Origin: a virus
Taxonomy: Duplodnaviria > Heunggongvirae > Uroviricota > Caudoviricetes
Direction: 5' to 3' (one strand)
IMG/VR virus record: IMGVR_UViG_2617270975_000008
DNA: 21,665 nucleotides
Shown here: positions 1 through 21,665 of the stretch, piece by piece
How the letters are laid out: each line of letters opens with the position of its first letter
How positions within the stretch are numbered: the stretch's first letter is position 1
Notes under the pieces: generated by a model
Told to the model about the DNA's origin: nothing
The model's database searches: none
The model's input: only the letters and a program-made list of their open reading frames with translations
Program-made: the position numbers and the translations under genes

Positions 1-26
1 TTCACAGAACCGTTTTTAAATTACCT

Positions 27-776
27 TCACTGATCTCCTTCGGTCAACGGAGATTGTATTTTCCGCATTGATTCTCCTTTAAGTTCGATCTTGATACTGC
101 CATGAACCAGTCGATCTAGGATGGCATCCGCATGTGTGGAGTCTCCGATCATTTTGTACCAGTTTTCCACCGGCAACTGGCTCACTACGATGATTGAGCC
201 TCGTTGGTACATCAGATCCACTATTTCCAGCAGGTCGCTACGCTGTTCTGATGAGAGAGGTTCCAGCCCCCAGTCATCCAGAAGCAGCAGATCGCTATTA
301 TTCAGCCTGGTCAAAAGTTTGCTGTATCTTCCATCAGCATGCCCCTGATAGCACTGTTCCATCAGCGCTTTAAGGCGATAATAGTAGACCTTGTATCCCT
401 GTCGGCAGGCATTATGACCAAGTGCACATGCCAGGAACGTTTTACCGCTGCCGGTGGCCCCGGTCAGTAAAATATTTTGTTTCAGGGTTAACCAGTTTCC
501 CTGACTGAGTGAACGGATGAGGGCCCTGTCCAGCCCTCTATTGTTACGATAATCCAGCTTTGATAACTCAGCATTAAGTCTGAACCGTGCATGTTTGATC
601 AGACGCTCTGCCTTCCTGTTTTCACGGCAGGTTAGTTCTTCTGCTGTCAGTAATGACAGGCGTTCTTCGAAGCCCAGCTCCTGGTATGTGCCCGGCTGAG
701 CAAGTTGCTTTTTAAGCGCATCACGGAAGCCGGTGAGTTTAAGTGCGGTCAGTTGTTCGTAAAGATGATTCATCAT
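27..776 (-). CDS. istB: IS21-family helper ATPase IstB
   Basis: 249 aa; Walker A GATGSGKTFLA and Walker B LLLLDDWG; overall IstB/DnaC-like AAA+ layout; immediately downstream of istA. Confidence 0.9.
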   Translation of the reverse strand: MMNHLYEQLTALKLTGFRDALKKQLAQPGTYQELGFEERLSLLTAEELTCRENRKAERLIKHARFRLNAELSKLDYRNNRGLDRALIRSLSQGNWLTLKQNILLTGATGSGKTFLACALGHNACRQGYKVYYYRLKALMEQCYQGHADGRYSKLLTRLNNSDLLLLDDWGLEPLSSEQRSDLLEIVDLMYQRGSIIVVSQLPVENWYKMIGDSTHADAILDRLVHGSIKIELKGESMRKIQSPLTEGDQ

Positions 777-787
777 TGGATCCCGTA

Positions 788-2329
788 TCAGTGGTAATAC
801 TCACTGCCGCGTACGTTTTCGTGTTCCATCGTGGATAACAGATCTGGTTTTGGATCCTGAACAGGTTGTTTATCCAGACCTTTTTCCAGGATCGATTTAA
901 TACCTGACAGACGCCATACCTTTGTTTTCAGAGCTCTTGCACATGCTGCATTAAGTCTGGCTTTACTGTATTTTTTATGAAGGTTCAGGAGTCCAAGGCA
1001 GAAGCGATAGCTTTGTTCCGGATGTGGACGAGAGTTCAGTATATGAAGCACATAACTATGAGTTTCACTGCCTATGTGCCCCGCCCATTCCAGAAGACGC
1101 TCTGGCGTCCAGGTGGCATGCTGTCGATGAGCTTCAGGCATGTGCTCGTTGCGGGTACTGTAGCCATAAGTACGCTTGCGCGGGTGCACAGCAACCTCCT
1201 GCCCCTGATTGAAGAGTCTTACCAGTTCTCCGGAGATCCATGCTTCCAGTTGCTGGCCTAACAGCGAACATGGAACCGAGTAGTAATGTTTGTCGATTTC
1301 CACGTGGTAATCGGCATGAACTCTGACTTTCTTCACCAGGGTGTAACTGTAACTGGCTTCAGGAAGAGGCTTCAGTGCGGGTTTATCAAGCTGGATGAAG
1401 AGTTCTGCACGTGAATAACCCAACTTCTGCATTATTTTGTTATTCAGTCTTTCCAGCAACTCCCGAATGCGCTGATTAAGCGATGCAAGGCTGTAGAAGA
1501 TCTCATGCCTGATTCGGGCCATGATCCAGCGTTCAACAACCTGAACGCCAACTTCAGCTTTGGCTTTATCTTTCGGTTTACGTGGCCGCGCAGGCAAAAC
1601 TGCGACATTATAATGCTCAAGCATCTGCTGGTAGGTAGGGTTAACGTCAGGATCATACTTACATGCCCTGGATGTGGCGCTTTTCAGATTGTCCGGAACA
1701 ACAAGTTCAGGAACGCCACCCAACCACTGGAAGCAGCGAACATGACTCATCACCCAGTCTTCAAGCTGCTGAGACCAGGTGGCCTCTGCCCATGTGTAAC
1801 TTGATGCCCCGAGAACAGCTACGATGACCTGAGCAGTTCTTATTTCTCCGGTCTCAGGGTCGGTAACGCCAACGGTAGGTCCACAGTAATCAACGAAAAG
1901 TTTTTCGCCAGCTTTATGTACCTGACGCATTGATGGTGAAGTGGTTTTGAGCCATTCACGGTACATCCGGCAGTAATGGTTATAGCTGTAAAAACCGCCT
2001 GGATTACGCTCACAGTATTCTTCCCAGAGTAGCTGCAGCGTCACGCATTTATTACGCAGTTCCCGGTGTACTGTAGCCCAGTCAGGCAGAGAGTGCTTCT
2101 TCATCTTAACCTGGGTCTGAAGGAACGCATGTTTTAGTTTTGTATCATCCCATCCTGTAGGTAAGGGCCACTGCTTTATGCCAAGTTGAGCCGCCCGATT
2201 AGCATATCTGGATACAACGGAAGGGGAGATTGCAAGACTACGACCAATTTGTCGATGGCTGAGTCCAACACCGTATTTAAGCCTAAGAATTTCTTTAAGT
2301 TTTCTCATAGAAATTGGAACTGTTGGCAT
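788..2329 (-). CDS. istA: IS21-family transposase IstA
   Basis: 513 aa; N-terminal HTH (LSHRQIGRSLAISPSVVSRY) followed by an rve-type integrase core; 11-nt gap to istB. Confidence 0.85.
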   Translation of the reverse strand: MPTVPISMRKLKEILRLKYGVGLSHRQIGRSLAISPSVVSRYANRAAQLGIKQWPLPTGWDDTKLKHAFLQTQVKMKKHSLPDWATVHRELRNKCVTLQLLWEEYCERNPGGFYSYNHYCRMYREWLKTTSPSMRQVHKAGEKLFVDYCGPTVGVTDPETGEIRTAQVIVAVLGASSYTWAEATWSQQLEDWVMSHVRCFQWLGGVPELVVPDNLKSATSRACKYDPDVNPTYQQMLEHYNVAVLPARPRKPKDKAKAEVGVQVVERWIMARIRHEIFYSLASLNQRIRELLERLNNKIMQKLGYSRAELFIQLDKPALKPLPEASYSYTLVKKVRVHADYHVEIDKHYYSVPCSLLGQQLEAWISGELVRLFNQGQEVAVHPRKRTYGYSTRNEHMPEAHRQHATWTPERLLEWAGHIGSETHSYVLHILNSRPHPEQSYRFCLGLLNLHKKYSKARLNAACARALKTKVWRLSGIKSILEKGLDKQPVQDPKPDLLSTMEHENVRGSEYYH

Positions 2330-2339
2330 AGGTATCCTT

Positions 2340-2507
2340 TACCGGAATGGCAAAAGATACAGATCAACACACCTGTGAAGTTCCAATAACATTGATGGAG
2401 ATCACTGAATAACAAAATGAGTCAAAAGTGATCTCCATCGATGTTATTCAGCGATCTGTTCAAATGTTATTACCCGATCTCGATGGAAGTTATTGAGTGA
2501 TCTCCTT
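2340..2507. repeat. IS21-type subterminal repeat cluster (multiple direct and inverted copies of GATCTCC / GTTATT motifs)
   Basis: Seen directly: ggagatcactgaataac (2398-2414), gtgatctcc (2431-2439), gatgttattcagcgatct, aatgttattacccgatct, gaagttattgagtgatctcc (2486-2503). Confidence 0.6.
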
Positions 2508-2960
2508 TCATGAAAATACGCAACCGTCCTTAATCCACCAGCGAATCGCCTCACACGCTCCCCTGCGGTCACCAGCATTCAGCCGCTTATAAAACGTCGA
2601 CGGGAAACACTTACCGGGGCCAATGTTATAGGGACAGAATGACGCTATACCCGCTTTCTGTGGTTCGGTCAGTGGAACTTTAATATTGCGCTCCACCCAT
2701 GCCAGCGCCTTATCCCGTTCAATGGCATTAACCTGGTCGCATTTTTCCTTCGACAGTTTCATGCCCGGAATAACAGGTTTACCATCCACCATTGTGGCAC
2801 CGCGGCAGATGGTCCAGATACCCGCACCATCACGGTATGCCGTTGTGTGGTTACCTTCTTTTTCATCCAGAAACTGGTCGAGAATATCAGGCGCAGGCGC
2901 ACCGATGGCAATCAACGCCAGAACGGCAGCCGACAGGCCATATTTGATTTTGGTGTTCAT
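2508..2960 (-). CDS. R: Phage endolysin R (lysozyme, SAR-type signal-anchor N-terminus); C-terminus replaced by IS-derived codons (CVFS-stop)
   Basis: 150 aa; N-terminus MNTKIKYGLSAAVLALIAIGA matches the hydrophobic SAR segment of Stx-phage/P21-type lysozymes as recalled; conserved lysozyme core; reading frame runs into the IS repeat region after WWIKDG. Confidence 0.85.
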   Translation of the reverse strand: MNTKIKYGLSAAVLALIAIGAPAPDILDQFLDEKEGNHTTAYRDGAGIWTICRGATMVDGKPVIPGMKLSKEKCDQVNAIERDKALAWVERNIKVPLTEPQKAGIASFCPYNIGPGKCFPSTFYKRLNAGDRRGACEAIRWWIKDGCVFS

Positions 2961-3088
2961 GGATATTTATCAGGATTTATCGGTTCCGAATCCCTGGATA
3001 TGTTAAATCTTCAGCCCGCCAGCGGTAGGACACTGGCGTTTTTCCTGATGGCTGAAATATATCTGACAATTTCAGTAGAGGATTAACC

Positions 3089-3403
3089 ATGCATAACGAT
3101 CAACATAATTATGATTTATGCCTGCAAGCCATAAATGAGCGGGTAAAATCAGAGTGCCTCTTACTCCTCCCACAAGAACACGATGCAGTAAAATCCATTC
3201 AGGCTGAGCCGTATGGACATCTCACACCTGTGACTCTCGGCATTATCGCCAGAGCATTAACACAGCCCATGCTTATGCGTATTAAGACCAATATAAATAA
3301 CTGGTTGAATGAAGAATTAAGCTACCTTGATTGTGAGTGGGACAATCATTACGCAAAAACACAAAAAGAACGCATCTTCAGTCGATTATCCAGCAACAGA
3401 TAA
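3089..3403 (+). CDS. Hypothetical protein (104 aa), antisense to the late operon, inside the S-R insertion
   Basis: Strong SD (GAGGA, 7 nt before ATG); lower GC than backbone; no family recognised. Confidence 0.55.
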   Translation: MHNDQHNYDLCLQAINERVKSECLLLLPQEHDAVKSIQAEPYGHLTPVTLGIIARALTQPMLMRIKTNINNWLNEELSYLDCEWDNHYAKTQKERIFSRLSSNR

Positions 3404-3412
3404 CGAGCCACC

Positions 3413-4219
3413 TTATATACGCCCTTTCAGATAAGTCATCCCCGGCTGCATCCAGTCAACAGGTGCTTTCTTAAAGGGCGTATTATCAAAATCACGCAGA
3501 AGAGCCTCCAGCACAACTGCATCATTGTCAGCACCACTGGCCATCATTTCAATCTCAGCTGCTACCTGCAGATATCCCATGCAACGACCAATGCGCTTCA
3601 TCAGCCCCTGCTTTTTATTGTTCTTCAGGTAATCAATGGCAAATTCAATGAGCGCCTCACTATGCTGGTGCGATGGCGGTGTTAATTTCCCATTTTCTGA
3701 GATGGTTATTTTCCCGCCATCTCCGTATACAACAAAGGATGGCCGGTTACACTCCCATTCCTGATCTTTATCAGGTGCAGACGCAATAAAATAACGTTTA
3801 TTTCCTTCCTCTCCGGCACTTTTAACCGTAATGGAGTACTCAGACTGCAGACAAGACGCCTCTTTTTCTGACCGCAGTGTTGACGGCGGCATCTTCAGAG
3901 AACCAGTAATTCTTCCCGGTAGCTTTCCTTTGTAGGTTATCAACACATCCTGCGCCTCTAAAATTATGGGGCGCTTTTCCGGCAACGGTTCGTTCCCTTC
4001 ACATAACCCGGCAGCAACATCCATGAAAAACTGCTTCGCCTGCTTTTTCGCCTCAGCTTCGTAAAACTCCAGCGTGGCACCTTCAGTACGGTCAAGACTA
4101 ATCGCCACATTTGGCAACAACAGTGACGGATACCCACCAATTTCCAGTACCACAGTAACAGTAATCTTATCCGGGTAATTATTTATCCCTTTAACAACCA
4201 GTTCGTATTTTTTCTTCAT
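3413..4219 (-). CDS. Hypothetical protein (268 aa) inserted between holin and endolysin; expressed in the late operon
   Basis: ATG 5 nt after the S stop with GGGGAGAG SD; no TM segment or signal peptide evident; no family recognised. Confidence 0.65.
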   Translation of the reverse strand: MKKKYELVVKGINNYPDKITVTVVLEIGGYPSLLLPNVAISLDRTEGATLEFYEAEAKKQAKQFFMDVAAGLCEGNEPLPEKRPIILEAQDVLITYKGKLPGRITGSLKMPPSTLRSEKEASCLQSEYSITVKSAGEEGNKRYFIASAPDKDQEWECNRPSFVVYGDGGKITISENGKLTPPSHQHSEALIEFAIDYLKNNKKQGLMKRIGRCMGYLQVAAEIEMMASGADNDAVVLEALLRDFDNTPFKKAPVDWMQPGMTYLKGRI

Positions 4220-4223
4220 CGCT

Positions 4224-4439
4224 TTACTCTCCCCGCGCCGCCTTACGCCGGTCCTCTCTGATTTTGAAATACAGGTTAGTCAGATATGTCAGCAGCCCAA
4301 ACAGCAGACTCCCCAGCACGCCTATTGCCGCCCACTGAGACGGGGAAACCCTGTCCAGCAACTGCAGGAACCAGTAGCCCGTTCCCACCGCTGACGTGGT
4401 GTATGACACACCTGTTGTGATTTTTTCCATCTGGTACAT
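4224..4439 (-). CDS. S: Phage holin S (class with dual-start MYQMEK motif)
   Basis: [71 protein letters not shown] matches Stx-phage holin as recalled; two hydrophobic segments and charged C-tail. The 97-aa track ORF is an upstream extension. Confidence 0.85.
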
Positions 4440-4473
4440 ACCCCGTCTCCCGTTATCCGGAAGCTGACAACAA

Positions 4474-4503
4474 TAAAAAAAGCCACCAGTTAAGTACTGA
4501 TGG
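4474..4503 (-). terminator. Intrinsic terminator between nanS-p and S (hairpin gccaucag/cugguggc followed by U-run on minus-strand RNA)
   Basis: Plus strand aaaaaaagccaccagttaagtactgatggc; 8-bp stem with one G-U pair, A-run on plus strand gives U-tract on minus transcript. Confidence 0.5.
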
Positions 4504-4589
4504 CTCTGATAACTCATGCAGGCATCTCAGACGACCCACTGACACTACCGGTGAGTTTAACGATACCTTCCATTTGACTGGCTCACTTT

Positions 4590-6458
4590 TTATGATGATG
4601 CCGGTGCATTTATCTCCAGCACCAGACTTTCTATCTCAACGCCATACGCTGCATTTTTGGTAATATCCGTCAGCGTCAGCGCATTCAGCCCCAGTGTCAG
4701 ACTGTCTTTTATGACCTGGAATGCCGGGCCAGCCACTCCATTCAGTTTCGGAGTAACCGTGGCACTGCCGGCGGTGAACACCAGCTCCAGCGTCTGCCAG
4801 TCGTTACTGTAATTCCCGAACTCGCCCAACTTTGTGTTTCCGGCTTTCTTGTGATGCATCAGATTCAGTTTGCCGTCTGTGGTCTGGGTGAAGAACGACA
4901 TCAGGAACGGGTTACCAGTCCCGGTCATCGCCACGACGTCAGGTAACGCTACATCGGTATACAGATAAATTCCCAGACCGAACTGGTTGTTGGTCAGTGC
5001 GCCTGACAGTCGAAACTTACAGCTCAGTCTGCCACCCCGTGTCAGCAGGGAGACTGCGTCATCCACCGGATGCATCAGGGACCAGGTTTTATTGCTCTGC
5101 TTGGTAACCTTAAACACACCATCTTCCAGCGCAACACTGCCGCCGGTGATGGTCCAGCCCTGCGCAGCAGCCTCTCCGGCTGTCGGCAGCAGGGAGATTG
5201 TGCGAACGGACGTATCTGCAGACGGACCCGATGGCGTGTCGCCGCCGGGCGAGGGTTTGATTTCCGGTGCCTTACCACTGATGAAGGCTGAGGTGCGCCC
5301 GGCTACGTTCAGAATAGCAGTTGCCATACGATCGGGAATAATGCCACGACGCGCCCATGAGCTGAAATGCGTCGGGCGATTTGATGATACCCAGTTTTTG
5401 TTCGTTCGGGATGCCGAACCGTAATAACCAGACCCGGCAATATCAGGATCTTCTGACGGGTTGTTTGTCGGTGTATTAACTCCGCTACCATCGGTCATAA
5501 AGGGAACAAAATAAATCTGCTGGGATTCTTTACCTTTATATGCACCATATACCACTTCATATTGCGTACCGTGTTCTTGTTTCCACGCGTATGTCGTGTC
5601 GCCACAAATCCAGGGGACTGATGCCGGACTTCCACCGTGACACTGCGCTGCCAGCCCGGCAAGGTCAGCACGGAACTGCTGTACCATTGCAAGAAATGCT
5701 GCTGGCTGCTGGGCGTAACTGGCATTCGTCATATCGAATTCCCCCTGCATCCAGCATATCGCCAGCAAAACGTTTTTCGGGTTTTTCTGCAATGCTGCCT
5801 TCGTGCGGAAAAGCAGATCCTGATATAACGGCTTACCCACTCCCCAGCGAGCCGAATCCTGACTGGCCCCCGTGGACTCGCTGAATGTCCCCTCCGTGCC
5901 CTGGGTGAATGCCGAACCACCACGACAGCATGGTACCAGCAGGATCCCCGCATTATTAGGGATATACGGAAGCAGTTTTTTGGCAATATGTAAGCCCTGG
6001 CCGACACAGCCGTACTGCCCTTTGCTCAGGTCAGCCCGGGGATGGTTAATCGTACTCATATCCTGAACATCATGCAGACAATGGTCAGCAGGAATGATGT
6101 CGTTAAATACGCATACTTCACCACCGGGAGTCACTGTGTTACGACGGGCCAGTTGCTTAATGCGCGGATGGGGCGCATCGTATGAATCCGGAAGCGGAAG
6201 CCCTTCACCGTAAGCCATGGCATTGGACTGCCCGGCCAGTACGATGACGTAGTACCACTCCGGCTCAGTTGCACCACTGACGACCACATCACCTTCTGCT
6301 GCAATCGCCTGCATCAGGGTATAAGGGGTTATGGCCACCGGACTACCAAACGGCTGCCAGCCCTCTTTCAGTTTATGTGTCAGCTTTTCCGCAAGATCTG
6401 ACGGCGACGCCGCCCTGACAACATCATAGTGTTTAAATGCCATGGTTCTTTCCACCAT
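4590..6458 (-). CDS. nanS-p: NanS-p-like sialate O-acetylesterase (N-terminal DUF1737-like region, SASA/SGNH esterase domain, C-terminal carbohydrate-binding-like region)
   Basis: 622 aa; GQSN catalytic-serine motif (VIVLAGQSNAMAYG); position immediately upstream of holin S as in Stx phages. Confidence 0.7.
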   Translation of the reverse strand: MVERTMAFKHYDVVRAASPSDLAEKLTHKLKEGWQPFGSPVAITPYTLMQAIAAEGDVVVSGATEPEWYYVIVLAGQSNAMAYGEGLPLPDSYDAPHPRIKQLARRNTVTPGGEVCVFNDIIPADHCLHDVQDMSTINHPRADLSKGQYGCVGQGLHIAKKLLPYIPNNAGILLVPCCRGGSAFTQGTEGTFSESTGASQDSARWGVGKPLYQDLLFRTKAALQKNPKNVLLAICWMQGEFDMTNASYAQQPAAFLAMVQQFRADLAGLAAQCHGGSPASVPWICGDTTYAWKQEHGTQYEVVYGAYKGKESQQIYFVPFMTDGSGVNTPTNNPSEDPDIAGSGYYGSASRTNKNWVSSNRPTHFSSWARRGIIPDRMATAILNVAGRTSAFISGKAPEIKPSPGGDTPSGPSADTSVRTISLLPTAGEAAAQGWTITGGSVALEDGVFKVTKQSNKTWSLMHPVDDAVSLLTRGGRLSCKFRLSGALTNNQFGLGIYLYTDVALPDVVAMTGTGNPFLMSFFTQTTDGKLNLMHHKKAGNTKLGEFGNYSNDWQTLELVFTAGSATVTPKLNGVAGPAFQVIKDSLTLGLNALTLTDITKNAAYGVEIESLVLEINAPASS

Positions 6459-6636
6459 CTGAAAAATGATTCTTTAAAATACCTGACATGTAATACAGAA
6501 AAAACACAAAACCATACCTTAATTAAAAACCTCATCATCAAGCAGATATGCATGGATAAACTACAAGACGAGATATAAACCACCCTGCATTTAAATAAAC
6601 AATAAACAACATCAGAAAAATAATTCTGCTCTATGG

Positions 6637-6665
6637 TTTACAATCAAAAATATCATTTATACTTT
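6637..6665 (+). promoter_or_regulatory. Candidate sigma-70 promoter for ORF 6704-7039 (TTTACA, 17-nt spacer, TACTTT)
   Basis: Seen in sequence; motif match only. Confidence 0.35.
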
Positions 6666-6703
6666 TCAGAACATCACCAGCAAGGCATAAACAAGGAAAC
6701 TAA

Positions 6704-7039
6704 ATGAAGTGGATTGTGATTGATACAGTTATCCAGCCATCATGCGGAATATCTTTTTCAGTCATATGGAGTAAAATAAAATTAATAATCTGGTATCAAT
6801 CGGATGCTTTCTTACCTCCTGAAAGTATATTTACACTGACTCACACAGGCATCATGCTCAATAACAAAGTGCTGCCTGTAACCATTTACAACGTAGTACC
6901 ATTCAATAAAACATTCTGGAATTTAATCAAAAACAGCCAGGAATGCCCTACAAATACAGATAACGTATTGAATGAATGCTTTAATAACCGTTGCACTCTG
7001 CAAATATGTCCTTATGGGCTAAAACAACAAAGTCCATAA
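6704..7039 (+). CDS. Hypothetical Cys-containing protein (111 aa) in AT-rich cargo at the stx-equivalent locus
   Basis: AAGGAA SD 5-6 nt before ATG; long ORF in AT-rich DNA where stops are frequent; antisense to late operon. Confidence 0.5.
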
Positions 7040-7074
7040 GGAGTTTACTCACATCTGACAAAATCAATATAAAC

Positions 7075-7096
7075 AGCCCCTCCGGAGAGGGGCTGG
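7075..7096 (-). terminator. Stem-loop (cccctc cgga gagggg core) with U-rich tail on minus-strand RNA; candidate terminator
   Basis: Plus strand cagcccctccggagaggggctg preceded by aaaatcaatataaa, giving a T-rich tail after the hairpin on the minus strand. Confidence 0.4.
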
Positions 7097-7486
7097 AGAG
7101 TGGCGCTATGTGCCATTGCATGGTGCCGGGTGCCTCCCGGTGAATTCAGTACCAGCACCTGAATCCGCGATTATCCCATATACCTACTCGCTGATTGCCC
7201 CTCCGCACAGGGGGATTCACCATGCCAGTTTCTTTTAACAAACTCCCCGCAAACCAGACAACAGTCAACCGCCTGAATTGTGAAGTATTTAAAAATTTCT
7301 CCCGCTAACTGATACCCGGCTAACAGTCTGGCGTTTTCTTTTTCAGCAACGGGAAAGCAGCAACCACCACACCCGCCACCAGCACACCGTCAGCCAGCAC
7401 TGACATTATCCGGCTGCTGCAATGCCATTCACAAAAACAGTAAGCAATCACTTTTTACCGTAACCGGTGATAATCCAGATATGTAT

Positions 7487-7843
7487 CTACCCCAGATGAG
7501 TAATCCGAAGTTCATCCATACCACAGGTCCTGGCTATTCTGTTGTACTCCTGAACAAGAGCAAATAATTCTGAATTAGCCACCATGAACTCATCGCAAAC
7601 CCTCTGTATAGCATCACTATTCAGAATAATAACGTCTCTTCCCGAAAGACGATCAGGAGTACAGAACAAAACTGTCAAACGGCTGAAGGCCTTTGCTCGT
7701 TCTGCATTGACTATATCAATACGCTGCCTAAGGATGAAACACCCCGACGCCTCATCAATATTCACTCTACCCACACCATATGAATGATAAATATTTAATG
7801 CTGAAAAAACCATTAGACCGTATAACAAACACTCAATCAACAC
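7487..7843 (-). CDS. Hypothetical protein (118 aa from TTG; first ATG at residue 11) in cargo region
   Basis: ORF in AT-rich DNA, late-operon orientation; weak translation signals. Confidence 0.3.
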   Translation of the reverse strand: MLIECLLYGLMVFSALNIYHSYGVGRVNIDEASGCFILRQRIDIVNAERAKAFSRLTVLFCTPDRLSGRDVIILNSDAIQRVCDEFMVANSELFALVQEYNRIARTCGMDELRITHLG

Positions 7844-7950
7844 TTAACAGAACTTTTATTTTTGACAAACATATAATATTTTCAACAATATCCTGAGCCA
7901 GGTATATTTCAGTATAAGGCTCTGCCGAAAGGAATCTGGAAGAATGAATA

Positions 7951-8027
7951 TGGCGCGCTGTACTGGATTCGAACCAGTGACCGATTGCTTAGAAGGCAAT
8001 TGCTCTGTCCGGCTGAGCTAACAACGC
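7951..8027 (-). tRNA. argO: tRNA-Arg (anticodon UCU)
   Basis: Manual cloverleaf: acceptor GCGTTGT/ACAGCGC, anticodon stem ATTGC/GCAAT, loop CTTCTAA, T-loop TTCGAAT, CCA end. Confidence 0.85.
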
Positions 8028-8040
8028 ATGATGCAGATAA

Positions 8041-8117
8041 TGGACCGCCATCGGGGACTTGAACCCCGCGCAGCCAGCTTCGAAGGCTGGCGCTCTATCC
8101 CGATGAGCTAATGGCGG
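8041..8117 (-). tRNA. argN: tRNA-Arg (anticodon UCG)
   Basis: Manual cloverleaf: acceptor CCGCCAT/ATGGCGG, anticodon stem CCAGC/GCTGG, loop CTTCGAA, T-stem CGGGG/CCCCG, CCA end. Confidence 0.85.
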
Positions 8118-8124
8118 TATGTGA

Positions 8125-8200
8125 TGGTGGCCCTTGCTGGATTTGAACCAGCGACCTGGCGATTATGAGTCGCTCGCTCTCACCACTGAGCTAAAGGGCC
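8125..8200 (-). tRNA. ileZ: tRNA with CAU anticodon (Ile2 lysidine-type as in Stx-phage ileZ, or elongator Met)
   Basis: Manual cloverleaf: acceptor GGCCCTT/AAGGGCC, loop CTCATAA, T-stem GCTGG/CCAGC, CCA end; gene order Ile-Arg-Arg matches recalled Stx-phage ileZ-argN-argO. Confidence 0.8.
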
Positions 8201-8249
8201 GGAAGCAGAATAATAATGGTGCGTAATTAATTCTGCAATCTCATCCGTT

Positions 8250-9299
8250 TCAAACGATTAAATCCTGAACTTCCCTGACTGTCTGCTCAAAACGTCCGGT
8301 CTCCAGTTCAACGCCAATCGCACGACGCCCGAGCGCCAGTGCCGCTTTTACCGTTGAACCTGAGCCCATAAAAAAATCTGCAACCTGGTCTCCCGGACGA
8401 CTGCTTGCGCTGATTATCTGCTGCAGCATTTCTGCCGGTTTTTCGCACGGATGTTTCCCGGGATAGAACTGCACCGGTTTATGTGTCCACACATCCGTGT
8501 ACGGCACCTGCGCCGTCACACCAAAATACCGCCGCAGATGCTTATATTCACTCTGCAGCTCCACATACTGCCGGTTCAGTGACGTATACGTATCCACCAG
8601 CTGGTGGTGGGGCTTTTCCAGTTCACCGCGCTGATGTTTCTCTTCTGCCACCCGGGCAAACAGCGACTGTAATTTCAGATAATCGCTTTCGTTCGGTAGC
8701 TGCCACTGACTGGCACTGAACCAGTGCGACACCATGTTTTTCTTTCCTGTGGCATCTGCAATCTGTTTTGCCGTTATCCCCAGGGCCGCGCGCGCATCAC
8801 GAAAGTAAGAAATCAGCGGGGCCATCACATGCTGTTTCAGTGCACTGCCCTTCGCCGCATACCCGGCATCTTTCGGACGATACGGCCCCTGATAATGTTC
8901 CGCGAACAGAATGCGCTCTGTGGCGGGGAAATACGCCCGCAGGCTTTCCTTGTTGCATCCGTTCCAGCGTCCGGACGGCTTCGCCCAGATAATATGGTTC
9001 AGCACACTGAAGCGTTCACGCATCATGATTTCGATATCAGATGCCAGGCGATGACCACAGAACAGGTAAAGACTTCCGACAGGTTTCAGCACCCGCCAGA
9101 ACTGCGCCAGACACTGGTCCAGCCACTTCAGGTAATCATCGTCGCCCTTCCACTGGTTATCCCAGCCCTCAGGCTTCACTTTAAAGTACGGCGGGTCCGT
9201 GACTATCAGGTCAACAGAATTTTCGGGTAACGACCGGATAAATTCCAGGCAGTCGGCGTTGATTAACTCACAACTGGATATTTTTACAGTATTAAGCAT
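8250..9299 (-). CDS. Orphan DNA methyltransferase (beta-class N6-adenine or N4-cytosine; DPPY then FxGxG order)
   Basis: 349 aa; IVTDPPYF near N-terminus, FFMGSGSTVKAALALGRR near C-terminus; no adjacent restriction endonuclease ORF. Confidence 0.8.
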   Translation of the reverse strand: MLNTVKISSCELINADCLEFIRSLPENSVDLIVTDPPYFKVKPEGWDNQWKGDDDYLKWLDQCLAQFWRVLKPVGSLYLFCGHRLASDIEIMMRERFSVLNHIIWAKPSGRWNGCNKESLRAYFPATERILFAEHYQGPYRPKDAGYAAKGSALKQHVMAPLISYFRDARAALGITAKQIADATGKKNMVSHWFSASQWQLPNESDYLKLQSLFARVAEEKHQRGELEKPHHQLVDTYTSLNRQYVELQSEYKHLRRYFGVTAQVPYTDVWTHKPVQFYPGKHPCEKPAEMLQQIISASSRPGDQVADFFMGSGSTVKAALALGRRAIGVELETGRFEQTVREVQDLIV

Positions 9300-9391
9300 G
9301 GATCATTAAGCCTGTCTCTGATAGGCTCATTCTGCTTTTGCGCAAAGCAGTGGGCCTGAGGTGTGCTTGTGAACCCAACGCATGAGCAGAT

Positions 9392-9422
9392 GGCTGGTGG
9401 GTGCCCCTAACACCCACCAGCC
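9392..9422. repeat. Perfect 12-bp-stem palindrome (ggctggtgggtg / cacccaccagcc, 7-nt loop)
   Basis: Seen directly; no U-tract on either strand, so not a canonical intrinsic terminator. Confidence 0.6.
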
Positions 9423-9435
9423 GCCCATTTACCAC

Positions 9436-9463
9436 AAATAAAAAAGCCTTCACTGCGGAAGGC
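9436..9463 (-). terminator. Intrinsic terminator (gccttc actgcg gaaggc hairpin plus U-run on minus strand)
   Basis: Plus strand aaataaaaaagccttcactgcggaaggc; overlaps the stop of the small ORF 9450-9647. Confidence 0.55.
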
Positions 9464-9647
9464 GTCTGTAACAACCGAACTGATAGTCTGCCAGACCCGC
9501 CATAACCAGCTGGGTCAGTATTAACTGGCAGCGTTCGCGTGAAAGGTAAGTATTCTGCGCAATCTCCCCGACTGTCGCCGGGTCGTTAACGCTTAATTCA
9601 TTAAACACCACTCTGGCGGTTTCTGTCATATCCTGCTGTTTTAGCAT
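9450..9647 (-). CDS. Small hypothetical late-operon protein (65 aa from ATG; 94 aa if GTG start at 9734)
   Basis: ORF downstream of tR'; weak SD (AAGGG). Confidence 0.35.
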   Translation of the reverse strand: MLKQQDMTETARVVFNELSVNDPATVGEIAQNTYLSRERCQLILTQLVMAGLADYQFGCYRRLPQ

Positions 9648-9765
9648 GTCTTTTTCCCTTTTCCGGTTAACGTGACACACCAATAACTCTTGTCGAAAAA
9701 GCCAGCAAGCTGAAAGACAGGTATTCACCGCCACCAGCGCGTTTACTGTACTGACGCGATTTCAG

Positions 9766-9792
9766 TCATAAAAAACCCGCCAGGCGGCGGGG
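9766..9792 (-). terminator. Candidate tR' terminator downstream of pR' (cccgcc aggc ggcggg hairpin plus UUUUUU)
   Basis: Plus strand cataaaaaacccgccaggcggcgggg; strong GC stem and 6-U tract on minus-strand RNA, about 50 nt downstream of the candidate late promoter. Confidence 0.65.
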
Positions 9793-9840
9793 TGTAAAAA
9801 ATCTTCTAACGTCAGGCATAAAACGCCCATCGTTAGAGCA

Positions 9841-9868
9841 AATTTACCACAGATTCGGGAAAAATCAA
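9841..9868 (-). promoter_or_regulatory. Candidate late promoter pR' (TTGATT, 16-nt spacer, TAAATT) just after the Q stop
   Basis: Motifs on minus strand; position between Q-like gene and terminator as in lambdoid phages. Confidence 0.45.
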
Positions 9869-9873
9869 CAACA

Positions 9874-10695
9874 CTATCGCGTTACCCTCTTTAACTGCCG
9901 CTCCGCCCATGCCTCTTCAATGTCAAACCGAACCACCAACGTATCGTAAAAGCGTTTCACTGATTTTTTCCACGTATCAAGCGTGATAGCACTCGTCACT
10001 TTGCATATGGCATTAAATGCCTCCGTTGATGGCAGCCTTTCACAGCCACGACCACCACAACGCTGGCAATCTCTGATAACAGGCATACCACGTTTTACCG
10101 ACTCTTCACGATGAATGGCGACACCACGCCCACGGCAATCCTTACAGGCGGTGGAAACCTCACCCTTTCCGCCACACTCCGGACAGGCAACTTTTACCAC
10201 CTCCCTGACTTTTTTCCATTCTTCCCAGTAAGACGGATACACGCCTTTTGTGCACTTTGCCCACACTGGTGGCTTACCATCCGGATACTGGATCTTGTTT
10301 GTAAAAACCTCGCTTTCAATAAATTTTTTTCCGTGACAGCAGGGGCACTGTTTTTTGCTCGCCGCGCTACGGGCATAATCTTCAAACGCATACGAAGCCA
10401 TAATGCGCATCACTACCGGTTTTATTTCTGCCGGAAGTTTTCTCAACGCCGCCACACGATCGCACCGACTGAGTGCATAATCTGCCAGTAATTCTGTTGC
10501 CCGCGCCCTGTCATTCATACTGATGCCCATTTTCCCCAGGAACGCAGAAAACCCCATCTCAGCCCGATTCTGTGTCATGCCCTGCGCGGCCATCACATCA
10601 GTGATACTCAGCGCATCTTTTGACGTTGAGGCCGATGCATCGGTCAGGCCAGGGGATTTTGGGGAGTAGTATTTCGGTAAATCTTCCAGTTTCAT
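9874..10695 (-). CDS. Candidate late antiterminator Q (QuuQ-like by position) carrying four DnaJ-type CxxCxGxG zinc-finger repeats
   Basis: 273 aa; CPCCHGKK, CPECGGKG, CKDCRGRG, CQRCGGRG repeats; sits between rusA and the pR'/tR' signals; ATGA overlap with rusA. Family assignment is inferred, not recognised by sequence. Confidence 0.5.
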   Translation of the reverse strand: MKLEDLPKYYSPKSPGLTDASASTSKDALSITDVMAAQGMTQNRAEMGFSAFLGKMGISMNDRARATELLADYALSRCDRVAALRKLPAEIKPVVMRIMASYAFEDYARSAASKKQCPCCHGKKFIESEVFTNKIQYPDGKPPVWAKCTKGVYPSYWEEWKKVREVVKVACPECGGKGEVSTACKDCRGRGVAIHREESVKRGMPVIRDCQRCGGRGCERLPSTEAFNAICKVTSAITLDTWKKSVKRFYDTLVVRFDIEEAWAERQLKRVTR

Positions 10696-11072
10696 TTTTT
10701 GACCTGCTCTTCATGCATTATGGGGTAAATCTTCACCCCCATACGTCCACCAGATACTGGCTGACCACGAACGATATTGATTTCATCAAACTGCTCATCG
10801 TCCATTAACACTCCCGCATGCGTCAGCGCATCCAGCGGTGCTTTCAGGATATTGTCCAGGTCGCGACGACGCTTATCCGGTGGCTCTGCAATCACCTTTA
10901 TCGCCAGCCTTCCGGACAGGCTTAATTTCAGCCGCTGCTGGCGAACAATAAGCGCCACAGCCCGGCGATAACGCTTTCCCTCCTCCGAGATAAAATATGT
11001 GCTGCCACGGCGTCGCCAGTAAGTGTTCACCGTTGGCGGGTAAGGCAAAACAAATTCTATGCGTTCAGTCAT
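10692..11072 (-). CDS. rusA: Holliday-junction resolvase RusA
   Basis: 126 aa; conserved RRRDLDN motif and overall RusA pattern (YPPTVNTYWRRRG...DEQ). Confidence 0.85.
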   Translation of the reverse strand: MTERIEFVLPYPPTVNTYWRRRGSTYFISEEGKRYRRAVALIVRQQRLKLSLSGRLAIKVIAEPPDKRRRDLDNILKAPLDALTHAGVLMDDEQFDEINIVRGQPVSGGRMGVKIYPIMHEEQVKK

Positions 11073-12128
11073 TTATGCTTTCCACTTCAGAACACCCGAA
11101 TTTCTCGCGTGCATTAAAAAACGAATCAGCAACAACAGCTGGCTGCCGTGTTTTTCTTCAAAATCTTTTACCCCGGCGTGTAGTTCGCTATGGCATTTAC
11201 GGCACAGCGGAATAACAAACAAATCATCAGCCTTTGTTCCCATCCCTCCCAGTCCATGACCAATGATGTGATGCGGATCATCTGCCTGATTGCCACACGT
11301 CATGCATTTCTGCGTTTTTACCCAACGCGTGTATACAGGCATCTCTTCCCGTTGTGATTTCTGGCGCTGGAGATACTGAGCCGGTGACTCCGGATCAACG
11401 GCAATGCTGACCACCGTCTTTTCCTGTGGCGGGGTTTGCTGGTGGGCGTGAGGCAGCGGCGCAAGATTTTTTGTGCGCTGCTTCAGTATGCTGGTGGCGG
11501 TCTGCTCTCCCGGTACGATGTCGCTTTCACGGTACATTGAGCGGATTTTTTCCGCACGCAACCCCAGCGAACGACGTAATACCGCTTCCGGTAGCGCGTC
11601 CGCCACCTGATTGCGGACCGCCCACCAGGATAATTCAGCCAGCGATAATTCCCGTTCCTGCGAGCCATTCATTGCATGGCGTATGACGTCAATCATCCAT
11701 GCAGACAGGTTTTGGTGAGCAAGTTGCCCGAGTGATTCGGAGGTCTGGTCGCGCAGCTGGTTGTCGCAGTGCCAGCACAACACCATTGCGCCGGTACCAT
11801 AACGGTGAATGACGGTTTCACTGTGGTGATAATCGCCGTGTGGCCACTGGCAGGATTTAACATGGCGCAGTAACCAGTCAGACAATGCGCCAGCGCCACC
11901 AGCAGCACGAATCACTCGTTCGTCGCTGAAAAATGGCAGTAATGATTTATCCTCCGCCAGCGGCTGGCGAACGGCAGGAACGACCCCGGACGGCAGATTA
12001 CGCATGCTTTTCGGTTCCGGCTCCACCAGTACCCGGGTATTGTGGAATACCGGCATGGATTCACGGCCCGGCTTAACGATCACCAGCCCGAGTTCCGGTA
12101 CCAGAACAGGTCGAAGTAATACCCGCAC
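11073..12128 (-). CDS. ydfU: DUF968-type prophage protein (YdfU-like) with C-terminal Cys/His cluster
   Basis: 351 aa; C-terminal CMTCGNQADDPHHIIGHGLGG...CRKCHSELH; K-12 Qin-like neighbourhood (Q-like gene, rem, hokD, relE, relB as recalled). Confidence 0.5.
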   Translation of the reverse strand: MRVLLRPVLVPELGLVIVKPGRESMPVFHNTRVLVEPEPKSMRNLPSGVVPAVRQPLAEDKSLLPFFSDERVIRAAGGAGALSDWLLRHVKSCQWPHGDYHHSETVIHRYGTGAMVLCWHCDNQLRDQTSESLGQLAHQNLSAWMIDVIRHAMNGSQERELSLAELSWWAVRNQVADALPEAVLRRSLGLRAEKIRSMYRESDIVPGEQTATSILKQRTKNLAPLPHAHQQTPPQEKTVVSIAVDPESPAQYLQRQKSQREEMPVYTRWVKTQKCMTCGNQADDPHHIIGHGLGGMGTKADDLFVIPLCRKCHSELHAGVKDFEEKHGSQLLLLIRFLMHARNSGVLKWKA

Positions 12129-12129
12129 G

Positions 12130-12408
12130 TTACCTCCAGATGCGTTGCTGGAATGTGCGGGACGGACGCGGTGGGCGTTCGGAGTAAGGAAGCCTGACGG
12201 AGATTATCCAGTGACGATAATCGAGGCTGAGGGCTTTCTTAATCTCGTATCCGTGTCTGCGGTAGCACTGAATTAGCCACTCGGCCTGTTCTTCAGTGCA
12301 TGGGGGATGCTGGAACCAGTCAGATTTGAAAGTGCGGGAACGCCGCCCGTGCCTGCTGGCAAAGACGGCAGAATCATCAGAATTGTGTAATTTGGTATCG
12401 TGCGCCAT
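12130..12408 (-). CDS. Small prophage protein (Rem-like by position), start taken at internal ATG
   Basis: The 135-aa track ORF would contain the hok terminator; the ATG at 12408 gives 92 aa ending 1 nt before the ydfU-like start. Confidence 0.4.
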   Translation of the reverse strand: MAHDTKLHNSDDSAVFASRHGRRSRTFKSDWFQHPPCTEEQAEWLIQCYRRHGYEIKKALSLDYRHWIISVRLPYSERPPRPSRTFQQRIWR

Positions 12409-12480
12409 CGGTTGTCTCTGCTGGCGCAGCAGGTGCCAGTTGTTCAGGCTGGTGTGCGAATTGTAAACCAGAATGCTAGG

Positions 12481-12507
12481 AAAAAACAAAACCCGCCGAA
12501 GCGGGTT
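12481..12507 (-). terminator. Intrinsic terminator downstream of hokD (aacccgc cgaa gcgggtt plus U-run)
   Basis: Plus strand aaaaaacaaaacccgccgaagcgggtt. Confidence 0.65.
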
Positions 12508-12574
12508 AAGTGCGGGTGCGTTGAGGATGCCTGACACATCAGAGGTGGCGAGGGATTCTCCCCCGCCTGGTCTC

Positions 12575-12730
12575 TTACTCCTCAGGTTCGTAAGCTGTGA
12601 AGACAGCGACCTCCGTCTGGCCGGTTCGGATTCGTACCTCGCAGAGGTCTTTCCTCGTTACCAGTGCCGTCACAATGACGGTTAAACAGATGACGATCAG
12701 GGCGATTAGCATCGCCTTTTGCTGCTTCAT
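12575..12730 (-). CDS. hokD: Hok/Gef-family membrane toxin HokD (RelF), 51 aa
   Basis: Hand translation gives MKQQKAMLIALIVICLTVIVTALVTRKDLCEVRIRTGQTEVAVFTAYEPEE; below the 60-aa track cut-off; AGGAGAAG SD. Confidence 0.9.
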   Translation of the reverse strand: MKQQKAMLIALIVICLTVIVTALVTRKDLCEVRIRTGQTEVAVFTAYEPEE

Positions 12731-12801
12731 AGCCTGCTTCTCCTGTCAACGCAAAGCAGAAGTGTCACCTTCGGTGCGAAACAGAGATGTCATGCTTTGG
12801 T

Positions 12802-13089
12802 TCAGAGAATGCGTTTGACCGCCTCGCTATATACTTCCGAGCGTTCTCTTTTCCCAACAGAAATCACGAAAACGACAACTTTCTCGTCTATAACCTGGTA
12901 TACAAGGCGATAGCCTGAAGACCGGAGCTTAATCTTGTAACAATCAGGCATACCACGGAGCTTGTTTGCTTCAATCCGGGGTGACTCAAGTACTTCAACC
13001 AGCTTCTTTTTCAACTGTTCACGTACCGTCGAGCCCAGCTTTCGCCATTCCTTTAGTGCCCGCTCGTCAAAATCCAGAAAATACGCCAT
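12802..13089 (-). CDS. relE: RelE mRNA interferase toxin
   Basis: 95 aa, MAYFLDFDERALKEWRKLG...; matches K-12 RelE as recalled. Confidence 0.95.
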   Translation of the reverse strand: MAYFLDFDERALKEWRKLGSTVREQLKKKLVEVLESPRIEANKLRGMPDCYKIKLRSSGYRLVYQVIDEKVVVFVISVGKRERSEVYSEAVKRIL

Positions 13090-13328
13090 CAGAGTTCATC
13101 CAGCGTCACACGTACTGGCTTAGGATTACGAAGCCGTTCTTTCACTATCTCCACAAGTTCAGCATCTTCATCACTCAGGAGTGTCTGTTTGAACGGCAAG
13201 CGTTCATTGTCAGCGATATACTCGAGCATGAGACGAAGCGCTTCAGAAGGAGTTACACCCATTTTTTCAAGCGCGGCGTAAGAACGCGCTTTAAGTTCAT
13301 CGTCAATACGCAGGTTAATGCTACCCAT
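13089..13328 (-). CDS. relB: RelB antitoxin
   Basis: 79 aa, MGSINLRIDDELKARSYAALEKMGVTPSEALRLM...; overlaps relE start. Confidence 0.95.
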   Translation of the reverse strand: MGSINLRIDDELKARSYAALEKMGVTPSEALRLMLEYIADNERLPFKQTLLSDEDAELVEIVKERLRNPKPVRVTLDEL

Positions 13329-13340
13329 GTCTTACACCTC

Positions 13341-13364
13341 TTGTAATTACAAATGTCATTACAA
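13341..13364. promoter_or_regulatory. relBE operator-like palindromic TTGTAAT repeats upstream of relB
   Basis: ttgtaattacaa followed by atgtcattacaa, immediately upstream of the relB SD. Confidence 0.6.
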
Positions 13365-13658
13365 GTATCGCACTACAACATGCTTAGGGCAAGTCACGAA
13401 GGAAGTCAGAAAGTAGTCGTAAGAACGGTGATCACTGTCCGCTTTGTGCCAGGAGCAGCCATTGCTAAGTCCATCCTGTATTGTGCAGGTCAGCTCATTT
13501 TTAAAGAGTCCGGCCATCATCTTACTGGTACAGACACCATATACTTTGTGACGGTCAGGCTACATATGCACAACTCAACTTATTCATCTATTTTTTGCTT
13601 TAGCATGTCAGTGTTGCTTTCTCGTCGGCGGGTGAGCGGTGACCTGACCTGTCGATAA
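13353..13658 (+). CDS. YdfV-like small ORF (101 aa), possibly non-coding
   Basis: Length and position between relB and flxA match recalled K-12 ydfV; overlaps the relBE regulatory region; no clear RBS. Confidence 0.25.
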   Translation: MSLQVSHYNMLRASHEGSQKVVVRTVITVRFVPGAAIAKSILYCAGQLIFKESGHHLTGTDTIYFVTVRLHMHNSTYSSIFCFSMSVLLSRRRVSGDLTCR

Positions 13659-13810
13659 AGGAACGTAGCACGTTTTATGCAACACCCGCATGCGGCAGAA
13701 AATTATTGCCGAACGTTTACCCCTGTCAACAAGCTTTACTTTCTGAGGCGCGCCAGCCCGCTAGGAAAACAATCTGAACATCAAACAATTAATGACACAA
13801 GAAATACGAT

Positions 13811-13837
13811 TAAAGATTTTTTTGTGCATGCCGATAG
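13811..13837 (+). promoter_or_regulatory. Sigma-28 (FliA) promoter of flxA: TAAAGATT, 11 nt, GCCGATAG
   Basis: Close match to the TAAAGTTT-N11-GCCGATAA consensus. Confidence 0.75.
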
Positions 13838-13860
13838 TGCTTTTTTAAAAGGAGAAATCT

Positions 13861-14193
13861 ATGTCTGTCACAATTCAGGGAAATACCTCAACCGTTATTT
13901 CAAACAACTCCGCCCCGGAAGGAACATCAGAAATAGCCAAAATCACAAGACAAATTCAGGTGCTGACTGAAAAGCTTGGGAAAATCTCATCGGAAGAGGG
14001 GATGACGACACAGCAGAAAAAAGAAATGGCTGCATTGGTACAGAAGCAAATTGAAAGCCTCAGGGCTCAACTGGAGCAGTTGTTAAGGCAGCAGGCAGAG
14101 AAAAAGAATGAAGACGCGACAGTTCAGCCTGATAAAAAAGAAGAGAAAAAAGACGATACAAATACCGCTGGCACCATTGATATTTACGTCTAA
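13861..14193 (+). CDS. flxA: FlxA (FliA-regulated protein), coiled-coil-rich
   Basis: 110 aa, MSVTIQGNTSTVISNNSAPEG...; GGAGAAATCT SD. Confidence 0.85.
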   Translation: MSVTIQGNTSTVISNNSAPEGTSEIAKITRQIQVLTEKLGKISSEEGMTTQQKKEMAALVQKQIESLRAQLEQLLRQQAEKKNEDATVQPDKKEEKKDDTNTAGTIDIYV

Positions 14194-14207
14194 GTGACAG
14201 CCGTATT

Positions 14208-14230
14208 GTGGCCCTCATCGGGCCACTTTT
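14208..14230 (+). terminator. Intrinsic terminator after flxA (gtggccc tcatc gggccac tttt)
   Basis: Perfect 7-bp GC-rich stem plus T-run. Confidence 0.75.
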
Positions 14231-14280
14231 CGCCATCAGCCTTTTCTTTAAAGACATATTATCTTTGTATCATTTCTGAT

Positions 14281-16157
14281 AGTTAACATTACAAGATATA
14301 AGTAATGGACGCACTCCCAATTAGTCTATTTAAATCGCCACGAGTTTAACTGACAACCCATGATCAATTATGAATTGCAACTATTTCTGTAGTCACTTTT
14401 GTGGGGACAGTCCACAAAACTGCCAACTTCCGCTTCTTGCTCTTAGCGGACATTAGCATAGGCTATTTACCATAACGCCTCATTACGCGCACCGCCCAGA
14501 CTGACTCAGCGCGTTTCTGGCATATCCCCAGTAAAACAAGTAACAAACCACCCGAAAATGAACACCAGAAACGCGACTTAAGAATCTACCCTATGAATGG
14601 ATATGCACTCAACCGAATCGATCTTGGTTTCAATCTTTTTTATCGGGATCAGGCTTCTTTTTAGGTAACTTCGGGGGCTTAACTTGCTGATGACTTTGCG
14701 TTCGGCGCGTAAGCCAGGGATGGTCAGCTTTAGGTTTAACATAGTATTTTGAGCGTAAATCAATACGGGCATTATCCACTCGTTCATGGACACTCTTTTC
14801 ATCATCCAGTGGTATAGGCTCCGGGCCATCAACATACTTTTCCCAGCCCAGCGCTTTCCCGTCATACAGAACGTTAATTTCACCGTCAAAGTTCTCGCAT
14901 ACAGTAACAACCGAATGCCTAAGTCGATATCCCCGGCTCTCACTGCGTACCTGAAACGCACTGCTTTTGTACTGGAAAGTGAGATTTTTAGACAGAACGC
15001 GCTTCGCCTGTAGGCTGAAGATATAACCCAGTTCCTCTTCAGAATGGTGCACATCAAGATGAGCATTATCAGTAGTACGAGGCGACGTAGCGAACCGGTT
15101 GTTATAGGCTTCAATAAAGGTCGGCAACCATGCATTTGCTGTTTCAATATCACTGATATTCTGAAGCCGCATTTCTTTGACCAGCCTGTCCTGTAGTGTC
15201 TGATTGGCGCGCTCTACCCGCCCTTTTGCCTGCGGGCTGTTGGCATGGATTGGCTCGATGCCCAGTGTCTTTATCGCACGAGTGAACTGGGTCAGCTCAC
15301 CTTCCCGCTCTGGGTTATTTACCCTGAATATACTGTGTCTATCAGAGTAGAGAGCGAGCGGTACGCCATGATCATTAAGGTAACCCCGGAGGGTTTCCAT
15401 GTAAGCCCGGGTTGTTTCAGCAGGCACAAAACGCAACGCCATCAACGCACTGGTGGCATCATCAATGAAAACGATCAGTGTACATCTGGGGCCTCGATTT
15501 TCAAACCAGTCATGAGGTGAGCCATCAATCTGGATCAGTTCACCGTAAGATGGTCGTCGCATGCGGCGTTGATATATACGGGCAATTTTACGGCGGCGTT
15601 CACGCCATAACCCCTCTTCTATCATCCACTTTCTGAGAGTTTCAACGGATAAAGATAAACCGTGTATCTCGCGCAATTTTTCGCACGCAAACGTAGGTCC
15701 AAAATCAGCGTAACGGCCTTTGAGGAGTGAAATTACTGTTGCTCTGAATTCAGTAGAAAAGGAATTATTAGGACGCTTTCCACGTCGGTGGGAAACCAGA
15801 CCAGAAGGCCCTTCATTTCTATACCGTTGCACCAGACGTTTAACCTGCCGAATAGAAATGCCAATGCGTGCCGCAGCTTGTTCCTGAGTAATATGTCGAT
15901 TAATTGACTCCTGAATAATCTGAAGTCGGTGGAGTTCCTTATGACTCATCGTAACAGTCTCTTTGATCATGAAAAATCCCCCAGAGAATTGTCTGGGGAC
16001 ATTTTAGAATGGTTCAAAGGGGACATTACAGCTTGGTGTTAACACATAGCCTGCTTCTCCTTGCCTTTCGGCACGTAAGAGGCTAACCTACGTGTGTAGA
16101 GCATAGATATGGCCTCAGATTAATGTTAAGCGTCTTGCCGGACGCGTAATGTTAACT
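14281..16157 (-). mobile_element. Candidate insertion sequence carrying a single DDE (rve-type) transposase; 12-bp inverted repeats AGTTAACATTAC; family uncertain (IS481-like architecture)
   Basis: Exact 12-bp inverted match at 14281-14292 and 16146-16157 flanking the transposase; extra TAATGTTAA and TGGGGACA subterminal copies; no target-site duplication found. Confidence 0.45.
14630..15970 (-). CDS. DDE transposase (N-terminal HTH, rve integrase core; IS481-like)
   Basis: 446 aa; HTH ITQEQAAARIGISIRQVKRL; DDE triad candidates in IQIDGSPHDWF, LYSDRHSIF, KGRVERANQTLQ; basic C-tail. Confidence 0.8.
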   Translation of the reverse strand: MIKETVTMSHKELHRLQIIQESINRHITQEQAAARIGISIRQVKRLVQRYRNEGPSGLVSHRRGKRPNNSFSTEFRATVISLLKGRYADFGPTFACEKLREIHGLSLSVETLRKWMIEEGLWRERRRKIARIYQRRMRRPSYGELIQIDGSPHDWFENRGPRCTLIVFIDDATSALMALRFVPAETTRAYMETLRGYLNDHGVPLALYSDRHSIFRVNNPEREGELTQFTRAIKTLGIEPIHANSPQAKGRVERANQTLQDRLVKEMRLQNISDIETANAWLPTFIEAYNNRFATSPRTTDNAHLDVHHSEEELGYIFSLQAKRVLSKNLTFQYKSSAFQVRSESRGYRLRHSVVTVCENFDGEINVLYDGKALGWEKYVDGPEPIPLDDEKSVHERVDNARIDLRSKYYVKPKADHPWLTRRTQSHQQVKPPKLPKKKPDPDKKD

Positions 16158-16258
16158 GGGGCTTTTCTCTATCTGCCTTTTGGTGTTCATGCCTGAGACA
16201 GATAGCCTCAAGCACCCGCTGCAATTCTACTTAACTCTCCTTTTCCCGCAAACCGTTT

Positions 16259-16342
16259 TTATCCCCAGCGGCAAATCGAATACACCACCAGCGCCACCGC
16301 CATCGCAATTCCTACCGTTGTTAATGCTTCAGGCCAGCTCAT
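16259..16342 (-). CDS. Candidate 27-aa hydrophobic peptide (MSWPEALTTVGIAMAVALVVYSICRWG) coupled to the DUF551 gene stop
   Basis: AGGAGG 8 nt upstream of an ATG that overlaps the upstream TGA (ATGA); single predicted TM-like segment; below ORF cut-off. Confidence 0.3.
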   Translation of the reverse strand: MSWPEALTTVGIAMAVALVVYSICRWG

Positions 16343-17241
16343 TGATTCACCTCCTGCGGCGGTTCTGGTAGCGGCATCCAGTGTGACGGTTTCCACGACG
16401 CACCAGGAATTATCCACCCATCATTAGCGTCAGGATGCCCGGGGATGTAAGTAGCCCATTTCATTCGCCAGTCACCTTTCCTGTCAAACTCCACGGCAAC
16501 AAGAACGGCTGTTTTGGTATTCGGCATTCGCTCACTACAGCTTATCCAACCATCCGGAGTTGCCGGAGAGTTGCCCGATAGTGCATTCTGCTCCAGTGAT
16601 GCTTTTACAAACCACGCTGCCTGAACTATAACGCCATGAATCCAGCGCAAATCAGCATCGCGATCTTTCTTTTTCATCTTTTCGCCACTTAAGGCCTTGC
16701 TTATGTGGCTGCGTACCAGGTCTTCATGTAATTCCTTCGCCTCCTCAATGGTGAAACCACCAGGCAGAAGAGCCGGAGTTACCGGAGAGCTGGTTGACGC
16801 TTCCGGGATTTCCCGAAAATTATTGGTTGACGAATTCTTGCTTTCCCGAAAGTTTCCGGACTGAAGCATGGCGGTGCGGCAGGCGTTCCATATTTCGGCA
16901 GCAATATCGCGCTCGCTATCGGTTAATTTGTACGTGGAAACATAGCCAGAGAGCATTTCTACGTTTTCCGGAGTTGCTTCTTCCGGCACTACCGGCGCTG
17001 GCGGGGCGATGCGTCCAAGCAACTTATTTACCTCTTTCGCCATCGCGTCATATTTATCTAAATGGCGATTAGCTTCTAAGCAGACTCGGCGCATCTGATC
17101 TGAGTTAACTCGTTTAACTGGATCTGCTTCCAGCGATGCCAGCGCAATCCGTGCCAGTTCCATTTGTTCACCACGGGTAAGCCCGTTTTCAAGCGGATTT
17201 TTAATGAACAATTCAATACGTTCTTTGGTAATAGTGGTCAT
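16339..17241 (-). CDS. Prophage protein with C-terminal DUF551-like domain
   Basis: 300 aa; AAGGAG SD; C-terminal region (WISCSERMP...WMPLPEPP) resembles DUF551 as recalled. Confidence 0.55.
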   Translation of the reverse strand: MTTITKERIELFIKNPLENGLTRGEQMELARIALASLEADPVKRVNSDQMRRVCLEANRHLDKYDAMAKEVNKLLGRIAPPAPVVPEEATPENVEMLSGYVSTYKLTDSERDIAAEIWNACRTAMLQSGNFRESKNSSTNNFREIPEASTSSPVTPALLPGGFTIEEAKELHEDLVRSHISKALSGEKMKKKDRDADLRWIHGVIVQAAWFVKASLEQNALSGNSPATPDGWISCSERMPNTKTAVLVAVEFDRKGDWRMKWATYIPGHPDANDGWIIPGASWKPSHWMPLPEPPQEVNQ

Positions 17242-17251
17242 GTGTTACTCC

Positions 17252-17515
17252 TTAACCCGCAGTGCTTTCAACTGATGAGGGGAACAAAATCTTTTCATCA
17301 AACCCTGCATTCATATCATGAACAGCAACACACCAATCCATCGACGAACGATTATCAAGAGCCTCCATGATTTCATCCATGCGGCGCAGGTCATACAGGT
17401 AAATGCTTTTATCGCCAATGGTGTAAAAACCAATTTTTTTCGGTGATGGACAGCGATCAAGAACGTCCTGTAATTCGCTCAACCATGCTTGTTCTTTTTT
17501 TGTCAAAGTTGCCAT
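17252..17515 (-). CDS. Hypothetical phage early protein (87 aa)
   Basis: ORF with SD supplied by the conserved junction AAAGGAGAGTGA. Confidence 0.6.
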   Translation of the reverse strand: MATLTKKEQAWLSELQDVLDRCPSPKKIGFYTIGDKSIYLYDLRRMDEIMEALDNRSSMDWCVAVHDMNAGFDEKILFPSSVESTAG

Positions 17516-17516
17516 A

Positions 17517-18008
17517 TCACTCTCCTTTGATGCGAATGCCAGTGGTACTCATTCTCCTGATTTCCCAGAGCACACGAGGAACACCACCGTTTCCGACCGG
17601 ATCGCGTTTACTCCGCAGGGCGACGCTTGATTCCGCCCAGCTTTTTCTTGGAGGAAGCTCTTTCACACGAACAAAACCAGCTGCGCGGAGAGATGCTCCT
17701 GATTCATCTGCCTGGGTGTACGTAATACAACGTTGATAACCCATAGCCTTTGCTGCCCGCCAGACAGCACCATAAAGCGCGCTGTTAGCGTTGCGTTCTC
17801 CTGTGGTACATGTGCGATTTACTTCAAGCGTTAATCCATCGTCCAAATGTCGTGCAACAGGTCTACCGGCTGTCGCCACACCTATCAATTCTCCGGCATC
17901 ATTTCTCAGACCAATGCTGAATTTATGCCCCACCGGGGGTTTATTGTGTCGGTGATGTCTGGATATAAACGCCTTCGCAACACGAAGAGTAACCGGTGAA
18001 ATTTGCAT
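17517..18008 (-). CDS. Hypothetical phage protein (164 aa from MQISP start)
   Basis: The ATG at 18008 has an AAGGAG SD; the 176-aa track ORF start lies inside the upstream gene. Confidence 0.6.
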   Translation of the reverse strand: MQISPVTLRVAKAFISRHHRHNKPPVGHKFSIGLRNDAGELIGVATAGRPVARHLDDGLTLEVNRTCTTGERNANSALYGAVWRAAKAMGYQRCITYTQADESGASLRAAGFVRVKELPPRKSWAESSVALRSKRDPVGNGGVPRVLWEIRRMSTTGIRIKGE

Positions 18009-18010
18009 TC

Positions 18011-18370
18011 TCACTCTCCTTTGATGCCAATGTTTACAGACTGGCAAGCCTCTTTGAGCACCCAGTCAACAGCGTCTTTCCATGCTCCGGTTTCGACTGG
18101 CGGATTCTCACGCTTTACCTGTTCATAGAAACGCACTGCTTTAATCAATCCTTCTGGTGTCAGTGGCACAGGCGGGGCAGTGAATAACGCCTGAATTTCA
18201 TAGTTCGGTCTGTCGTTGCAATCCTCTTTTGTCGGTACATATTTCCAGTCACCAACCCACTGCTTCCCCTGAAAGTCTGTAACGCCTTTTTTCACGTAGC
18301 GATATCGCCATGCCACTGGTTTTGCCTGCCCTGCCTTTTCATGCCCTTCCTGATAATTAATCTCGCTCAT
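18011..18370 (-). CDS. Hypothetical phage protein (119 aa)
   Basis: ORF; ends with the same IKGE-stop junction as the next gene. Confidence 0.6.
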   Translation of the reverse strand: MSEINYQEGHEKAGQAKPVAWRYRYVKKGVTDFQGKQWVGDWKYVPTKEDCNDRPNYEIQALFTAPPVPLTPEGLIKAVRFYEQVKRENPPVETGAWKDAVDWVLKEACQSVNIGIKGE

Positions 18371-18543
18371 TCATCGCCCCACTCATCACAATATGCTTCG
18401 ACCGGTGTTTTCCCTGCTTCATAATCATCACGCCATGCTTCAGCATCAGCGGCACTTCCACCGCGTAACTCTGCATAATCCATTAACAGTTCATGCCATT
18501 CTTCAAAACTGGCGTTATATTTAGTTGAACCAAAATCAGCCAT
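18367..18543 (-). CDS. Small hypothetical acidic protein (58 aa, MADFGSTKYNASFEEWHELL...)
   Basis: Hand-translated; stop overlaps the downstream ATG (ATGA); below ORF cut-off. Confidence 0.4.
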   Translation of the reverse strand: MADFGSTKYNASFEEWHELLMDYAELRGGSAADAEAWRDDYEAGKTPVEAYCDEWGDE

Positions 18544-18718
18544 TTTGTTCTTCCTCTTCGTCTTTTATTTCGTGGTATGAGTAATTGCAGTAGTTAAAGA
18601 AAATATCTTTAGCTTCATCCTGTATTTCATCTGGTGTTGCATCATCATCCACTTCGAATTCATCCTCGAAATCTCCACCGGCTATTCCCGTTTCAATAAT
18701 TATTTTGAATTTTCGCAT
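18536..18718 (-). CDS. Small highly acidic hypothetical protein (60 aa)
   Basis: ORF; D/E-rich (EDEFEVDDDATPDEIQDE, DEEEEQ). Confidence 0.45.
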   Translation of the reverse strand: MRKFKIIIETGIAGGDFEDEFEVDDDATPDEIQDEAKDIFFNYCNYSYHEIKDEEEEQNG

Positions 18719-18846
18719 TTCACTACCGCCCTTTCGGACGGCCTCCTGATGTTCTGAGGGTGCAGGAATCCCTCCGGTTAAGGATTTAATAAAAATCGTT
18801 TCTGATTTAAATCTTCGGTATTTAGTTGTTAGTCGGTTTATAGCCT

Positions 18847-19158
18847 TTATGCTTCGGCCTTATTTCTCAGCCATACACAAACCGGGCCATCTTCGGTGTC
18901 ATGTATTGAACCAATAAACCATCCATTGCCCTCTGGTCGTTCCGGTTCCCATGCAGAAATATCAGCATCACACGCATCAAGGTCAGCACATCCTTCATCT
19001 CTGAAGCAGAGGACGTATTGAAGATTATTTTCCTCCATCCAGGCGTTAAACTCTTCCGTTGAAATATATTCCCGACCGTCACAGAATTTTTCATATTCAG
19101 GATGCGTCCAGCAGCCATATTCATCACGTACTACTGGTATTTCTTTAATTTCATTCAT
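18847..19158 (-). CDS. Hypothetical phage protein (103 aa), Cys/acidic-rich
   Basis: ORF; start overlaps upstream stop. Confidence 0.6.
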   Translation of the reverse strand: MNEIKEIPVVRDEYGCWTHPEYEKFCDGREYISTEEFNAWMEENNLQYVLCFRDEGCADLDACDADISAWEPERPEGNGWFIGSIHDTEDGPVCVWLRNKAEA

Positions 19159-19405
19159 TTCTGTTCTCCCACGTTTTCAGACTTTCACCACAGAACGGAC
19201 AAAATGAAACCCGAACTGGTAATTTAGAAAATTCACCGGAACGCAACATCACAAAATCAGGACCGCGAGTTAAACTCTCATTCCAGATTTTGTATATCAG
19301 CAGACCTTTTCGCATCGTGTATTCAGCATCACGCTCAAGGGACTTTGCCAGTGCTGCACATGGTTCTATCTTGTTGCCATTAACCTGGCATTTTGATTCA
19401 CTCAC
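19151..19405 (-). CDS. Hypothetical phage protein (84 aa) with C-terminal CPFCG motif; GTG start
   Basis: ORF; GTGA overlap with upstream stop. Confidence 0.55.
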   Translation of the reverse strand: MSESKCQVNGNKIEPCAALAKSLERDAEYTMRKGLLIYKIWNESLTRGPDFVMLRSGEFSKLPVRVSFCPFCGESLKTWENRNE

Positions 19406-19839
19406 CGCACCACCTCCTCAAAATTCCCCTGATAAAACGCCAGTACACGCTGCATAGCTTCACTCTTCCGGCACTCGCGACAGATTATGTTTAGGCGCCT
19501 GTCGTAGCGGCGTATTTCGCCGTCTGGTAATAGCCAGATAAGGTCCGGATCAACCACAGATGGTTTCTTCAGCTTTGCCCTTGAGAGTTTTTTGCGGGCG
19601 TTTTGCCAGTCCTTGCGCGCCTGCTCAGACGGGAATACTCCGTAACCGGAATTGTAAACATCACCACTGGCGGCCAGCTCCATGCATAAACGACCGACAG
19701 ACGCATGACTGACACCAATTTCATCCGATAACTGCCGAATCGTGCCTCGTCCGTTAAGGCGTACGAATTCCACGATCAGCCCTTTAATTTTTTCCCGCTC
19801 TTCTTGTGTAAATACTTTTGCCATAAGCGCCTCCGGCAA
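19402..19839 (-). CDS. Hypothetical phage protein (145 aa) with HTH-like segment
   Basis: ORF abutting the upstream gene; GTIRQLSDEIGVSHASVGRL helix-turn-helix-like. Confidence 0.6.
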   Translation of the reverse strand: MPEALMAKVFTQEEREKIKGLIVEFVRLNGRGTIRQLSDEIGVSHASVGRLCMELAASGDVYNSGYGVFPSEQARKDWQNARKKLSRAKLKKPSVVDPDLIWLLPDGEIRRYDRRLNIICRECRKSEAMQRVLAFYQGNFEEVVR

Positions 19840-20610
19840 TCACTTTTCCGATACAACACGGCGGGAAGAATCAGTAATCTGTCGAACAATATCCCGGTGC
19901 TTGTTCAGCTCCCGCAGCGCGGCGCAGACTCGCTCCCACTTCTGAACATCACTTTTCGCCCTGCGCAGCGCCAGGTTTGCCCTGCGAAGGGACGGAAAAA
20001 TCAGCTCATCTGCTTGCGTTTCGGTAAACGATGGCAACGGCTGCACAATGTCCGCCACAGTTTCTGTTTTAATTTCTTCCTGTGTTGCGGCTTCCCGGAC
20101 TGGTAACGCAGCACCTGCTGGCTGAGGAAAGGCCTTACCATCACTTTCCGTTACCAGAGCGGCTTTCGGCTCTGCTGGTAAATTATCGCCCGGCATGCAG
20201 TAACGAAATTTACCGTTCTGATTAACGCGTGCCAGCCGCCCCGTTGCGGTTACCACCGCCAGCGTGGAAGCAACCTTGCGAGTACTGACACCGAACTTAC
20301 CCGCCAGTTCCTCACACGTTTTAGCCCCATCCTGACCGATAAACTCAATCATCATGTCTGCGGTAACTTTTTGTTCGACCTCCCCGGTCAGCATATCCTG
20401 TGCTTCAGATTTTACTGGCCGCTCTTCGGTTACCCGGGATTCACCTTCGCCAGCCAGATACCAGGTGTGACCAGTTTTATCAACGACGCCTTTTCTTTTG
20501 AGTTCCCACAGCTCGTTGACAGCCTCTTCACGACTGATTCCAAGGCGAGCTGCCACCACATGTGAAGAGGCTTTTTTCAGTGCTTTCAGTGCGTCAGATA
20601 CGGTTTCCAT
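19840..20610 (-). CDS. Hypothetical replication-module protein (256 aa) with repeated winged-helix-like segments
   Basis: ORF immediately downstream of the DnaC-like gene; function not recognised. Confidence 0.55.
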   Translation of the reverse strand: METVSDALKALKKASSHVVAARLGISREEAVNELWELKRKGVVDKTGHTWYLAGEGESRVTEERPVKSEAQDMLTGEVEQKVTADMMIEFIGQDGAKTCEELAGKFGVSTRKVASTLAVVTATGRLARVNQNGKFRYCMPGDNLPAEPKAALVTESDGKAFPQPAGAALPVREAATQEEIKTETVADIVQPLPSFTETQADELIFPSLRRANLALRRAKSDVQKWERVCAALRELNKHRDIVRQITDSSRRVVSEK

Positions 20611-20631
20611 TAAAATTTCCTCCGGACAAAA

Positions 20632-21378
20632 TTACTTCACAACCCTCATATTGCTGACATTTGGACGCCAGCTATCCCAGTTAAACGTCACCCATCGACC
20701 ACCGTTCATGGTCATGCGGTCCATAATCCTCTCACCAAGAAGCGTACTCATTGCGGCATGATTCAGGTTTGTTAACATCCCGACACTGCACAGTGATGCT
20801 GTCCGGCGATCAATTATCTGGTGCAATACCACCTGCTCGTTTTTCGTCTCCCGCTGAACGCCTATTTCATCCAGGACCAGCAAATCAACCCCGCAAAGCT
20901 CCTGTAAAAATTTTTCCCCGGATTTGCCGTTGTCGTAGCTGTCATGCAACACGCTCATGACGTCAGACACGGTGACGATAATCACGCTGCGCCCCTTCAC
21001 CATCAGCCGGTTGCCCATCGCCGCTGCAAGGTGATTTTTCCCGGTGCCAGTTTTACCGCTGAACACAAAATTCGTGCACTCGGTCATCAGTTCGTCAGCT
21101 ATGGATTTGGCCTGGCTCAGCGCGTATTTTTGCCCGTCGTTCTGCACCTGATAATTTGCAAACGAGCATTTGCTGTGCAGAGGCTGGATGCCCGAACGAT
21201 TCAGGATTTTTTCCACCCGCAACTGGCGATTCTGGCGGTTAATCTCCTCGCTGCGTTTTCGTCCTTCAGCAAGTTGCCATTCCCGCCACTCCTCCACCGT
21301 CCGGTACGGTGGAACCGACCCCTGTGGTGCAAGTCTGCGAATACGTTCAAGAACCCCAACTGCCGCAATGTTTTTCAT
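20632..21378 (-). CDS. DnaC-like helicase loader / phage replication protein (AAA+)
   Basis: 248 aa; Walker A GKTGTGKNHLA, Walker B LLVLDEIG. Confidence 0.8.
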   Translation of the reverse strand: MKNIAAVGVLERIRRLAPQGSVPPYRTVEEWREWQLAEGRKRSEEINRQNRQLRVEKILNRSGIQPLHSKCSFANYQVQNDGQKYALSQAKSIADELMTECTNFVFSGKTGTGKNHLAAAMGNRLMVKGRSVIIVTVSDVMSVLHDSYDNGKSGEKFLQELCGVDLLVLDEIGVQRETKNEQVVLHQIIDRRTASLCSVGMLTNLNHAAMSTLLGERIMDRMTMNGGRWVTFNWDSWRPNVSNMRVVK

Positions 21379-21384
21379 GACACG

Positions 21385-21665
21385 TCACCCCCTGAATCCC
21401 GGCGGTATTTCAGTGTCCGGTTCAGAAATGTGATTCACGCAACGCTGCGCAGGCGAACGCCCCAGGCGGATAACCAGTTCATCCCATTTTTCCCGGAGTT
21501 TTGCCGGACTCATGATGTTTTTTACCCAGAACGAATCCCGCTGGAGACGCCCAAACATTTCACAAATTTGTCTGTGAGTTCTGCCATCCAGCATCCGCAT
21601 TGTGCGAACGTCATTGGCCCATGCTGTCCAGTTGGGTTCTTTCGGTCTAGTGATCTCGCCATCAT
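21385..21665 (-). CDS. 3' part of an upstream replication-module gene (frame open to window edge); possibly replication initiator
   Basis: Frame stays open from 21600 to 21665 (hand-translated ...DGEITRPKEPNWTAWANDVRT-MRMLDG...); product inferred from position only. Confidence 0.4.
   Translation of the reverse strand, partial: DGEITRPKEPNWTAWANDVRTMRMLDGRTHRQICEMFGRLQRDSFWVKNIMSPAKLREKWDELVIRLGRSPAQRCVNHISEPDTEIPPGFRG

Follow-up and report, generated by a model that had tools for sequence, protein, structure and literature searches.

The lysozyme gene R of the prophage analysed here is split by a copy of ISEc12, an insertion sequence of the IS21 family. The window, i.e. the whole stretch of 21,665 nucleotides of IMG/VR record IMGVR_UViG_2617270975_000008, covers this prophage only in part, from the replication region to R, and ends within the element. 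By exact protein matches it corresponds to contig JNQZ01000061.1 of assembly GCA_000704425.1 over its full length. It is proposed that a copy of ISEc12 transposed into codon 147 of R in a lambdoid prophage with a Qin-like/Stx-phage-like late region, duplicating the 5-bp target ACGGT and leaving a truncated product (R') that is most likely inactive, with lysis blocked; taken as a whole, this explanation is considered highly probable. The truncation of R and the identity and borders of the element were established, as were the target-site duplication (TSD) and the displaced 3' end of R in a sister strain. The features at the left end of the window are as follows.

2508..2960, minus strand: truncated endolysin ORF R', 150 aa, consisting of 146 native residues followed by CVFS and the stop codon TGA
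2523..2960, minus strand: native part of R, codons 1–146, with 100% nucleotide identity to intact alleles
2508..2522, minus strand: first 15 nt of the left end of ISEc12, read as Cys-Val-Phe-Ser-stop
2523..2527, minus strand: left copy of the 5-bp target ACGGT, the right copy being found in sister contig L007
1..2522, minus strand: ISEc12 (IS21 family) in the orientation of R, positions 1–2522 of 2581, the last 59 bp lying beyond the contig end
2330..2522, minus strand: left end of the IS, with the terminal TGCGTATT and several internal GGAGATCAC/AATAAC-type repeats
788..2329, minus strand: istA transposase gene, 513 aa, intact
27..773, minus strand: istB helper ATPase gene, 248 aa, intact

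The truncated lysozyme gene

An earlier sequence-only reading had taken this frame for a Stx-phage lysozyme cut by an IS, and on both points it was right. The C-terminus of the ORF, read directly in the window, is native up to AIRWWIKDG and continues as CVFS-TGA, and 141 of the 146 retained residues (97%) are identical to R of the Stx2-converting phage 86 (Stx2-86; AB255436), while no stx genes were found in the window. The truncation stands as proposed, but the predicted loss of 20–30 residues is slightly too small: intact R has 177 aa, of which R' keeps 146 and lacks 31 (17.5% of the protein; GRDCRIRSNNCYGQVSRRDQESALACWGIDR, then stop), encoded by 96 more nucleotides in the intact gene.

Alignment to intact homologues of R, which have 177 aa and extend beyond the break, locates the end of the native sequence precisely. 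Across 578 nt, up to window position 2523, the DNA of the window matches intact 177-aa lysozyme genes at every base (100% identity), the allele compared being that of E. coli O104:H4 2011C-3493 (177 aa, annotated as 'lysozyme'), and homology is lost at the same position in all 368 phage records matching the S-to-R region. In the 90% cluster of R the dominant full-length members are 177 aa long, and most of the shorter entries are tagged as partial. A variant of 169 aa, which lacks the last 8 residues and still covers the whole Pfam domain, occurs on 20 contigs of Shigella boydii.

R' matches the Pfam family Phage_lysozyme (PF00959; E=6e-23, 81.9 bits, cut-off 22.3) over profile positions 2–110 of 125, whereas the intact allele spans positions 2–125; with the last 15 of the 125 positions missing, R' is a truncated member of GH24/PF00959. 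Deposited names of the 150-aa protein are 'phage lysozyme family protein [Escherichia coli 2-427-07_S4_C1]' and 'membrane-associated lysozyme; Qin prophage'. Despite these lysozyme names, R' represents the 5' portion of a pseudogene split by the IS. The displaced 3' fragment of R is absent from the rest of the window, where searching gave only chance matches of at most 16 nt.

The ISEc12 element

The IS21-family element of the sequence-only reading was identified as ISEc12, since window positions 1–2522 share 99.8–99.9% nucleotide identity with copies on about 1,770 E. coli replicons that PGAP annotates as 'IS21-like element ISEc12 family', the comparison being with these annotated copies. IstA scores 310 bits against the NCBIfam model transpos_IS21 (cut-off 160) and IstB 270 bits against IS21_help_AAA (cut-off 200), the Pfam domains of the two genes being rve, Mu-transpos_C_2 and IstB_IS21. 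The reference ISEc12 copy L002 encodes the same two proteins (WP_001298859.1 and WP_001016257.1; 100% amino-acid identity), and the element therefore looks functional.

The border of the IS lies at window position 2522, where the window and four independent copies, once aligned, turn invariant. On the minus strand the element starts from this position as 5'-TGCGTATTTTCATG, and the border reads 5'-TGCGTATTTTCATGAAAGGAG. A border near position 2534, taken from a first megablast pass, was replaced by 2522 on the basis of the multiple alignment and the TSDs. All seven full copies measured are 2581 bp long and have the ends TGCGTATT...AATACGCA. The termini are TG...CA, with the first 8 nt repeated in inverted orientation, and internal repeats are present at both ends (in both cases the right end was read from sister or reference copies); several internal repeats are typical of IS21-family ends. 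Five full copies at separate sites (L002–L005 and L015) are flanked by 5-bp TSDs (ACCGT, ACTGG, ACTAT, CCGGT and CCAGG). ISEc12 thus combines the characters of the IS21 family, namely istA with istB, TG...CA ends and a TSD of 5 bp, the last seen in sister and reference copies.

In the flanks at window positions 2523–2540 and in L002–L005, G[GA]TTAA lies 3–5 bp upstream of an AC.GT-like duplication. A target-site motif of ISEc12 based on the similarity of flanks was rejected, as the query that ranked these copies highest contained the flank itself and hence selected them for flank similarity.

Short-read assemblies usually break inside repeats, and the window contig ends inside the IS, as it would in a genome with several copies of this element. 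No terminator-like site was found on the minus strand inside the IS, so that antiterminated late transcription probably still passes through the element to Rz and genes further downstream.

The far side of the insertion

Sister contig L007 (CYEG01000053.1), which differs from the window by 3 mismatches in 12.7 kb (99.98% identity), crosses the IS. Its sequence at the right end of the element is ...AATACGCA-ACGGT-GGCAGGGACTGCCGT..., in which a second ACGGT precedes the 96 nt of R that the window lacks; past the 3' end of R, three small ORFs occupy about 600 bp, and an Rz-type 'lysis protein' gene begins after them. The displaced 3' end of R, the start of Rz and a target-site duplication, all of which the sequence-only reading had expected past the other end of the IS, are therefore present in this contig. 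That reading had also placed the IS where Rz/Rz1 would follow; the element rather lies inside the 3' end of R, and Rz/Rz1, which in relatives start approximately 0.5–1 kb past the R stop, are displaced by 2.6 kb and not replaced. When the IS and one ACGGT were removed from L007 in silico, the restored R had 177 aa and matched that of O104:H4 exactly. In NZ_CP048934, a genome without the interruption, the left flank extends as far as position 4966536 and the right flank begins at 4966532; this overlap of 5 bp is what a 5-bp TSD predicts.

The right junction of the window's own copy lies off the contig. Among the carriers of R', two contigs cross the IS, L007 and L006, and they differ in the far side. 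L006 (CYFP01000052.1) contains the same left junction joined to CCAGG and a patatin/RdcB/dynamin locus, and at this locus the complete genome B19374 carries an ISEc12 copy of its own with CCAGG on both sides. The join in L006 lies at 9118–9160, and the ISEc12 copy compared was L015 (838–3458). L006 may result from misassembly across the 2.6-kb repeat, or two IS copies may really have recombined. The same doubt extends to the strain of the window, whose far side is taken to resemble L007 from the 99.98% identity of this sister assembly.

Enzyme type and predicted effect of the truncation

The holin gene S and the genes between S and R are listed below.

4224..4439, minus strand: holin S, 71 aa, P21 holin S/class II, with an MYQM dual-start look, intact (PF04971, E=2e-32)
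3413..4219, minus strand: 268-aa gene of the DUF1327/YdfR family between S and R, corresponding to orf5 of Stx2-86
3089..3403, plus strand: 104-aa ORF between S and R on the opposite strand, corresponding to orf6 of Stx2-86 and also present in O104:H4

R aligns significantly but distantly with R21, the SAR endolysin of phage P21 (PDB 3HDE/3HDF; E approximately 3e-16), and also aligns with RrrD (4ZPU). The triad E-x8-D-x5-T of R' (E35/D44/T50) corresponds residue for residue to E35, D44 and T50 of R21. Residues 7–24 of R (YGLSAAVLALIAIGAPAP) are 50% G/A/S, with a best 15-aa Kyte-Doolittle window of 2.17, both being measures of composition only. The adjacent 71-aa S matches the family 'Bacteriophage P21 holin S', as expected of a pinholin partner, and is annotated as a class II holin at the homologous locus. 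On these similarities R is predicted to be a P21-type SAR lysozyme paired with a pinholin of the P21-S family. R and S resemble R21 and S21 in the GH24/T4-lysozyme-type domain, the triad and the P21-S-family holin partner, and R is P21-like also in its weakly hydrophobic Gly/Ala-rich N-terminal segment, for which SAR behaviour is predicted, whereas R', unlike R21, is without the segment aligned to the last approximately 23 residues of R21. In PMC10462455, Stx-phage holins of the P21 family are counted among the pinholins, the partners of SAR endolysins.

The 268-aa gene consists of an N-terminal DUF1327 part and a long extension, the DUF1327 gene being a pseudogene in O104:H4, and no family match was found for the 104-aa ORF. 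The two genes are conserved as a pair in the viable phage Stx2-86.

SAR lysozymes of this type are exported by Sec and stay tethered and inactive until the pinholin triggers and depolarises the membrane, upon which R is released and refolds; the spanin Rz/Rz1 then disrupts the outer membrane. In the proposed mechanism, R would have as partners the pinholin of the P21-S family encoded next to it and the spanin Rz/Rz1 encoded further downstream, and the product of the interrupted gene would be R', with 146 native residues followed by Cys-Val-Phe-Ser, in which the putative SAR segment and E35/D44/T50 are kept. R' is most likely misfolded or inactive, because the last 31 residues, including 15 of the 125 positions of the lysozyme domain, are gone; this is judged probable with good, though not high, confidence. 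The solved homologues that are shown residue by residue, or matched to their end, all continue past the break in R'. For the intact 177-aa R, a single-sequence AlphaFold2 model had a mean pLDDT of 38.7, at which the role of the lost 31 residues is not readable. Literature searches on the C-terminal truncation of SAR endolysins and on IS-disrupted endolysins returned nothing directly relevant.

The lysis cassette is thus likely defective and the prophage lysis-impaired, as the sequence-only reading had suggested, even with the triad and the putative SAR domain retained in R'. On induction, the cell would still be killed through depolarisation of its membrane by the pinholin; with the murein uncut, however, the progeny would be trapped, unless another resident prophage provides an endolysin. 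Such a supply is possible because E. coli genomes with R-like sequence typically contain it at about two places each. That this prophage is predicted to kill its host on induction without release of phage would matter only for work on prophage mobility in that lineage.

Alternative explanations

R' might still be an active lysozyme, in which case the lysis cassette would work, perhaps with altered timing. The triad and the putative SAR segment are intact in R' and its Pfam match is still strong, and a variant without the last 8 residues occurs in Shigella boydii; this variant, however, spans the whole Pfam domain and is uninformative on a cut at residue 146, while 15 of the 125 positions of the catalytic-domain profile are missing from R' and the solved relatives all reach past the break. 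In the T4-lysozyme fold, moreover, the C-terminal helices belong to the folded core, and an active R' is therefore regarded as unlikely. The IS may also have recombined with another ISEc12 copy; the prophage would then be split or partly deleted, and its R 3' end would have lost its neighbourhood with Rz and with the genes for morphogenesis. The join in L006 between the left R::ISEc12 junction and the CCAGG right junction of a separate ISEc12, an insertion which has its own duplication in a complete genome, is what such an event would leave, and the break of the window contig inside the IS is as several copies would cause. L006 may yet be a misassembly via the 2.6-kb repeat, L007 has the cognate right junction with its TSD, and the window itself carries no evidence that bears on the event, which leaves this recombination rather improbable.

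That the junction is an assembly artefact, with a chimeric contig formed via the repeat and R really intact, would agree with a contig end that falls in a repeated element, but the 41-nt junction is identical in 8 loci from several accession series, its right counterpart with the TSD is found in L007, and the insertion is precise at the TG...CA terminus of the IS; an artefact is extremely unlikely. Practically negligible is a natural end of R homologues near residues 146–150 with the IS merely downstream, as alleles of 100% nucleotide identity run 96 nt further, the full-length cluster members have the lengths given above with the shorter ones mostly labelled partial, and the missing 96 nt sit across the IS in L007. 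The preferred explanation therefore remains an ISEc12 insertion that disrupts R. It is quite improbable that this insertion represents more than passive decay, for which three readings may be put forward. The insertion might be an adaptive lock-in in one E. coli lineage, a non-lysing prophage retaining its nanS-p esterase, methylase and relBE while induction releases no phage; R', still exported by its putative SAR segment, might have residual or altered activity in the periplasm; or IS-IS recombination might have used the R::ISEc12 copy to rearrange the chromosome, as L006 suggests.

Distribution and age of the insertion

The exact R' protein is encoded on 10 draft contigs in public assemblies, and the 41-nt left junction (CGCTGGTGGATTAAGGACGGTTGCGTATTTTCATGAAAGGA) is identical in all 8 loci retrieved, which come from several sequencing projects and accession series. 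Among 5,426 complete E. coli genomes, none contains this junction or the right one (GGTAATACGCAACGGTGGCAGGGACTGCC). By comparison, the R region is present at an identity of at least 99% in 955 records, the top-ranked ones having the intact 177-aa gene, and the restored R ORF shows no further damage. Since the junction is rare, the intact allele common and the restored ORF undecayed, the R::ISEc12 allele is derived, of recent origin and restricted to a few related strains, for which its junction is a clean and rare marker. Judging from the accession series, the carrier lineage is possibly ETEC. The sequence-only reading dated the insertion after the acquisition of the prophage, and insertion in the prophage state, after lysogeny, is indeed most likely, as lytic propagation is not expected of a phage that lacks endolysin; this dating is reasonable, if short of proof.

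A further carrier, L010, is homologous to the window only from 9780 to 2424 (99.6%), with an identical R::ISEc12 junction. In its positions 1–3200, compared with window positions 9780–12960, its early region differs, with DnaB present and a Q of PF06530 type in place of the PF03589-type Q. This mosaic suggests later recombination among lambdoid prophages, after the insertion.

Comparison with known systems

The lysis region of Stx2-86 is ordered S, orf5, orf6, R, ant and Rz/Rz1. The window shares with it the order S, 268-aa DUF1327 gene, reverse 104-aa ORF and R, as well as a nanS-p-type esterase gene upstream, and is 97.8% identical to it over 1998 nt. Stx2-86, unlike the window, has an intact 177-aa R and carries stx2, and after R it has ant, Rz/Rz1, bor and terminase genes, whereas the three small ORFs follow R in the lineage of the window (L007). 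The E. coli K-12 cryptic prophage Qin has the gene order essQ-ydfR-rrrQ and relBE-hokD-ydfV-flxA. Homologues of relB/relE, ydfV and flxA and a YdfR-family gene between S and R are Qin-like features of the window, while its late region differs from Qin in having a nanS-p-type esterase gene, three tRNAs and a methylase gene, as in Stx phages.

ISEc12 is also inserted in tssM of E. coli ST131 clade C, where it is flanked by a 5-bp target duplication and divides the gene, presumably inactivating it; this insertion has been inherited as a lineage marker and is fixed in thousands of genomes (PMC10711316). The same IS, a 5-bp duplication and a split gene are found in R::ISEc12, but its target is a prophage lysis gene and not a type VI secretion gene, and it is known from 10 contigs and no complete genome. 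In the Q-S region of Stx2a phages, elements of the IS3 and IS66 families are located in or near nanS-p (PMC10462455). These cases, like R::ISEc12, concern interrupted late-region genes of lambdoid prophages with P21-family pinholins, whereas R::ISEc12 involves an IS21-family element and lies in R. The event is thus ordinary, IS insertion in prophage late genes being commonplace and of a kind already known, and, judged by identities of 97.8–100%, both components are catalogued elements. R::ISEc12 opens no new biological question, and its main value is for annotation, as the deposited 150-aa lysozyme is part of an IS-split gene.

Other features of the prophage

Upstream of S, the window contains the following late-region features.

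10695..9874, minus strand: Q antiterminator, PF03589-type
9299..8250, minus strand: DNA methylase
8200..7951, minus strand: tRNA-Met, tRNA-Arg(TCG) and tRNA-Arg(TCT)
6458..4590, minus strand: SASA/NanS-p-type esterase

Between positions 6460 and 8250 the tRNAs lie downstream of Q and the methylase gene, as in Stx phages, and the position of stx is occupied by small ORFs of 118 aa, 43 aa (DUF3927) and 111 aa. The precomputed label PF11183 (PmrD) for the 111-aa ORF (6704–7039, plus strand) was rejected, as hmmscan found no family. A strong terminator-like hairpin (12 pairs and a T run) is located inside the late operon at 4479–4507 on the minus strand, where it separates the esterase gene from the start of S.

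A segment of 3,300 bp (12745–16044) lies between 17-bp direct repeats (CATAGCCTGCTTCTCCT; 12728–12744 and 16045–16061). It contains genes for a relE/ParE-type toxin, relB, a ydfV-like protein and flxA, as well as an intact 446-aa IS1202-like transposase (ISEsa1-family/ISNCY). L007 and L011 lack the segment and contain the 17-mer only once. The segment may have been inserted with duplication of a long target, or lost from these contigs by deletion between the repeats.

Follow-up and report, generated by a model that had tools for sequence, protein, structure and literature searches.

What occupies the space between the holin gene S and the endolysin gene R of this prophage, and is it foreign to the lysis cassette? 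In the window (the whole 21,665-nt stretch of IMG/VR virus record IMGVR_UViG_2617270975_000008, Caudoviricetes) the two lysis genes are separated by 1263 nt (2961–4223), which hold a 268-aa open reading frame (ORF) and a small convergent gene, referred to here as SM. An earlier note, made from the sequence alone, took these to be a two-gene cassette inserted between genes that are normally adjacent. Our analysis shows instead that what lies between S and R belongs to the usual accessory genes of P21-type lysis cassettes (pinholin and SAR endolysin) and is not a foreign two-gene insertion.

Layout and gene content of the S–R interval

S, the two ORFs and R were all found where the earlier note had placed them, next to an IS element on the R side:

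4224–4439, minus strand: holin S, 71 aa (PF04971, P21 holin, E 2.3e-32), a P21-type class II pinholin
3413–4219, minus strand: 268-aa ORF, a long YdfR-family late gene (from the ORF list and the sequence)
3089–3403, plus strand: small convergent gene SM, 104 aa (from the ORF list and the sequence)
3077–3082, plus strand: Shine-Dalgarno sequence of SM, AGAGGA, 6 nt upstream of its ATG
2520–2960, minus strand: endolysin R (PF00959), with a SAR-type hydrophobic N-terminus
27–2519, minus strand: IS21-family element in R (istA 788–2329, istB 27–776)

The ATG of the 268-aa ORF lies 4 nt past the S stop codon, rather than the 5 nt first reported, and a GGGGAGAG stretch stands just upstream of it. SM runs convergently, with 9 nt between its stop codon and that of the 268-aa ORF, and the ribosome-binding site claimed for it is there, its GAGG being kept in E. 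coli and Salmonella copies alike. For S itself an alternative in-frame ATG upstream, at 4517, would give 97 aa; RefSeq loci identical to this one label it ‘class II holin’. The interval was also rightly said to be lower in GC than the backbone (0.448 for 2961–4223, with SM the lowest part at 0.41, while S stands at 0.546, R at 0.524 and the upstream esterase at 0.539).

The prophage itself is defective, with an IS element inside R. Homology of R to intact references ends at 2520, so that the gene is truncated after codon 147 of 177, and the boundary of the adjoining IS21-family element, which carries Pfam rve and Mu-transposase C-terminal domains and an IstB_IS21 match of 227 bits, was set from BLAST. 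The remaining N-terminus of R reaches a Kyte-Doolittle value of 1.88 at residues 9–27.

The 268-aa ORF and SM are real genes under purifying selection and not chance ORFs, because dN/dS against diverged copies stays below 0.5 (0.24–0.49 for SM, 0.24–0.42 for the C-terminal part of the 268-aa ORF), because both reading frames are kept in Salmonella down to 40–48% identity and because SM is modelled as a confident fold, a soluble five-helix bundle with a pLDDT of 87.8. The earlier statement that neither protein belongs to a recognised family fails for the larger, which matches DUF1327/YdfR (PF07041) over residues 1–100 (147.2 bits; cut-off 25) and falls in a 99% identity cluster whose 584 members bear the name ‘YdfR family protein’; DUF1327 was the sole Pfam match for the two proteins. 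It stands for SM, except that PHROGs places SM in phrog_1853 and the 268-aa protein in phrog_1085, both being families of ‘unknown function’. PADLOC and NCBIfam scans of both proteins gave no match, with no defence or toxin-antitoxin homology, and an Rfam search of 2300–4700 gave none either. Of the suggestion that the pair forms an accessory, defence or lysis-timing module, the accessory part is upheld and the defence part finds no backing in homology.

The long YdfR: domains, relatives and genomic position

This ydfR-family late gene of 268 codons is close to full length; its product is predicted to be soluble (highest Kyte-Doolittle value in a 19-residue window 1.31, with no membrane segment) and has three parts:

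3986–4219, minus strand: DUF1327 N-domain, aa 1–78, predicted as strand-strand-strand-helix
3764–3985, minus strand: linker and variable middle module, aa 79–152, for which the alignment shows alternative modules
3416–3763, minus strand: conserved C-terminal domain (CTD), aa 153–268, about 115 aa, defined by alignments and in no Pfam family

The middle module of this allele is predicted to be disordered (AlphaFold2 pLDDT below 35) and is without the coiled coil found in relatives of 287–333 aa. In the CTD, residues H186, G211, R212, L217, Q218, A220, A221 and E222, and further on P248, K250, W256, P259, G260, Y263 and L264 (268-aa numbering), are invariant between E. coli and Salmonella. Just 17 representatives of this domain were found among 1.84 billion proteins. 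Of 5426 complete E. coli genomes, 787 contain CTD DNA, in many cases with no RefSeq feature at that place, and 3148 (58%) contain DUF1327 DNA. The AlphaFold2 model of the whole protein is poor (pLDDT 51), and on it the N-domain resembles the dsRBD fold (helix, three strands, helix) only weakly. Profile searches of the PDB gave a best E of 1.7 for the N-domain and a best full-sequence match of E 0.068 for the CTD, with no homology to a solved structure. The ‘pathogenicity island protein’ 8tch was considered as a relative of the CTD and set aside, its match (E 0.095) being a 25-residue stretch and too short.

That S and R normally lie side by side, as the earlier note assumed, is not borne out by related phages: 58 of 67 related loci with this P21-type holin carry a ydfR-family gene between the two, as does the Qin prophage of E. 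coli K-12 (essQ-ydfR-rrrQ). In the other nine S and R lie 4 nt apart with no ydfR-family gene between, and to this extent the interval is indeed accessory. The K-12 YdfR has a homologous N-domain (44% identity over 78 aa), lies in the same slot between the class II holin gene essQ and the lysozyme gene rrrQ and shares its strand with the lysis genes, but it is a single-domain protein of 103 aa, whereas the 268-aa protein adds a middle module and a 115-aa CTD and has a convergent 104-aa neighbour. The K-12 protein and many forms of 104–176 aa in this highly mosaic family look like truncated derivatives of the long form.

The same pair of genes also occurs in E. coli 55989, in O104:H4 and in the Stx2-converting phage 86 (NC_008464), where gp05 and gp06 are essentially the same genes in the same order and orientation, the DNA from S through the pair to R being 97.9% identical. 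Phage 86 differs in carrying stx2 and an intact R, while the prophage in the window is without stx in the corresponding place and has its R broken by the IS21-family element. The earlier note had allowed that its reading would give way if the pair proved a common, annotated part of the lysis cassette with a known function; the pair is both common and annotated, but the annotation in phage 86 is ‘YdfR family protein’ and ‘hypothetical protein’.

A survey of prophages for the pair at other sites, which the earlier note had proposed, found it again in Salmonella, just before the holin. Homologues in Salmonella lambdoid prophages keep the N-domain, middle module and CTD at 26–45% identity, and to judge from this conservation the three-part architecture is ancestral. 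Their place is downstream of Q and ahead of holins from families 2_1, 2_3 and 3_1; they precede the holin gene by 170–500 nt and are not coupled to it; the holins adjoining long-ydfR homologues belong to three unrelated families (PF04971, PF16080 and PF05106). The long ydfR gene is always in the Q-dependent late operon beside the lysis genes, between S and R in E. coli and immediately ahead of the holin in Salmonella. HicAB modules were also seen near the Salmonella locus. We have high confidence in the architecture and ancestry of the long YdfR as described here.

One way to read the 268-aa ORF differently would be as a decaying pseudogene, a truncated ydfR fused to junk and functionless, as PGAP implies. 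RefSeq labels a 100% identical locus ‘YdfR family protein, incomplete, missing C-terminus’, and both the mosaicism of the family, with its many truncated forms, and the defective state of this prophage would agree with that. Decay is nevertheless contradicted by the conservation of all three parts as far as Salmonella, by the low dN/dS of the CTD, by the 584 sequences in the 99% cluster and by the presence of the gene in the complete genome record of phage 86, and we consider it highly improbable.

SM and its pairing with the C-terminal domain

The protein encoded by SM has no membrane helices (highest 19-residue hydropathy 1.16). Its homologues form 13 protein clusters, all from E. coli, and a convergent 105-aa ORF in Salmonella is a further homologue (44% identity, E 7e-33). 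A scan with the SM profile of one genome per species gave no match, Foldseek of the model against BFVD found nothing below E = 0.5, and the best PDB profile match was at E 0.095. Two features frame the gene:

3011–3043, plus strand: TCAGCC box, 8-bp hairpin (3017–3024 / 3031–3038) and T-run (3039–3043), conserved, about 45 nt upstream of SM
2983–3392, no strand assigned: 410-bp unit of SM and its leader, precisely absent from some otherwise collinear loci

Support for the leader hairpin is modest: across 12 distinct sequences 97.9% of cells are paired, with one compensatory pair and five one-sided changes that yield G.U on the plus strand only, but the observed score is equalled or exceeded in 51 of 500 shuffles and the folding energy is ordinary (z = -1.39). 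A sigma-70 consensus scan of 2961–3088 revealed no promoter for SM, and no terminator was recognised downstream of it.

Alignment of the S–R junction, from which the earlier note had expected the boundaries of an inserted pair, gave such boundaries for SM alone. In loci L033–L039 the last 11 nt of SM (TTATCTGTTGC, ..SNR and stop) are joined to the 22 nt that precede the ATG of R, and SM-less loci lose the leader box and hairpin together with the gene. A single recent insertion of two genes finds no support, because the large gene is an ancestral anchor across genera and only SM behaves as optional cargo; what remains of the cassette proposal is that the interval is accessory and that its contents are inherited as one block.

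Wherever SM was found, a CTD gene ran convergently towards it (42 of 42 contexts, comprising 38 IMG/VR loci and 4 distinct Salmonella contexts); in all 38 IMG/VR loci the CTD gene lies within 10–35 nt, even where the N-domain is missing. Within E. coli the divergence of SM tracks that of the CTD (r = 0.82) and not that of the N-domain (r = 0.07), and the adjacency has survived divergence to 44% identity and a changed position relative to the holin. On these patterns SM and the CTD, though not SM and the N-domain, are inherited together as a single recombination block. SM is at the same time dispensable, being present at only about 14% of the CTD copies in E. coli: complete genomes hold 132 SM places against 970 CTD places, leaving about 86% without, and in about 50 of 80 IMG/VR loci the CTD gene is intact without SM. 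One Salmonella CTD allele is partnered in some places by SM, in others by a different 86-aa convergent ORF and in others by no gene at all.

The place that SM occupies is variable. Immediately past the ydfR-like gene and ahead of the next lysis gene, E. coli loci hold at least five unrelated convergent ORFs (90, 79–91, 110/86, 233 and 104 aa), Salmonella and relatives hold the 86-aa ORF, a DUF1883 protein or a 189-aa gene, and more distant homologues have other cargo again. Because SM is so often absent, because one CTD allele has varied partners and because other cargo sits in the slot elsewhere, the tie between SM and the CTD could be plain linkage across a spacer of 9–35 nt. A functional link, suggested by the constant adjacency, we rate at slightly below even.

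Candidate functions and competing explanations

A literature search found functional data on YdfR only in PMC13232886, DUF1327 being elsewhere no more than mentioned in passing. Residues 1–72 of the K-12 protein bind RNase E(1–597) in two-hybrid and pull-down assays, and RNA co-purifies, while overproduction of YdfR leaves the transcriptome almost unaltered (PMC13232886). The homologous 78 aa of the N-domain cover this RNase E-interacting region. Our best explanation of the locus as a whole, that of a late long YdfR with an RNA-related role and SM as its partner, is tentative and has somewhat less than an even chance of being right. According to it, the long YdfR would be a cytoplasmic protein made late alongside S and R, with an N-domain that may act as an RNA- and RNase E-binding module, as in K-12, and it would most probably tune how late (lysis) transcripts are processed or how stable they are. 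Direct contact with the holin is probably not involved, since the neighbouring holins come from three unrelated families. SM would be transcribed against the late operon, pointing away from the lysis genes, and because of this orientation its production would fall mainly in phases without late transcription, in a lysogen or early in infection; its most likely action would be to bind or modulate the CTD. The RNase E/RNA mechanism taken by itself, which extends the K-12 interaction through sequence homology, we regard as rather unlikely, if concrete. Phage effectors that target RNase E include T7 gp0.7, T4 Srd and phiKZ Dip. The long YdfR would share with these the proposed target and the logic of a phage protein that adjusts mRNA decay, but it has no sequence or fold relation to them and its link to RNase E comes from interaction data on the short K-12 homologue only.

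The most serious competitor, a possibility of appreciable though lesser weight, concerns SM, which may be an independent moron in a permissive slot, acting on host physiology or phage exclusion and joined to the CTD only physically. Lambda-type morons such as bor are optional units that lie against the late operon beside the lysis cassette, and SM resembles them in being present or absent between the same conserved late genes, in a base composition (0.41 against 0.52–0.55, the lowest in the interval) that deviates from that of its neighbours and in being antisense to the late operon near the lysis cassette. Directed away from the lysis genes, its own transcription could not activate R or the holin in a lysogen. 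The variety of cargo in the slot, the clean deletion of SM from many loci with the CTD intact and the differing partners of a single CTD allele all fit such a unit. It is harder to reconcile with a gene that occurs only beside the CTD gene, in every context, and whose adjacency outlasted both deep divergence and a shift relative to the holin; SM also has no recognisable promoter or terminator and, as a further difference from bor, encodes neither a lipoprotein nor a membrane protein.

A translational coupling to S could, by analogy, point to lysis timing, the long YdfR acting as a cytoplasmic antiholin-like cofactor that times the pinholin (T4 RIII and P1 LydB offer the comparison) and SM counteracting it. 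The start 4 nt after the S stop codon and the constant position beside lysis genes in two genera would suit this, as would a genetic screen that tied ydfR to envelope integrity (cited in PMC13232886). Such a regulator should be specific to one holin, yet homologues adjoin holins of three families; the Salmonella gene is uncoupled, the long YdfR has no membrane segment and nine of the 67 phages with the same holin do entirely without a ydfR-family gene, which together make a timing role improbable. A toxin-antitoxin or abortive infection pair, with the CTD protein as toxin and SM as antitoxin, is far less probable still: two adjacent small genes inherited as a block, in a region that takes HicAB cargo in Salmonella, might recall one, but the genes are convergent instead of forming a one-strand operon, the roughly 86% of CTD copies without SM keep their gene intact and under purifying selection, and PADLOC, Pfam and NCBIfam gave no match to such systems. 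Pore-forming colicin operons comprise a toxin gene, a convergent immunity gene (for an integral membrane protein) and a lysis gene. The order and orientation here are the same (long ydfR, convergent SM, then R in E. coli or the holin in Salmonella), and here, too, the C-terminal module is exchanged in one block with the small gene, so that by analogy a polymorphic long YdfR might be induced and released at lysis while SM immunised uninduced sibling lysogens. SM is, however, soluble and missing from most copies, the large protein has no colicin, toxin or import domain and selection is purifying and not diversifying; we give this phage-borne, colicin-like arrangement very little credence.

With the preferred reading, that of a long YdfR late gene and an SM partner, the locus yields no new defence system and no new principle. 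What is new is a long-form YdfR with an unannotated CTD, the same architecture in Salmonella and the tie of SM to that CTD. Pfam misses the domain altogether and RefSeq often leaves it without annotation; a systematic annotation error is also flagged by the analysis. Where DUF1327/YdfR DNA occurs, it is usually in a lambdoid prophage's lysis cassette, Stx phages and the O104:H4 and 55989 lineages included, and the K-12 protein taken as type member is probably what is left of a longer late protein with three modules. The long ydfR gene is an anchor beside the lysis genes in two genera, with one small opposite-strand gene tied to its CTD, and these points, together with the published interaction of K-12 YdfR with RNase E and RNA, offer a hypothesis about a very common prophage gene that is specific enough to be tested.

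Lysis cassette and occupancy of the S–R gap

The window corresponds to a lambdoid prophage's late region; in the direction of the minus strand, its features run as follows:

9874–10695, minus strand: antiterminator Q
after Q: RusA, a DUF968 protein and a DNA methylase
7951–8200: cluster of three tRNAs, between the methylase and the esterase
4590–6458: nanS-p-like SASA esterase
4224–4439, minus strand: holin S, P21-type class II (PF04971)
3413–4219, minus strand: 268-aa ORF, after S
3089–3403, plus strand: convergent 104-aa ORF (SM)
start at 2960, minus strand: endolysin R, with a hydrophobic SAR-like N-terminus
27–2519: IS21-family element (istA 788–2329, istB 27–776), inserted in R after codon 147 of 177 (junction 2519/2520)

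The P21-type holin, together with the SAR-like N-terminus of R, identifies a pinholin/SAR-endolysin cassette. The coordinates and both ribosome-binding sites in the earlier note were confirmed from the sequence, as was the lower GC content of the S–R interval (0.448, and 0.41 in the small ORF, against 0.52–0.55 in the flanks); the 268-aa ORF does start close behind the S stop, at a measured 4 nt rather than 5 nt. Homology of R to intact references begins at 2520, and this copy, with R cut by the IS21-family element, is probably lysis-defective. A further ORF resembling a transposase (HTH + rve_3) lies at 14630–15970. The stx gene is absent between the tRNA cluster and the esterase, its place being taken by a low-GC island (0.32–0.35; 6500–7950) with a 111-aa plus-strand ORF (6704–7039) without a Pfam match; at the equivalent place, the related locus L006 has a gene for an IraM anti-adapter that agrees with this ORF in size and orientation. 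Between the esterase and the S start, a hairpin of 12 pairs with a T-run behind it (4479–4507, minus strand) is terminator-like on the late strand and falls within a longer, 97-aa reading of S. The R leader (2961–3010, compared with related loci L053 and L059) occurs in at least three versions. Indels with short homology around the repeated motif ATATCCA connect these versions, which indicates repeated illegitimate recombination at the R junction.

The earlier note had taken S and R to be normally adjacent and the pair to be an unusual insertion. Among 67 evaluable IMG/VR loci carrying the window-type holin, however, S and R were 4 nt apart in 9, whereas 58 had a ydfR-family gene in the gap, its length falling into a dozen or more classes, and in 26 of the 67 R was also directly preceded by a convergent ORF (79 aa or longer, five unrelated kinds). 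Adjacency is thus not the rule in this phage lineage, and the interval instead holds optional cargo beside the long form of a gene that belongs to a family very common in prophages. In complete E. coli genomes, DUF1327 DNA was found in 3148 of 5426, DNA of the C-terminal domain of the large ORF in 787 and the 104-aa ORF in 95. S–R gaps of related loci (L112, 692 nt; L104, 868; L094, 959; L107, 1000; L170, 1307) showed further ydfR 3' ends, each accompanied by an unrelated convergent ORF of its own; these putative convergent ORFs are of 90 aa, 79–91 aa, 110/86 aa ('DUF1823-like') and 233 aa, the last overlapping an alternative C-terminal domain by ~250 nt.

The large ORF as a long YdfR protein

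Residues 1–100 of the 268-aa protein match DUF1327/YdfR (147 bits), with K-12 YdfR 44% identical to this region, and the K-12 Qin prophage has ydfR in the equivalent place (essQ-ydfR-rrrQ). The C-terminal domain (CTD, residues 153–268) is covered by no Pfam model. The homologues of long YdfR, 160–333 aa in length, make up a family that is extremely mosaic, built from a DUF1327 N-domain (two alleles), a linker, optional coiled-coil or other middle modules and the conserved CTD. In proteins of 185 and 213 aa, DUF1327 is missing and the CTD follows a short coiled-coil N-terminus instead. Copies with 100% identity to the window pair are present in E. coli 55989 and O104:H4, among others.

Mis-annotation of long YdfR in RefSeq is systematic: PGAP calls the 100% identical gene a truncated 'YdfR family protein' pseudogene spanning the first 336 nt only (L004, 6924–7259; L223 and L224, 3325–3660; equivalent to 3884–4219 in the window), leaving the conserved CTD at these three loci without a feature, and of the 970 places where the CTD occurs in E. 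coli genomes, many have 'none' as the matching RefSeq feature.

An exhaustive phmmer search of 1.84 billion proteins returned just 17 representative CTD relatives. The distant ones (30–45% identity) are Salmonella 'hypothetical proteins' sharing the three-part build of divergent DUF1327-like N-domain, coiled-coil middle and CTD. The homologue was located in nine distinct contexts, each a lambdoid late region: it comes after Q, frequently with a HicAB module in front of it, and is followed immediately by a holin from any of three unrelated families. Long ydfR is therefore a conserved neighbour of lysis genes regardless of holin type, which argues against a holin-specific antiholin role, and comparison of these contexts presents the long form as the apparent ancestral one, anchored to the lysis genes. 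The HicA/HicB toxin-antitoxin module regularly precedes the Salmonella homologue, between Q and the lysis genes (L173, 2385–3022; L175, 2637–3270; L216, L219, L221 and L227).

The small convergent gene and its tie to the CTD

Both ORFs are genes, with dN/dS of 0.24–0.49 for the small ORF (against copies diverged to 61–78%) and 0.24–0.42 for the C-terminal part of the large one (copies diverged to 78–89%). Both proteins are predicted to be soluble, and SM is confidently modelled as five helices (pLDDT 87.8, pTM 0.81).

SM itself comprises 13 sequence clusters in total, exclusively from E. coli, and was found in four phage records; a 105-aa convergent ORF, 44% identical to SM (E 7e-33), follows the long-ydfR homologue in 4 of 7 distinct Salmonella enterica homologues examined. 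A leader element, better kept between E. coli and Salmonella than the coding sequence, lies ~45 nt upstream of SM:

3011–3043, plus strand: TCAGCC box, 8-bp hairpin and T-run

Because 97.9% of cells pair, one change is compensatory (C-G to U-A) and all five one-sided changes yield G.U solely on the SM-sense strand, the alignment suggests that the SM transcript contains an RNA element, which could be a 5' stem-loop or attenuator. The statistics are modest (observed score reached by 51 of 500 shuffles; folding z-score -1.39); the leader matched no Rfam family, and a promoter scan found no consensus promoter for SM.

No informative homology was found for the CTD or SM. That SM modulates the CTD is a tentative reading, a little short of an even chance: SM homologues (42–100% identity) converge on the CTD gene at 10–35 nt in 38 of 38 IMG/VR loci, even without the DUF1327 domain, and within E. 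coli SM divergence follows that of the CTD (r = 0.82) and not that of the N-domain (r = 0.07), while CTD and N-domain are uncorrelated (r = 0.02) despite being in one gene, so that the recombination block is CTD plus SM. Such linkage is also what would keep SM beside the CTD as an unrelated moron, which is possible, if on the doubtful side. An obligate partnership is opposed by several observations: SM is missing from about 50 of 80 CTD loci; one junction, joining the last 11 nt of SM to the R leader, marks a clean 410-bp deletion; a single CTD allele in Salmonella is found accompanied by SM, extended at its C-terminus next to an unrelated convergent ORF of 86 aa, or alone; and more distant homologues have other cargo in the slot after long ydfR.

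Function and significance

The only experimental leads on function come from one study (PMC13232886), in which residues 1–72 of K-12 YdfR bound the catalytic half of RNase E (two-hybrid, co-purification), RNA co-purified with YdfR and overproducing the protein left the transcriptome largely unchanged. Long YdfR would be a late-expressed cytoplasmic factor binding RNA/RNase E, with SM transcription predicted to oppose the late operon and point away from the lysis genes.

Long YdfR with SM between S and R is a real feature, although the pair is not the unusual insertion assumed in the earlier note: the sequenced Stx2-converting phage 86 carries exactly this pair (97.9% identical) as gp05 ('YdfR family protein') and gp06 ('hypothetical'), and the gene family is very common in prophages. 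What is new is the domain architecture of long YdfR, its systematic mis-annotation, the CTD–SM block, the leader hairpin of SM and the conservation of long ydfR beside lysis genes across genera.

Follow-up and report, generated by a model that had tools for sequence, protein, structure and literature searches.

A STnc100-family small RNA gene and a probable DUF3927 gene remnant at the moron site of a lambdoid prophage

The STnc100 RNA family is catalogued in Rfam (RF02076, Gammaproteobacterial sRNA STnc100), was found experimentally in EHEC and EPEC, and has been surveyed across genomes in papers of 2025-2026. EDL933 carries 11 STnc100 copies, all but one with RNA-seq reads in the hundreds to thousands and one of them Northern-positive (PMC5331693), and STnc100 has been detected in the outer-membrane vesicles of STEC (PMC12370729). 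Its stx2-linked member EcOnc27 (the same RNA as sRNA103) lies 3′ of stx2B, binds Hfq, and is Northern-positive (PMC4104026, PMC7873438, PMC12711010); overexpression raises fimZ and espA (PMC4104026, PMC7873438, PMC5030294, PMC12711010). As Rfam models it, this stx2B-linked copy starts ~75 nt after stx2B (PMC12370729). SNPs in the stx2-adjacent paralog have been reported as predictive of HUS (PMC12711010).

Two further sets of prophage sRNAs bear on the locus described here. PasD and STnc100 have been proposed to share an ancestor and to carry different seeds (Zhu, Shabalina and Storz 2026, bioRxiv 10.64898/2026.05.13.724894). PasD2 of EPEC E2348/69 is 172 nt long (NC_011601 741157-741328), with ends taken from RNA-seq coverage and a size confirmed by Northern blot (PMC8550237 table S6). 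Lambdoid moron sites also carry convergent sRNA pairs, namely EcOnc27-AsxR and EcOnc06-AgvB (Tree et al. 2014).

The window—the whole 21,665-nt stretch of DNA analyzed here, IMG/VR record IMGVR_UViG_2617270975_000008—corresponds to the late-gene region of a lambdoid prophage and is read here along the minus strand. The segment of interest lies between two AT-rich genes, and its surroundings are organized as follows:

4590-6458: DUF1737, SASA, and DUF6645 domains (Pfam)
6704-7039, plus strand: AT-rich iraM homolog, anti-adaptor protein (NCBIfam NF007393, E 4.7e-48; PGAP)
7487-7843, minus strand: AT-rich ORF of 118 aa, function unknown (phrog_2873, E 1.7e-70, residues 11-118)
8200-7951, minus strand: three tRNAs (ARAGORN, Rfam)
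8250-9299: N6_N4_Mtase domain (Pfam)

The corresponding locus of E. coli FORC_069 (NZ_CP023061 2872721-2873181) is 100% identical to the window over 7040-7500. Its PGAP annotation gives the order Q, DNA methyltransferase, tRNA-Ile/Arg/Arg, the island, IraM on the opposite strand, a SASA-family (NanS-like) esterase, and holin plus lysozyme; the 118-aa ORF carries no PGAP annotation there. Stx phages carry stx at the same moron site, and the IraM anti-adaptor stabilises RpoS. The STnc100 family is of moderate interest through its stx2-adjacent paralog; the window copy sits in a non-Stx context.

The original prediction had singled out 7075-7480 as a compositionally distinct, GC-rich island holding no ORF of 60 aa or more. 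No such ORF occurs anywhere between 7039 and 7487, and the GC content of the island (0.517) does exceed that of iraM (0.351) and of the 118-aa ORF (0.415, or 0.39 with its upstream region), but it is not GC-rich in absolute terms. Because the window averages 0.487 and backbone genes 0.53-0.54, it is the AT-rich flanks that are anomalous and the island that has backbone composition. Under our main reading, to which we assign a probability of roughly 0.8, the island is the surviving backbone of a lambdoid-prophage moron site—downstream of Q, the methylase, and the ileZ-argN-argO tRNAs, upstream of the NanS-like esterase and lysis genes—and contains an STnc100 sRNA and a DUF3927 remnant. The "compositional island" is thereby explained as backbone between two AT-rich morons, which is of value for annotation.

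The ancestral module order is terB (tciA), DUF3927 (tciB), STnc100 sRNA, and the island is its residue. On one side, the AT-rich phrog_2873 ORF appears to have taken the place of most of terB; on the other, the AT-rich iraM moron has taken the place of a convergent sRNA. In terms of the pairs described by Tree et al. (2014), the sense-strand member is present in the window at the expected position and its partner is replaced by iraM, which is convergent with the sRNA just where other prophages have a convergent anti-sRNA. Neither AsxR (RF02703) nor AgvB (RF02702) gave an Rfam match at gathering score in the whole window, or at E ≤ 1 within 6900-7950, and a scan of the window that tolerated up to 3 mismatches did not find the conserved terminator motif of the convergent partner. 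Of 5426 complete E. coli genomes, 1189 carry the 461-bp segment at ≥80% coverage, and fragments of it turn up in 2860 genomes, with as many as 12 sites in a single genome. What the island contains is ordinary and has been described before: a multicopy prophage sRNA and the decayed front end of a tiny membrane-protein gene.

The minus-strand RNA gene occupies the iraM-proximal part of the island:

7065-7254, minus strand: match to Rfam RF02076, STnc100 (132.4 bits, E 2.4e-29, model positions 1-206 of 206)
7066-7225, minus strand: probable transcript of ~155-160 nt, 5′ end placed by homology to PasD2
7074-7095, minus strand: intrinsic terminator hairpin of the sRNA (terminator scan; Rfam consensus hairpin)
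7118-7225, minus strand: conserved 108-nt core
7232-7268, minus strand: candidate sigma-70 promoter, read from the sequence

Three identities had been left open for the island, namely a structured noncoding RNA, a leader-peptide regulator, and a gene remnant, and the first of them is right for 7065-7254. In the covariance search that had been suggested as a check, RF02076 (gathering score 47 bits) is the sole Rfam family matched in 6900-7950, even at E up to 1. The match identifies 7254-7065 (minus strand), at the level of sequence, as an sRNA gene of the STnc100 family, full-length and provided with an intrinsic terminator of its own. Like other RF02076 members, it has the same helices, the terminator, and the prophage location, here the moron site between the tRNA cluster plus Q and the esterase plus holin. 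An alignment shows no difference between the window sRNA and an O157:H7 prophage copy over the whole span from the promoter block to the end of the terminator stem; in O157:H7, the tRNA genes and their terminator come immediately before the RNA, and no ORF stands upstream. The alignment further makes the window sRNA a paralog of EcOnc27, the copy that in an Stx2a phage lies a short distance beyond stx2B; that copy differs in having a longer variable arm and another tail between core and terminator. Some prophages carry tandem STnc100 pairs ~280-480 bp apart in one moron site (L001 3666-3854 and 4130-4323; L006 2006-2218 and 2493-2698).

The likeness to PasD is partial. PasD1 and PasD2 of EPEC E2348/69 (Pearl Mizrahi et al. 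2021) share with the window RNA the 5′ box GCAUGGUGAAUCC, a similar promoter layout, and the overall architecture, and PasD2 lies in the same gene order in E2348/69 as in the window (DUF3927, sRNA, SASA esterase). PasD is typically linked to LpxR and Q. An identity of the window RNA with PasD was rejected: since the PasD2 locus scores below the RF02076 gathering score and its alignment shares only the 5′ box and scattered positions, we take the window RNA as a canonical STnc100. The PasD seed UGUGAG (PMC8550237 fig. S5) and the PasD 3′ half are both absent from the window RNA 7066-7225.

Two other candidates were set aside. IpeX, a DLP12 sRNA of K-12 from the same Q-to-lysis region, was considered for a resemblance to the window RNA; MG1655 DLP12 (570000-581000) gave no RF02076 match. 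The cloverleaf-shaped core invites a tRNA-like reading, and neither ARAGORN nor the Rfam tRNA model calls it.

We infer a transcript 5′ end near 7225 because the window aligns there at the mapped 5′ end of PasD2, a locus that is the source of both the 5′ end and the promoter assignment and is itself below the RF02076 cut-off. In PasD2, the mapped end (NC_011601 741157) is the G of the shared GCATGGTGAATCC box, and a promoter-like TTGACT-N18-TAAAAA block ends 8 nt before it. The candidate promoter of the window has a −10 element TAAAAG at 7237-7232, with TG at 7240-7239, and a −35 element TTGTCT at 7261-7256; a better hexamer, TTGACT, stands at 7268-7263, yet 25 nt from the −10. This promoter block is kept in the O157 and Stx2a-phage copies; a generic promoter scan of the window did not report it. 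If the transcript starts near 7225, then the ~29 nt at the front of the Rfam model (7254-7226) are probably promoter and not transcribed, which suggests that the 5′ boundary of STnc100 in Rfam includes the promoter, a point of use to annotators. Pairing between 5′ leader and 3′ tail, suggested by the minimum-free-energy (MFE) fold of the 190-nt Rfam span, was dropped because that leader probably lies upstream of the transcription start.

Structure prediction on the RNA itself, another check proposed at the outset, returned a fold stable beyond chance: the 160-nt RNA 7225-7066 has a predicted folding energy of −69.5 kcal/mol (z = −3.1), which none of 200 shuffled sequences equals. The predicted fold comprises a four-way-junction 5′ domain, a short hairpin, a single-stranded stretch of ~5 nt (ACUCU), and the terminator. 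In the 108-nt core, a closing helix P1 (GCAUGGUG/CACCAUGC) surrounds P2 (CCCC/GGGG), a hypervariable arm, P3 (GGAUUCAG/CUGAAUUC), and P4 (CCGGG-AGGCA-CCCGG), and the MFE fold reproduces P1-P4. The ccggg-tgcct-cccgg hairpin noticed earlier is present at 7126-7140, one base from where it had been placed, and corresponds to P4, the last internal stem of the model.

We then compared the helices across the family, using 126 instances from IMG/VR contigs and fetched loci retrieved by exact match to a 25-mer taken from the core's 3′ side. This 25-base pattern, applied to viral contigs, replaced a 16-base pattern (GCATGGTGAATCCNCCT) that on genome contigs had returned almost only chance matches in unrelated phyla. 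Among the 126 instances there are 37 distinct cores. Of the 7 pairs of P3, 5 show compensatory changes; 97.9% of cells are paired vs. 38-47% with the partners slid (33 distinct cores), and none of 500 shuffles attains the covariation score of the actual data. P1, P2, and P4 are invariant in the sample, which is uninformative; in P4 and the 3′ strand of P1, the invariance stems in part from the pattern used for retrieval. The closing helix and internal hairpins can form across the family, with P3 covarying. A reading as a CsrA sponge, drawn from GGA motifs, was rejected, as the GGA of the P2 loop is not conserved (GCGGA, GCGGT, and GCGGC variants).

An identical or near-identical core of 103-129 nt recurs across IMG/VR loci L128-L247 with no fewer than 10 unrelated 3′ tail types behind it, a diversity that speaks for modular recombination with its breakpoint exactly where the closing helix ends on the 3′ side. 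A conserved 108-nt core with so many unrelated tails goes slightly past routine annotation and fits a scaffold-plus-seed design. It is conceivable, although we hold it doubtful, that the core 7225-7118 is a protein-binding or stabilising scaffold onto which lambdoid phages swap 3′ "seed plus terminator" tails by recombination. If so, the family would be a plug-and-play sRNA platform, the scaffold would have a partner other than or besides Hfq, and the window copy would be one tail variant. Some tails have no obvious terminator within 80 nt, such as TTTGCCACAAAAGTG... (17 loci) and ACTTCAATAGATTC... (11 loci).

In the window copy, the tail ends in a hairpin of 9 bp, 7 of them G-C, followed by TTTATATT. 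The original prediction was correct in taking this stem-loop, placed one base off at 7075-7096, as a minus-strand terminator. Its U tract at 7073-7066 is interrupted (UUUAUAUU), where other copies end in UUUUUUAU. It is weaker than those of the O157 and Stx-phage copies because the iraM module starts at ~7069-7075 and the homology stops there. Judged from the sequence, the interruption might weaken termination and Hfq binding relative to the other copies.

Taken with what is known of its relatives, the window copy is likely a prophage-encoded, Hfq-associated, trans-acting sRNA expressed in the lysogen. It would be transcribed from its own sigma-70 promoter, starting near 7225 and ending at the 7095-7074 hairpin. 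The 108-nt four-way-junction 5′ domain would serve as a stable scaffold, and the variable 3′ part, together with the terminator and U tail, would bind Hfq and base-pair in trans with host or prophage mRNAs. This Hfq and trans-pairing step is carried over from EcOnc27/sRNA103 (Hfq CRAC, Northern blots, fimZ and espA effects) and from PasD (RIL-seq). During lytic growth, Q-modified polymerase would read through the sRNA. Neither the DUF3927 remnant nor the plus-strand mini-ORF would have a role. On its own, the window copy adds little to a family that is already described.

The other end of the island corresponds to the "gene remnant" among the three identities left open, which proved right for 7320-7478:

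7320-7451, minus strand: 5′-decayed ORF of a DUF3927/TciB-like membrane protein (43 aa from GTG 7451, or 28 aa from ATG 7406)
7461-7478, minus strand: 18-nt remnant of the terB/tciA 3′ end (CTGGATTATCACCGGTTA), marking the left edge of the backbone island

The hydrophobic 28-aa minus-strand peptide reported earlier exists as the ORF 7406-7320 and encodes MSVLADGVLVAGVVVAAFPLLKKKTPDC. Its 43-aa extension matches Pfam PF13064 at 92.7 bits (gathering 25; E 1.3e-26; profile positions 7-53 of 53) and phrog_1470, "TciB-like"; in the identical FORC_069 locus, PGAP annotates it as an intact DUF3927 family protein. The remnant thus belongs to a catalogued DUF, for which we found essentially no literature; a literature search for TciA/TciB returned unrelated Trypanosoma papers only. 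Full-length DUF3927 homologs have 54 aa, two hydrophobic segments, and a GTG start that overlaps the stop of a TerB-family gene, so that they are normally translationally coupled to that TerB-family (TciA) gene. The window copy, decayed over its 5′ third, has neither the start codon nor the coupling: GTT now stands where the GTG start was, and three deletions (11, 4, and 5 nt) have disrupted the first transmembrane segment (TM1), so that only the second is left. It is in frame only over the C-terminal ~30 codons, with about the first 11 residues missing and the N-terminal MTVKLRLA..LLLFLVVMV replaced by IAYCFCEWHC. Its C-terminal 30 residues (SSRIMSVLADGVLVAGVVV.AFPLLKKK) hardly differ from those of full-length PF13064/PHROG 1470 members. 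We found no convincing Shine-Dalgarno sequence at GTG 7451 or at ATG 7406.

The 18-nt stub aligns to CTGGAGAATCA(C/T)CTGTGA at the 3′ end of terB in L005 and L006, both annotated as terB followed by DUF3927, and similarity stops upstream of the stub. From these sequence features, the 43-aa ORF is probably a pseudogene remnant, without its start and TM1; "pseudogene" is our own reading, since PGAP calls the ORF intact, and the 43-aa protein is among the ORF calls that annotators should regard as suspect. Upstream sequence was long enough to be judged in 121 sRNA loci: a full-length DUF3927 gene precedes the core by 33-95 nt in 30 of them, the truncated allele of the window is found in 19, and the remaining 72 lack the ORF. 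Because of these 72 loci without the ORF, we treat the sRNA as an independent module.

Two rival accounts tie the RNA to the protein-coding sequence upstream of it. STnc100 could be a structured 3′-UTR or terminator module that stabilises an upstream moron mRNA (tciB, stx2B) and becomes an sRNA only by processing. The arrangement is suggestive: the RNA follows the DUF3927 stop on the same strand at 33-95 nt in 49 of 121 loci, and in Stx2 phages it stands shortly downstream of stx2B, again on the same strand (75 nt, PMC12370729); moreover, in the literature on family members, we found no report of a triphosphorylated 5′ end. Yet the O157 copy follows tRNAs and their terminator directly with no ORF before it, the mapped PasD2 5′ end has a promoter-like block 8 nt upstream, and in the window the upstream gene has decayed while the sRNA sequence is intact. 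We therefore consider a 3′-UTR origin unlikely and keep to the reading of an sRNA with its own promoter. Less probable again is that the 28/43-aa ORF (7406/7451-7320) is a functional single-pass membrane microprotein—a truncated active TciB-like factor or a toxin—regulated by the neighboring RNA. The ORF is open, matches DUF3927 strongly, carries a PGAP annotation, and belongs to a widespread allele (19 of the 121 loci, and the 1189 genomes holding ≥80% of the 461-bp segment). That spread, however, reflects recent prophage dissemination rather than selection, because the copies are ~99% identical, and the ORF has lost the full-length start and its coupling to terB, has TM1 scrambled by three deletions totaling 20 nt, has no convincing ribosome-binding site at either start, and is missing from 72 of the 121 sRNA loci. 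A type I toxin-antitoxin pair was likewise rejected: the sRNA is on the same strand as the ORF and does not overlap it (its core lies 94 nt, the Rfam match 65 nt, after the stop), so it cannot be a type I antisense antitoxin, and the linkage, absent from those 72 loci, is not obligate.

The remaining identity, a leader-peptide regulator, rested on SD-like short ORFs adjoining hairpins, one of them on the plus strand:

7222-7308, plus strand: spurious 28-aa ORF, antisense to the sRNA 5′ end and promoter

This ORF does exist, with GGGGGA six bases upstream of its ATG, as had been described, but it is not a gene. The ATG is part of the palindromic CATG of the closing helix, and the "SD" is the antisense of the P2 stem. 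In 126 related instances, the ORF opened from the equivalent ATG runs for 2-108 aa with unrelated C-termini, so that neither length nor sequence of the peptide frame is conserved; in O157 it runs into the antisense of tRNA-Arg. It has no Pfam match, and the PHROG that it matches, of unknown function, is covered in its first half only. We call it spurious because it is not conserved and lies antisense to the sRNA promoter and 5′ end. As an attenuator, translation of a mini-ORF would control the 7095-7074 terminator and hence the genes downstream. The plus-strand ORF, however, heads away from that terminator; the minus-strand ORF, which most loci lack, stops 94 nt short of the RNA core; and iraM, which lies beyond the terminator, is on the opposite strand. 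The folds show one dominant structure in place of mutually exclusive ones, with no alternative terminator/antiterminator pairing seen. The comparative data effectively refute an attenuator, and we give it next to no weight.

In FORC_069 (L003 8071-8196, equal to window 7110-7235, plus strand) and in O157 (L004 2543-2668), the PGAP annotation places a partial "hypothetical protein" pseudogene on the strand facing the sRNA. Placed over a structured RNA, such a call is very likely spurious, and plus-strand hypothetical or pseudogene ORFs over the sRNA join the suspect calls.

Several minor features of the window lie outside the island. A terminator-like hairpin with an A/T run (AGCCATCAG...CTGGTGGCTTTTTTT) occupies 4474-4510 on the minus strand, between the esterase stop and the holin start; at the corresponding place, E2348/69 carries PasA on the opposite strand, and the PasA probe sequence is absent from the window. 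The tRNA at 8125-8200 (minus strand) is named tRNA-Met (CAT) by ARAGORN and tRNA-Ile by PGAP for the identical gene, a routine naming discrepancy: in ileZ-type tRNAs, the CAT anticodon is read as Ile after lysidine modification. A sok antitoxin RNA at 16045-16217 (minus strand; RF01794, full length, 115 bits) implies a hok/sok type I module in the early region.

Follow-up and report, generated by a model that had tools for sequence, protein, structure and literature searches.

A long-form lambda-family Q protein with four cysteine motifs as the very probable late antiterminator of a lambdoid prophage

Among the phage Q antiterminators, Q-lambda, Q21 and Q82 are represented by the Pfam families PF03589, PF06530 and PF06323, respectively (PMC9388147, PMC7171158). 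In free lambda Q the N-terminal segment is disordered; it refolds into a torus (nozzle) in the RNA-exit channel (PMC9388147). The arm of the protein, residues 114–152, is a zinc ribbon that contacts positions 11–13 of the Q-binding element, sigma region 4 and the beta' zinc-binding domain (PMC9388147). A second system for comparison is offered by phage phi80; next to Q (gp17, NC_021190 41137–41946, 269 aa), its genome record marks pR', terminators and, between -35 and -10, a Q-binding site.

The window analyzed here, a stretch of 21,665 nucleotides from a caudoviral IMG/VR record (IMGVR_UViG_2617270975_000008), contains an ORF for a 273-aa protein with the motifs CPCCHGKK (aa 117), CPECGGKG (aa 171), CKDCRGRG (aa 184) and CQRCGGRG (aa 210). 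The first-pass annotation had pointed out these four CxxCxGxx repeats, and they are present exactly as claimed, with the first one ending in KK instead of xG. Their number is far above chance, since at least four CxxCxG motifs occurred in 0 of 20,000 shuffles of the protein (mean 0.03). The reading frame ends with the stop codon TAG at 9876–9874, and its start overlaps by 4 nt with a rusA-family gene (10692..11072; Pfam PF05866, E=2.7e-17), which is itself preceded by a DUF968/HNH gene (11073..12128). Coordinates of all further features are collected in Table 1.

Table 1. Positions of the features discussed in the text, numbered from the first letter of the window.
Feature	Position (nt)	Strand	Remark
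IS21-type element (IstA + IstB)	27-2329	minus	adjoins lysozyme ORF
Lysozyme, 150-aa ORF	2508-2960	minus	
DUF1327 protein		minus	downstream late region
Phage-21-type holin	4224-4517	minus	
NanS-p-type esterase	4590-6458	minus	
STnc100 sRNA	7065-7254	minus	Rfam, 132 bits, E=2.4e-29; between tRNAs and esterase gene
tRNA-Met (CAT), tRNA-Arg (TCG), tRNA-Arg (TCT)	7951-8200	minus	
DNA methylase	8250-9299	minus	
First ORF after tR', 65 aa from ATG 9647 (94 aa from GTG 9734)	9450-9647	minus	
tR' intrinsic terminator	9770..9791	minus	stem 9791-9776 (six G-C pairs), T6 9775-9770
Sigma-dependent pause element AACGAT, then GGG (putative)	9829..9834	minus	-10-like hexamer, about +1 to +6
Late promoter pR' with putative Q-binding element	9841..9868	minus	comparison with lambda and phi80
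pR' -10 TAAATT	9846-9841	minus	identical to lambda pR'
pR' 16-nt spacer TTTCCCGAATCTGTGG	9862-9847	minus	
pR' -35 TTGATT	9868-9863	minus	
Q gene, 273-aa lambda-family (PF03589) protein, long form, very probable antiterminator	9874..10695	minus	ATG start
Q codons 181-218, lambda-type zinc-ribbon arm (predicted)	10042..10155	minus	
Knuckle 4, aa 210-217	10045-10068	minus	
Knuckle 3, aa 184-191	10123-10146	minus	
Q codons 115-180, 66-aa insertion relative to lambda Q	10156..10353	minus	global alignment
Knuckle 2, aa 171-178	10162-10185	minus	
Long beta-hairpin of the insertion, aa 125-170 (predicted)		minus	AlphaFold2
Knuckle 1, aa 117-124	10324-10347	minus	
Q codons 1-44, counterpart of the lambda Q N-terminal torus (nozzle) segment	10564..10695	minus	52% identity
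51-aa Hok-like ORF (by look)	12575-12730	minus	related RefSeq prophage annotates hokD there
RelB antitoxin + ParE/RelE-family toxin pair	12802-13328	minus	inside nin-like region
Second transposase gene	14630-15970	minus	early region
sok antitoxin RNA	16045-16217	minus	Rfam RF01794, 115 bits; early region

Searches with the protein identified a full-length lambda-type Q, which corrects the first-pass statement that it is not of lambda, 21 or 82 type. It matches the Pfam family 'Antiterm' (PF03589) in two stretches with 166.1 bits (cut-off 26.7; E=2e-49), PHROG 127 'anti-termination protein Q-like' from end to end (E=1.8e-111) and, with phmmer against the PDB, lambda Q (7ubm_Q, E=2.3e-38). In the latter alignment aa 1–113 correspond to lambda 1–113 and aa 182–273 to lambda 116–207, with segment identities of 32–52%. 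The similarity was probably overlooked because a 66-aa insertion splits the alignment. With the full-length AlphaFold2 model (pLDDT 80.5), Foldseek returned eight significant matches, all of them Q-lambda structures (7ubn_Q, E=4e-14), so that the predicted three-dimensional fold is that of Q-lambda. Membership in Q21 (PF06530) or Q82 (PF06323) was rejected, as neither family gave a Pfam match at E<=0.1.

No second Q gene was found among the 25 window ORFs scanned against Pfam; for the other 24 ORFs the thresholds were E<=0.1 (four ORFs) and E<=1e-4 (twenty ORFs), and none matched Q21 or Q82. Homology to a non-antiterminator family combined with a separate Q gene, which the first-pass annotation had named as the finding that would speak against a late regulator, was thus looked for in Pfam and among the window ORFs and did not appear. 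In RefSeq, a 99.5% identical locus is named 'antitermination protein' and has late genes downstream. Of 5426 complete E. coli genomes, 3339 are matched by a 1.7-kb query that extends from the end of the small downstream ORF through Q and rusA into the first bases of the DUF968 gene. We conclude that the gene very probably encodes the late-gene antiterminator of the prophage, a lambda-family Q of the phi80-like long form. The late-regulator role, initially proposed from gene position, is thereby supported by strong homology and by the conserved target site described below. Within the Q-lambda family the protein is nothing out of the ordinary: it has been annotated before, is covered by PF03589 and PHROG 127 and, as a routine lambdoid late regulator, is of little discovery value. 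The record of phage Evi (L001 4568–5617) gives the neighboring DUF968/HNH gene the label 'Phage antitermination protein Q'. This gene is without a Q-family match in the window, and the Evi label looks mis-annotated; for annotation purposes, this gene should not be taken for the antiterminator.

Structural features shared with lambda Q (PDB 4MO1, 7UBJ–7UBN) are the torus segment, the four-helix HTH body, the Cys4 ligands of the arm and the C-terminal ...VTR, and the gene position is shared as well. The first 44 residues are the best-conserved segment, with G39 kept and V6 replaced by L6; L202 and T206 are conserved in the same way as G39. As in the free lambda protein, disorder is predicted at the N-terminus (aa 1–26, AlphaFold2). 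Body and arm are only 32–38% identical to lambda Q, and since the promoter spacer differs too, the DNA specificity should differ from that of lambda. In addition, lambda Q is without the insertion, which comprises two Cys knuckles and a long beta-hairpin; in the global alignment the gap falls between lambda P114 and G115.

Phi80 Q, with which Guo & Roberts 2004 (J Bacteriol 186:3599; cited in PMC9388147) reportedly dealt, shows 39% identity to the window protein along all 273 aa and shares with it the hairpin as well as all four knuckles. It differs in its third knuckle, which is CxC (CRC) instead of CxxC. Full-length matches were also obtained to the long-form Q proteins of phages mEp237 (55%), ST104 (gp23, 42%) and Evi (97%, more exactly 96.7%). 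All three records annotate the gene as Q upstream of the lysis cassette, in mEp237 and ST104 directly so, and for the latter two the sequence stretches examined around the gene contain no other annotated Q.

Downstream of the gene, a late promoter, a pause site and a terminator of the prophage can now be placed in the annotation (Table 1). A consensus promoter scan did not flag pR', because TTGATT and TAAATT match only 8/12 consensus positions and are separated by a 16-nt spacer; the promoter was therefore identified only by comparison with lambda and phi80. The -10 hexamer TAAATT, a 6-nt interval, AACGAT-GGG and a following terminator are shared with lambda qut, where pR' reads TTGACT - 17 nt - TAAATT - TGACTC - AACGAT - GGG. 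AACGAT is the sigma-dependent pause element of lambda; the mechanism of pausing is described in PMC9388147. The discriminator between the -10 and AACGAT is TGCTCT in the window, and the 16-nt spacer lacks a position-by-position correspondence to that of lambda. In phi80, pR' has the sequence TTGCAT - 17 nt - TAGATT - 7 nt - AACGCT - GGG with hexamers different from those in the window, and the annotated Q site TCGCGGA compares with a TCCCGAA-like stretch here. Promoter and pause hexamers downstream of the ST104 gene differ from those of the window likewise. Almost the same pR' spacer is found in phage mEp237, which has a Q of only 55% identity. We infer that Q binds at this spacer element.

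The terminator, which the first-pass annotation had placed at 9766–9792, is real and lies on the minus strand; the terminator scan located it 83 nt downstream of the Q stop codon on the same strand. Its distance from the start is about 45–65 nt, in comparison to about 190 nt downstream of AACGAT in lambda, whereas the phi80 terminator lies about 45–73 nt downstream and leaves a short leader as in the window. The leader RNA from AACGAT to the T-run, about 64 nt in length, is predicted to form a 5' hairpin and the terminator (-21.9 kcal/mol, z=-2.45). No Rfam family was assigned to it, the sole match being at chance level (E=0.49).

Conservation of the region was assessed in 28 distinct alleles from 75 loci. 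The block of -35, spacer and -10 is nearly invariant, with few positions changed and these in single alleles, and AACGAT-GGG is mostly conserved. Variation is greatest in the 6-nt discriminator. At the terminator, the loop differs between alleles whereas the stem is preserved; after the T-run similarity is largely lost in many alleles. The nearly unchanged promoter block stands against a synonymous divergence of Q of up to dS 0.40.

A 10-mer of the pR' spacer and -10, TGTGGTAAAT (9842–9851, minus), has a second copy at 9427–9436 (minus), 415 nt downstream of the first, with a chance expectation of 0.03. There the sequence reads TGTGGTAAAT-GGGCGG and equals that of pR' minus the 13 nt TTGCTCTAACGAT. 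The second copy follows a terminator-like hairpin (9463–9446), precedes the methylase gene and was present in 41/86 fetched loci; it may have been left behind by recombination or serve as a second regulatory site. Close to it, a perfect 12-bp hairpin without T-run, GGCTGGTGGGTG-ttagggg-CACCCACCAGCC (9391–9421, minus), is located downstream of the small ORF and upstream of the start codon of the methylase gene.

With every biochemical step taken over by homology with lambda Q (PMC9388147), the following course may be proposed for the window protein. RNA polymerase from pR' would pause after about 16 nt, when sigma70 region 2 rebinds the -10-like AACGAT. Q would bind the element between -35 and -10 via the HTH of its four-helix body and the zinc-ribbon arm, and dock on the sigma70-paused complex. 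With NusA, on which dependence is assumed by analogy, the N-terminal ~44 residues would form a torus within the RNA-exit channel and block hairpin formation. The polymerase modified in this manner would read through tR' and later terminators and reach the small ORF, the DNA methylase, the tRNAs, nanS-p and the lysis genes; without Q, only the leader RNA of about 64 nt would be made.

The genomic surroundings agree with the position of a Q-lambda gene, with a rusA/nin-like region upstream and the late operon with promoter, pause and terminator downstream. By analogy, the 65-aa ORF would be the first gene under Q control. This ORF gave weak winged-helix-like Pfam matches (E about 0.005–0.06) and belongs to PHROG 331, which is of unknown function. 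The three tRNAs lie downstream of pR' and tR' and would therefore be Q-controlled as well. A near-identical RefSeq prophage carries no more than two tRNA genes at this position, tRNA-Ile and tRNA-Arg. The downstream layout corresponds to the late region annotated in the near-identical RefSeq prophage and also resembles that of Stx-type lambdoid prophages. Upstream of Q, replication genes, toxin-antitoxin modules and another IS are found.

The prophage is probably defective. An IS21-type element adjoins the 150-aa lysozyme ORF, the early region contains a second transposase gene, and the window shows only one side of the prophage. For the lysozyme, a related prophage annotates a gene of 534 nt compared to the shortened ORF here. 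As one of the IS elements sits beside this shortened lysozyme, lysis may no longer be the outcome of the circuit. Such a setting would suit an inert remnant, a gene with an intact ORF and no regulatory action here. Selection on the gene and its spread argue against this: dN/dS is about 0.07, ranging from 0.03 to 0.16 over dS up to 0.40, and Q is under purifying selection. A remnant would likewise fit poorly with a promoter and Q-binding spacer that hardly changed while the synonymous sites of the gene diverged to that extent. The loci from IMG/VR behind the conservation and dN/dS values are 94–100% identical to the window protein. Furthermore, the protein is reported as 100% identical on at least 13 IMG/VR contigs, its 95%-identical cluster has 4648 member sequences, and the close relative in Evi belongs to a deposited phage genome. 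We therefore consider an inert remnant improbable and retain the reading as a late-gene antiterminator.

With regard to the four motifs, the zinc ligands C118/C121/C144/C147 of lambda correspond to C184/C187/C210/C213, that is, to motifs 3 and 4. Their spacing of 26 residues equals that of lambda, and the intervening sequence is closely similar. From these invariant ligand positions a Cys4 zinc ribbon is predicted in the arm. For the insertion, AlphaFold2 predicts two 12-residue strands (125–136 and 159–170) with knuckles 1 and 2 flanking them on the outside; the arrangement is the same whether the full-length protein or the arm by itself (pLDDT 70.8, moderate confidence) is modelled.

The distribution of the cysteines was followed in an alignment of 166 sequences of 195–300 aa; besides the window protein, these comprise 161 relatives from databases and four phage Q proteins. 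The full set of eight motif cysteines occurs in 147/166 sequences and is invariant in 60 relatives of 55–95% identity. Across the family, knuckles 1 and 2 behave as a pair, with both present or both missing; joint absence was found in five sequences, lambda among them. The other 14/166 have incomplete cysteine patterns, and several of these look truncated. Among the relatives the spacing between motifs 1 and 2 ranges from 14 to about 63 residues, and in many of them motif 3 is CxC, not CxxC. Judged from these sequences, the eight-Cys long form is the majority of the family, and the 147 sequences probably have two zinc sites, in comparison to one in lambda Q, the single solved member.

Most likely, the four motifs bind two zinc ions in sequential pairs, 1+2 and 3+4. 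This pairing is predicted from secondary structure and from the pattern of presence and absence across relatives: motifs 3+4 match the lambda site, motifs 1+2 occur jointly, and the modelled hairpin lies between 1 and 2. As a second zinc ribbon, motifs 1+2 would then clamp the base of a beta-hairpin that varies in length and is located at the body–arm elbow.

The cysteine-rich domain of DnaJ (1EXK) binds zinc in an interleaved pairing of its motifs, 1+4 and 2+3. A true DnaJ-type domain in the window protein would have the same pairing and DnaJ-like activity, meaning chaperoning, thiol chemistry or protein binding, beside or instead of antitermination. PF00684 does match Q (E=2.7e-6) and is precomputed for most homologs, and anti-TRAP aligns over motifs 2+3 (E=0.03). 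The score of 28.0 bits is, however, below the Pfam cut-off of 32.7, the DnaJ model TIGR02349 reaches 21.9 against a cut-off of 377, and neither a J domain nor a G/F region nor a DnaJ C-terminal domain was found in Q with Pfam and NCBIfam. Fold searches with the whole protein retrieved only Q-lambda, with DnaJ not above noise, and the arm model is of moderate confidence. Membership in DnaJ was rejected on account of the profile score, the missing J domain and the fold search. The pairing points in the same direction, as the solved zinc site of lambda is incompatible with 1+4 and 2+3 unless rewired, motifs 1 and 2 are acquired or lost jointly, and in the AlphaFold2 model these two stand at opposite ends of one long hairpin. 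The window module thus differs from the DnaJ domain (PF00684; 1EXK) and anti-TRAP in its sequential pairing, which is inferred, and in being embedded in a DNA- and RNAP-binding antiterminator. The first-pass term 'DnaJ-type' holds for the motif and, weakly and tentatively, for the local fold; DnaJ membership and a chaperone function are not implied. The resemblance in the motif is real but weak, and a DnaJ-like activity is very unlikely, even more so than the inert remnant.

Literature searches on DnaJ-like motifs in Q proteins gave nothing relevant. A 60%-identical homolog from Serratia quinivorans (P0033) carries the name 'chaperone protein DnaJ' in NCBI, probably because the CxxCxGxG motifs triggered a false label; such motifs can yield this label in annotation.

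For the lambda-family antiterminator, the insertion leaves one modest structural point, namely that the solved lambda protein is without a module common to most family members. The hairpin module (aa 115–180) is absent from every solved Q structure and present in most of the sequence diversity of the family. It sits where lambda residues 110–126 touch the beta' zinc-binding domain and may therefore add or alter a contact, which is speculation. That the module provides an extra contact surface at the elbow of body and arm and changes the loading of long-form Q is a tentative proposal, with the odds rather against it. If true, a different DNA footprint, a different use of sigma region 4 or the beta' zinc-binding domain, or a different NusA requirement could result, and lambda Q, the textbook model, would be a reduced outlier of its own family.

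Directly after knuckle 4, codon 218 (10042–10044, minus) encodes a further cysteine (CQRCGGRGC), at a position that is occupied by Tyr in at least 90% of the relatives and in lambda.

Follow-up and report, generated by a model that had tools for sequence, protein, structure and literature searches.

A probable passenger-carrying transposon of the IS1202 family, with relBE aboard, in the hokD locus of a lambdoid prophage

Between flxA and a DUF551 gene, in the prophage region of a 21,665-nucleotide stretch of viral DNA (Caudoviricetes; IMG/VR record IMGVR_UViG_2617270975_000008; the whole stretch is hereafter called the window), lies an intact, single-ORF transposase gene of the rve (DDE) type, as a preliminary description of this DNA had recognized. 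The locus raises the question of which unit this gene belongs to, what else the unit carries and where it landed. The preliminary description had proposed a 1.88-kb IS481-like element at 14281-16157, bounded by a 12-bp inverted repeat. We found instead that the gene very probably belongs to an IS1202-family transposon of 3301 bp with passenger genes, at 12744-16044, whose transposase is of the ISEsa1 type (Table 1).

The ends were located by comparison with an uninterrupted copy of the target, the check that the preliminary description had itself suggested. An intact hokD locus that lies elsewhere (L001:1260-1798) is the exact empty site: its halves correspond to 12488-12744 (98% identical, L001:1260-1517) and 16045-16342 (99.7% identical, L001:1501-1798) of the window, and both pieces include the duplicated 16-17 nt. 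The 16-mer CATAGCCTGCTTCTCC has exactly two occurrences in the window, at 12728 and 16045, and a single one in the empty site, at 1501. This comparison places the ends at 12744 and 16044, not at 14281 and 16157. The earlier failure to find a target-site duplication holds for the ends then proposed; at the true ends, there is one of 16 bp. The element begins TGTCAAC at 12744 and finishes GTTAACA at 16044, its tips being TGT and ACA. Its two terminal repeats, IRL and IRR, both begin with TGT (TGTTAACACC... and TGTCAACGCA...) and agree at 19 of 26 positions, and at both ends an inner repeat follows at a spacing of 24 bp. The duplication is 15 or 16 bp long: the junction reads GGCTAT followed by TGTTAAC in most copies at the hokD site and GGCTATG followed by TGTTAAC in the window, which differs from that majority by a 1-bp indel. 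With 16 bp in the window and 15 bp in most sister copies, it falls in the 15-17-bp class of the ISTde1 subgroup.

Table 1. Positions of the element, its parts and its target locus in the window.
Feature	Position	Strand	Description
hokD coding sequence	12575..12730	-	Target gene, 51 aa; Pfam HOK_GEF 82.9 bits; directly downstream of relE
Target-site duplication, copy 1	12728..12743	.	CATAGCCTGCTTCTCC, reverse complement GGAGAAGCAGGCTATG; includes hokD Shine-Dalgarno and ATG
IRR, transposase-distal terminal inverted repeat	12744..12769	+	TGTCAACGCAAAGCAGAAGTGTCACC; second TGTC motif 24 bp inward, 12786-12794
relE toxin gene	12802..13089	-	95 aa; Pfam ParE_toxin 51 bits; RefSeq relE; passenger adjoining IRR
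relB antitoxin gene	13089..13328	-	79 aa; Pfam RelB 112 bits
Region upstream of relB	13329..13456	.	Presumed relBE promoter/operator; last part of the conserved IRR-side module
'ydfV' ORF	13353-13658	+	Annotated ORF; no family matched
Variable cargo segment	13457..14429	.	Rest of the 'ydfV' ORF, flxA, left arm of the 12-bp repeat (14281-14292)
flxA	13861-14193	+	Pfam FlxA 54.7 bits
Conserved non-coding module	14430..14629	-	200 bp; downstream of the transposase gene; kept in elements only ~70-91% identical in DNA
Transposase gene	14630..15970	-	446 aa; IS1202 family, ISEsa1 type; ISNCY_2 match, HTH and rve_3 domains, catalytic motifs
Hairpin	15978..15999	-	TCCCCAGA-CAATTC-TCTGGGGG, then ATTTTTC; directly 5' of the transposase ATG; overlaps inner AATGTCCCC repeat; terminator-like match, 8 pairs
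IRL, transposase-proximal terminal inverted repeat	16019..16044	-	TGTTAACACCAAGCTGTAATGTCCCC; second AATGTCCCC 24 bp inward, + strand 15995-16003
Target-site duplication, copy 2	16045..16060	.	CATAGCCTGCTTCTCC
Orphaned hokD 5' regulatory region	16045..16217	-	sok antisense RNA, mok start; outside the element; Rfam RF01794 sok
DUF551 gene	16339-17241		With flxA, flanks the region first described

The 12-bp repeat was a reasonable lead. It is exact, with AGTTAACATTAC at 14281-14292 and its reverse complement at 16146-16157, and although 8-9 distinct perfect inverted pairs of 12 bp or more, spaced 800-3000 bp, occur in the window against a random expectation of about 3, the chance of such a pair bracketing one given ORF within 500-bp flanks is only about 1.3%. 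The right arm, however, lies within the Rfam sok match and is present in the uninterrupted hokD locus, whereas a 99.8% identical copy of the element, carried by a Salmonella plasmid (L159), has no such arm beside it. In nine related elements, neither arm was found. Other copies thus fail to conserve the 12-bp match, an outcome that the preliminary description had itself named as refuting its proposal. Moreover, homology across contexts stops at 16044 and 12744 and in no case at 16157 or 14281. We conclude that the two arms, one in cargo DNA and the other in the flanking sok region, match by coincidence. The approximately 600 bp of non-coding DNA that had seemed unusual resolves into cargo (14293-14429), the non-coding module, the last 74 bp on the transposase-proximal side (15971-16044) and, beyond the element, 113 bp of hok/sok DNA (16045-16157). 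Copies of GGGGACA are indeed present (at about 14403, 15995 and 16019), as is the hairpin upstream of the transposase start, which is terminator-like on the minus strand.

The family assignment changes as well. The transposase matches the NCBIfam model ISNCY_2 (NF033594) over residues 17-377 with 466.4 bits against a cutoff of 250. Its IS481 features are weak: the IS481 equivalog model (NF033577) gives 132 bits, below its 224-bit cutoff, and Pfam LZ_Tnp_IS481 18.2 bits, below 22.2. Taken with the evidence on the repeat, these scores make a 1.88-kb IS481-like insertion sequence that has lost its target duplication hardly credible. The protein has an N-terminal HTH_28/29/32 match and an rve_3 integrase core, with the motifs IQIDGS (146), FIDDAT (168), LYSDRH (207) and GRVERANQTLQ (250) and a Q at E+7, all read from the sequence itself rather than from a family alignment. 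The IS1202 family is defined by an N-terminal HTH and a DDE core, two additional conserved D residues in the D1-D2 interval, and a Q at position E+7 (Siguier et al., preprint); judged by these motifs, the D, DD, D, E, Q(E+7) signature of the transposase fits this definition. RefSeq names the protein "IS1202-like element ISEsa1 family". It is 100% identical to a copy in Shigella flexneri (L014) and differs by one residue from that on a Klebsiella michiganensis plasmid (L004).

This IRL and this IRR also delimit elements of 2575-7320 bp at other loci (L005-L011, L015, L020, L022, L035 and L073), every one of which has a separate 15-16-bp duplication (CCAGGCGGTACAGTAT, TACCAAAACAAGCCCC and CATTAAGCTGCAAAT are examples); the relatives overall span 2.6-7.7 kb and carry other cargo. 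Duplications of 15-16 bp were present at about ten other sites and in eight copies of a simple insertion sequence in Hahella, and shortened or imperfect ones in L011 (14 bp), L022 (13 bp) and L073 (two mismatches). The 3301-bp unit itself recurs, 99.8% identical, in a pndA-type hok locus of an IncI Salmonella plasmid (flanks TGGAGGGGCTATGAT), and a further copy of it (L113) has a flanking repeat of only 6 bp. On the IRL side, DNA homology to other contexts stops exactly at 16044 in at least seven loci; about 16 loci agree in all of the first 20 nt, and this end is 84% conserved in Hahella. The terminal 20 nt of IRR are identical in 11 loci, with one or two differences in L022 and L035, and IRR is homologous to the distal end, TGTCAACCCAATTCTAAAATGTCCCC, of the 1449-bp Hahella element.

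These copies also bear on a smaller unit. ISEsa1 of Cronobacter sakazakii (ISfinder; ISNCY/IS1202 group) was published as 1609 bp with a single gene for 439 aa, terminal repeats matching at 15 of 22 positions and no target duplication, and the conserved transposase block here, 14435-16044, measures 1610 bp. The mobile unit could then be this block alone, with relBE, ydfV and flxA as unrelated neighbors and the 16-bp repeat of other origin; some plasmid records do show the transposase block without the relBE block (H45). Against this, there is no inverted copy of IRL near 14435, the sole IRL-like motif there being in direct orientation, and in at least ten independent contexts the duplications bracket transposase, cargo, toxin–antitoxin module and IRR together. 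The far end is homologous to a genuine distal end of simple relatives, and a mis-set distal boundary would itself yield the reported lack of duplication. We consider the 1.6-kb unit very unlikely.

Read from the transposase end, the 3301-bp element consists of IRL (16044-16019), the transposase gene, the 200-bp non-coding module, a cargo slot, relBE and IRR (12769-12744). In elements with other cargo the block 12744-13456 is 98-99% identical and the block from about 14435 to 16044 about 91% conserved, while the middle differs; homology to these elements ends at about 13452-13458. Alternative cargo comprises a CDF efflux pump with cytochrome b561; LysR, TauE and a thioesterase; or GrpB with an acetyltransferase. 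The ydfV ORF spans the module junction and is probably not a gene. At the IRR end, relB lies directly upstream of relE and the two genes overlap at 13089, and this pair most likely acts as an addiction module that stabilizes the element or its host replicon. Expression of flxA is FliA-dependent; within the element, flxA would be hitch-hiking cargo. A simple insertion sequence measures 1.3-2 kb and has the transposase as its sole gene. Because this one measures 3301 bp and carries relE, relB, flxA and one further annotated ORF (ydfV), it is a passenger-carrying ("transporter") insertion sequence or a transposon built on the IS1202 family, and the 1.88 kb first given to it falls well short.

The 200-bp module holds a near-invariant 12-bp stem (14511-14522 and 14563-14574) and, at about 14446-14472, the IRL-like motif in direct orientation. 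Nearly all pairs of this stem were invariant in RNAalifold and so give no covariation support, and an Rfam scan of the non-coding parts (E up to 0.1) returned only sok, outside the element, leaving the module without a family. Three further candidates in this part were set aside. A hydrophobic peptide-like frame in 14430-14629 is broken by a 2-nt indel in related elements; a vestigial distal end just past the transposase stop (about 14556-14580, AACACCA) is a weak IRL match, and homology runs on to about 14430; and a nested insertion sequence in L018, where a 29-bp repeat surrounds a 1.1-kb insert in the module, has only small ORFs and no obvious transposase.

The presence of relBE in hokD has been explained differently. 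As later papers report it, Ramisetty and Santhosh (2016, FEMS Microbiol Lett) held that relBE integrated in hokD after acquisition from plasmids, the transferred unit being the toxin–antitoxin operon itself (promoter and ORFs); the transposase gene would then have come separately. The statements on integration and plasmid origin, as relayed in those papers, favor such a minimal horizontally transferred operon. Here, however, relBE and the transposase lie together between the two copies of one 16-bp duplication, relBE is followed by the canonical family end IRR, and the pairing of relBE with the transposase recurs at many unrelated sites and in many species. Entry of relBE alone is thus highly improbable, and we retain the 3301-bp transposon as the unit that entered hokD.

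To describe the consequences for the target, we examined both sides of the insertion. The Hok/Gef ORF and the sok/leader region are both present in the window, 3.3 kb apart, and the Rfam sok match (RF01794) scores 115 bits against a 59-bit cutoff over the full model (positions 1-157) and ends exactly at the junction. The element very probably inserted in the Shine-Dalgarno/start-codon region of hokD, which encodes a type I toxin and belongs to a lambdoid (Qin-like) prophage. Because the duplication contains GGAG...ATG, hokD has kept its translation signals; it now lies directly 3' of relE, the gene order of the relB-relE-hokD operon in K-12, with the sok/mok control region stranded 3.3 kb off, past IRL. 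The HTH-DDE transposase is predicted to bind the imperfect 26-bp ends with their TGT/ACA tips, and at each end also the second, AATGTCCCC-like motif that lies 24 bp further inward. Whether by cut-and-paste or copy-paste, the element would then be joined to a target cut with a 15-16-bp stagger, which would give the duplication.

The hok start region is a recurrent target. In the window, and likewise in six other distinct loci, the match to the sok model stops precisely at IRL, and about 40% of distinct insertion sites lie at a hok ribosome-binding site or start codon. Among 41 clustered insertion sites, 16 begin with a Shine-Dalgarno-like GGAG or GGAT, and in 15 the motif GC[AG]A ends at a distance of 15-17 nt from IRL (about one expected at random, by our own estimate). 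Differential survival of insertions, as opposed to the cutting preference of the transposase, could explain part of this bias. A single ancient insertion, spread among hok paralogues by homologous recombination or gene conversion, would require no target-specific transposition at all; hok loci are multi-copy and related, and two copies in one genome (L140 and L158) have exchanged flanks, so recombination between elements does occur. Such spread is nevertheless unlikely as the general explanation: the duplicated copies match within each site and differ among sites, the distance from the insertion point to the ATG varies by 1-3 nt, identity is 98-99% in relBE and the ends but far lower in the hok flanks (hokD, hokE-like, pndA-like), and non-hok sites have the GC[AG]A motif too. 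We therefore regard the copies at hok loci as separate insertions. As a sequence-specific target, the hok translation-initiation region could serve site-directed insertion.

In 5426 complete E. coli genomes, the junction of hokD with IRR was found in 1165, that of IRL with sok in 687, and an uninterrupted hokD-type site in 4008. Since the median is one copy per genome and almost all copies are at the hokD site, the copy in the window may have come by vertical descent or along with the prophage, and it is not necessarily active.

The element appears to be the origin of the relB-relE-hokD (relBEF) operon of E. coli K-12. Homology to K-12 covers 12482-14814 only, and its ydfW is identical to the final 49 codons of the transposase gene (14630-14779). 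K-12 keeps a deleted copy of this insertion, truncated from 14815 rightwards, in which IRR, relBE, flxA and a 49-codon ydfW stub remain. This origin would account together for several oddities of the strain: a hokD that is without sok/mok control and co-transcribed with relBE, the transposase stub ydfW, and flxA as cargo. The classic E. coli relBE would then be a transposon passenger, as opposed to a free-standing "minimal mobile operon".

We tentatively favor a broader reading as well. ISEsa1-type transposases would drive an undescribed family of cargo transposons anchored by a toxin–antitoxin module (2.6-7.7 kb, with relBE, or tacAT in one case, beside IRR), widespread on enterobacterial plasmids and prophages, which make 15-16-bp duplications and prefer a GCAAGGAG-type site, the hok ribosome-binding site/start codon. 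One event would have made the textbook relB-relE-hokD operon and the ydfW/ydfV/flxA neighborhood of K-12, and the ISfinder entry would cover only the transposase-proximal part. On hundreds of Klebsiella and Enterobacter plasmids, metal-efflux and other cargo is carried by the same vehicle. Our literature search found no paper linking ISEsa1 with relB, relE or hok, and none naming both hokD and sokD.

Comparison with known systems shows where this element is familiar and where it departs. Its likeness to ISEsa1 lies in the RefSeq transposase name, the length of the conserved transposase block and the ORF length (translation from Met8 gives 439 aa, 446 minus 7 residues). It differs in that the mobile unit here is 3.3 kb, with another distal end, 15-16-bp duplications, a toxin–antitoxin module and cargo. 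ISEsa1 and ISCARN112 define a "no duplication" subgroup, and a published tree puts ISEsa1 in a separate small subgroup (Microb Genom 2023); redrawing the distal end would correct the ISEsa1 entry, and a duplication would appear. With the ISTde1 subgroup the element shares the HTH-DDE architecture, the extra D residues, Q at E+7, TGT ends, imperfect repeats of about 24-26 bp and duplications of 15-17 bp. Members of the IS1202 family, however, are 1.3-2 kb with a single ORF, only five having a passenger gene, annotated as hypothetical; no hok preference is described for them, and the only known targeting in the family is that of Xer sites by a 5-bp subgroup.

The simple 1449-bp insertion sequence of Hahella sp. 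SMD15-11 resembles the element in several features: its transposase is 62% identical, its ends are homologous (TGTTAGCCC... and ...GGGTTGACA), and at least eight copies each have a 15-16-bp duplication. The asymmetry of TGTTAA/GC at the proximal end versus TGTCAAC at the distal end is common to both systems, and CAA often stands just 5' of the duplication, a further likeness. In contrast to the element here, it has neither cargo nor a toxin–antitoxin module and is multi-copy, with at least ten copies in one genome; of eight flanks looked at, none was hok-like in appearance. Toxin–antitoxin modules of the Tn3 family offer a functional parallel: there, a type II pair is reportedly a conserved part of the transposon beside the transposition functions and is presumed to be stabilizing. 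The likeness lies in a type II pair within a transposon. The Tn3 elements differ in being replicative, with a resolvase and 5-bp duplications, and in that their module adjoins the transposase and resolvase genes, whereas here it sits at the far end, beside IRR. Finally, IS150 and IS186 are said to lie near hokA, hokC and hokE in E. coli K-12, and in both cases hok loci are recurrent homes of insertion sequences that disturb hok regulation. Those insertion sequences are members of other families and are located downstream of hok, whereas the element described here lies at the hok ribosome-binding site and ATG, which the duplication rebuilds.

The window carries a well-defined, passenger-carrying IS1202-family transposon of 3301 bp, inserted in hokD, a type I toxin gene with an antisense RNA (hok/sok). 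Comparison with L001, the uninterrupted hokD locus of a related prophage in strain SCU-123, gave two matches, L001:1260–1517 on the left (98%) and L001:1501–1798 on the right (99.7%). A single hok locus is thus split by 3.3 kb, with its halves overlapping. CATAGCCTGCTTCTCC occurs once in L001 and twice in the window; read as the reverse complement (GGAGAAGCAGGCTATG), it comprises the Shine-Dalgarno sequence and start codon of hokD. The base next to the duplication is ambiguous (T at 12744 and at 16061), but the base following GTTGAC is A in 14 of 14 related junctions, even where the target base differs. Thus, the element end reads ...GTTGACA and the duplication in the window is 16 bp. The majority of sister copies at this site read GGCTAT/TGTTAAC, compared to GGCTATG/TGTTAAC in the window, giving a 15-bp duplication. 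Homology to the window ends exactly at 16044 in at least seven loci of other species.

Read inward from their tips, the transposase-proximal repeat, IRL (TGTTAACACCAAGCTGTAATGTCCCC), and the distal, relBE-side repeat, IRR (TGTCAACGCAAAGCAGAAGTGTCACC), match at 19 of 26 positions, and a second (A/G)ATGTC motif lies 24 bp further inside both ends. Hahella sp. has many copies of a simple IS of 1449 bp whose transposase is 62% identical to that of the window; its ends are TGTTAGCCCAAAGCTGTAATGTCCCC and TGTCAACCCAATTCTAAAATGTCCCC, and its duplications are 15–16 bp in eight copies. On its relBE side, therefore, the window element terminates in a genuine distal end of this lineage.

Features of the element and its surroundings, with counts of complete E. 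coli genomes
Feature	Window position	E. coli genomes
Match to K-12 strains	12482–14814	
Left match to L001	12488–12744	
Target duplication, left copy	12728–12743	
Element	12744–16044	
IRR	12744–12769	
hokD-IRR junction		1165 of 5426
Conserved block 1 (IRR, relE, relB, region upstream of relB)	12744–13456	
ydfV ORF	13353–13658	
Module/cargo junction	~13456	
flxA	13861–14193	
12-bp repeat, left arm	14281–14292	
GGGGACA motifs	near 14403, 15995, 16019	
Non-coding module	14430–14629	
Conserved block 2 (transposase gene, 200 bp downstream, IRL)	~14435–16044	
IRL-like motif, direct orientation	~14446–14472	
12-bp stem	14511–14522 / 14563–14574	
Transposase ORF	14630–15970, minus strand	
Near-full transposase gene		790 of 5426
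Hairpin	15978–15999	
IRL	16019–16044	
IRL-sok junction		687 of 5426
Target duplication, right copy	16045–16060	
sok (Rfam)	16045–16217, minus strand	
Match to transposase-free hokD loci	16045–16250	
Right match to L001	16045–16342	
12-bp repeat, right arm	16146–16157	
DUF551 gene	16339–17241	
Uninterrupted hokD-type site		4008 of 5426

The preliminary description had proposed a simple IS481-like element at 14281–16157, bounded by an exact 12-bp inverted repeat, for which it could find no target-site duplication. Every sequence feature it described is there: the 446-aa ORF exists (helix-turn-helix domains at its N-terminus and an integrase core of the rve_3 type), AGTTAACATTAC has an exact inverted copy, the GGGGACA motifs and the hairpin are present, and flxA and the DUF551 gene flank the region. 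On the transposase strand the hairpin is terminator-like, with 8 pairs, then ATTTTTC, then ATG. Perfect 12-bp inverted pairs 800–3000 bp apart are not rare in the window (8–9 distinct pairs versus ~3 expected), yet the chance of one bracketing a given ORF within 500-bp flanks is ~1.3%, making the pair a fair lead that needed comparison to decide. The complete Rfam sok model (115 bits, cutoff 59) stops exactly at 16045, and the adjoining DNA matches E. coli genome loci annotated hokD that have no transposase; together these show that all DNA right of 16044, the repeat's right arm with it, is hok/sok. On an IncI Salmonella plasmid, the 3301-bp unit, flxA included, is 99.8% identical and occupies another hok locus, of the pndA type (flanking sequence TGGAGGGGCTATGAT); the right arm is absent there. 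With the ends and the duplication placed elsewhere by L001, and with the IS481 model scoring 132 bits (cutoff 224), the simple IS481-like interpretation is wrong on family, ends, size, and duplication.

With the NCBIfam ISNCY_2 equivalog, the transposase reaches 466 bits (cutoff 250), and RefSeq annotates this protein as "IS1202-like element ISEsa1 family transposase". Its motifs (IQIDGS, FIDDAT, LYSDRH, and VERANQTLQ) form a DDE triad accompanied by additional aspartates, and glutamine stands at the seventh position past the glutamate, the signature of the IS1202 family according to the preprint of Siguier et al.

The element moves as one unit, and its cargo is exchangeable; the decisive control is the Salmonella plasmid copy. 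A scan of one genome per species yielded 78 loci. At L005–L011, L015, L020, L022, L035, and L073, the same two ends enclose elements of 2575–7320 bp, each with its own duplication. Conserved block 1 is 98–99% identical and block 2 about 91% identical, while the DNA between them varies: flxA in the window; a cation-efflux (CDF) pump and cytochrome b561 in L015; the same cargo plus extra ORFs in L005 and L007, which, judged from their N-termini only, resemble IS110- and IS30-type transposases; and LysR, TauE, and a thioesterase in L019. In L035 (Scandinavium hiltneri, element 5927–10201, transposase identity 80%), the cargo is GrpB and an acetyltransferase, and a TacA/GNAT toxin–antitoxin pair replaces relBE next to IRR; a toxin–antitoxin module on the IRR side may be a general design feature. 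Beginning within the conserved block, upstream of relB, the ydfV ORF extends over the junction into the cargo; with other cargo, the ORF at this position keeps its first ~33 residues and has a different tail. It had no family match in Pfam and is probably not a real gene.

We additionally observed that the 200-bp non-coding module 3′ of the transposase gene is kept even in elements only ~70% DNA-identical. It contains a near-invariant stem, an invariant TTATGGTAAAT, and an IRL-like motif, and stops sharply where cargo begins; it may serve for transposase binding inside the element, for regulation, or as a junction for cargo exchange. In L018 (Citrobacter portucalensis, 7478–8672), a 29-bp stretch of the module (window 14465–14493) lies on both sides of a 1.1-kb insert holding small ORFs without assigned function. 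Many E. coli copies at the window site (e.g. H112–H122; IMG/VR contigs) are 3274 bp rather than 3301 bp, with a transposase region 27 bp shorter that aligns in two pieces and the RefSeq label "ISNCY family transposase" instead of "ISEsa1 family"; these may be in-frame deletion variants. A flxA-type 3301-bp copy in a non-hok context (L113, IMGVR_UViG_2912051188_000002, ~1345–4645) has at its flanks a direct repeat of just 6 bp (CGCCTT, with CAA before it), compared to the usual 15–16 bp; either neighbouring DNA was deleted or the insertion was atypical.

The sok model directly borders IRL not only in the window but also at six other loci that diverge from one another, and the hok flank of L011 is hokE-like (MLTKYALV...). 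A metagenome scan for IRL returned 37 distinct flanks, ~27 of which read ...GCAAGGAG.... Clustering of all flanks gave 41 sites: 16 begin with an SD-like GGAG/GGAT, and in 15 GC[AG]A ends 15–17 nt from IRL, where by our estimate ~1 is expected at random. This GCAA/GCGA motif also occurs at non-hok sites (L007, L035, L016, and several metagenome sites), and Hahella copies often have CAA at its position. The duplicated copies are alike within a site and unlike between sites, and the cut shifts by 1–3 nt relative to the ATG, which favors independent transposition over spread by recombination between hok paralogues. The hok bias may reflect either transposase recognition or survival of insertions.

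Some loci depart from this arrangement. Head-to-tail tandem junctions, IRR and IRL separated by ~10–15 nt, occur in L019 (~7540–7570) and in a metagenome flank (gcgttgacaGGAGAAAAAGGCTAT); they fit re-use of the duplicated target by a second insertion, or are possibly a junction intermediate. IMG/VR genome 2534681836 has two copies in two hok loci (L140 and L158) with flanks swapped, IRL beside a pndA-type flank and IRR beside a hokD flank, an exchange that indicates recombination between copies. The IRL flank of the non-hok insertion in L015 (5837–5950) matches Rfam isrO, an Hfq-binding sRNA family (58.8 bits, cutoff 42), and the insertion may lie within or right next to an sRNA gene. In L018 (5897–5926), IRL borders a hok gene on its coding side (flank ...CATGGCCTTCTTCTCC), an orientation opposite to all other hok insertions, produced either by reverse-orientation insertion or by inversion.

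K-12 strains match only part of the window, with hokD, IRR, relE, relB, ydfV, flxA, and the terminal 165 bp of the transposase gene, beyond which lie ydfX and dicC; the protein annotated as ydfW is the last 49 transposase residues. Co-transcription of relB, relE, and hokD was described by Gotfredsen and Gerdes (1998), as relayed in citing text. The insertion explains this unit: its target duplication restored a ribosome-binding site and ATG for hokD immediately beyond IRR, and the K-12 deletion then removed IRL and the sok/mok region. Among E. coli genomes the median copy number is one, and 889 plasmid records, chiefly from Klebsiella and Enterobacter, carry parts of the element family.

In a 2023 paper in Microbial Genomics, ISEsa1 has a listed length of 1609 bp (IR 15/22, transposase 439 aa); the paper reports no target duplication "when multiple examples were examined", and places it with ISCARN112 in a separate no-duplication subgroup. 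Conserved block 2 is 1610 bp, and a start at Met8 gives 439 aa. On our inference, the ISEsa1 of the catalogue comprises no more than this transposase-proximal block, and would lack a duplication because the true distal end lies past the cargo. Siguier et al. describe family members of 1.3–2 kb, five with a single passenger gene annotated hypothetical, and three duplication-length classes. Later papers by Ramisetty and colleagues present relBE as integrated into hokD, with the toxin–antitoxin operon itself as the mobile unit. The literature searched contained no link of ISEsa1 to relB, relE, or hok, although an earlier description is possible. Both the element and its transposase are common and carry annotations already. 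Apparently new are the correct boundaries, the anchored toxin–antitoxin module and the slot for cargo, the preference for start sites of hok genes, and the explanation of the K-12 relBEF/ydfW region.

Follow-up and report, generated by a model that had tools for sequence, protein, structure and literature searches.

Several small single-helix proteins of E. coli, among them MgrB, AcrZ, MgtS, KdpF and CydX, bind larger membrane proteins and tune their activity. The type I toxins Hok, TisB, ShoB, DinQ and IbsC depolarise or permeabilise the inner membrane. Phages encode membrane proteins of their own, such as T4 Imm, P22 SieA and HK97 gp15, that block superinfection. Here we describe a 27-codon open reading frame (ORF) on the minus strand of a 21,665-nucleotide viral sequence (IMG/VR record IMGVR_UViG_2617270975_000008; this whole stretch is called the window). 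A sequence-only reading had proposed it as a candidate single-transmembrane peptide coupled in translation to a DUF551 gene, of a kind that may serve as a membrane toxin or regulator. Comparison among its relatives makes it very probable that the frame is a genuine, conserved gene whose product is a tiny membrane protein with a single helix.

The features of the locus are collected in Table 1. The small ORF runs from an ATG at 16342–16340 to a TAA at 16261–16259, and the TG of its ATG is shared with the TGA stop codon (16341–16339) of the upstream gene. Both the hydrophobic 27-residue frame and the ATGA overlap are therefore present as first described. The perfect AGGAGG reported at 8 nt from the start is also present, but the spacer is 7 nt. 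Residues 6–24 have a mean Kyte-Doolittle hydrophobicity of 2.16 and a summed Hessa energy of approximately 0 kcal/mol (the family median is −0.22), and they are flanked by Trp3-Pro4-Glu5 on one side and Arg25-Trp26-Gly27 on the other. With 27 residues and one predicted transmembrane helix, the peptide falls within the class of small membrane proteins (50 residues or fewer, one predicted helix). Inspection led us to reject a lipoprotein signal, since a basic N-region is lacking and cysteine occurs only at residue 24. Taken from this single sequence, these features are within chance. Shuffled versions of the window are expected to contain the arrangement AGGAGG-N5-10-ATG 0.92 times, and 63 of 100 shuffles have it at least once; the window itself has it once. 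In addition, 69 mechanically called ORFs of at least 20 residues lie within the 4 kb around the small ORF. It is the comparative data that raise the ORF above chance.

Table 1. Features of the small-ORF locus and the neighbouring hok region (window coordinates).
Feature	Position	Strand	Basis or remark
27-codon small ORF with TAA stop, MSWPEALTTVGIAMAVALVVYSICRWG	16259..16342	minus	read directly from sequence
Shine-Dalgarno AGGAGG	16350..16355	minus	within last codons (Q-E-V) of upstream gene; 7-nt spacer to ATG
ATGA start/stop overlap of small-ORF ATG with DUF551 TGA	16339..16342	minus	read directly
Predicted single transmembrane helix, ALTTVGIAMAVALVVYSIC, codons 6-24	16271..16327	minus	hydrophobicity
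Upstream 300-aa gene, Ead/Ea22-like N-terminus and C-terminal DUF551 domain	16339..17241	minus	Pfam match
Inferred hok promoter TTGCGG, 16 nt, TAGAAT	16224..16251	minus	starts 8 nt past small-ORF stop
hok/sok leader (Rfam RF01794, full length)	16045..16217	minus	115.2 bits, E=7.9e-27, model positions 1-157
Transposase in 3.3-kb element	14630-15970		annotated elsewhere as IS1202-like ISEsa1 family
hokD reading frame	12575-12730	minus	

The early rightward operon of a lambdoid, Qin-like prophage makes up the minus strand of the window. The gene order is a DnaC/IstB-like ATPase, DUF1627, DUF977 and a string of small, tightly packed genes, followed by the DUF551 gene, the small ORF, DUF968, RusA and the Q antiterminator. 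The 300-residue upstream protein matches the Pfam DUF551 family (PF04448) over residues 231–296 with E=5.7e-21 (75.6 bits against a cut-off of 22). The gene is intact in the window; in E. coli PCN033 (L001 1960–2862) and several other RefSeq genomes, DNA that is 99.8% identical is annotated as three fragments or pseudogenes, a discrepancy suggestive of frameshifts or assembly errors in those records. A 176-aa ORF (17517–18047, minus strand), which lies two genes ahead of the DUF551 gene, is named 'XF1762 family protein' in PCN033; its score against the Pfam Mom family (22.7 bits, E=8.6e-5) falls short of the cut-off of 27.1.

On the other side of the small ORF, the hok/sok leader begins 42 nt downstream of its stop codon and does not overlap it. 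The hexamers TTGCGG and TAGAAT in the interval are read by analogy as a putative hok promoter, in part from the 5' end of the plasmid R1 hok mRNA; they scored below the pass level in a generic promoter scan. Because the leader match starts at 16217 and the inferred promoter lies between, the small ORF is placed outside the hok mRNA. A reading in which it is part of hok/sok was rejected on these coordinates and on the copies that have no hok, since at least half of the family copies lack hok nearby. No Rfam family overlapping the small ORF was found, and a structured RNA was rejected on a fold z-score of −1.0.

The hok locus itself is interrupted. A 3.3-kb element (12745–16044) parts the hok/sok leader from the hokD frame exactly at the hok ATG. 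It is flanked by a perfect 16–17-nt direct repeat at 12728–12744 and 16045–16061 (AGGAGAAGCAGGCTATG, minus strand), and imperfect inverted repeats, TGTTAACACCAAGCTGTAATGTCCCC and TGTCAACGCAAAGCAGAAGTGTCACC, form its two ends, with 19/26 positions matching by eye. Besides the transposase it carries a flxA gene, a ydfV-like ORF (assigned by position, as in K-12 Qin), relB and relE. The layout is that of relB-relE-hokD in K-12 Qin, with the 'lost' hok leader still upstream, and suggests that relBE arrived as cargo of the element. The same junction of leader and insertion element is present in 678 complete E. coli genomes; many E. coli genomes carry an uninterrupted allele in which hokD directly follows the leader. 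In the window the leader (16039–16217, minus strand) is orphaned, and a mok-like frame (MLYTRRLASYVPKGKEKQAMC) runs into the element and then stops. The Sok antisense region may still be expressed, though hokD now lies behind relBE.

A tblastn search of 50,697 phage records (E up to 10) matched 95 of them at 52–93% identity, a few of these matches being weak or spurious. Phages 933W, VT2-Sakai/Sp5, BP-4795, YYZ-2008, TH18 and Av-05 are among them. In the six records inspected (933W, BP-4795, TH18, PhiR12_1, Stx2a_WGPS2 and POCJ13) the match begins exactly where the gene before it (Ea22, EaA, DUF551 or hypothetical) has its stop codon. For larger collections we used the pattern ATG-NNN-TGGCCNGANGC-N55-CGNTGGGGNTRA, which leaves codons 7–24 free. 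In 596 Gb of species-representative genomes the pattern occurred only in E. coli and Shigella flexneri, twice each; chance matches are therefore negligible. At least 120 IMG/VR viral contigs carry it. The pattern scan of fetched loci yielded 132 copies, and later scans brought the number to 230, comprising 59 DNA alleles and 35 protein variants. All of them have 27 codons, and none has an internal stop, though codons 7–24 were unconstrained. Among complete E. coli genomes, 1641 of 5426 (~30%) contain the 84-nt ORF, at 3127 places and up to 7 times per genome. The copies are related by descent and come mostly from E. coli, so that these counts overstate their independence.

As far as sampled, the family is confined to phages and prophages of Escherichia and Shigella. 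A family HMM searched against six-frame translations found no member in K-12 Qin, Rac or CPS-53 or in lambda 20000–48502 (all E>0.2; the positive control in the window scored 1e-21, and DLP12 and e14 lie outside this comparison). That it is missing from these sequences probably accounts for the gene having escaped study. Diverged copies were seen in two prophages, MNWPEAFAITGVAMAIAFLVYVICRWG in one and MSWPEAFTTVGIAMAVALIVYSICRWG behind an eaa gene in the other. In vB_EcoM_TH18 (L005 1201–1284) a peptide with 74% identity overlaps the EaA gene through ATGA, and the same cassette is found in Av-05, 24-2-1 and 19-1-2, the four records being 77–134 kb long. TH18 is classified within the Vequintavirinae, which are large and virulent, and Av-05 probably belongs there too; the module thus extends beyond temperate lambdoid phages. 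Some alleles vary in length: in proteins P0036, P0038, P0043 and P0044, in-frame 6-nt repeat expansions in the helix (...GIAMAMAMAMAVAL...) lengthen the ORF to 31–35 residues and continue the alternating pattern of small residues. The expansion unit in protein representatives is (GCGATG)n, in frame.

To ask whether the frame is under selection, the substitution pattern was measured over codons 7–24, the part left free in the search. Column entropies at the three codon positions are 9.5, 4.8 and 17.0, and a minimum spanning tree of the alleles contains 168 substitution events, distributed 48/25/95. The changes thus follow the codon phase of the small ORF itself, whereas a synonymous-site pattern tracking only the DUF551 frame had been named beforehand as evidence against the gene. 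Synonymous codon changes make up 72 of 150 (48%) against 30% expected (binomial p=2e-6), pN/pS is 0.43 and dN/dS is ~0.33. Replacements keep to V/I/L/M/F/A, and only a few alleles place a charged residue inside the helix (D17, E20 or R11). About 3.2 stop-creating events were expected and 0 were seen (P about 0.04). A dN/dS of 0.33 is moderate constraint, and the absence of internal stops is by itself weakly significant. As read from these substitutions, selection is acting on the peptide sequence.

An unbiased sample was obtained by scanning for the neighbours only, namely the hok promoter and the start of the DUF4222 gene, which returned 174 small-ORF-like blocks. Intact copies account for 170 of these (123 of 124 with the DUF4222 anchor and 47 of 50 with the hok anchor), so the frame is conserved in homologous prophages also when the ORF sequence plays no part in the sampling. 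The four broken copies have a nonsense codon or a 1-nt indel. In the 33 alleles sampled in this way G11, A15, S22, R25 and W26 are invariant and W3, P4, A6, A17 and G27 nearly so; A17 is found in 31 of 33, and position 13 is Ala in 23 and otherwise Val. Decayed or rare copies were also seen elsewhere: Shigella phage POCJ13 (L009 1201–1281) has W3 changed to TAG together with a 3-nt deletion, and other copies have W3 changed to TGA, 1-nt indels or, in one rare allele, ATA for the ATG start. The broken copies look like ordinary prophage decay.

The boundaries of the conserved block coincide with those of the ORF. Homology extends from the ribosome-binding site exactly to the stop codon, and both flanks vary. 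The ATGA overlap is at the main ATG in 201 of 230 copies; in the remaining 29 the upstream TGA was classed as lying 3 nt earlier, and in BP-4795, the sole such copy read directly, an extra in-frame ATG restores the overlap (ATGATGA). A Shine-Dalgarno core lies 6–11 nt before the ATG in 39 of 40 distinct upstream contexts. The start overlapping the upstream stop is thus kept among relatives, as is typical of an overlapping gene pair. The upstream proteins are mosaic, with DUF551 or other C-terminal domains, yet all end in ...EVNQ/EVK/EVNR or ...EDILR. These tails are encoded by the Shine-Dalgarno and spacer sequence and are kept where the rest of the protein differs. The unit [GGAGG, 7–10 nt, ATG(A), 27 codons, stop] is always found on the 3' end of a mosaic 'ea'-type early gene (Ea22/Eaa/DUF551), and this cassette moves as a unit. 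The proposed coupling to DUF551 therefore needs to be widened: the overlap, the Shine-Dalgarno and the 27 codons are kept, but the partner is any mosaic gene of the Ea22/Eaa/DUF551 type.

These boundaries bear on the possibility that the conserved block belongs to something else, such as a plus-strand ORF at 16180..16371, the hok/sok RNA or a membrane anchor of DUF551 reached by frameshifting. In favour of these readings, 53 of 55 alleles keep the mirror antisense frame open with a dN/dS of 0.26, the hok leader adjoins the small ORF, and in the window the small-ORF frame is open for 25 codons upstream of its ATG. The low antisense dN/dS arises because the third codon positions of the two frames coincide. 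Neither end of the antisense frame is conserved: its open stretch measures anywhere from 9 to 152 codons and, in 128 of 215 copies, leaves part of the block uncovered. An antisense gene was rejected on this lack of conserved boundaries. The position of the sok match and the lack of hok in most copies speak against the RNA. In several contexts a stop in the small-ORF frame lies 1–5 codons ahead of the ATG, which leaves the ATG as the one start that the contexts have in common; a slippery heptamer is absent as well. A longer N-terminal start or a frameshift fusion to DUF551 was rejected as a general reading on the same upstream stops. Taken together, we regard it as very improbable that the block belongs elsewhere.

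The downstream side is equally variable. The stop codon is followed after 4 nt by a DUF4222 gene adjoining xis/int in 120 copies, by the hok promoter in 53, by a module with a 34-aa membrane ORF in 23 and by other sequences, many of them terminator hairpins, in 34. Such constant placement at module boundaries could mean that the peptide is inert and that the ORF acts in cis, either as a translational bridge that carries ribosomes from the ea gene to the next module and avoids Rho polarity, or as a recombination junction conserved among mosaic phage genomes. In the commonest context the stop is only 4 nt before the ATG of the next gene (TAACCACATG), and a motif, GGTAAAAACG, is repeated around the module inserted in locus L002. 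A bridge or junction would not, however, yield the third-position excess, the conservative replacements or the invariant G11, A15, S22, R25 and W26. The length is fixed at 27 codons except for the in-frame 6-nt expansions, and in many contexts a terminator or promoter comes next, leaving nothing downstream to bridge to. We consider an inert peptide improbable.

Two other hydrophobic ORF families, of 34 and ~29 residues, recur directly upstream of hok promoters (L002 1978–2082 and several IMG/VR loci). The 34-aa ORF is annotated as hypothetical in about 1000 contigs, and the ~29-aa ORF has a GTG start and is unannotated. L002 has the 34-aa module inserted after the 27-aa ORF and before hok; the module carries a palindrome, CGATATGGGAATTCCCATATCG, and has the repeated motif on its flanks.

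A genuine gene for a 27-residue single-pass inner-membrane protein of an unnamed family is the best overall explanation of these data, and we hold it to be likely. The family is widespread, well supported and mostly unannotated. The small ORF is absent from the annotation of all five E. coli RefSeq records examined, in agreement with the suggestion of the sequence-only reading that such peptides are usually missed; at the uninterrupted allele, RefSeq lists the DUF551 gene and hokD and leaves out the ORF between them. The six phage records inspected also leave it unannotated. Database entries for E. coli 042 and PCN033 give the exact 27-aa protein the name "putative prophage protein", and at least 1000 contigs carry a 40-aa extended form from another clade, labelled "bacteriophage protein" or "hypothetical protein". 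Starts are inconsistent among the deposited members.

Profile searches place the peptide in no described family. Several alleles searched against Pfam, NCBIfam and PADLOC gave sub-threshold matches only, including a weak one to KdpF (E=0.23), and no PDB sequence matched at E up to 10. Five sequences weakly matched PHROG phrog_4612, a 57-position profile with a function-less label (E=0.0035–0.03, 15.6–18.6 bits); the alignment covers the C-terminal half of the profile, and other alleles have no match. An exhaustive HMMER search of 1.84 billion representatives with the 52-aa extended frame found no distant homologues. It returned low-complexity giants and close relatives with mis-called ends, namely extended calls of 40, 45 and 52 residues, read-through forms and the expansions to 31–35 residues. 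The peptide strings had no match in the literature searched. No match was found in the supplements of a Sakai ribosome-profiling study, where early prophage genes would be silent under the growth conditions used, and papers on exo-xis and hokW-sokW do not mention the small ORF.

How such a peptide would be made can be read from the arrangement of the genes. Ribosomes ending at the upstream TGA would re-initiate at the overlapping ATG, and the strong Shine-Dalgarno would also recruit ribosomes directly. The peptide would then be produced alongside the delayed-early phage genes, which in the window form the rightward operon from the replication genes to Q. By the positive-inside rule the N-terminus is predicted to be outside and the C-terminus inside, so that the acidic WPE motif would lie at the periplasmic and Arg25-Trp26 at the cytoplasmic interface. 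The small-residue faces G11/A15 and A13/A17 could mediate helix-helix packing, either between copies of the peptide or with a host or phage membrane protein.

The same faces could also support oligomeric bundles, and the peptide may instead be a small membrane-damaging toxin or a holin-like protein that depolarises or permeabilises the inner membrane. Its size and hydrophobicity are typical of such toxins, it often lies directly beside hok/sok, and expression from a repressed early operon would make toxicity tolerable in lysogens. The type I toxins differ in how they are controlled. The small ORF lacks both a dedicated promoter and a long folded leader; it overlaps the stop of an ordinary gene to which it is coupled, and its Shine-Dalgarno is strong and exposed. 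The sok match does not overlap it, the region has no significant RNA structure, and neither Hok_Gef nor any other toxin family is matched. The helix is followed by only three residues, and more than half of the copies lack a neighbouring hok. A toxin is, in our assessment, an unlikely identity for the peptide.

Since the small ORF lacks all the control features of the type I toxins, a role as a membrane-protein modulator or exclusion factor during infection is favoured over that of a stand-alone killer toxin. This preference, which is drawn from sequence comparison, is tentative, and we put it below an even chance. That the cassette also follows an EaA gene in virulent Vequintavirinae phages (TH18 and probably Av-05) argues for a function during infection and against one in maintaining the prophage. 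A more specific version, that the peptide is a dedicated phage factor binding a particular inner-membrane complex of the host, such as a DNA-entry or transport component or a sensor, is speculative and unlikely to be right in this form. If true, such binding would give the peptide control over superinfection, the physiology of the host or the moment of hok-assisted lysis, and phage-host interaction would have a widespread determinant that has been overlooked, present in ~30% of complete E. coli genomes and in the Stx phages 933W and Sp5. A weaker variant, a functional link to Hok, is suggested by the occurrence of three unrelated families of small membrane ORFs upstream of hok promoters. The hokW-sokW locus, a neighbour of the small ORF in Stx phages, affects phage release (PMC8621323). 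By itself the finding overturns nothing. The family adds to an under-counted class of very small membrane proteins that standard annotation misses, and it offers a clean test case for expression of a mini-protein through stop/start coupling as well as a defined candidate for knock-out and partner-finding in Stx phages.

Among known systems, the nearest in the genome is Hok/Gef (hokD, hokW-sokW). Both are small hydrophobic peptides, and they are adjacent in the window, in 933W and in many prophages. The small ORF is half the length, has neither an antisense RNA nor a mok-type leader, and occurs also without hok. Members of the Hok_Gef family (PF01848) have ~50 residues and a conserved periplasmic C-terminal part, and this profile gave no match at E up to 1 to the peptide, which has 27 residues. 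The 34-aa WP_001278454.1 (MSDDISLAMEGALAVVAVVGVYCLVVFLMDRLGN) and the ~29-aa VLVLKCALAIAAVMAIYCLAVVLMDRLSD share with it a position upstream of a hok promoter, the size class and a single helix; they belong to other sequence families, have their own Shine-Dalgarno and do not overlap an upstream stop. T4 Imm, P22 SieA and HK97 gp15 are, like the predicted product of the small ORF, phage-encoded inner-membrane proteins with non-structural roles, but they are much larger and bear no similarity to it. The closest resemblance is to MgrB, AcrZ, MgtS, KdpF and CydX, which have fewer than 50 residues, one hydrophobic helix with short polar ends, and aromatic and charged residues at the interfaces, and which are also often missed by annotation. 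There is no sequence similarity to these proteins, and the small ORF differs from them in being phage-borne and stop/start-coupled within a phage early operon. Of the systems compared, this class is the one whose way of working the peptide most probably shares.

Follow-up and report, generated by a model that had tools for sequence, protein, structure and literature searches.

The stretch of DNA analysed here, which we refer to as the window, comprises 21,665 nucleotides of a virus of the Caudoviricetes (IMG/VR record IMGVR_UViG_2617270975_000008). In the part of the window that holds the junctions all genes are located on the minus strand, and the genes and repeats of interest are given in Table 1. 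The 163-aa protein matched NCBIfam NF045478 over residues 3-136 (E = 5e-61), with weak similarity to Pfam 'Mom' and strong similarity to phrog_1384, 'Mom-like DNA modification protein'. Its equivalent in E. coli B19374 was named 'XF1762 family protein' by PGAP, and we use XF1762 as the name of the gene below. The core of the family ends near residue 152, and the remainder of the protein is the tail MSTTGIRIKGE.

Table 1. Genes, junction copies and repeat units at the locus, in positions of the window.
Feature	Position	Strand	Remarks
Upstream gene, 119 aa	18011..18370	-	ends ...VNIGIKGE; phrog_660, function unassigned; class U3
Cassette gene, 163 aa, XF1762-family / Mom-like	17517..18008	-	ends ...TGIRIKGE; NCBIfam NF045478; phrog_1384
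Downstream gene, 87 aa	17252..17515	-	phrog_1714, function unassigned; class D1
DUF551 protein gene, 300 aa	16339..17241	-	domain match
J2 junction copy	18011..18027	-	exact 17-mer; last five codons and stop (G-I-K-G-E-TGA) of the 119-aa gene
J1 junction copy	17517..17533	-	exact 17-mer; last five codons and stop (R-I-K-G-E-TGA) of the XF1762 gene
Extended J2 repeat arm	17996..18032	-	37 nt, 84% identical to the J1 arm
Extended J1 repeat arm	17502..17538	-	37 nt, repeat family D2
494-bp indel unit	17517..18010	-	XF1762 gene and one junction copy; ends placeable anywhere in the 17-mer repeat

The PGAP annotation of the 97%-similar prophage of E. coli B19374, together with Pfam matches, assigns this array of small genes to the early-right operon of a lambdoid prophage. 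The array is preceded by a Cro-like regulator, YdaT and replication genes (IstB/DnaC-like, DUF1627 and DUF977), and it is followed by hok, DUF968, RusA, the Q antiterminator, a DNA methyltransferase, tRNAs and the lysis genes. The only transposase gene of the window (14630-15970) interrupts a hok locus. None of the complete E. coli genomes has over 60% of the window at a single location, and the window is therefore itself a mosaic.

The plus-strand sequence TCACTCTCCTTTGATGC, which reads GCATCAAAGGAGAGTGA on the coding strand, is present in exactly two copies in the window, J1 and J2, in agreement with the initial annotation of this DNA. Dinucleotide-preserving shuffles gave a mean of 0.08 matches, and none of the 100 shuffles gave two or more. 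A third copy was absent from the 21.7-kb window with up to three mismatches allowed. Ungapped extension of the 17-mer resulted in a direct repeat of 37 nt with 84% identity and a spacing of 494 bp. As each copy is the 3' end of a gene, the 119-aa and the 163-aa proteins both end in IKGE followed by the stop codon, and the open reading frame ends agree with the shared C-terminus that had been pointed out before. The two proteins had further been described as unrelated, which is in accordance with a BLASTP E value of 6 and with their assignment to different PHROGs (phrog_660 and phrog_1384). Paralogy, or a tandem or segmental duplication of the two tail-bearing genes, was rejected on the basis of this E value and of the different PHROG and NCBIfam families.

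On the coding strand J2 reads AAC ATT GGC ATC AAA GGA GAG TGA GA ATG, from the stop of the 119-aa gene to the start of the XF1762 gene, and J1 reads GGC ATT CGC ATC AAA GGA GAG TGA T ATG, from the stop of the XF1762 gene to the start of the 87-aa gene. The stop, Shine-Dalgarno (SD) sequence and start are laid out with the same geometry at both junctions. The AAGGAG of each copy had been proposed as the SD sequence of the next gene, and we find it 7 nt before the ATG of the XF1762 gene (18008-18006) in J2 and 6 nt before the ATG of the 87-aa gene (17515-17513) in J1. An SD sequence 5-9 nt before the start codon, located within the upstream reading frame and with the stop adjoining the start, is characteristic of translationally coupled junctions. 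J1 and J2 have this arrangement, with AAGGAG in the upstream codons 6-7 nt before the ATG and the stop codon 1-2 nt before the start, and from their sequence they are predicted to act as compact stop/restart signals. Normally a coupled junction belongs to one particular gene pair, whereas here 17-40 nt are identical across dozens of unrelated gene pairs.

RNA folds of the 101 nt around each copy were no better than those of shuffled sequences (z = 0.39 and -0.71), no structure occluding the SD sequence was predicted at J1 or J2, and the Rfam search found no family at the junctions. An RNA structural element was rejected as an explanation on these grounds. The counts of predicted promoters and terminators between 16300 and 19200 were equal to the shuffled expectation with none located at the repeats, and a promoter or terminator at the junction was rejected as well.

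To follow up the earlier suggestion that the 17-mer should be looked for at gene junctions in related prophages, we collected its occurrences in other genomes. The exact 17-mer was found in at least 120 IMG/VR viral contigs. Among the matches listed, which amount to 129 occurrences including the two copies of the window, the 17-mer is in frame as ...IKGE-stop in 129/129 and has an ATG or GTG no more than 2 nt further on in 127/129; the two copies without a start codon nearby are of the lambda type (L035 and L062). Stop and start are separated by 1 nt in 116 of these 129 occurrences and by 2 nt in another 10. It should be noted that the set was collected by exact match, which inflates the apparent conservation.

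Phage lambda carries the 17-mer too, as the 3' end of ea22 (29847-30395, complement). A query of 107 nt across the lambda ea22 junction had matches in 289 deposited phage genomes, which for the most part covered about 30 nt at the junction alone, and this shared stretch reads ...GCTGGCATTCGCATCAAAGGAGAGTGA.AT. HK620 (at hkaG|hkaF), HK022, P7 and many Stx phages are among the phages matched, and the flanking genes varied between the contigs and genomes that carry the motif. When 17240-18380 of the window was aligned with deposited phage genomes by megablast, matches began or ended at both junctions; HK022, P7, YYZ-2008 and Gally matched over only 30-50 nt at the junction, under the ends of 'Ead/Ea22-like' genes. 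The motif is thus present at the junctions of relatives and its flanking genes are not paralogues, and neither of the two findings that would have spoken against the original interpretation was obtained.

In complete E. coli genomes the 37-nt consensus of the junction was detected in at least 3087 of 5426 genomes and at no fewer than 6795 places, both counts being lower bounds. The median number per genome was 2 and the maximum 11, and 439 of the places were plasmid-borne. A species-wide scan of contigs gave 113 matches against about 69 expected by chance and is uninformative for host range; 32 of the matches beyond chance were lambda-identical fragments in unrelated taxa.

To describe the genes on either side of the junction, proteins were clustered into classes by the 60 residues abutting the conserved tail for the upstream gene and by residues 4-63 for the downstream gene. 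Among the matches listed this resulted in 13 upstream and 17 downstream protein classes, and the 111 junctions classifiable on both sides showed 48 distinct upstream/downstream combinations. In the same set 122 four-gamete quartets were detected, that is, all four pairings of two upstream with two downstream classes. Operon context was assigned with marker proteins from lambda and from the window, where location on the same strand as exo/bet/xis/int was taken as early-left, and replication genes, DUF968, RusA and Q as indicative of early-right. NinC was left out as an early-right marker because a NinC-like gene is itself among the shuffled cassettes. By these markers about 25 loci were early-left and about 27 early-right among the matches listed, and upstream classes U1-U4 and U7 along with downstream classes D1, D3, D5, D7 and D12 were common to both operons. 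The XF1762 cassette itself was preceded by U3 in 7/7 and followed by D1 in 8/9 cases among the matches listed. As it is nearly always found in one context, this particular cassette has seldom been reshuffled, which weighs against the linker as a site of exchange.

Pairs of junctions that differ in class on both sides share exact identity over 17-46 nt, with a median of 24 nt. The identity is at least 23 nt in 61% of these cross-class pairs, at least 31 nt in 11% and below 23 nt in 39%, and about 23% of the pairs share nothing beyond the 17-mer. The junction thus combines nucleotide conservation despite non-homologous flanks, a position at the gene boundary and independent assortment of the flanking genes, as expected of a boundary sequence.

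Because the 17-mer set had been chosen by exact match, we drew two further samples that were anchored on flanking genes and not on the motif, one on the 87-aa gene (79 loci) and one on the 119-aa gene (80 loci). Directly before the 87-aa gene the exact 17-mer was found at 47/79 loci, where it followed at least 8 different upstream gene ends. Near variants of it were found at 5/79 loci, and the remaining 27/79 carried a different junction, ATAAGGAAAACTGATATG. The genes of the 119-aa family ended in GCATCAAAGGAGAGTGA or its one-base variants (IKGE, NKGE) at about 28 of 80 loci, in GCATCAAAGGAGGCTGA (IKGG) at 27, in GTACCAAAGGAGATTGA (TKGD) at 10, in GCAACAAAGGGGGGTGA (NKGG) at 3 and in GCATCAAAGGAGACTGA (IKGD) at 1, and 12 of the 80 (~15%) had the unrelated end ..EDVLR. 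The SD core CAAAGGAG is unchanged across these tail variants, apart from CAAAGGGG in the three NKGG copies. The amino acids of the tail thus vary in the 119-aa sample, and the bases 3' of the SD sequence go with the downstream gene. Since only the SD core is strictly conserved in the gene-anchored samples, the conservation is translational as well as recombinational.

Among homologues of the XF1762 protein (n = 120), 0-10 variable residues come after the core, which ends in ...GGVPRVLWEIRR/A. In about 110 of them the core ends in ...RVLWEIRR, and MSTTGIRIKGE was found in the E. coli lambdoid versions only. A conserved C-terminal peptide is therefore not what the samples reveal, as KGE, KGG and KGD vary over AAAGGAG and about 110 XF1762 homologues are without the tail. 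In these sequences the K-G-(E/G/D) end is what results when AAA-GGA-G.., the ribosome-binding site of the next gene, is translated. Hence the tail is a graft at the level of DNA and not a protein domain, because its residues vary over the SD core and the XF1762 homologues found elsewhere do not have it.

The clearest comparative evidence of an exchange at the locus itself came from two independent viral contigs (L155/L209 and L160/L210, each retrieved twice), which carry one copy of the junction and do not contain the XF1762 gene. Both align with the window over 18790-17996 at 98.9% and over 17538-17116 at 99.1% identity, and the two alignments overlap by 37 nt within the locus. In a three-way alignment the empty site consists of the left flank of J2, the 17-mer and the right flank of J1. 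By comparison the recombination joint lies in the 17-mer between flanks that are about 99% identical, as looked for in a boundary sequence. The window and the empty-site alleles thus differ by a precise indel of 494 bp with the crossover inside the 17-mer, which may be read as an insertion or as a deletion. Along with the 48 combinations of flanking genes among the matches listed, this indel lends comparative support to the initial annotation, which had likened the 17-mer to the linkers proposed to mediate module exchange.

Taking these results together, we suggest, with a probability of roughly 70%, that the sequence is a junction for translation initiation and, at the same time, a short patch of homology for recombination, that is, a conserved linker of the accessory-gene arrays of lambdoid phages. 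The translational role is shown by the sequence: AAGGAG inside the Lys-Gly-Glu/Gly/Asp codons (AAA-GGA-G) of the upstream gene is a strong SD sequence for the next gene. The ..(I)KGE residues of the upstream proteins are therefore largely a by-product, because their codons double as the downstream ribosome-binding site. The linker can serve as a homology patch because the same 17 to ~40 nt are found at many junctions, in co-resident prophages and in infecting phages. We infer that homologous recombination within the linker makes the exchanges. RecA, or more probably the single-strand-annealing (SSAP) recombinases of phages (Red-beta, RecT, Erf), could act on it, and whole genes would be swapped exactly at gene boundaries with both reading frames intact. 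The XF1762/Mom-like gene would be a single-gene cassette, gained or lost by a crossover inside the 17-mer, and unrelated proteins would acquire the linker-encoded tail on first capture into the array.

De Paepe et al. 2014 (PMC3945230) give minimal lengths for efficient pairing, namely 23-27 bp with Red-beta and 31-34 bp with RecA. With a median shared identity of 24 nt, the linker is in the range of the annealing proteins rather than in that of RecA. The same study shows that where homology is short or diverged, exchange is mostly the work of Rad52-like phage recombinases. Red-beta, RecT and Erf, which recombine such homologies between phages and prophages, could act on patches of this kind; the homologies in the assays of that study were hundreds of bp, whereas that at the junction is 17-40 bp. 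No recombinase gene was found in the window. In the window the perfect identity of the repeat is only 17 nt, which is below the published minimal pairing segments, and a direct-repeat event here (17 nt perfect, 37 nt at 84%) would be inefficient, yet evidently not impossible.

An alternative that we consider unlikely is that the junction is purely a translational signal, and that the mosaics arise by illegitimate recombination anywhere followed by selection for joints at gene boundaries (the Hendrix model). As the SD sequence is the only strictly invariant part of the junction, the three NKGG copies excepted, much of the similarity could be accounted for by selection on translation initiation alone. 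The purely translational reading is also consistent with the other junction types that precede the same 87-aa gene, and with the length of the identity, which in many cases falls short of the minimal pairing segments (17 nt in the window; under 23 nt in 39% of the cross-class pairs). According to PMC3029335, most mosaic boundaries are moreover without findable conserved sequences. A clean repeat-bounded indel of 494 bp with its joint in the 17-mer is, however, the signature of homology-guided exchange and not of random joining. Further, the identity continues past the SD sequence into GCATC and the upstream codons (..GCTGGCATTC..), synonymous positions included, in at least 10 unrelated upstream genes, and the identical tail has been grafted onto the XF1762 family, which is otherwise without it.

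That ..GIRIKGE is a functional C-terminal peptide, such as a tag for degradation, localisation or interaction, with the DNA identity being secondary, would agree with the basic residue-Gly-Glu end of all Ea22 proteins (PMC7093339) and with the presence of AAGIRIKGE on many unrelated proteins. We regard it as very improbable, as non-synonymous variants (KGG, KGD, TKGD, NKGG) are common over a near-constant AAAGGAG, the tail is dispensable in some 110 XF1762 homologues, ~15% of the 119-aa family end in the unrelated ..EDVLR and the spacing to the start codon is fixed (127/129 among the matches listed). Hence, in view of the tail variants and the tail-less XF1762 homologues, a peptide tag was rejected as the main cause. 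A dedicated site-specific system of the integron attC type, or the target-site duplication of a small mobile element carrying the XF1762 gene, would account for a single gene between direct repeats and for the existence of an empty site, but is scarcely credible and was rejected, as the repeat has no inverted-repeat or hairpin character (z 0.39, -0.71), neither an integron integrase nor a transposase is present in the cassette or its neighbours, the same sequence is found at hundreds of junctions of ordinary genes including lambda ea22, and 17-37 nt far exceeds typical target duplications.

The preferred reading, a translation-initiation junction that is also a homology patch, has precedents among lambdoid phages. 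The HK620 paper (Clark, Inwood, Cloutier & Dhillon 2001, J Mol Biol 311:657) reportedly lists seven boundary sequences. Since HK620 carries the present junction between hkaG (Ea22-like) and hkaF, the 17-mer may be one of these seven. Like the lambdoid boundary sequences, it is short, conserved at the nucleotide level, located in the non-structural part of the genome and flanked by non-homologous, freely assorting genes. Unlike them, it bounds single genes and not modules, overlaps the end of a reading frame and occurs in both early operons as well as in phage-plasmids. That boundary sequences are foci of recombination was proposed by Susskind & Botstein 1978 and Clark et al. 2001, both cited in PMC3029335. 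The kind of element is thus already known, and the junction is a real example of a proposed mechanism of phage mosaicism rather than an element of a novel type. Possibly new are the quantification, the occurrence in both early operons and on plasmids, the indel of the XF1762 cassette and the account of the +GE tail as the shadow of an SD sequence.

Whether mosaics arise by homologous exchange at short conserved linkers (Susskind-Botstein, Clark) or by random illegitimate joining followed by selection (Hendrix) is an old dispute, for which the junction is an unusually clean and abundant test case of the linker model. It is one defined sequence of 17 to ~40 nt, present at about 2 places per E. 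coli genome in over half of the complete genomes, with dozens of partner genes and at least one clean indel. The linker is short enough for synonymous recoding, so that its translational and recombinational roles are separable. The finding would not surprise a specialist; it offers a convenient and well-defined substrate for tests of the linker model of phage mosaicism.

Further, we would tentatively speculate, while holding it to be rather doubtful, that the linker goes beyond a side effect of an efficient ribosome-binding site and is a selected quasi-universal docking sequence that makes the lambdoid accessory regions a gene-cassette system driven by SSAP recombinases and free of integrase. 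Such a docking sequence would cover the exo-xis arrays, the nin-like arrays and phage-plasmids of the P1/P7 type. Single genes (among them Mom-like modifiers, PAPS-reductase-like NinC and DUF551 proteins) would move between both early operons and also pass between the several prophages of one cell, with the +GE protein tails as the cost of admission. The likeness to integron cassettes lies in the arrays of single promoterless genes, the recurring bounding site and the many orders and combinations. Unlike in integrons, the attC hairpin and IntI are absent, as the fold was not above shuffles and no integrase was found among the neighbouring genes; the site lies in coding sequence with an SD sequence, and the exchange is presumably by general or SSAP homologous recombination.

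A simple account of the '+GE' terminus conserved in Ea22-type proteins also follows from the junction. In the study of Dydecka et al. 2020 (PMC7093339), every Ea22 protein was noted to terminate in '+GE' in spite of unrelated C-terminal domains, a feature 'the significance of which is unknown'. The two are one and the same, as lambda ea22 ends with the 17-mer and the K/R-G-E end is the one noted by these authors. They regarded it as a protein motif, whereas the data presented here indicate a translated SD sequence and linker of the downstream gene that is not confined to Ea22 proteins. A full-text literature search for 'IRIKGE' returned no match. For small phage proteins in general, the results suggest caution in the structural and functional interpretation of C-terminal tails.

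In lambda (locus L281, NC_001416, about 29797-29903) the linker at the end of ea22 is an orphan: its SD and stop codon are followed by GATCGG without a start codon, and a gap of 191 nt separates this junction from ea8.5. In other phages a remnant of seven codons (MSRNTGL) is found joined to the downstream sequence of lambda (GGTTTGTAAAAGATAACGC); the orphan or remnant junction is further represented by the loci L035, L062, L019, L043 and L088. The orphan junction in lambda along with the remnant elsewhere suggests that deletions removed a cassette formerly attached at the ea22 junction.

A cassette joined directly to the linker is the gene of 251 aa for a NinC-like protein of the PAPS-reductase family, which makes up downstream class D5 (loci L011, L012, L045, L047, L095, L097, L110 and L118). 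This gene occurs both in the exo-xis (early-left) arrays and in the nin region, its location in lambda. As to the 119-aa gene (phrog_660), which is otherwise of E. coli type, a 94% identical copy was detected in the phage vB_Apl-pPE4 (PP818812.1), whose deposited record gives Actinobacillus pleuropneumoniae as the host; this may reflect mis-assignment of the host or contamination.

A second recurrent junction type, ..TATAAGGAAAACTGATATG, gives the upstream protein the end ..YKEN-stop and carries the SD AAGGAA. It precedes the 87-aa gene (phrog_1714) in 27 of the 79 loci in the sample anchored on that gene (L161-L200 subset), with two or more different genes lying upstream of it. As the same 87-aa gene is thus headed by another junction, several linker families may exist. 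Further, the XF1762 homologues P0006, P0021, P0028, P0033 and P0034 from Enterobacter, Klebsiella and Salmonella have tails that are related yet distinct (..AAGIKVEVK, ..AAGIQVIEGEDGE, ..TAGIKLQIEGE and ..EGGE), which hints at genus-specific versions of a linker-encoded tail of this kind.

Among the 113 matches to the linker 17-mer in species-representative genomes, 32 show the exact lambda ea22 context (ACGCTGGCATTC...GATCGGTTTTGT), examples being L289, L296, L312, L314, L318, L320, L321, L330 and L346. These copies lie mostly on contigs of 0.3-1.5 kb from unrelated organisms (for example Streptococcus equinus, Prevotella pallens, Streptomyces, Bradyrhizobium), and look like lambda DNA contaminating public assemblies. 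Most of the remaining matches are in line with the approximately 69 expected by chance.

At the megablast level parts of the window were matched in 5341 of the 5426 complete E. coli genomes, and none of the 5426 held more than 60% of it in one place. Judged by these matches, the prophage is a mosaic that as a whole has no counterpart in the RefSeq complete genomes. Its STnc100 and tRNA genes have the DNA methyltransferase/Q region on one side and the lysis genes on the other, an arrangement shared with many prophages of the Stx type and their relatives.

Features of the window outside the linker region
Feature	Position	Strand	Remark
STnc100 sRNA and three tRNA genes	7065-7254 and 7954-8200	minus	STnc100: Rfam RF02076, 132 bits
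Intact Hok/Gef gene, 51 aa	12575-12730		headed by the 17-mer copy at 12730
Second exact 17-mer repeat	12728-12744 and 16045-16061		plus strand CATAGCCTGCTTCTCCT, coding strand AGGAGAAGCAGGCTATG
Transposase, 446 aa, HTH + rve_3	14630-15970		inside the insertion after the hok-type start
sok antitoxin RNA, full-length	16045-16217		Rfam

The window holds a second exact 17-mer repeat, in which hok-type toxin genes have their SD and start codon. After the copy at 16047 comes TGTTAA, with the insertion encoding the transposase next to it, and the region of the sok RNA looks like a hok/sok locus with its toxin gene truncated by an IS.
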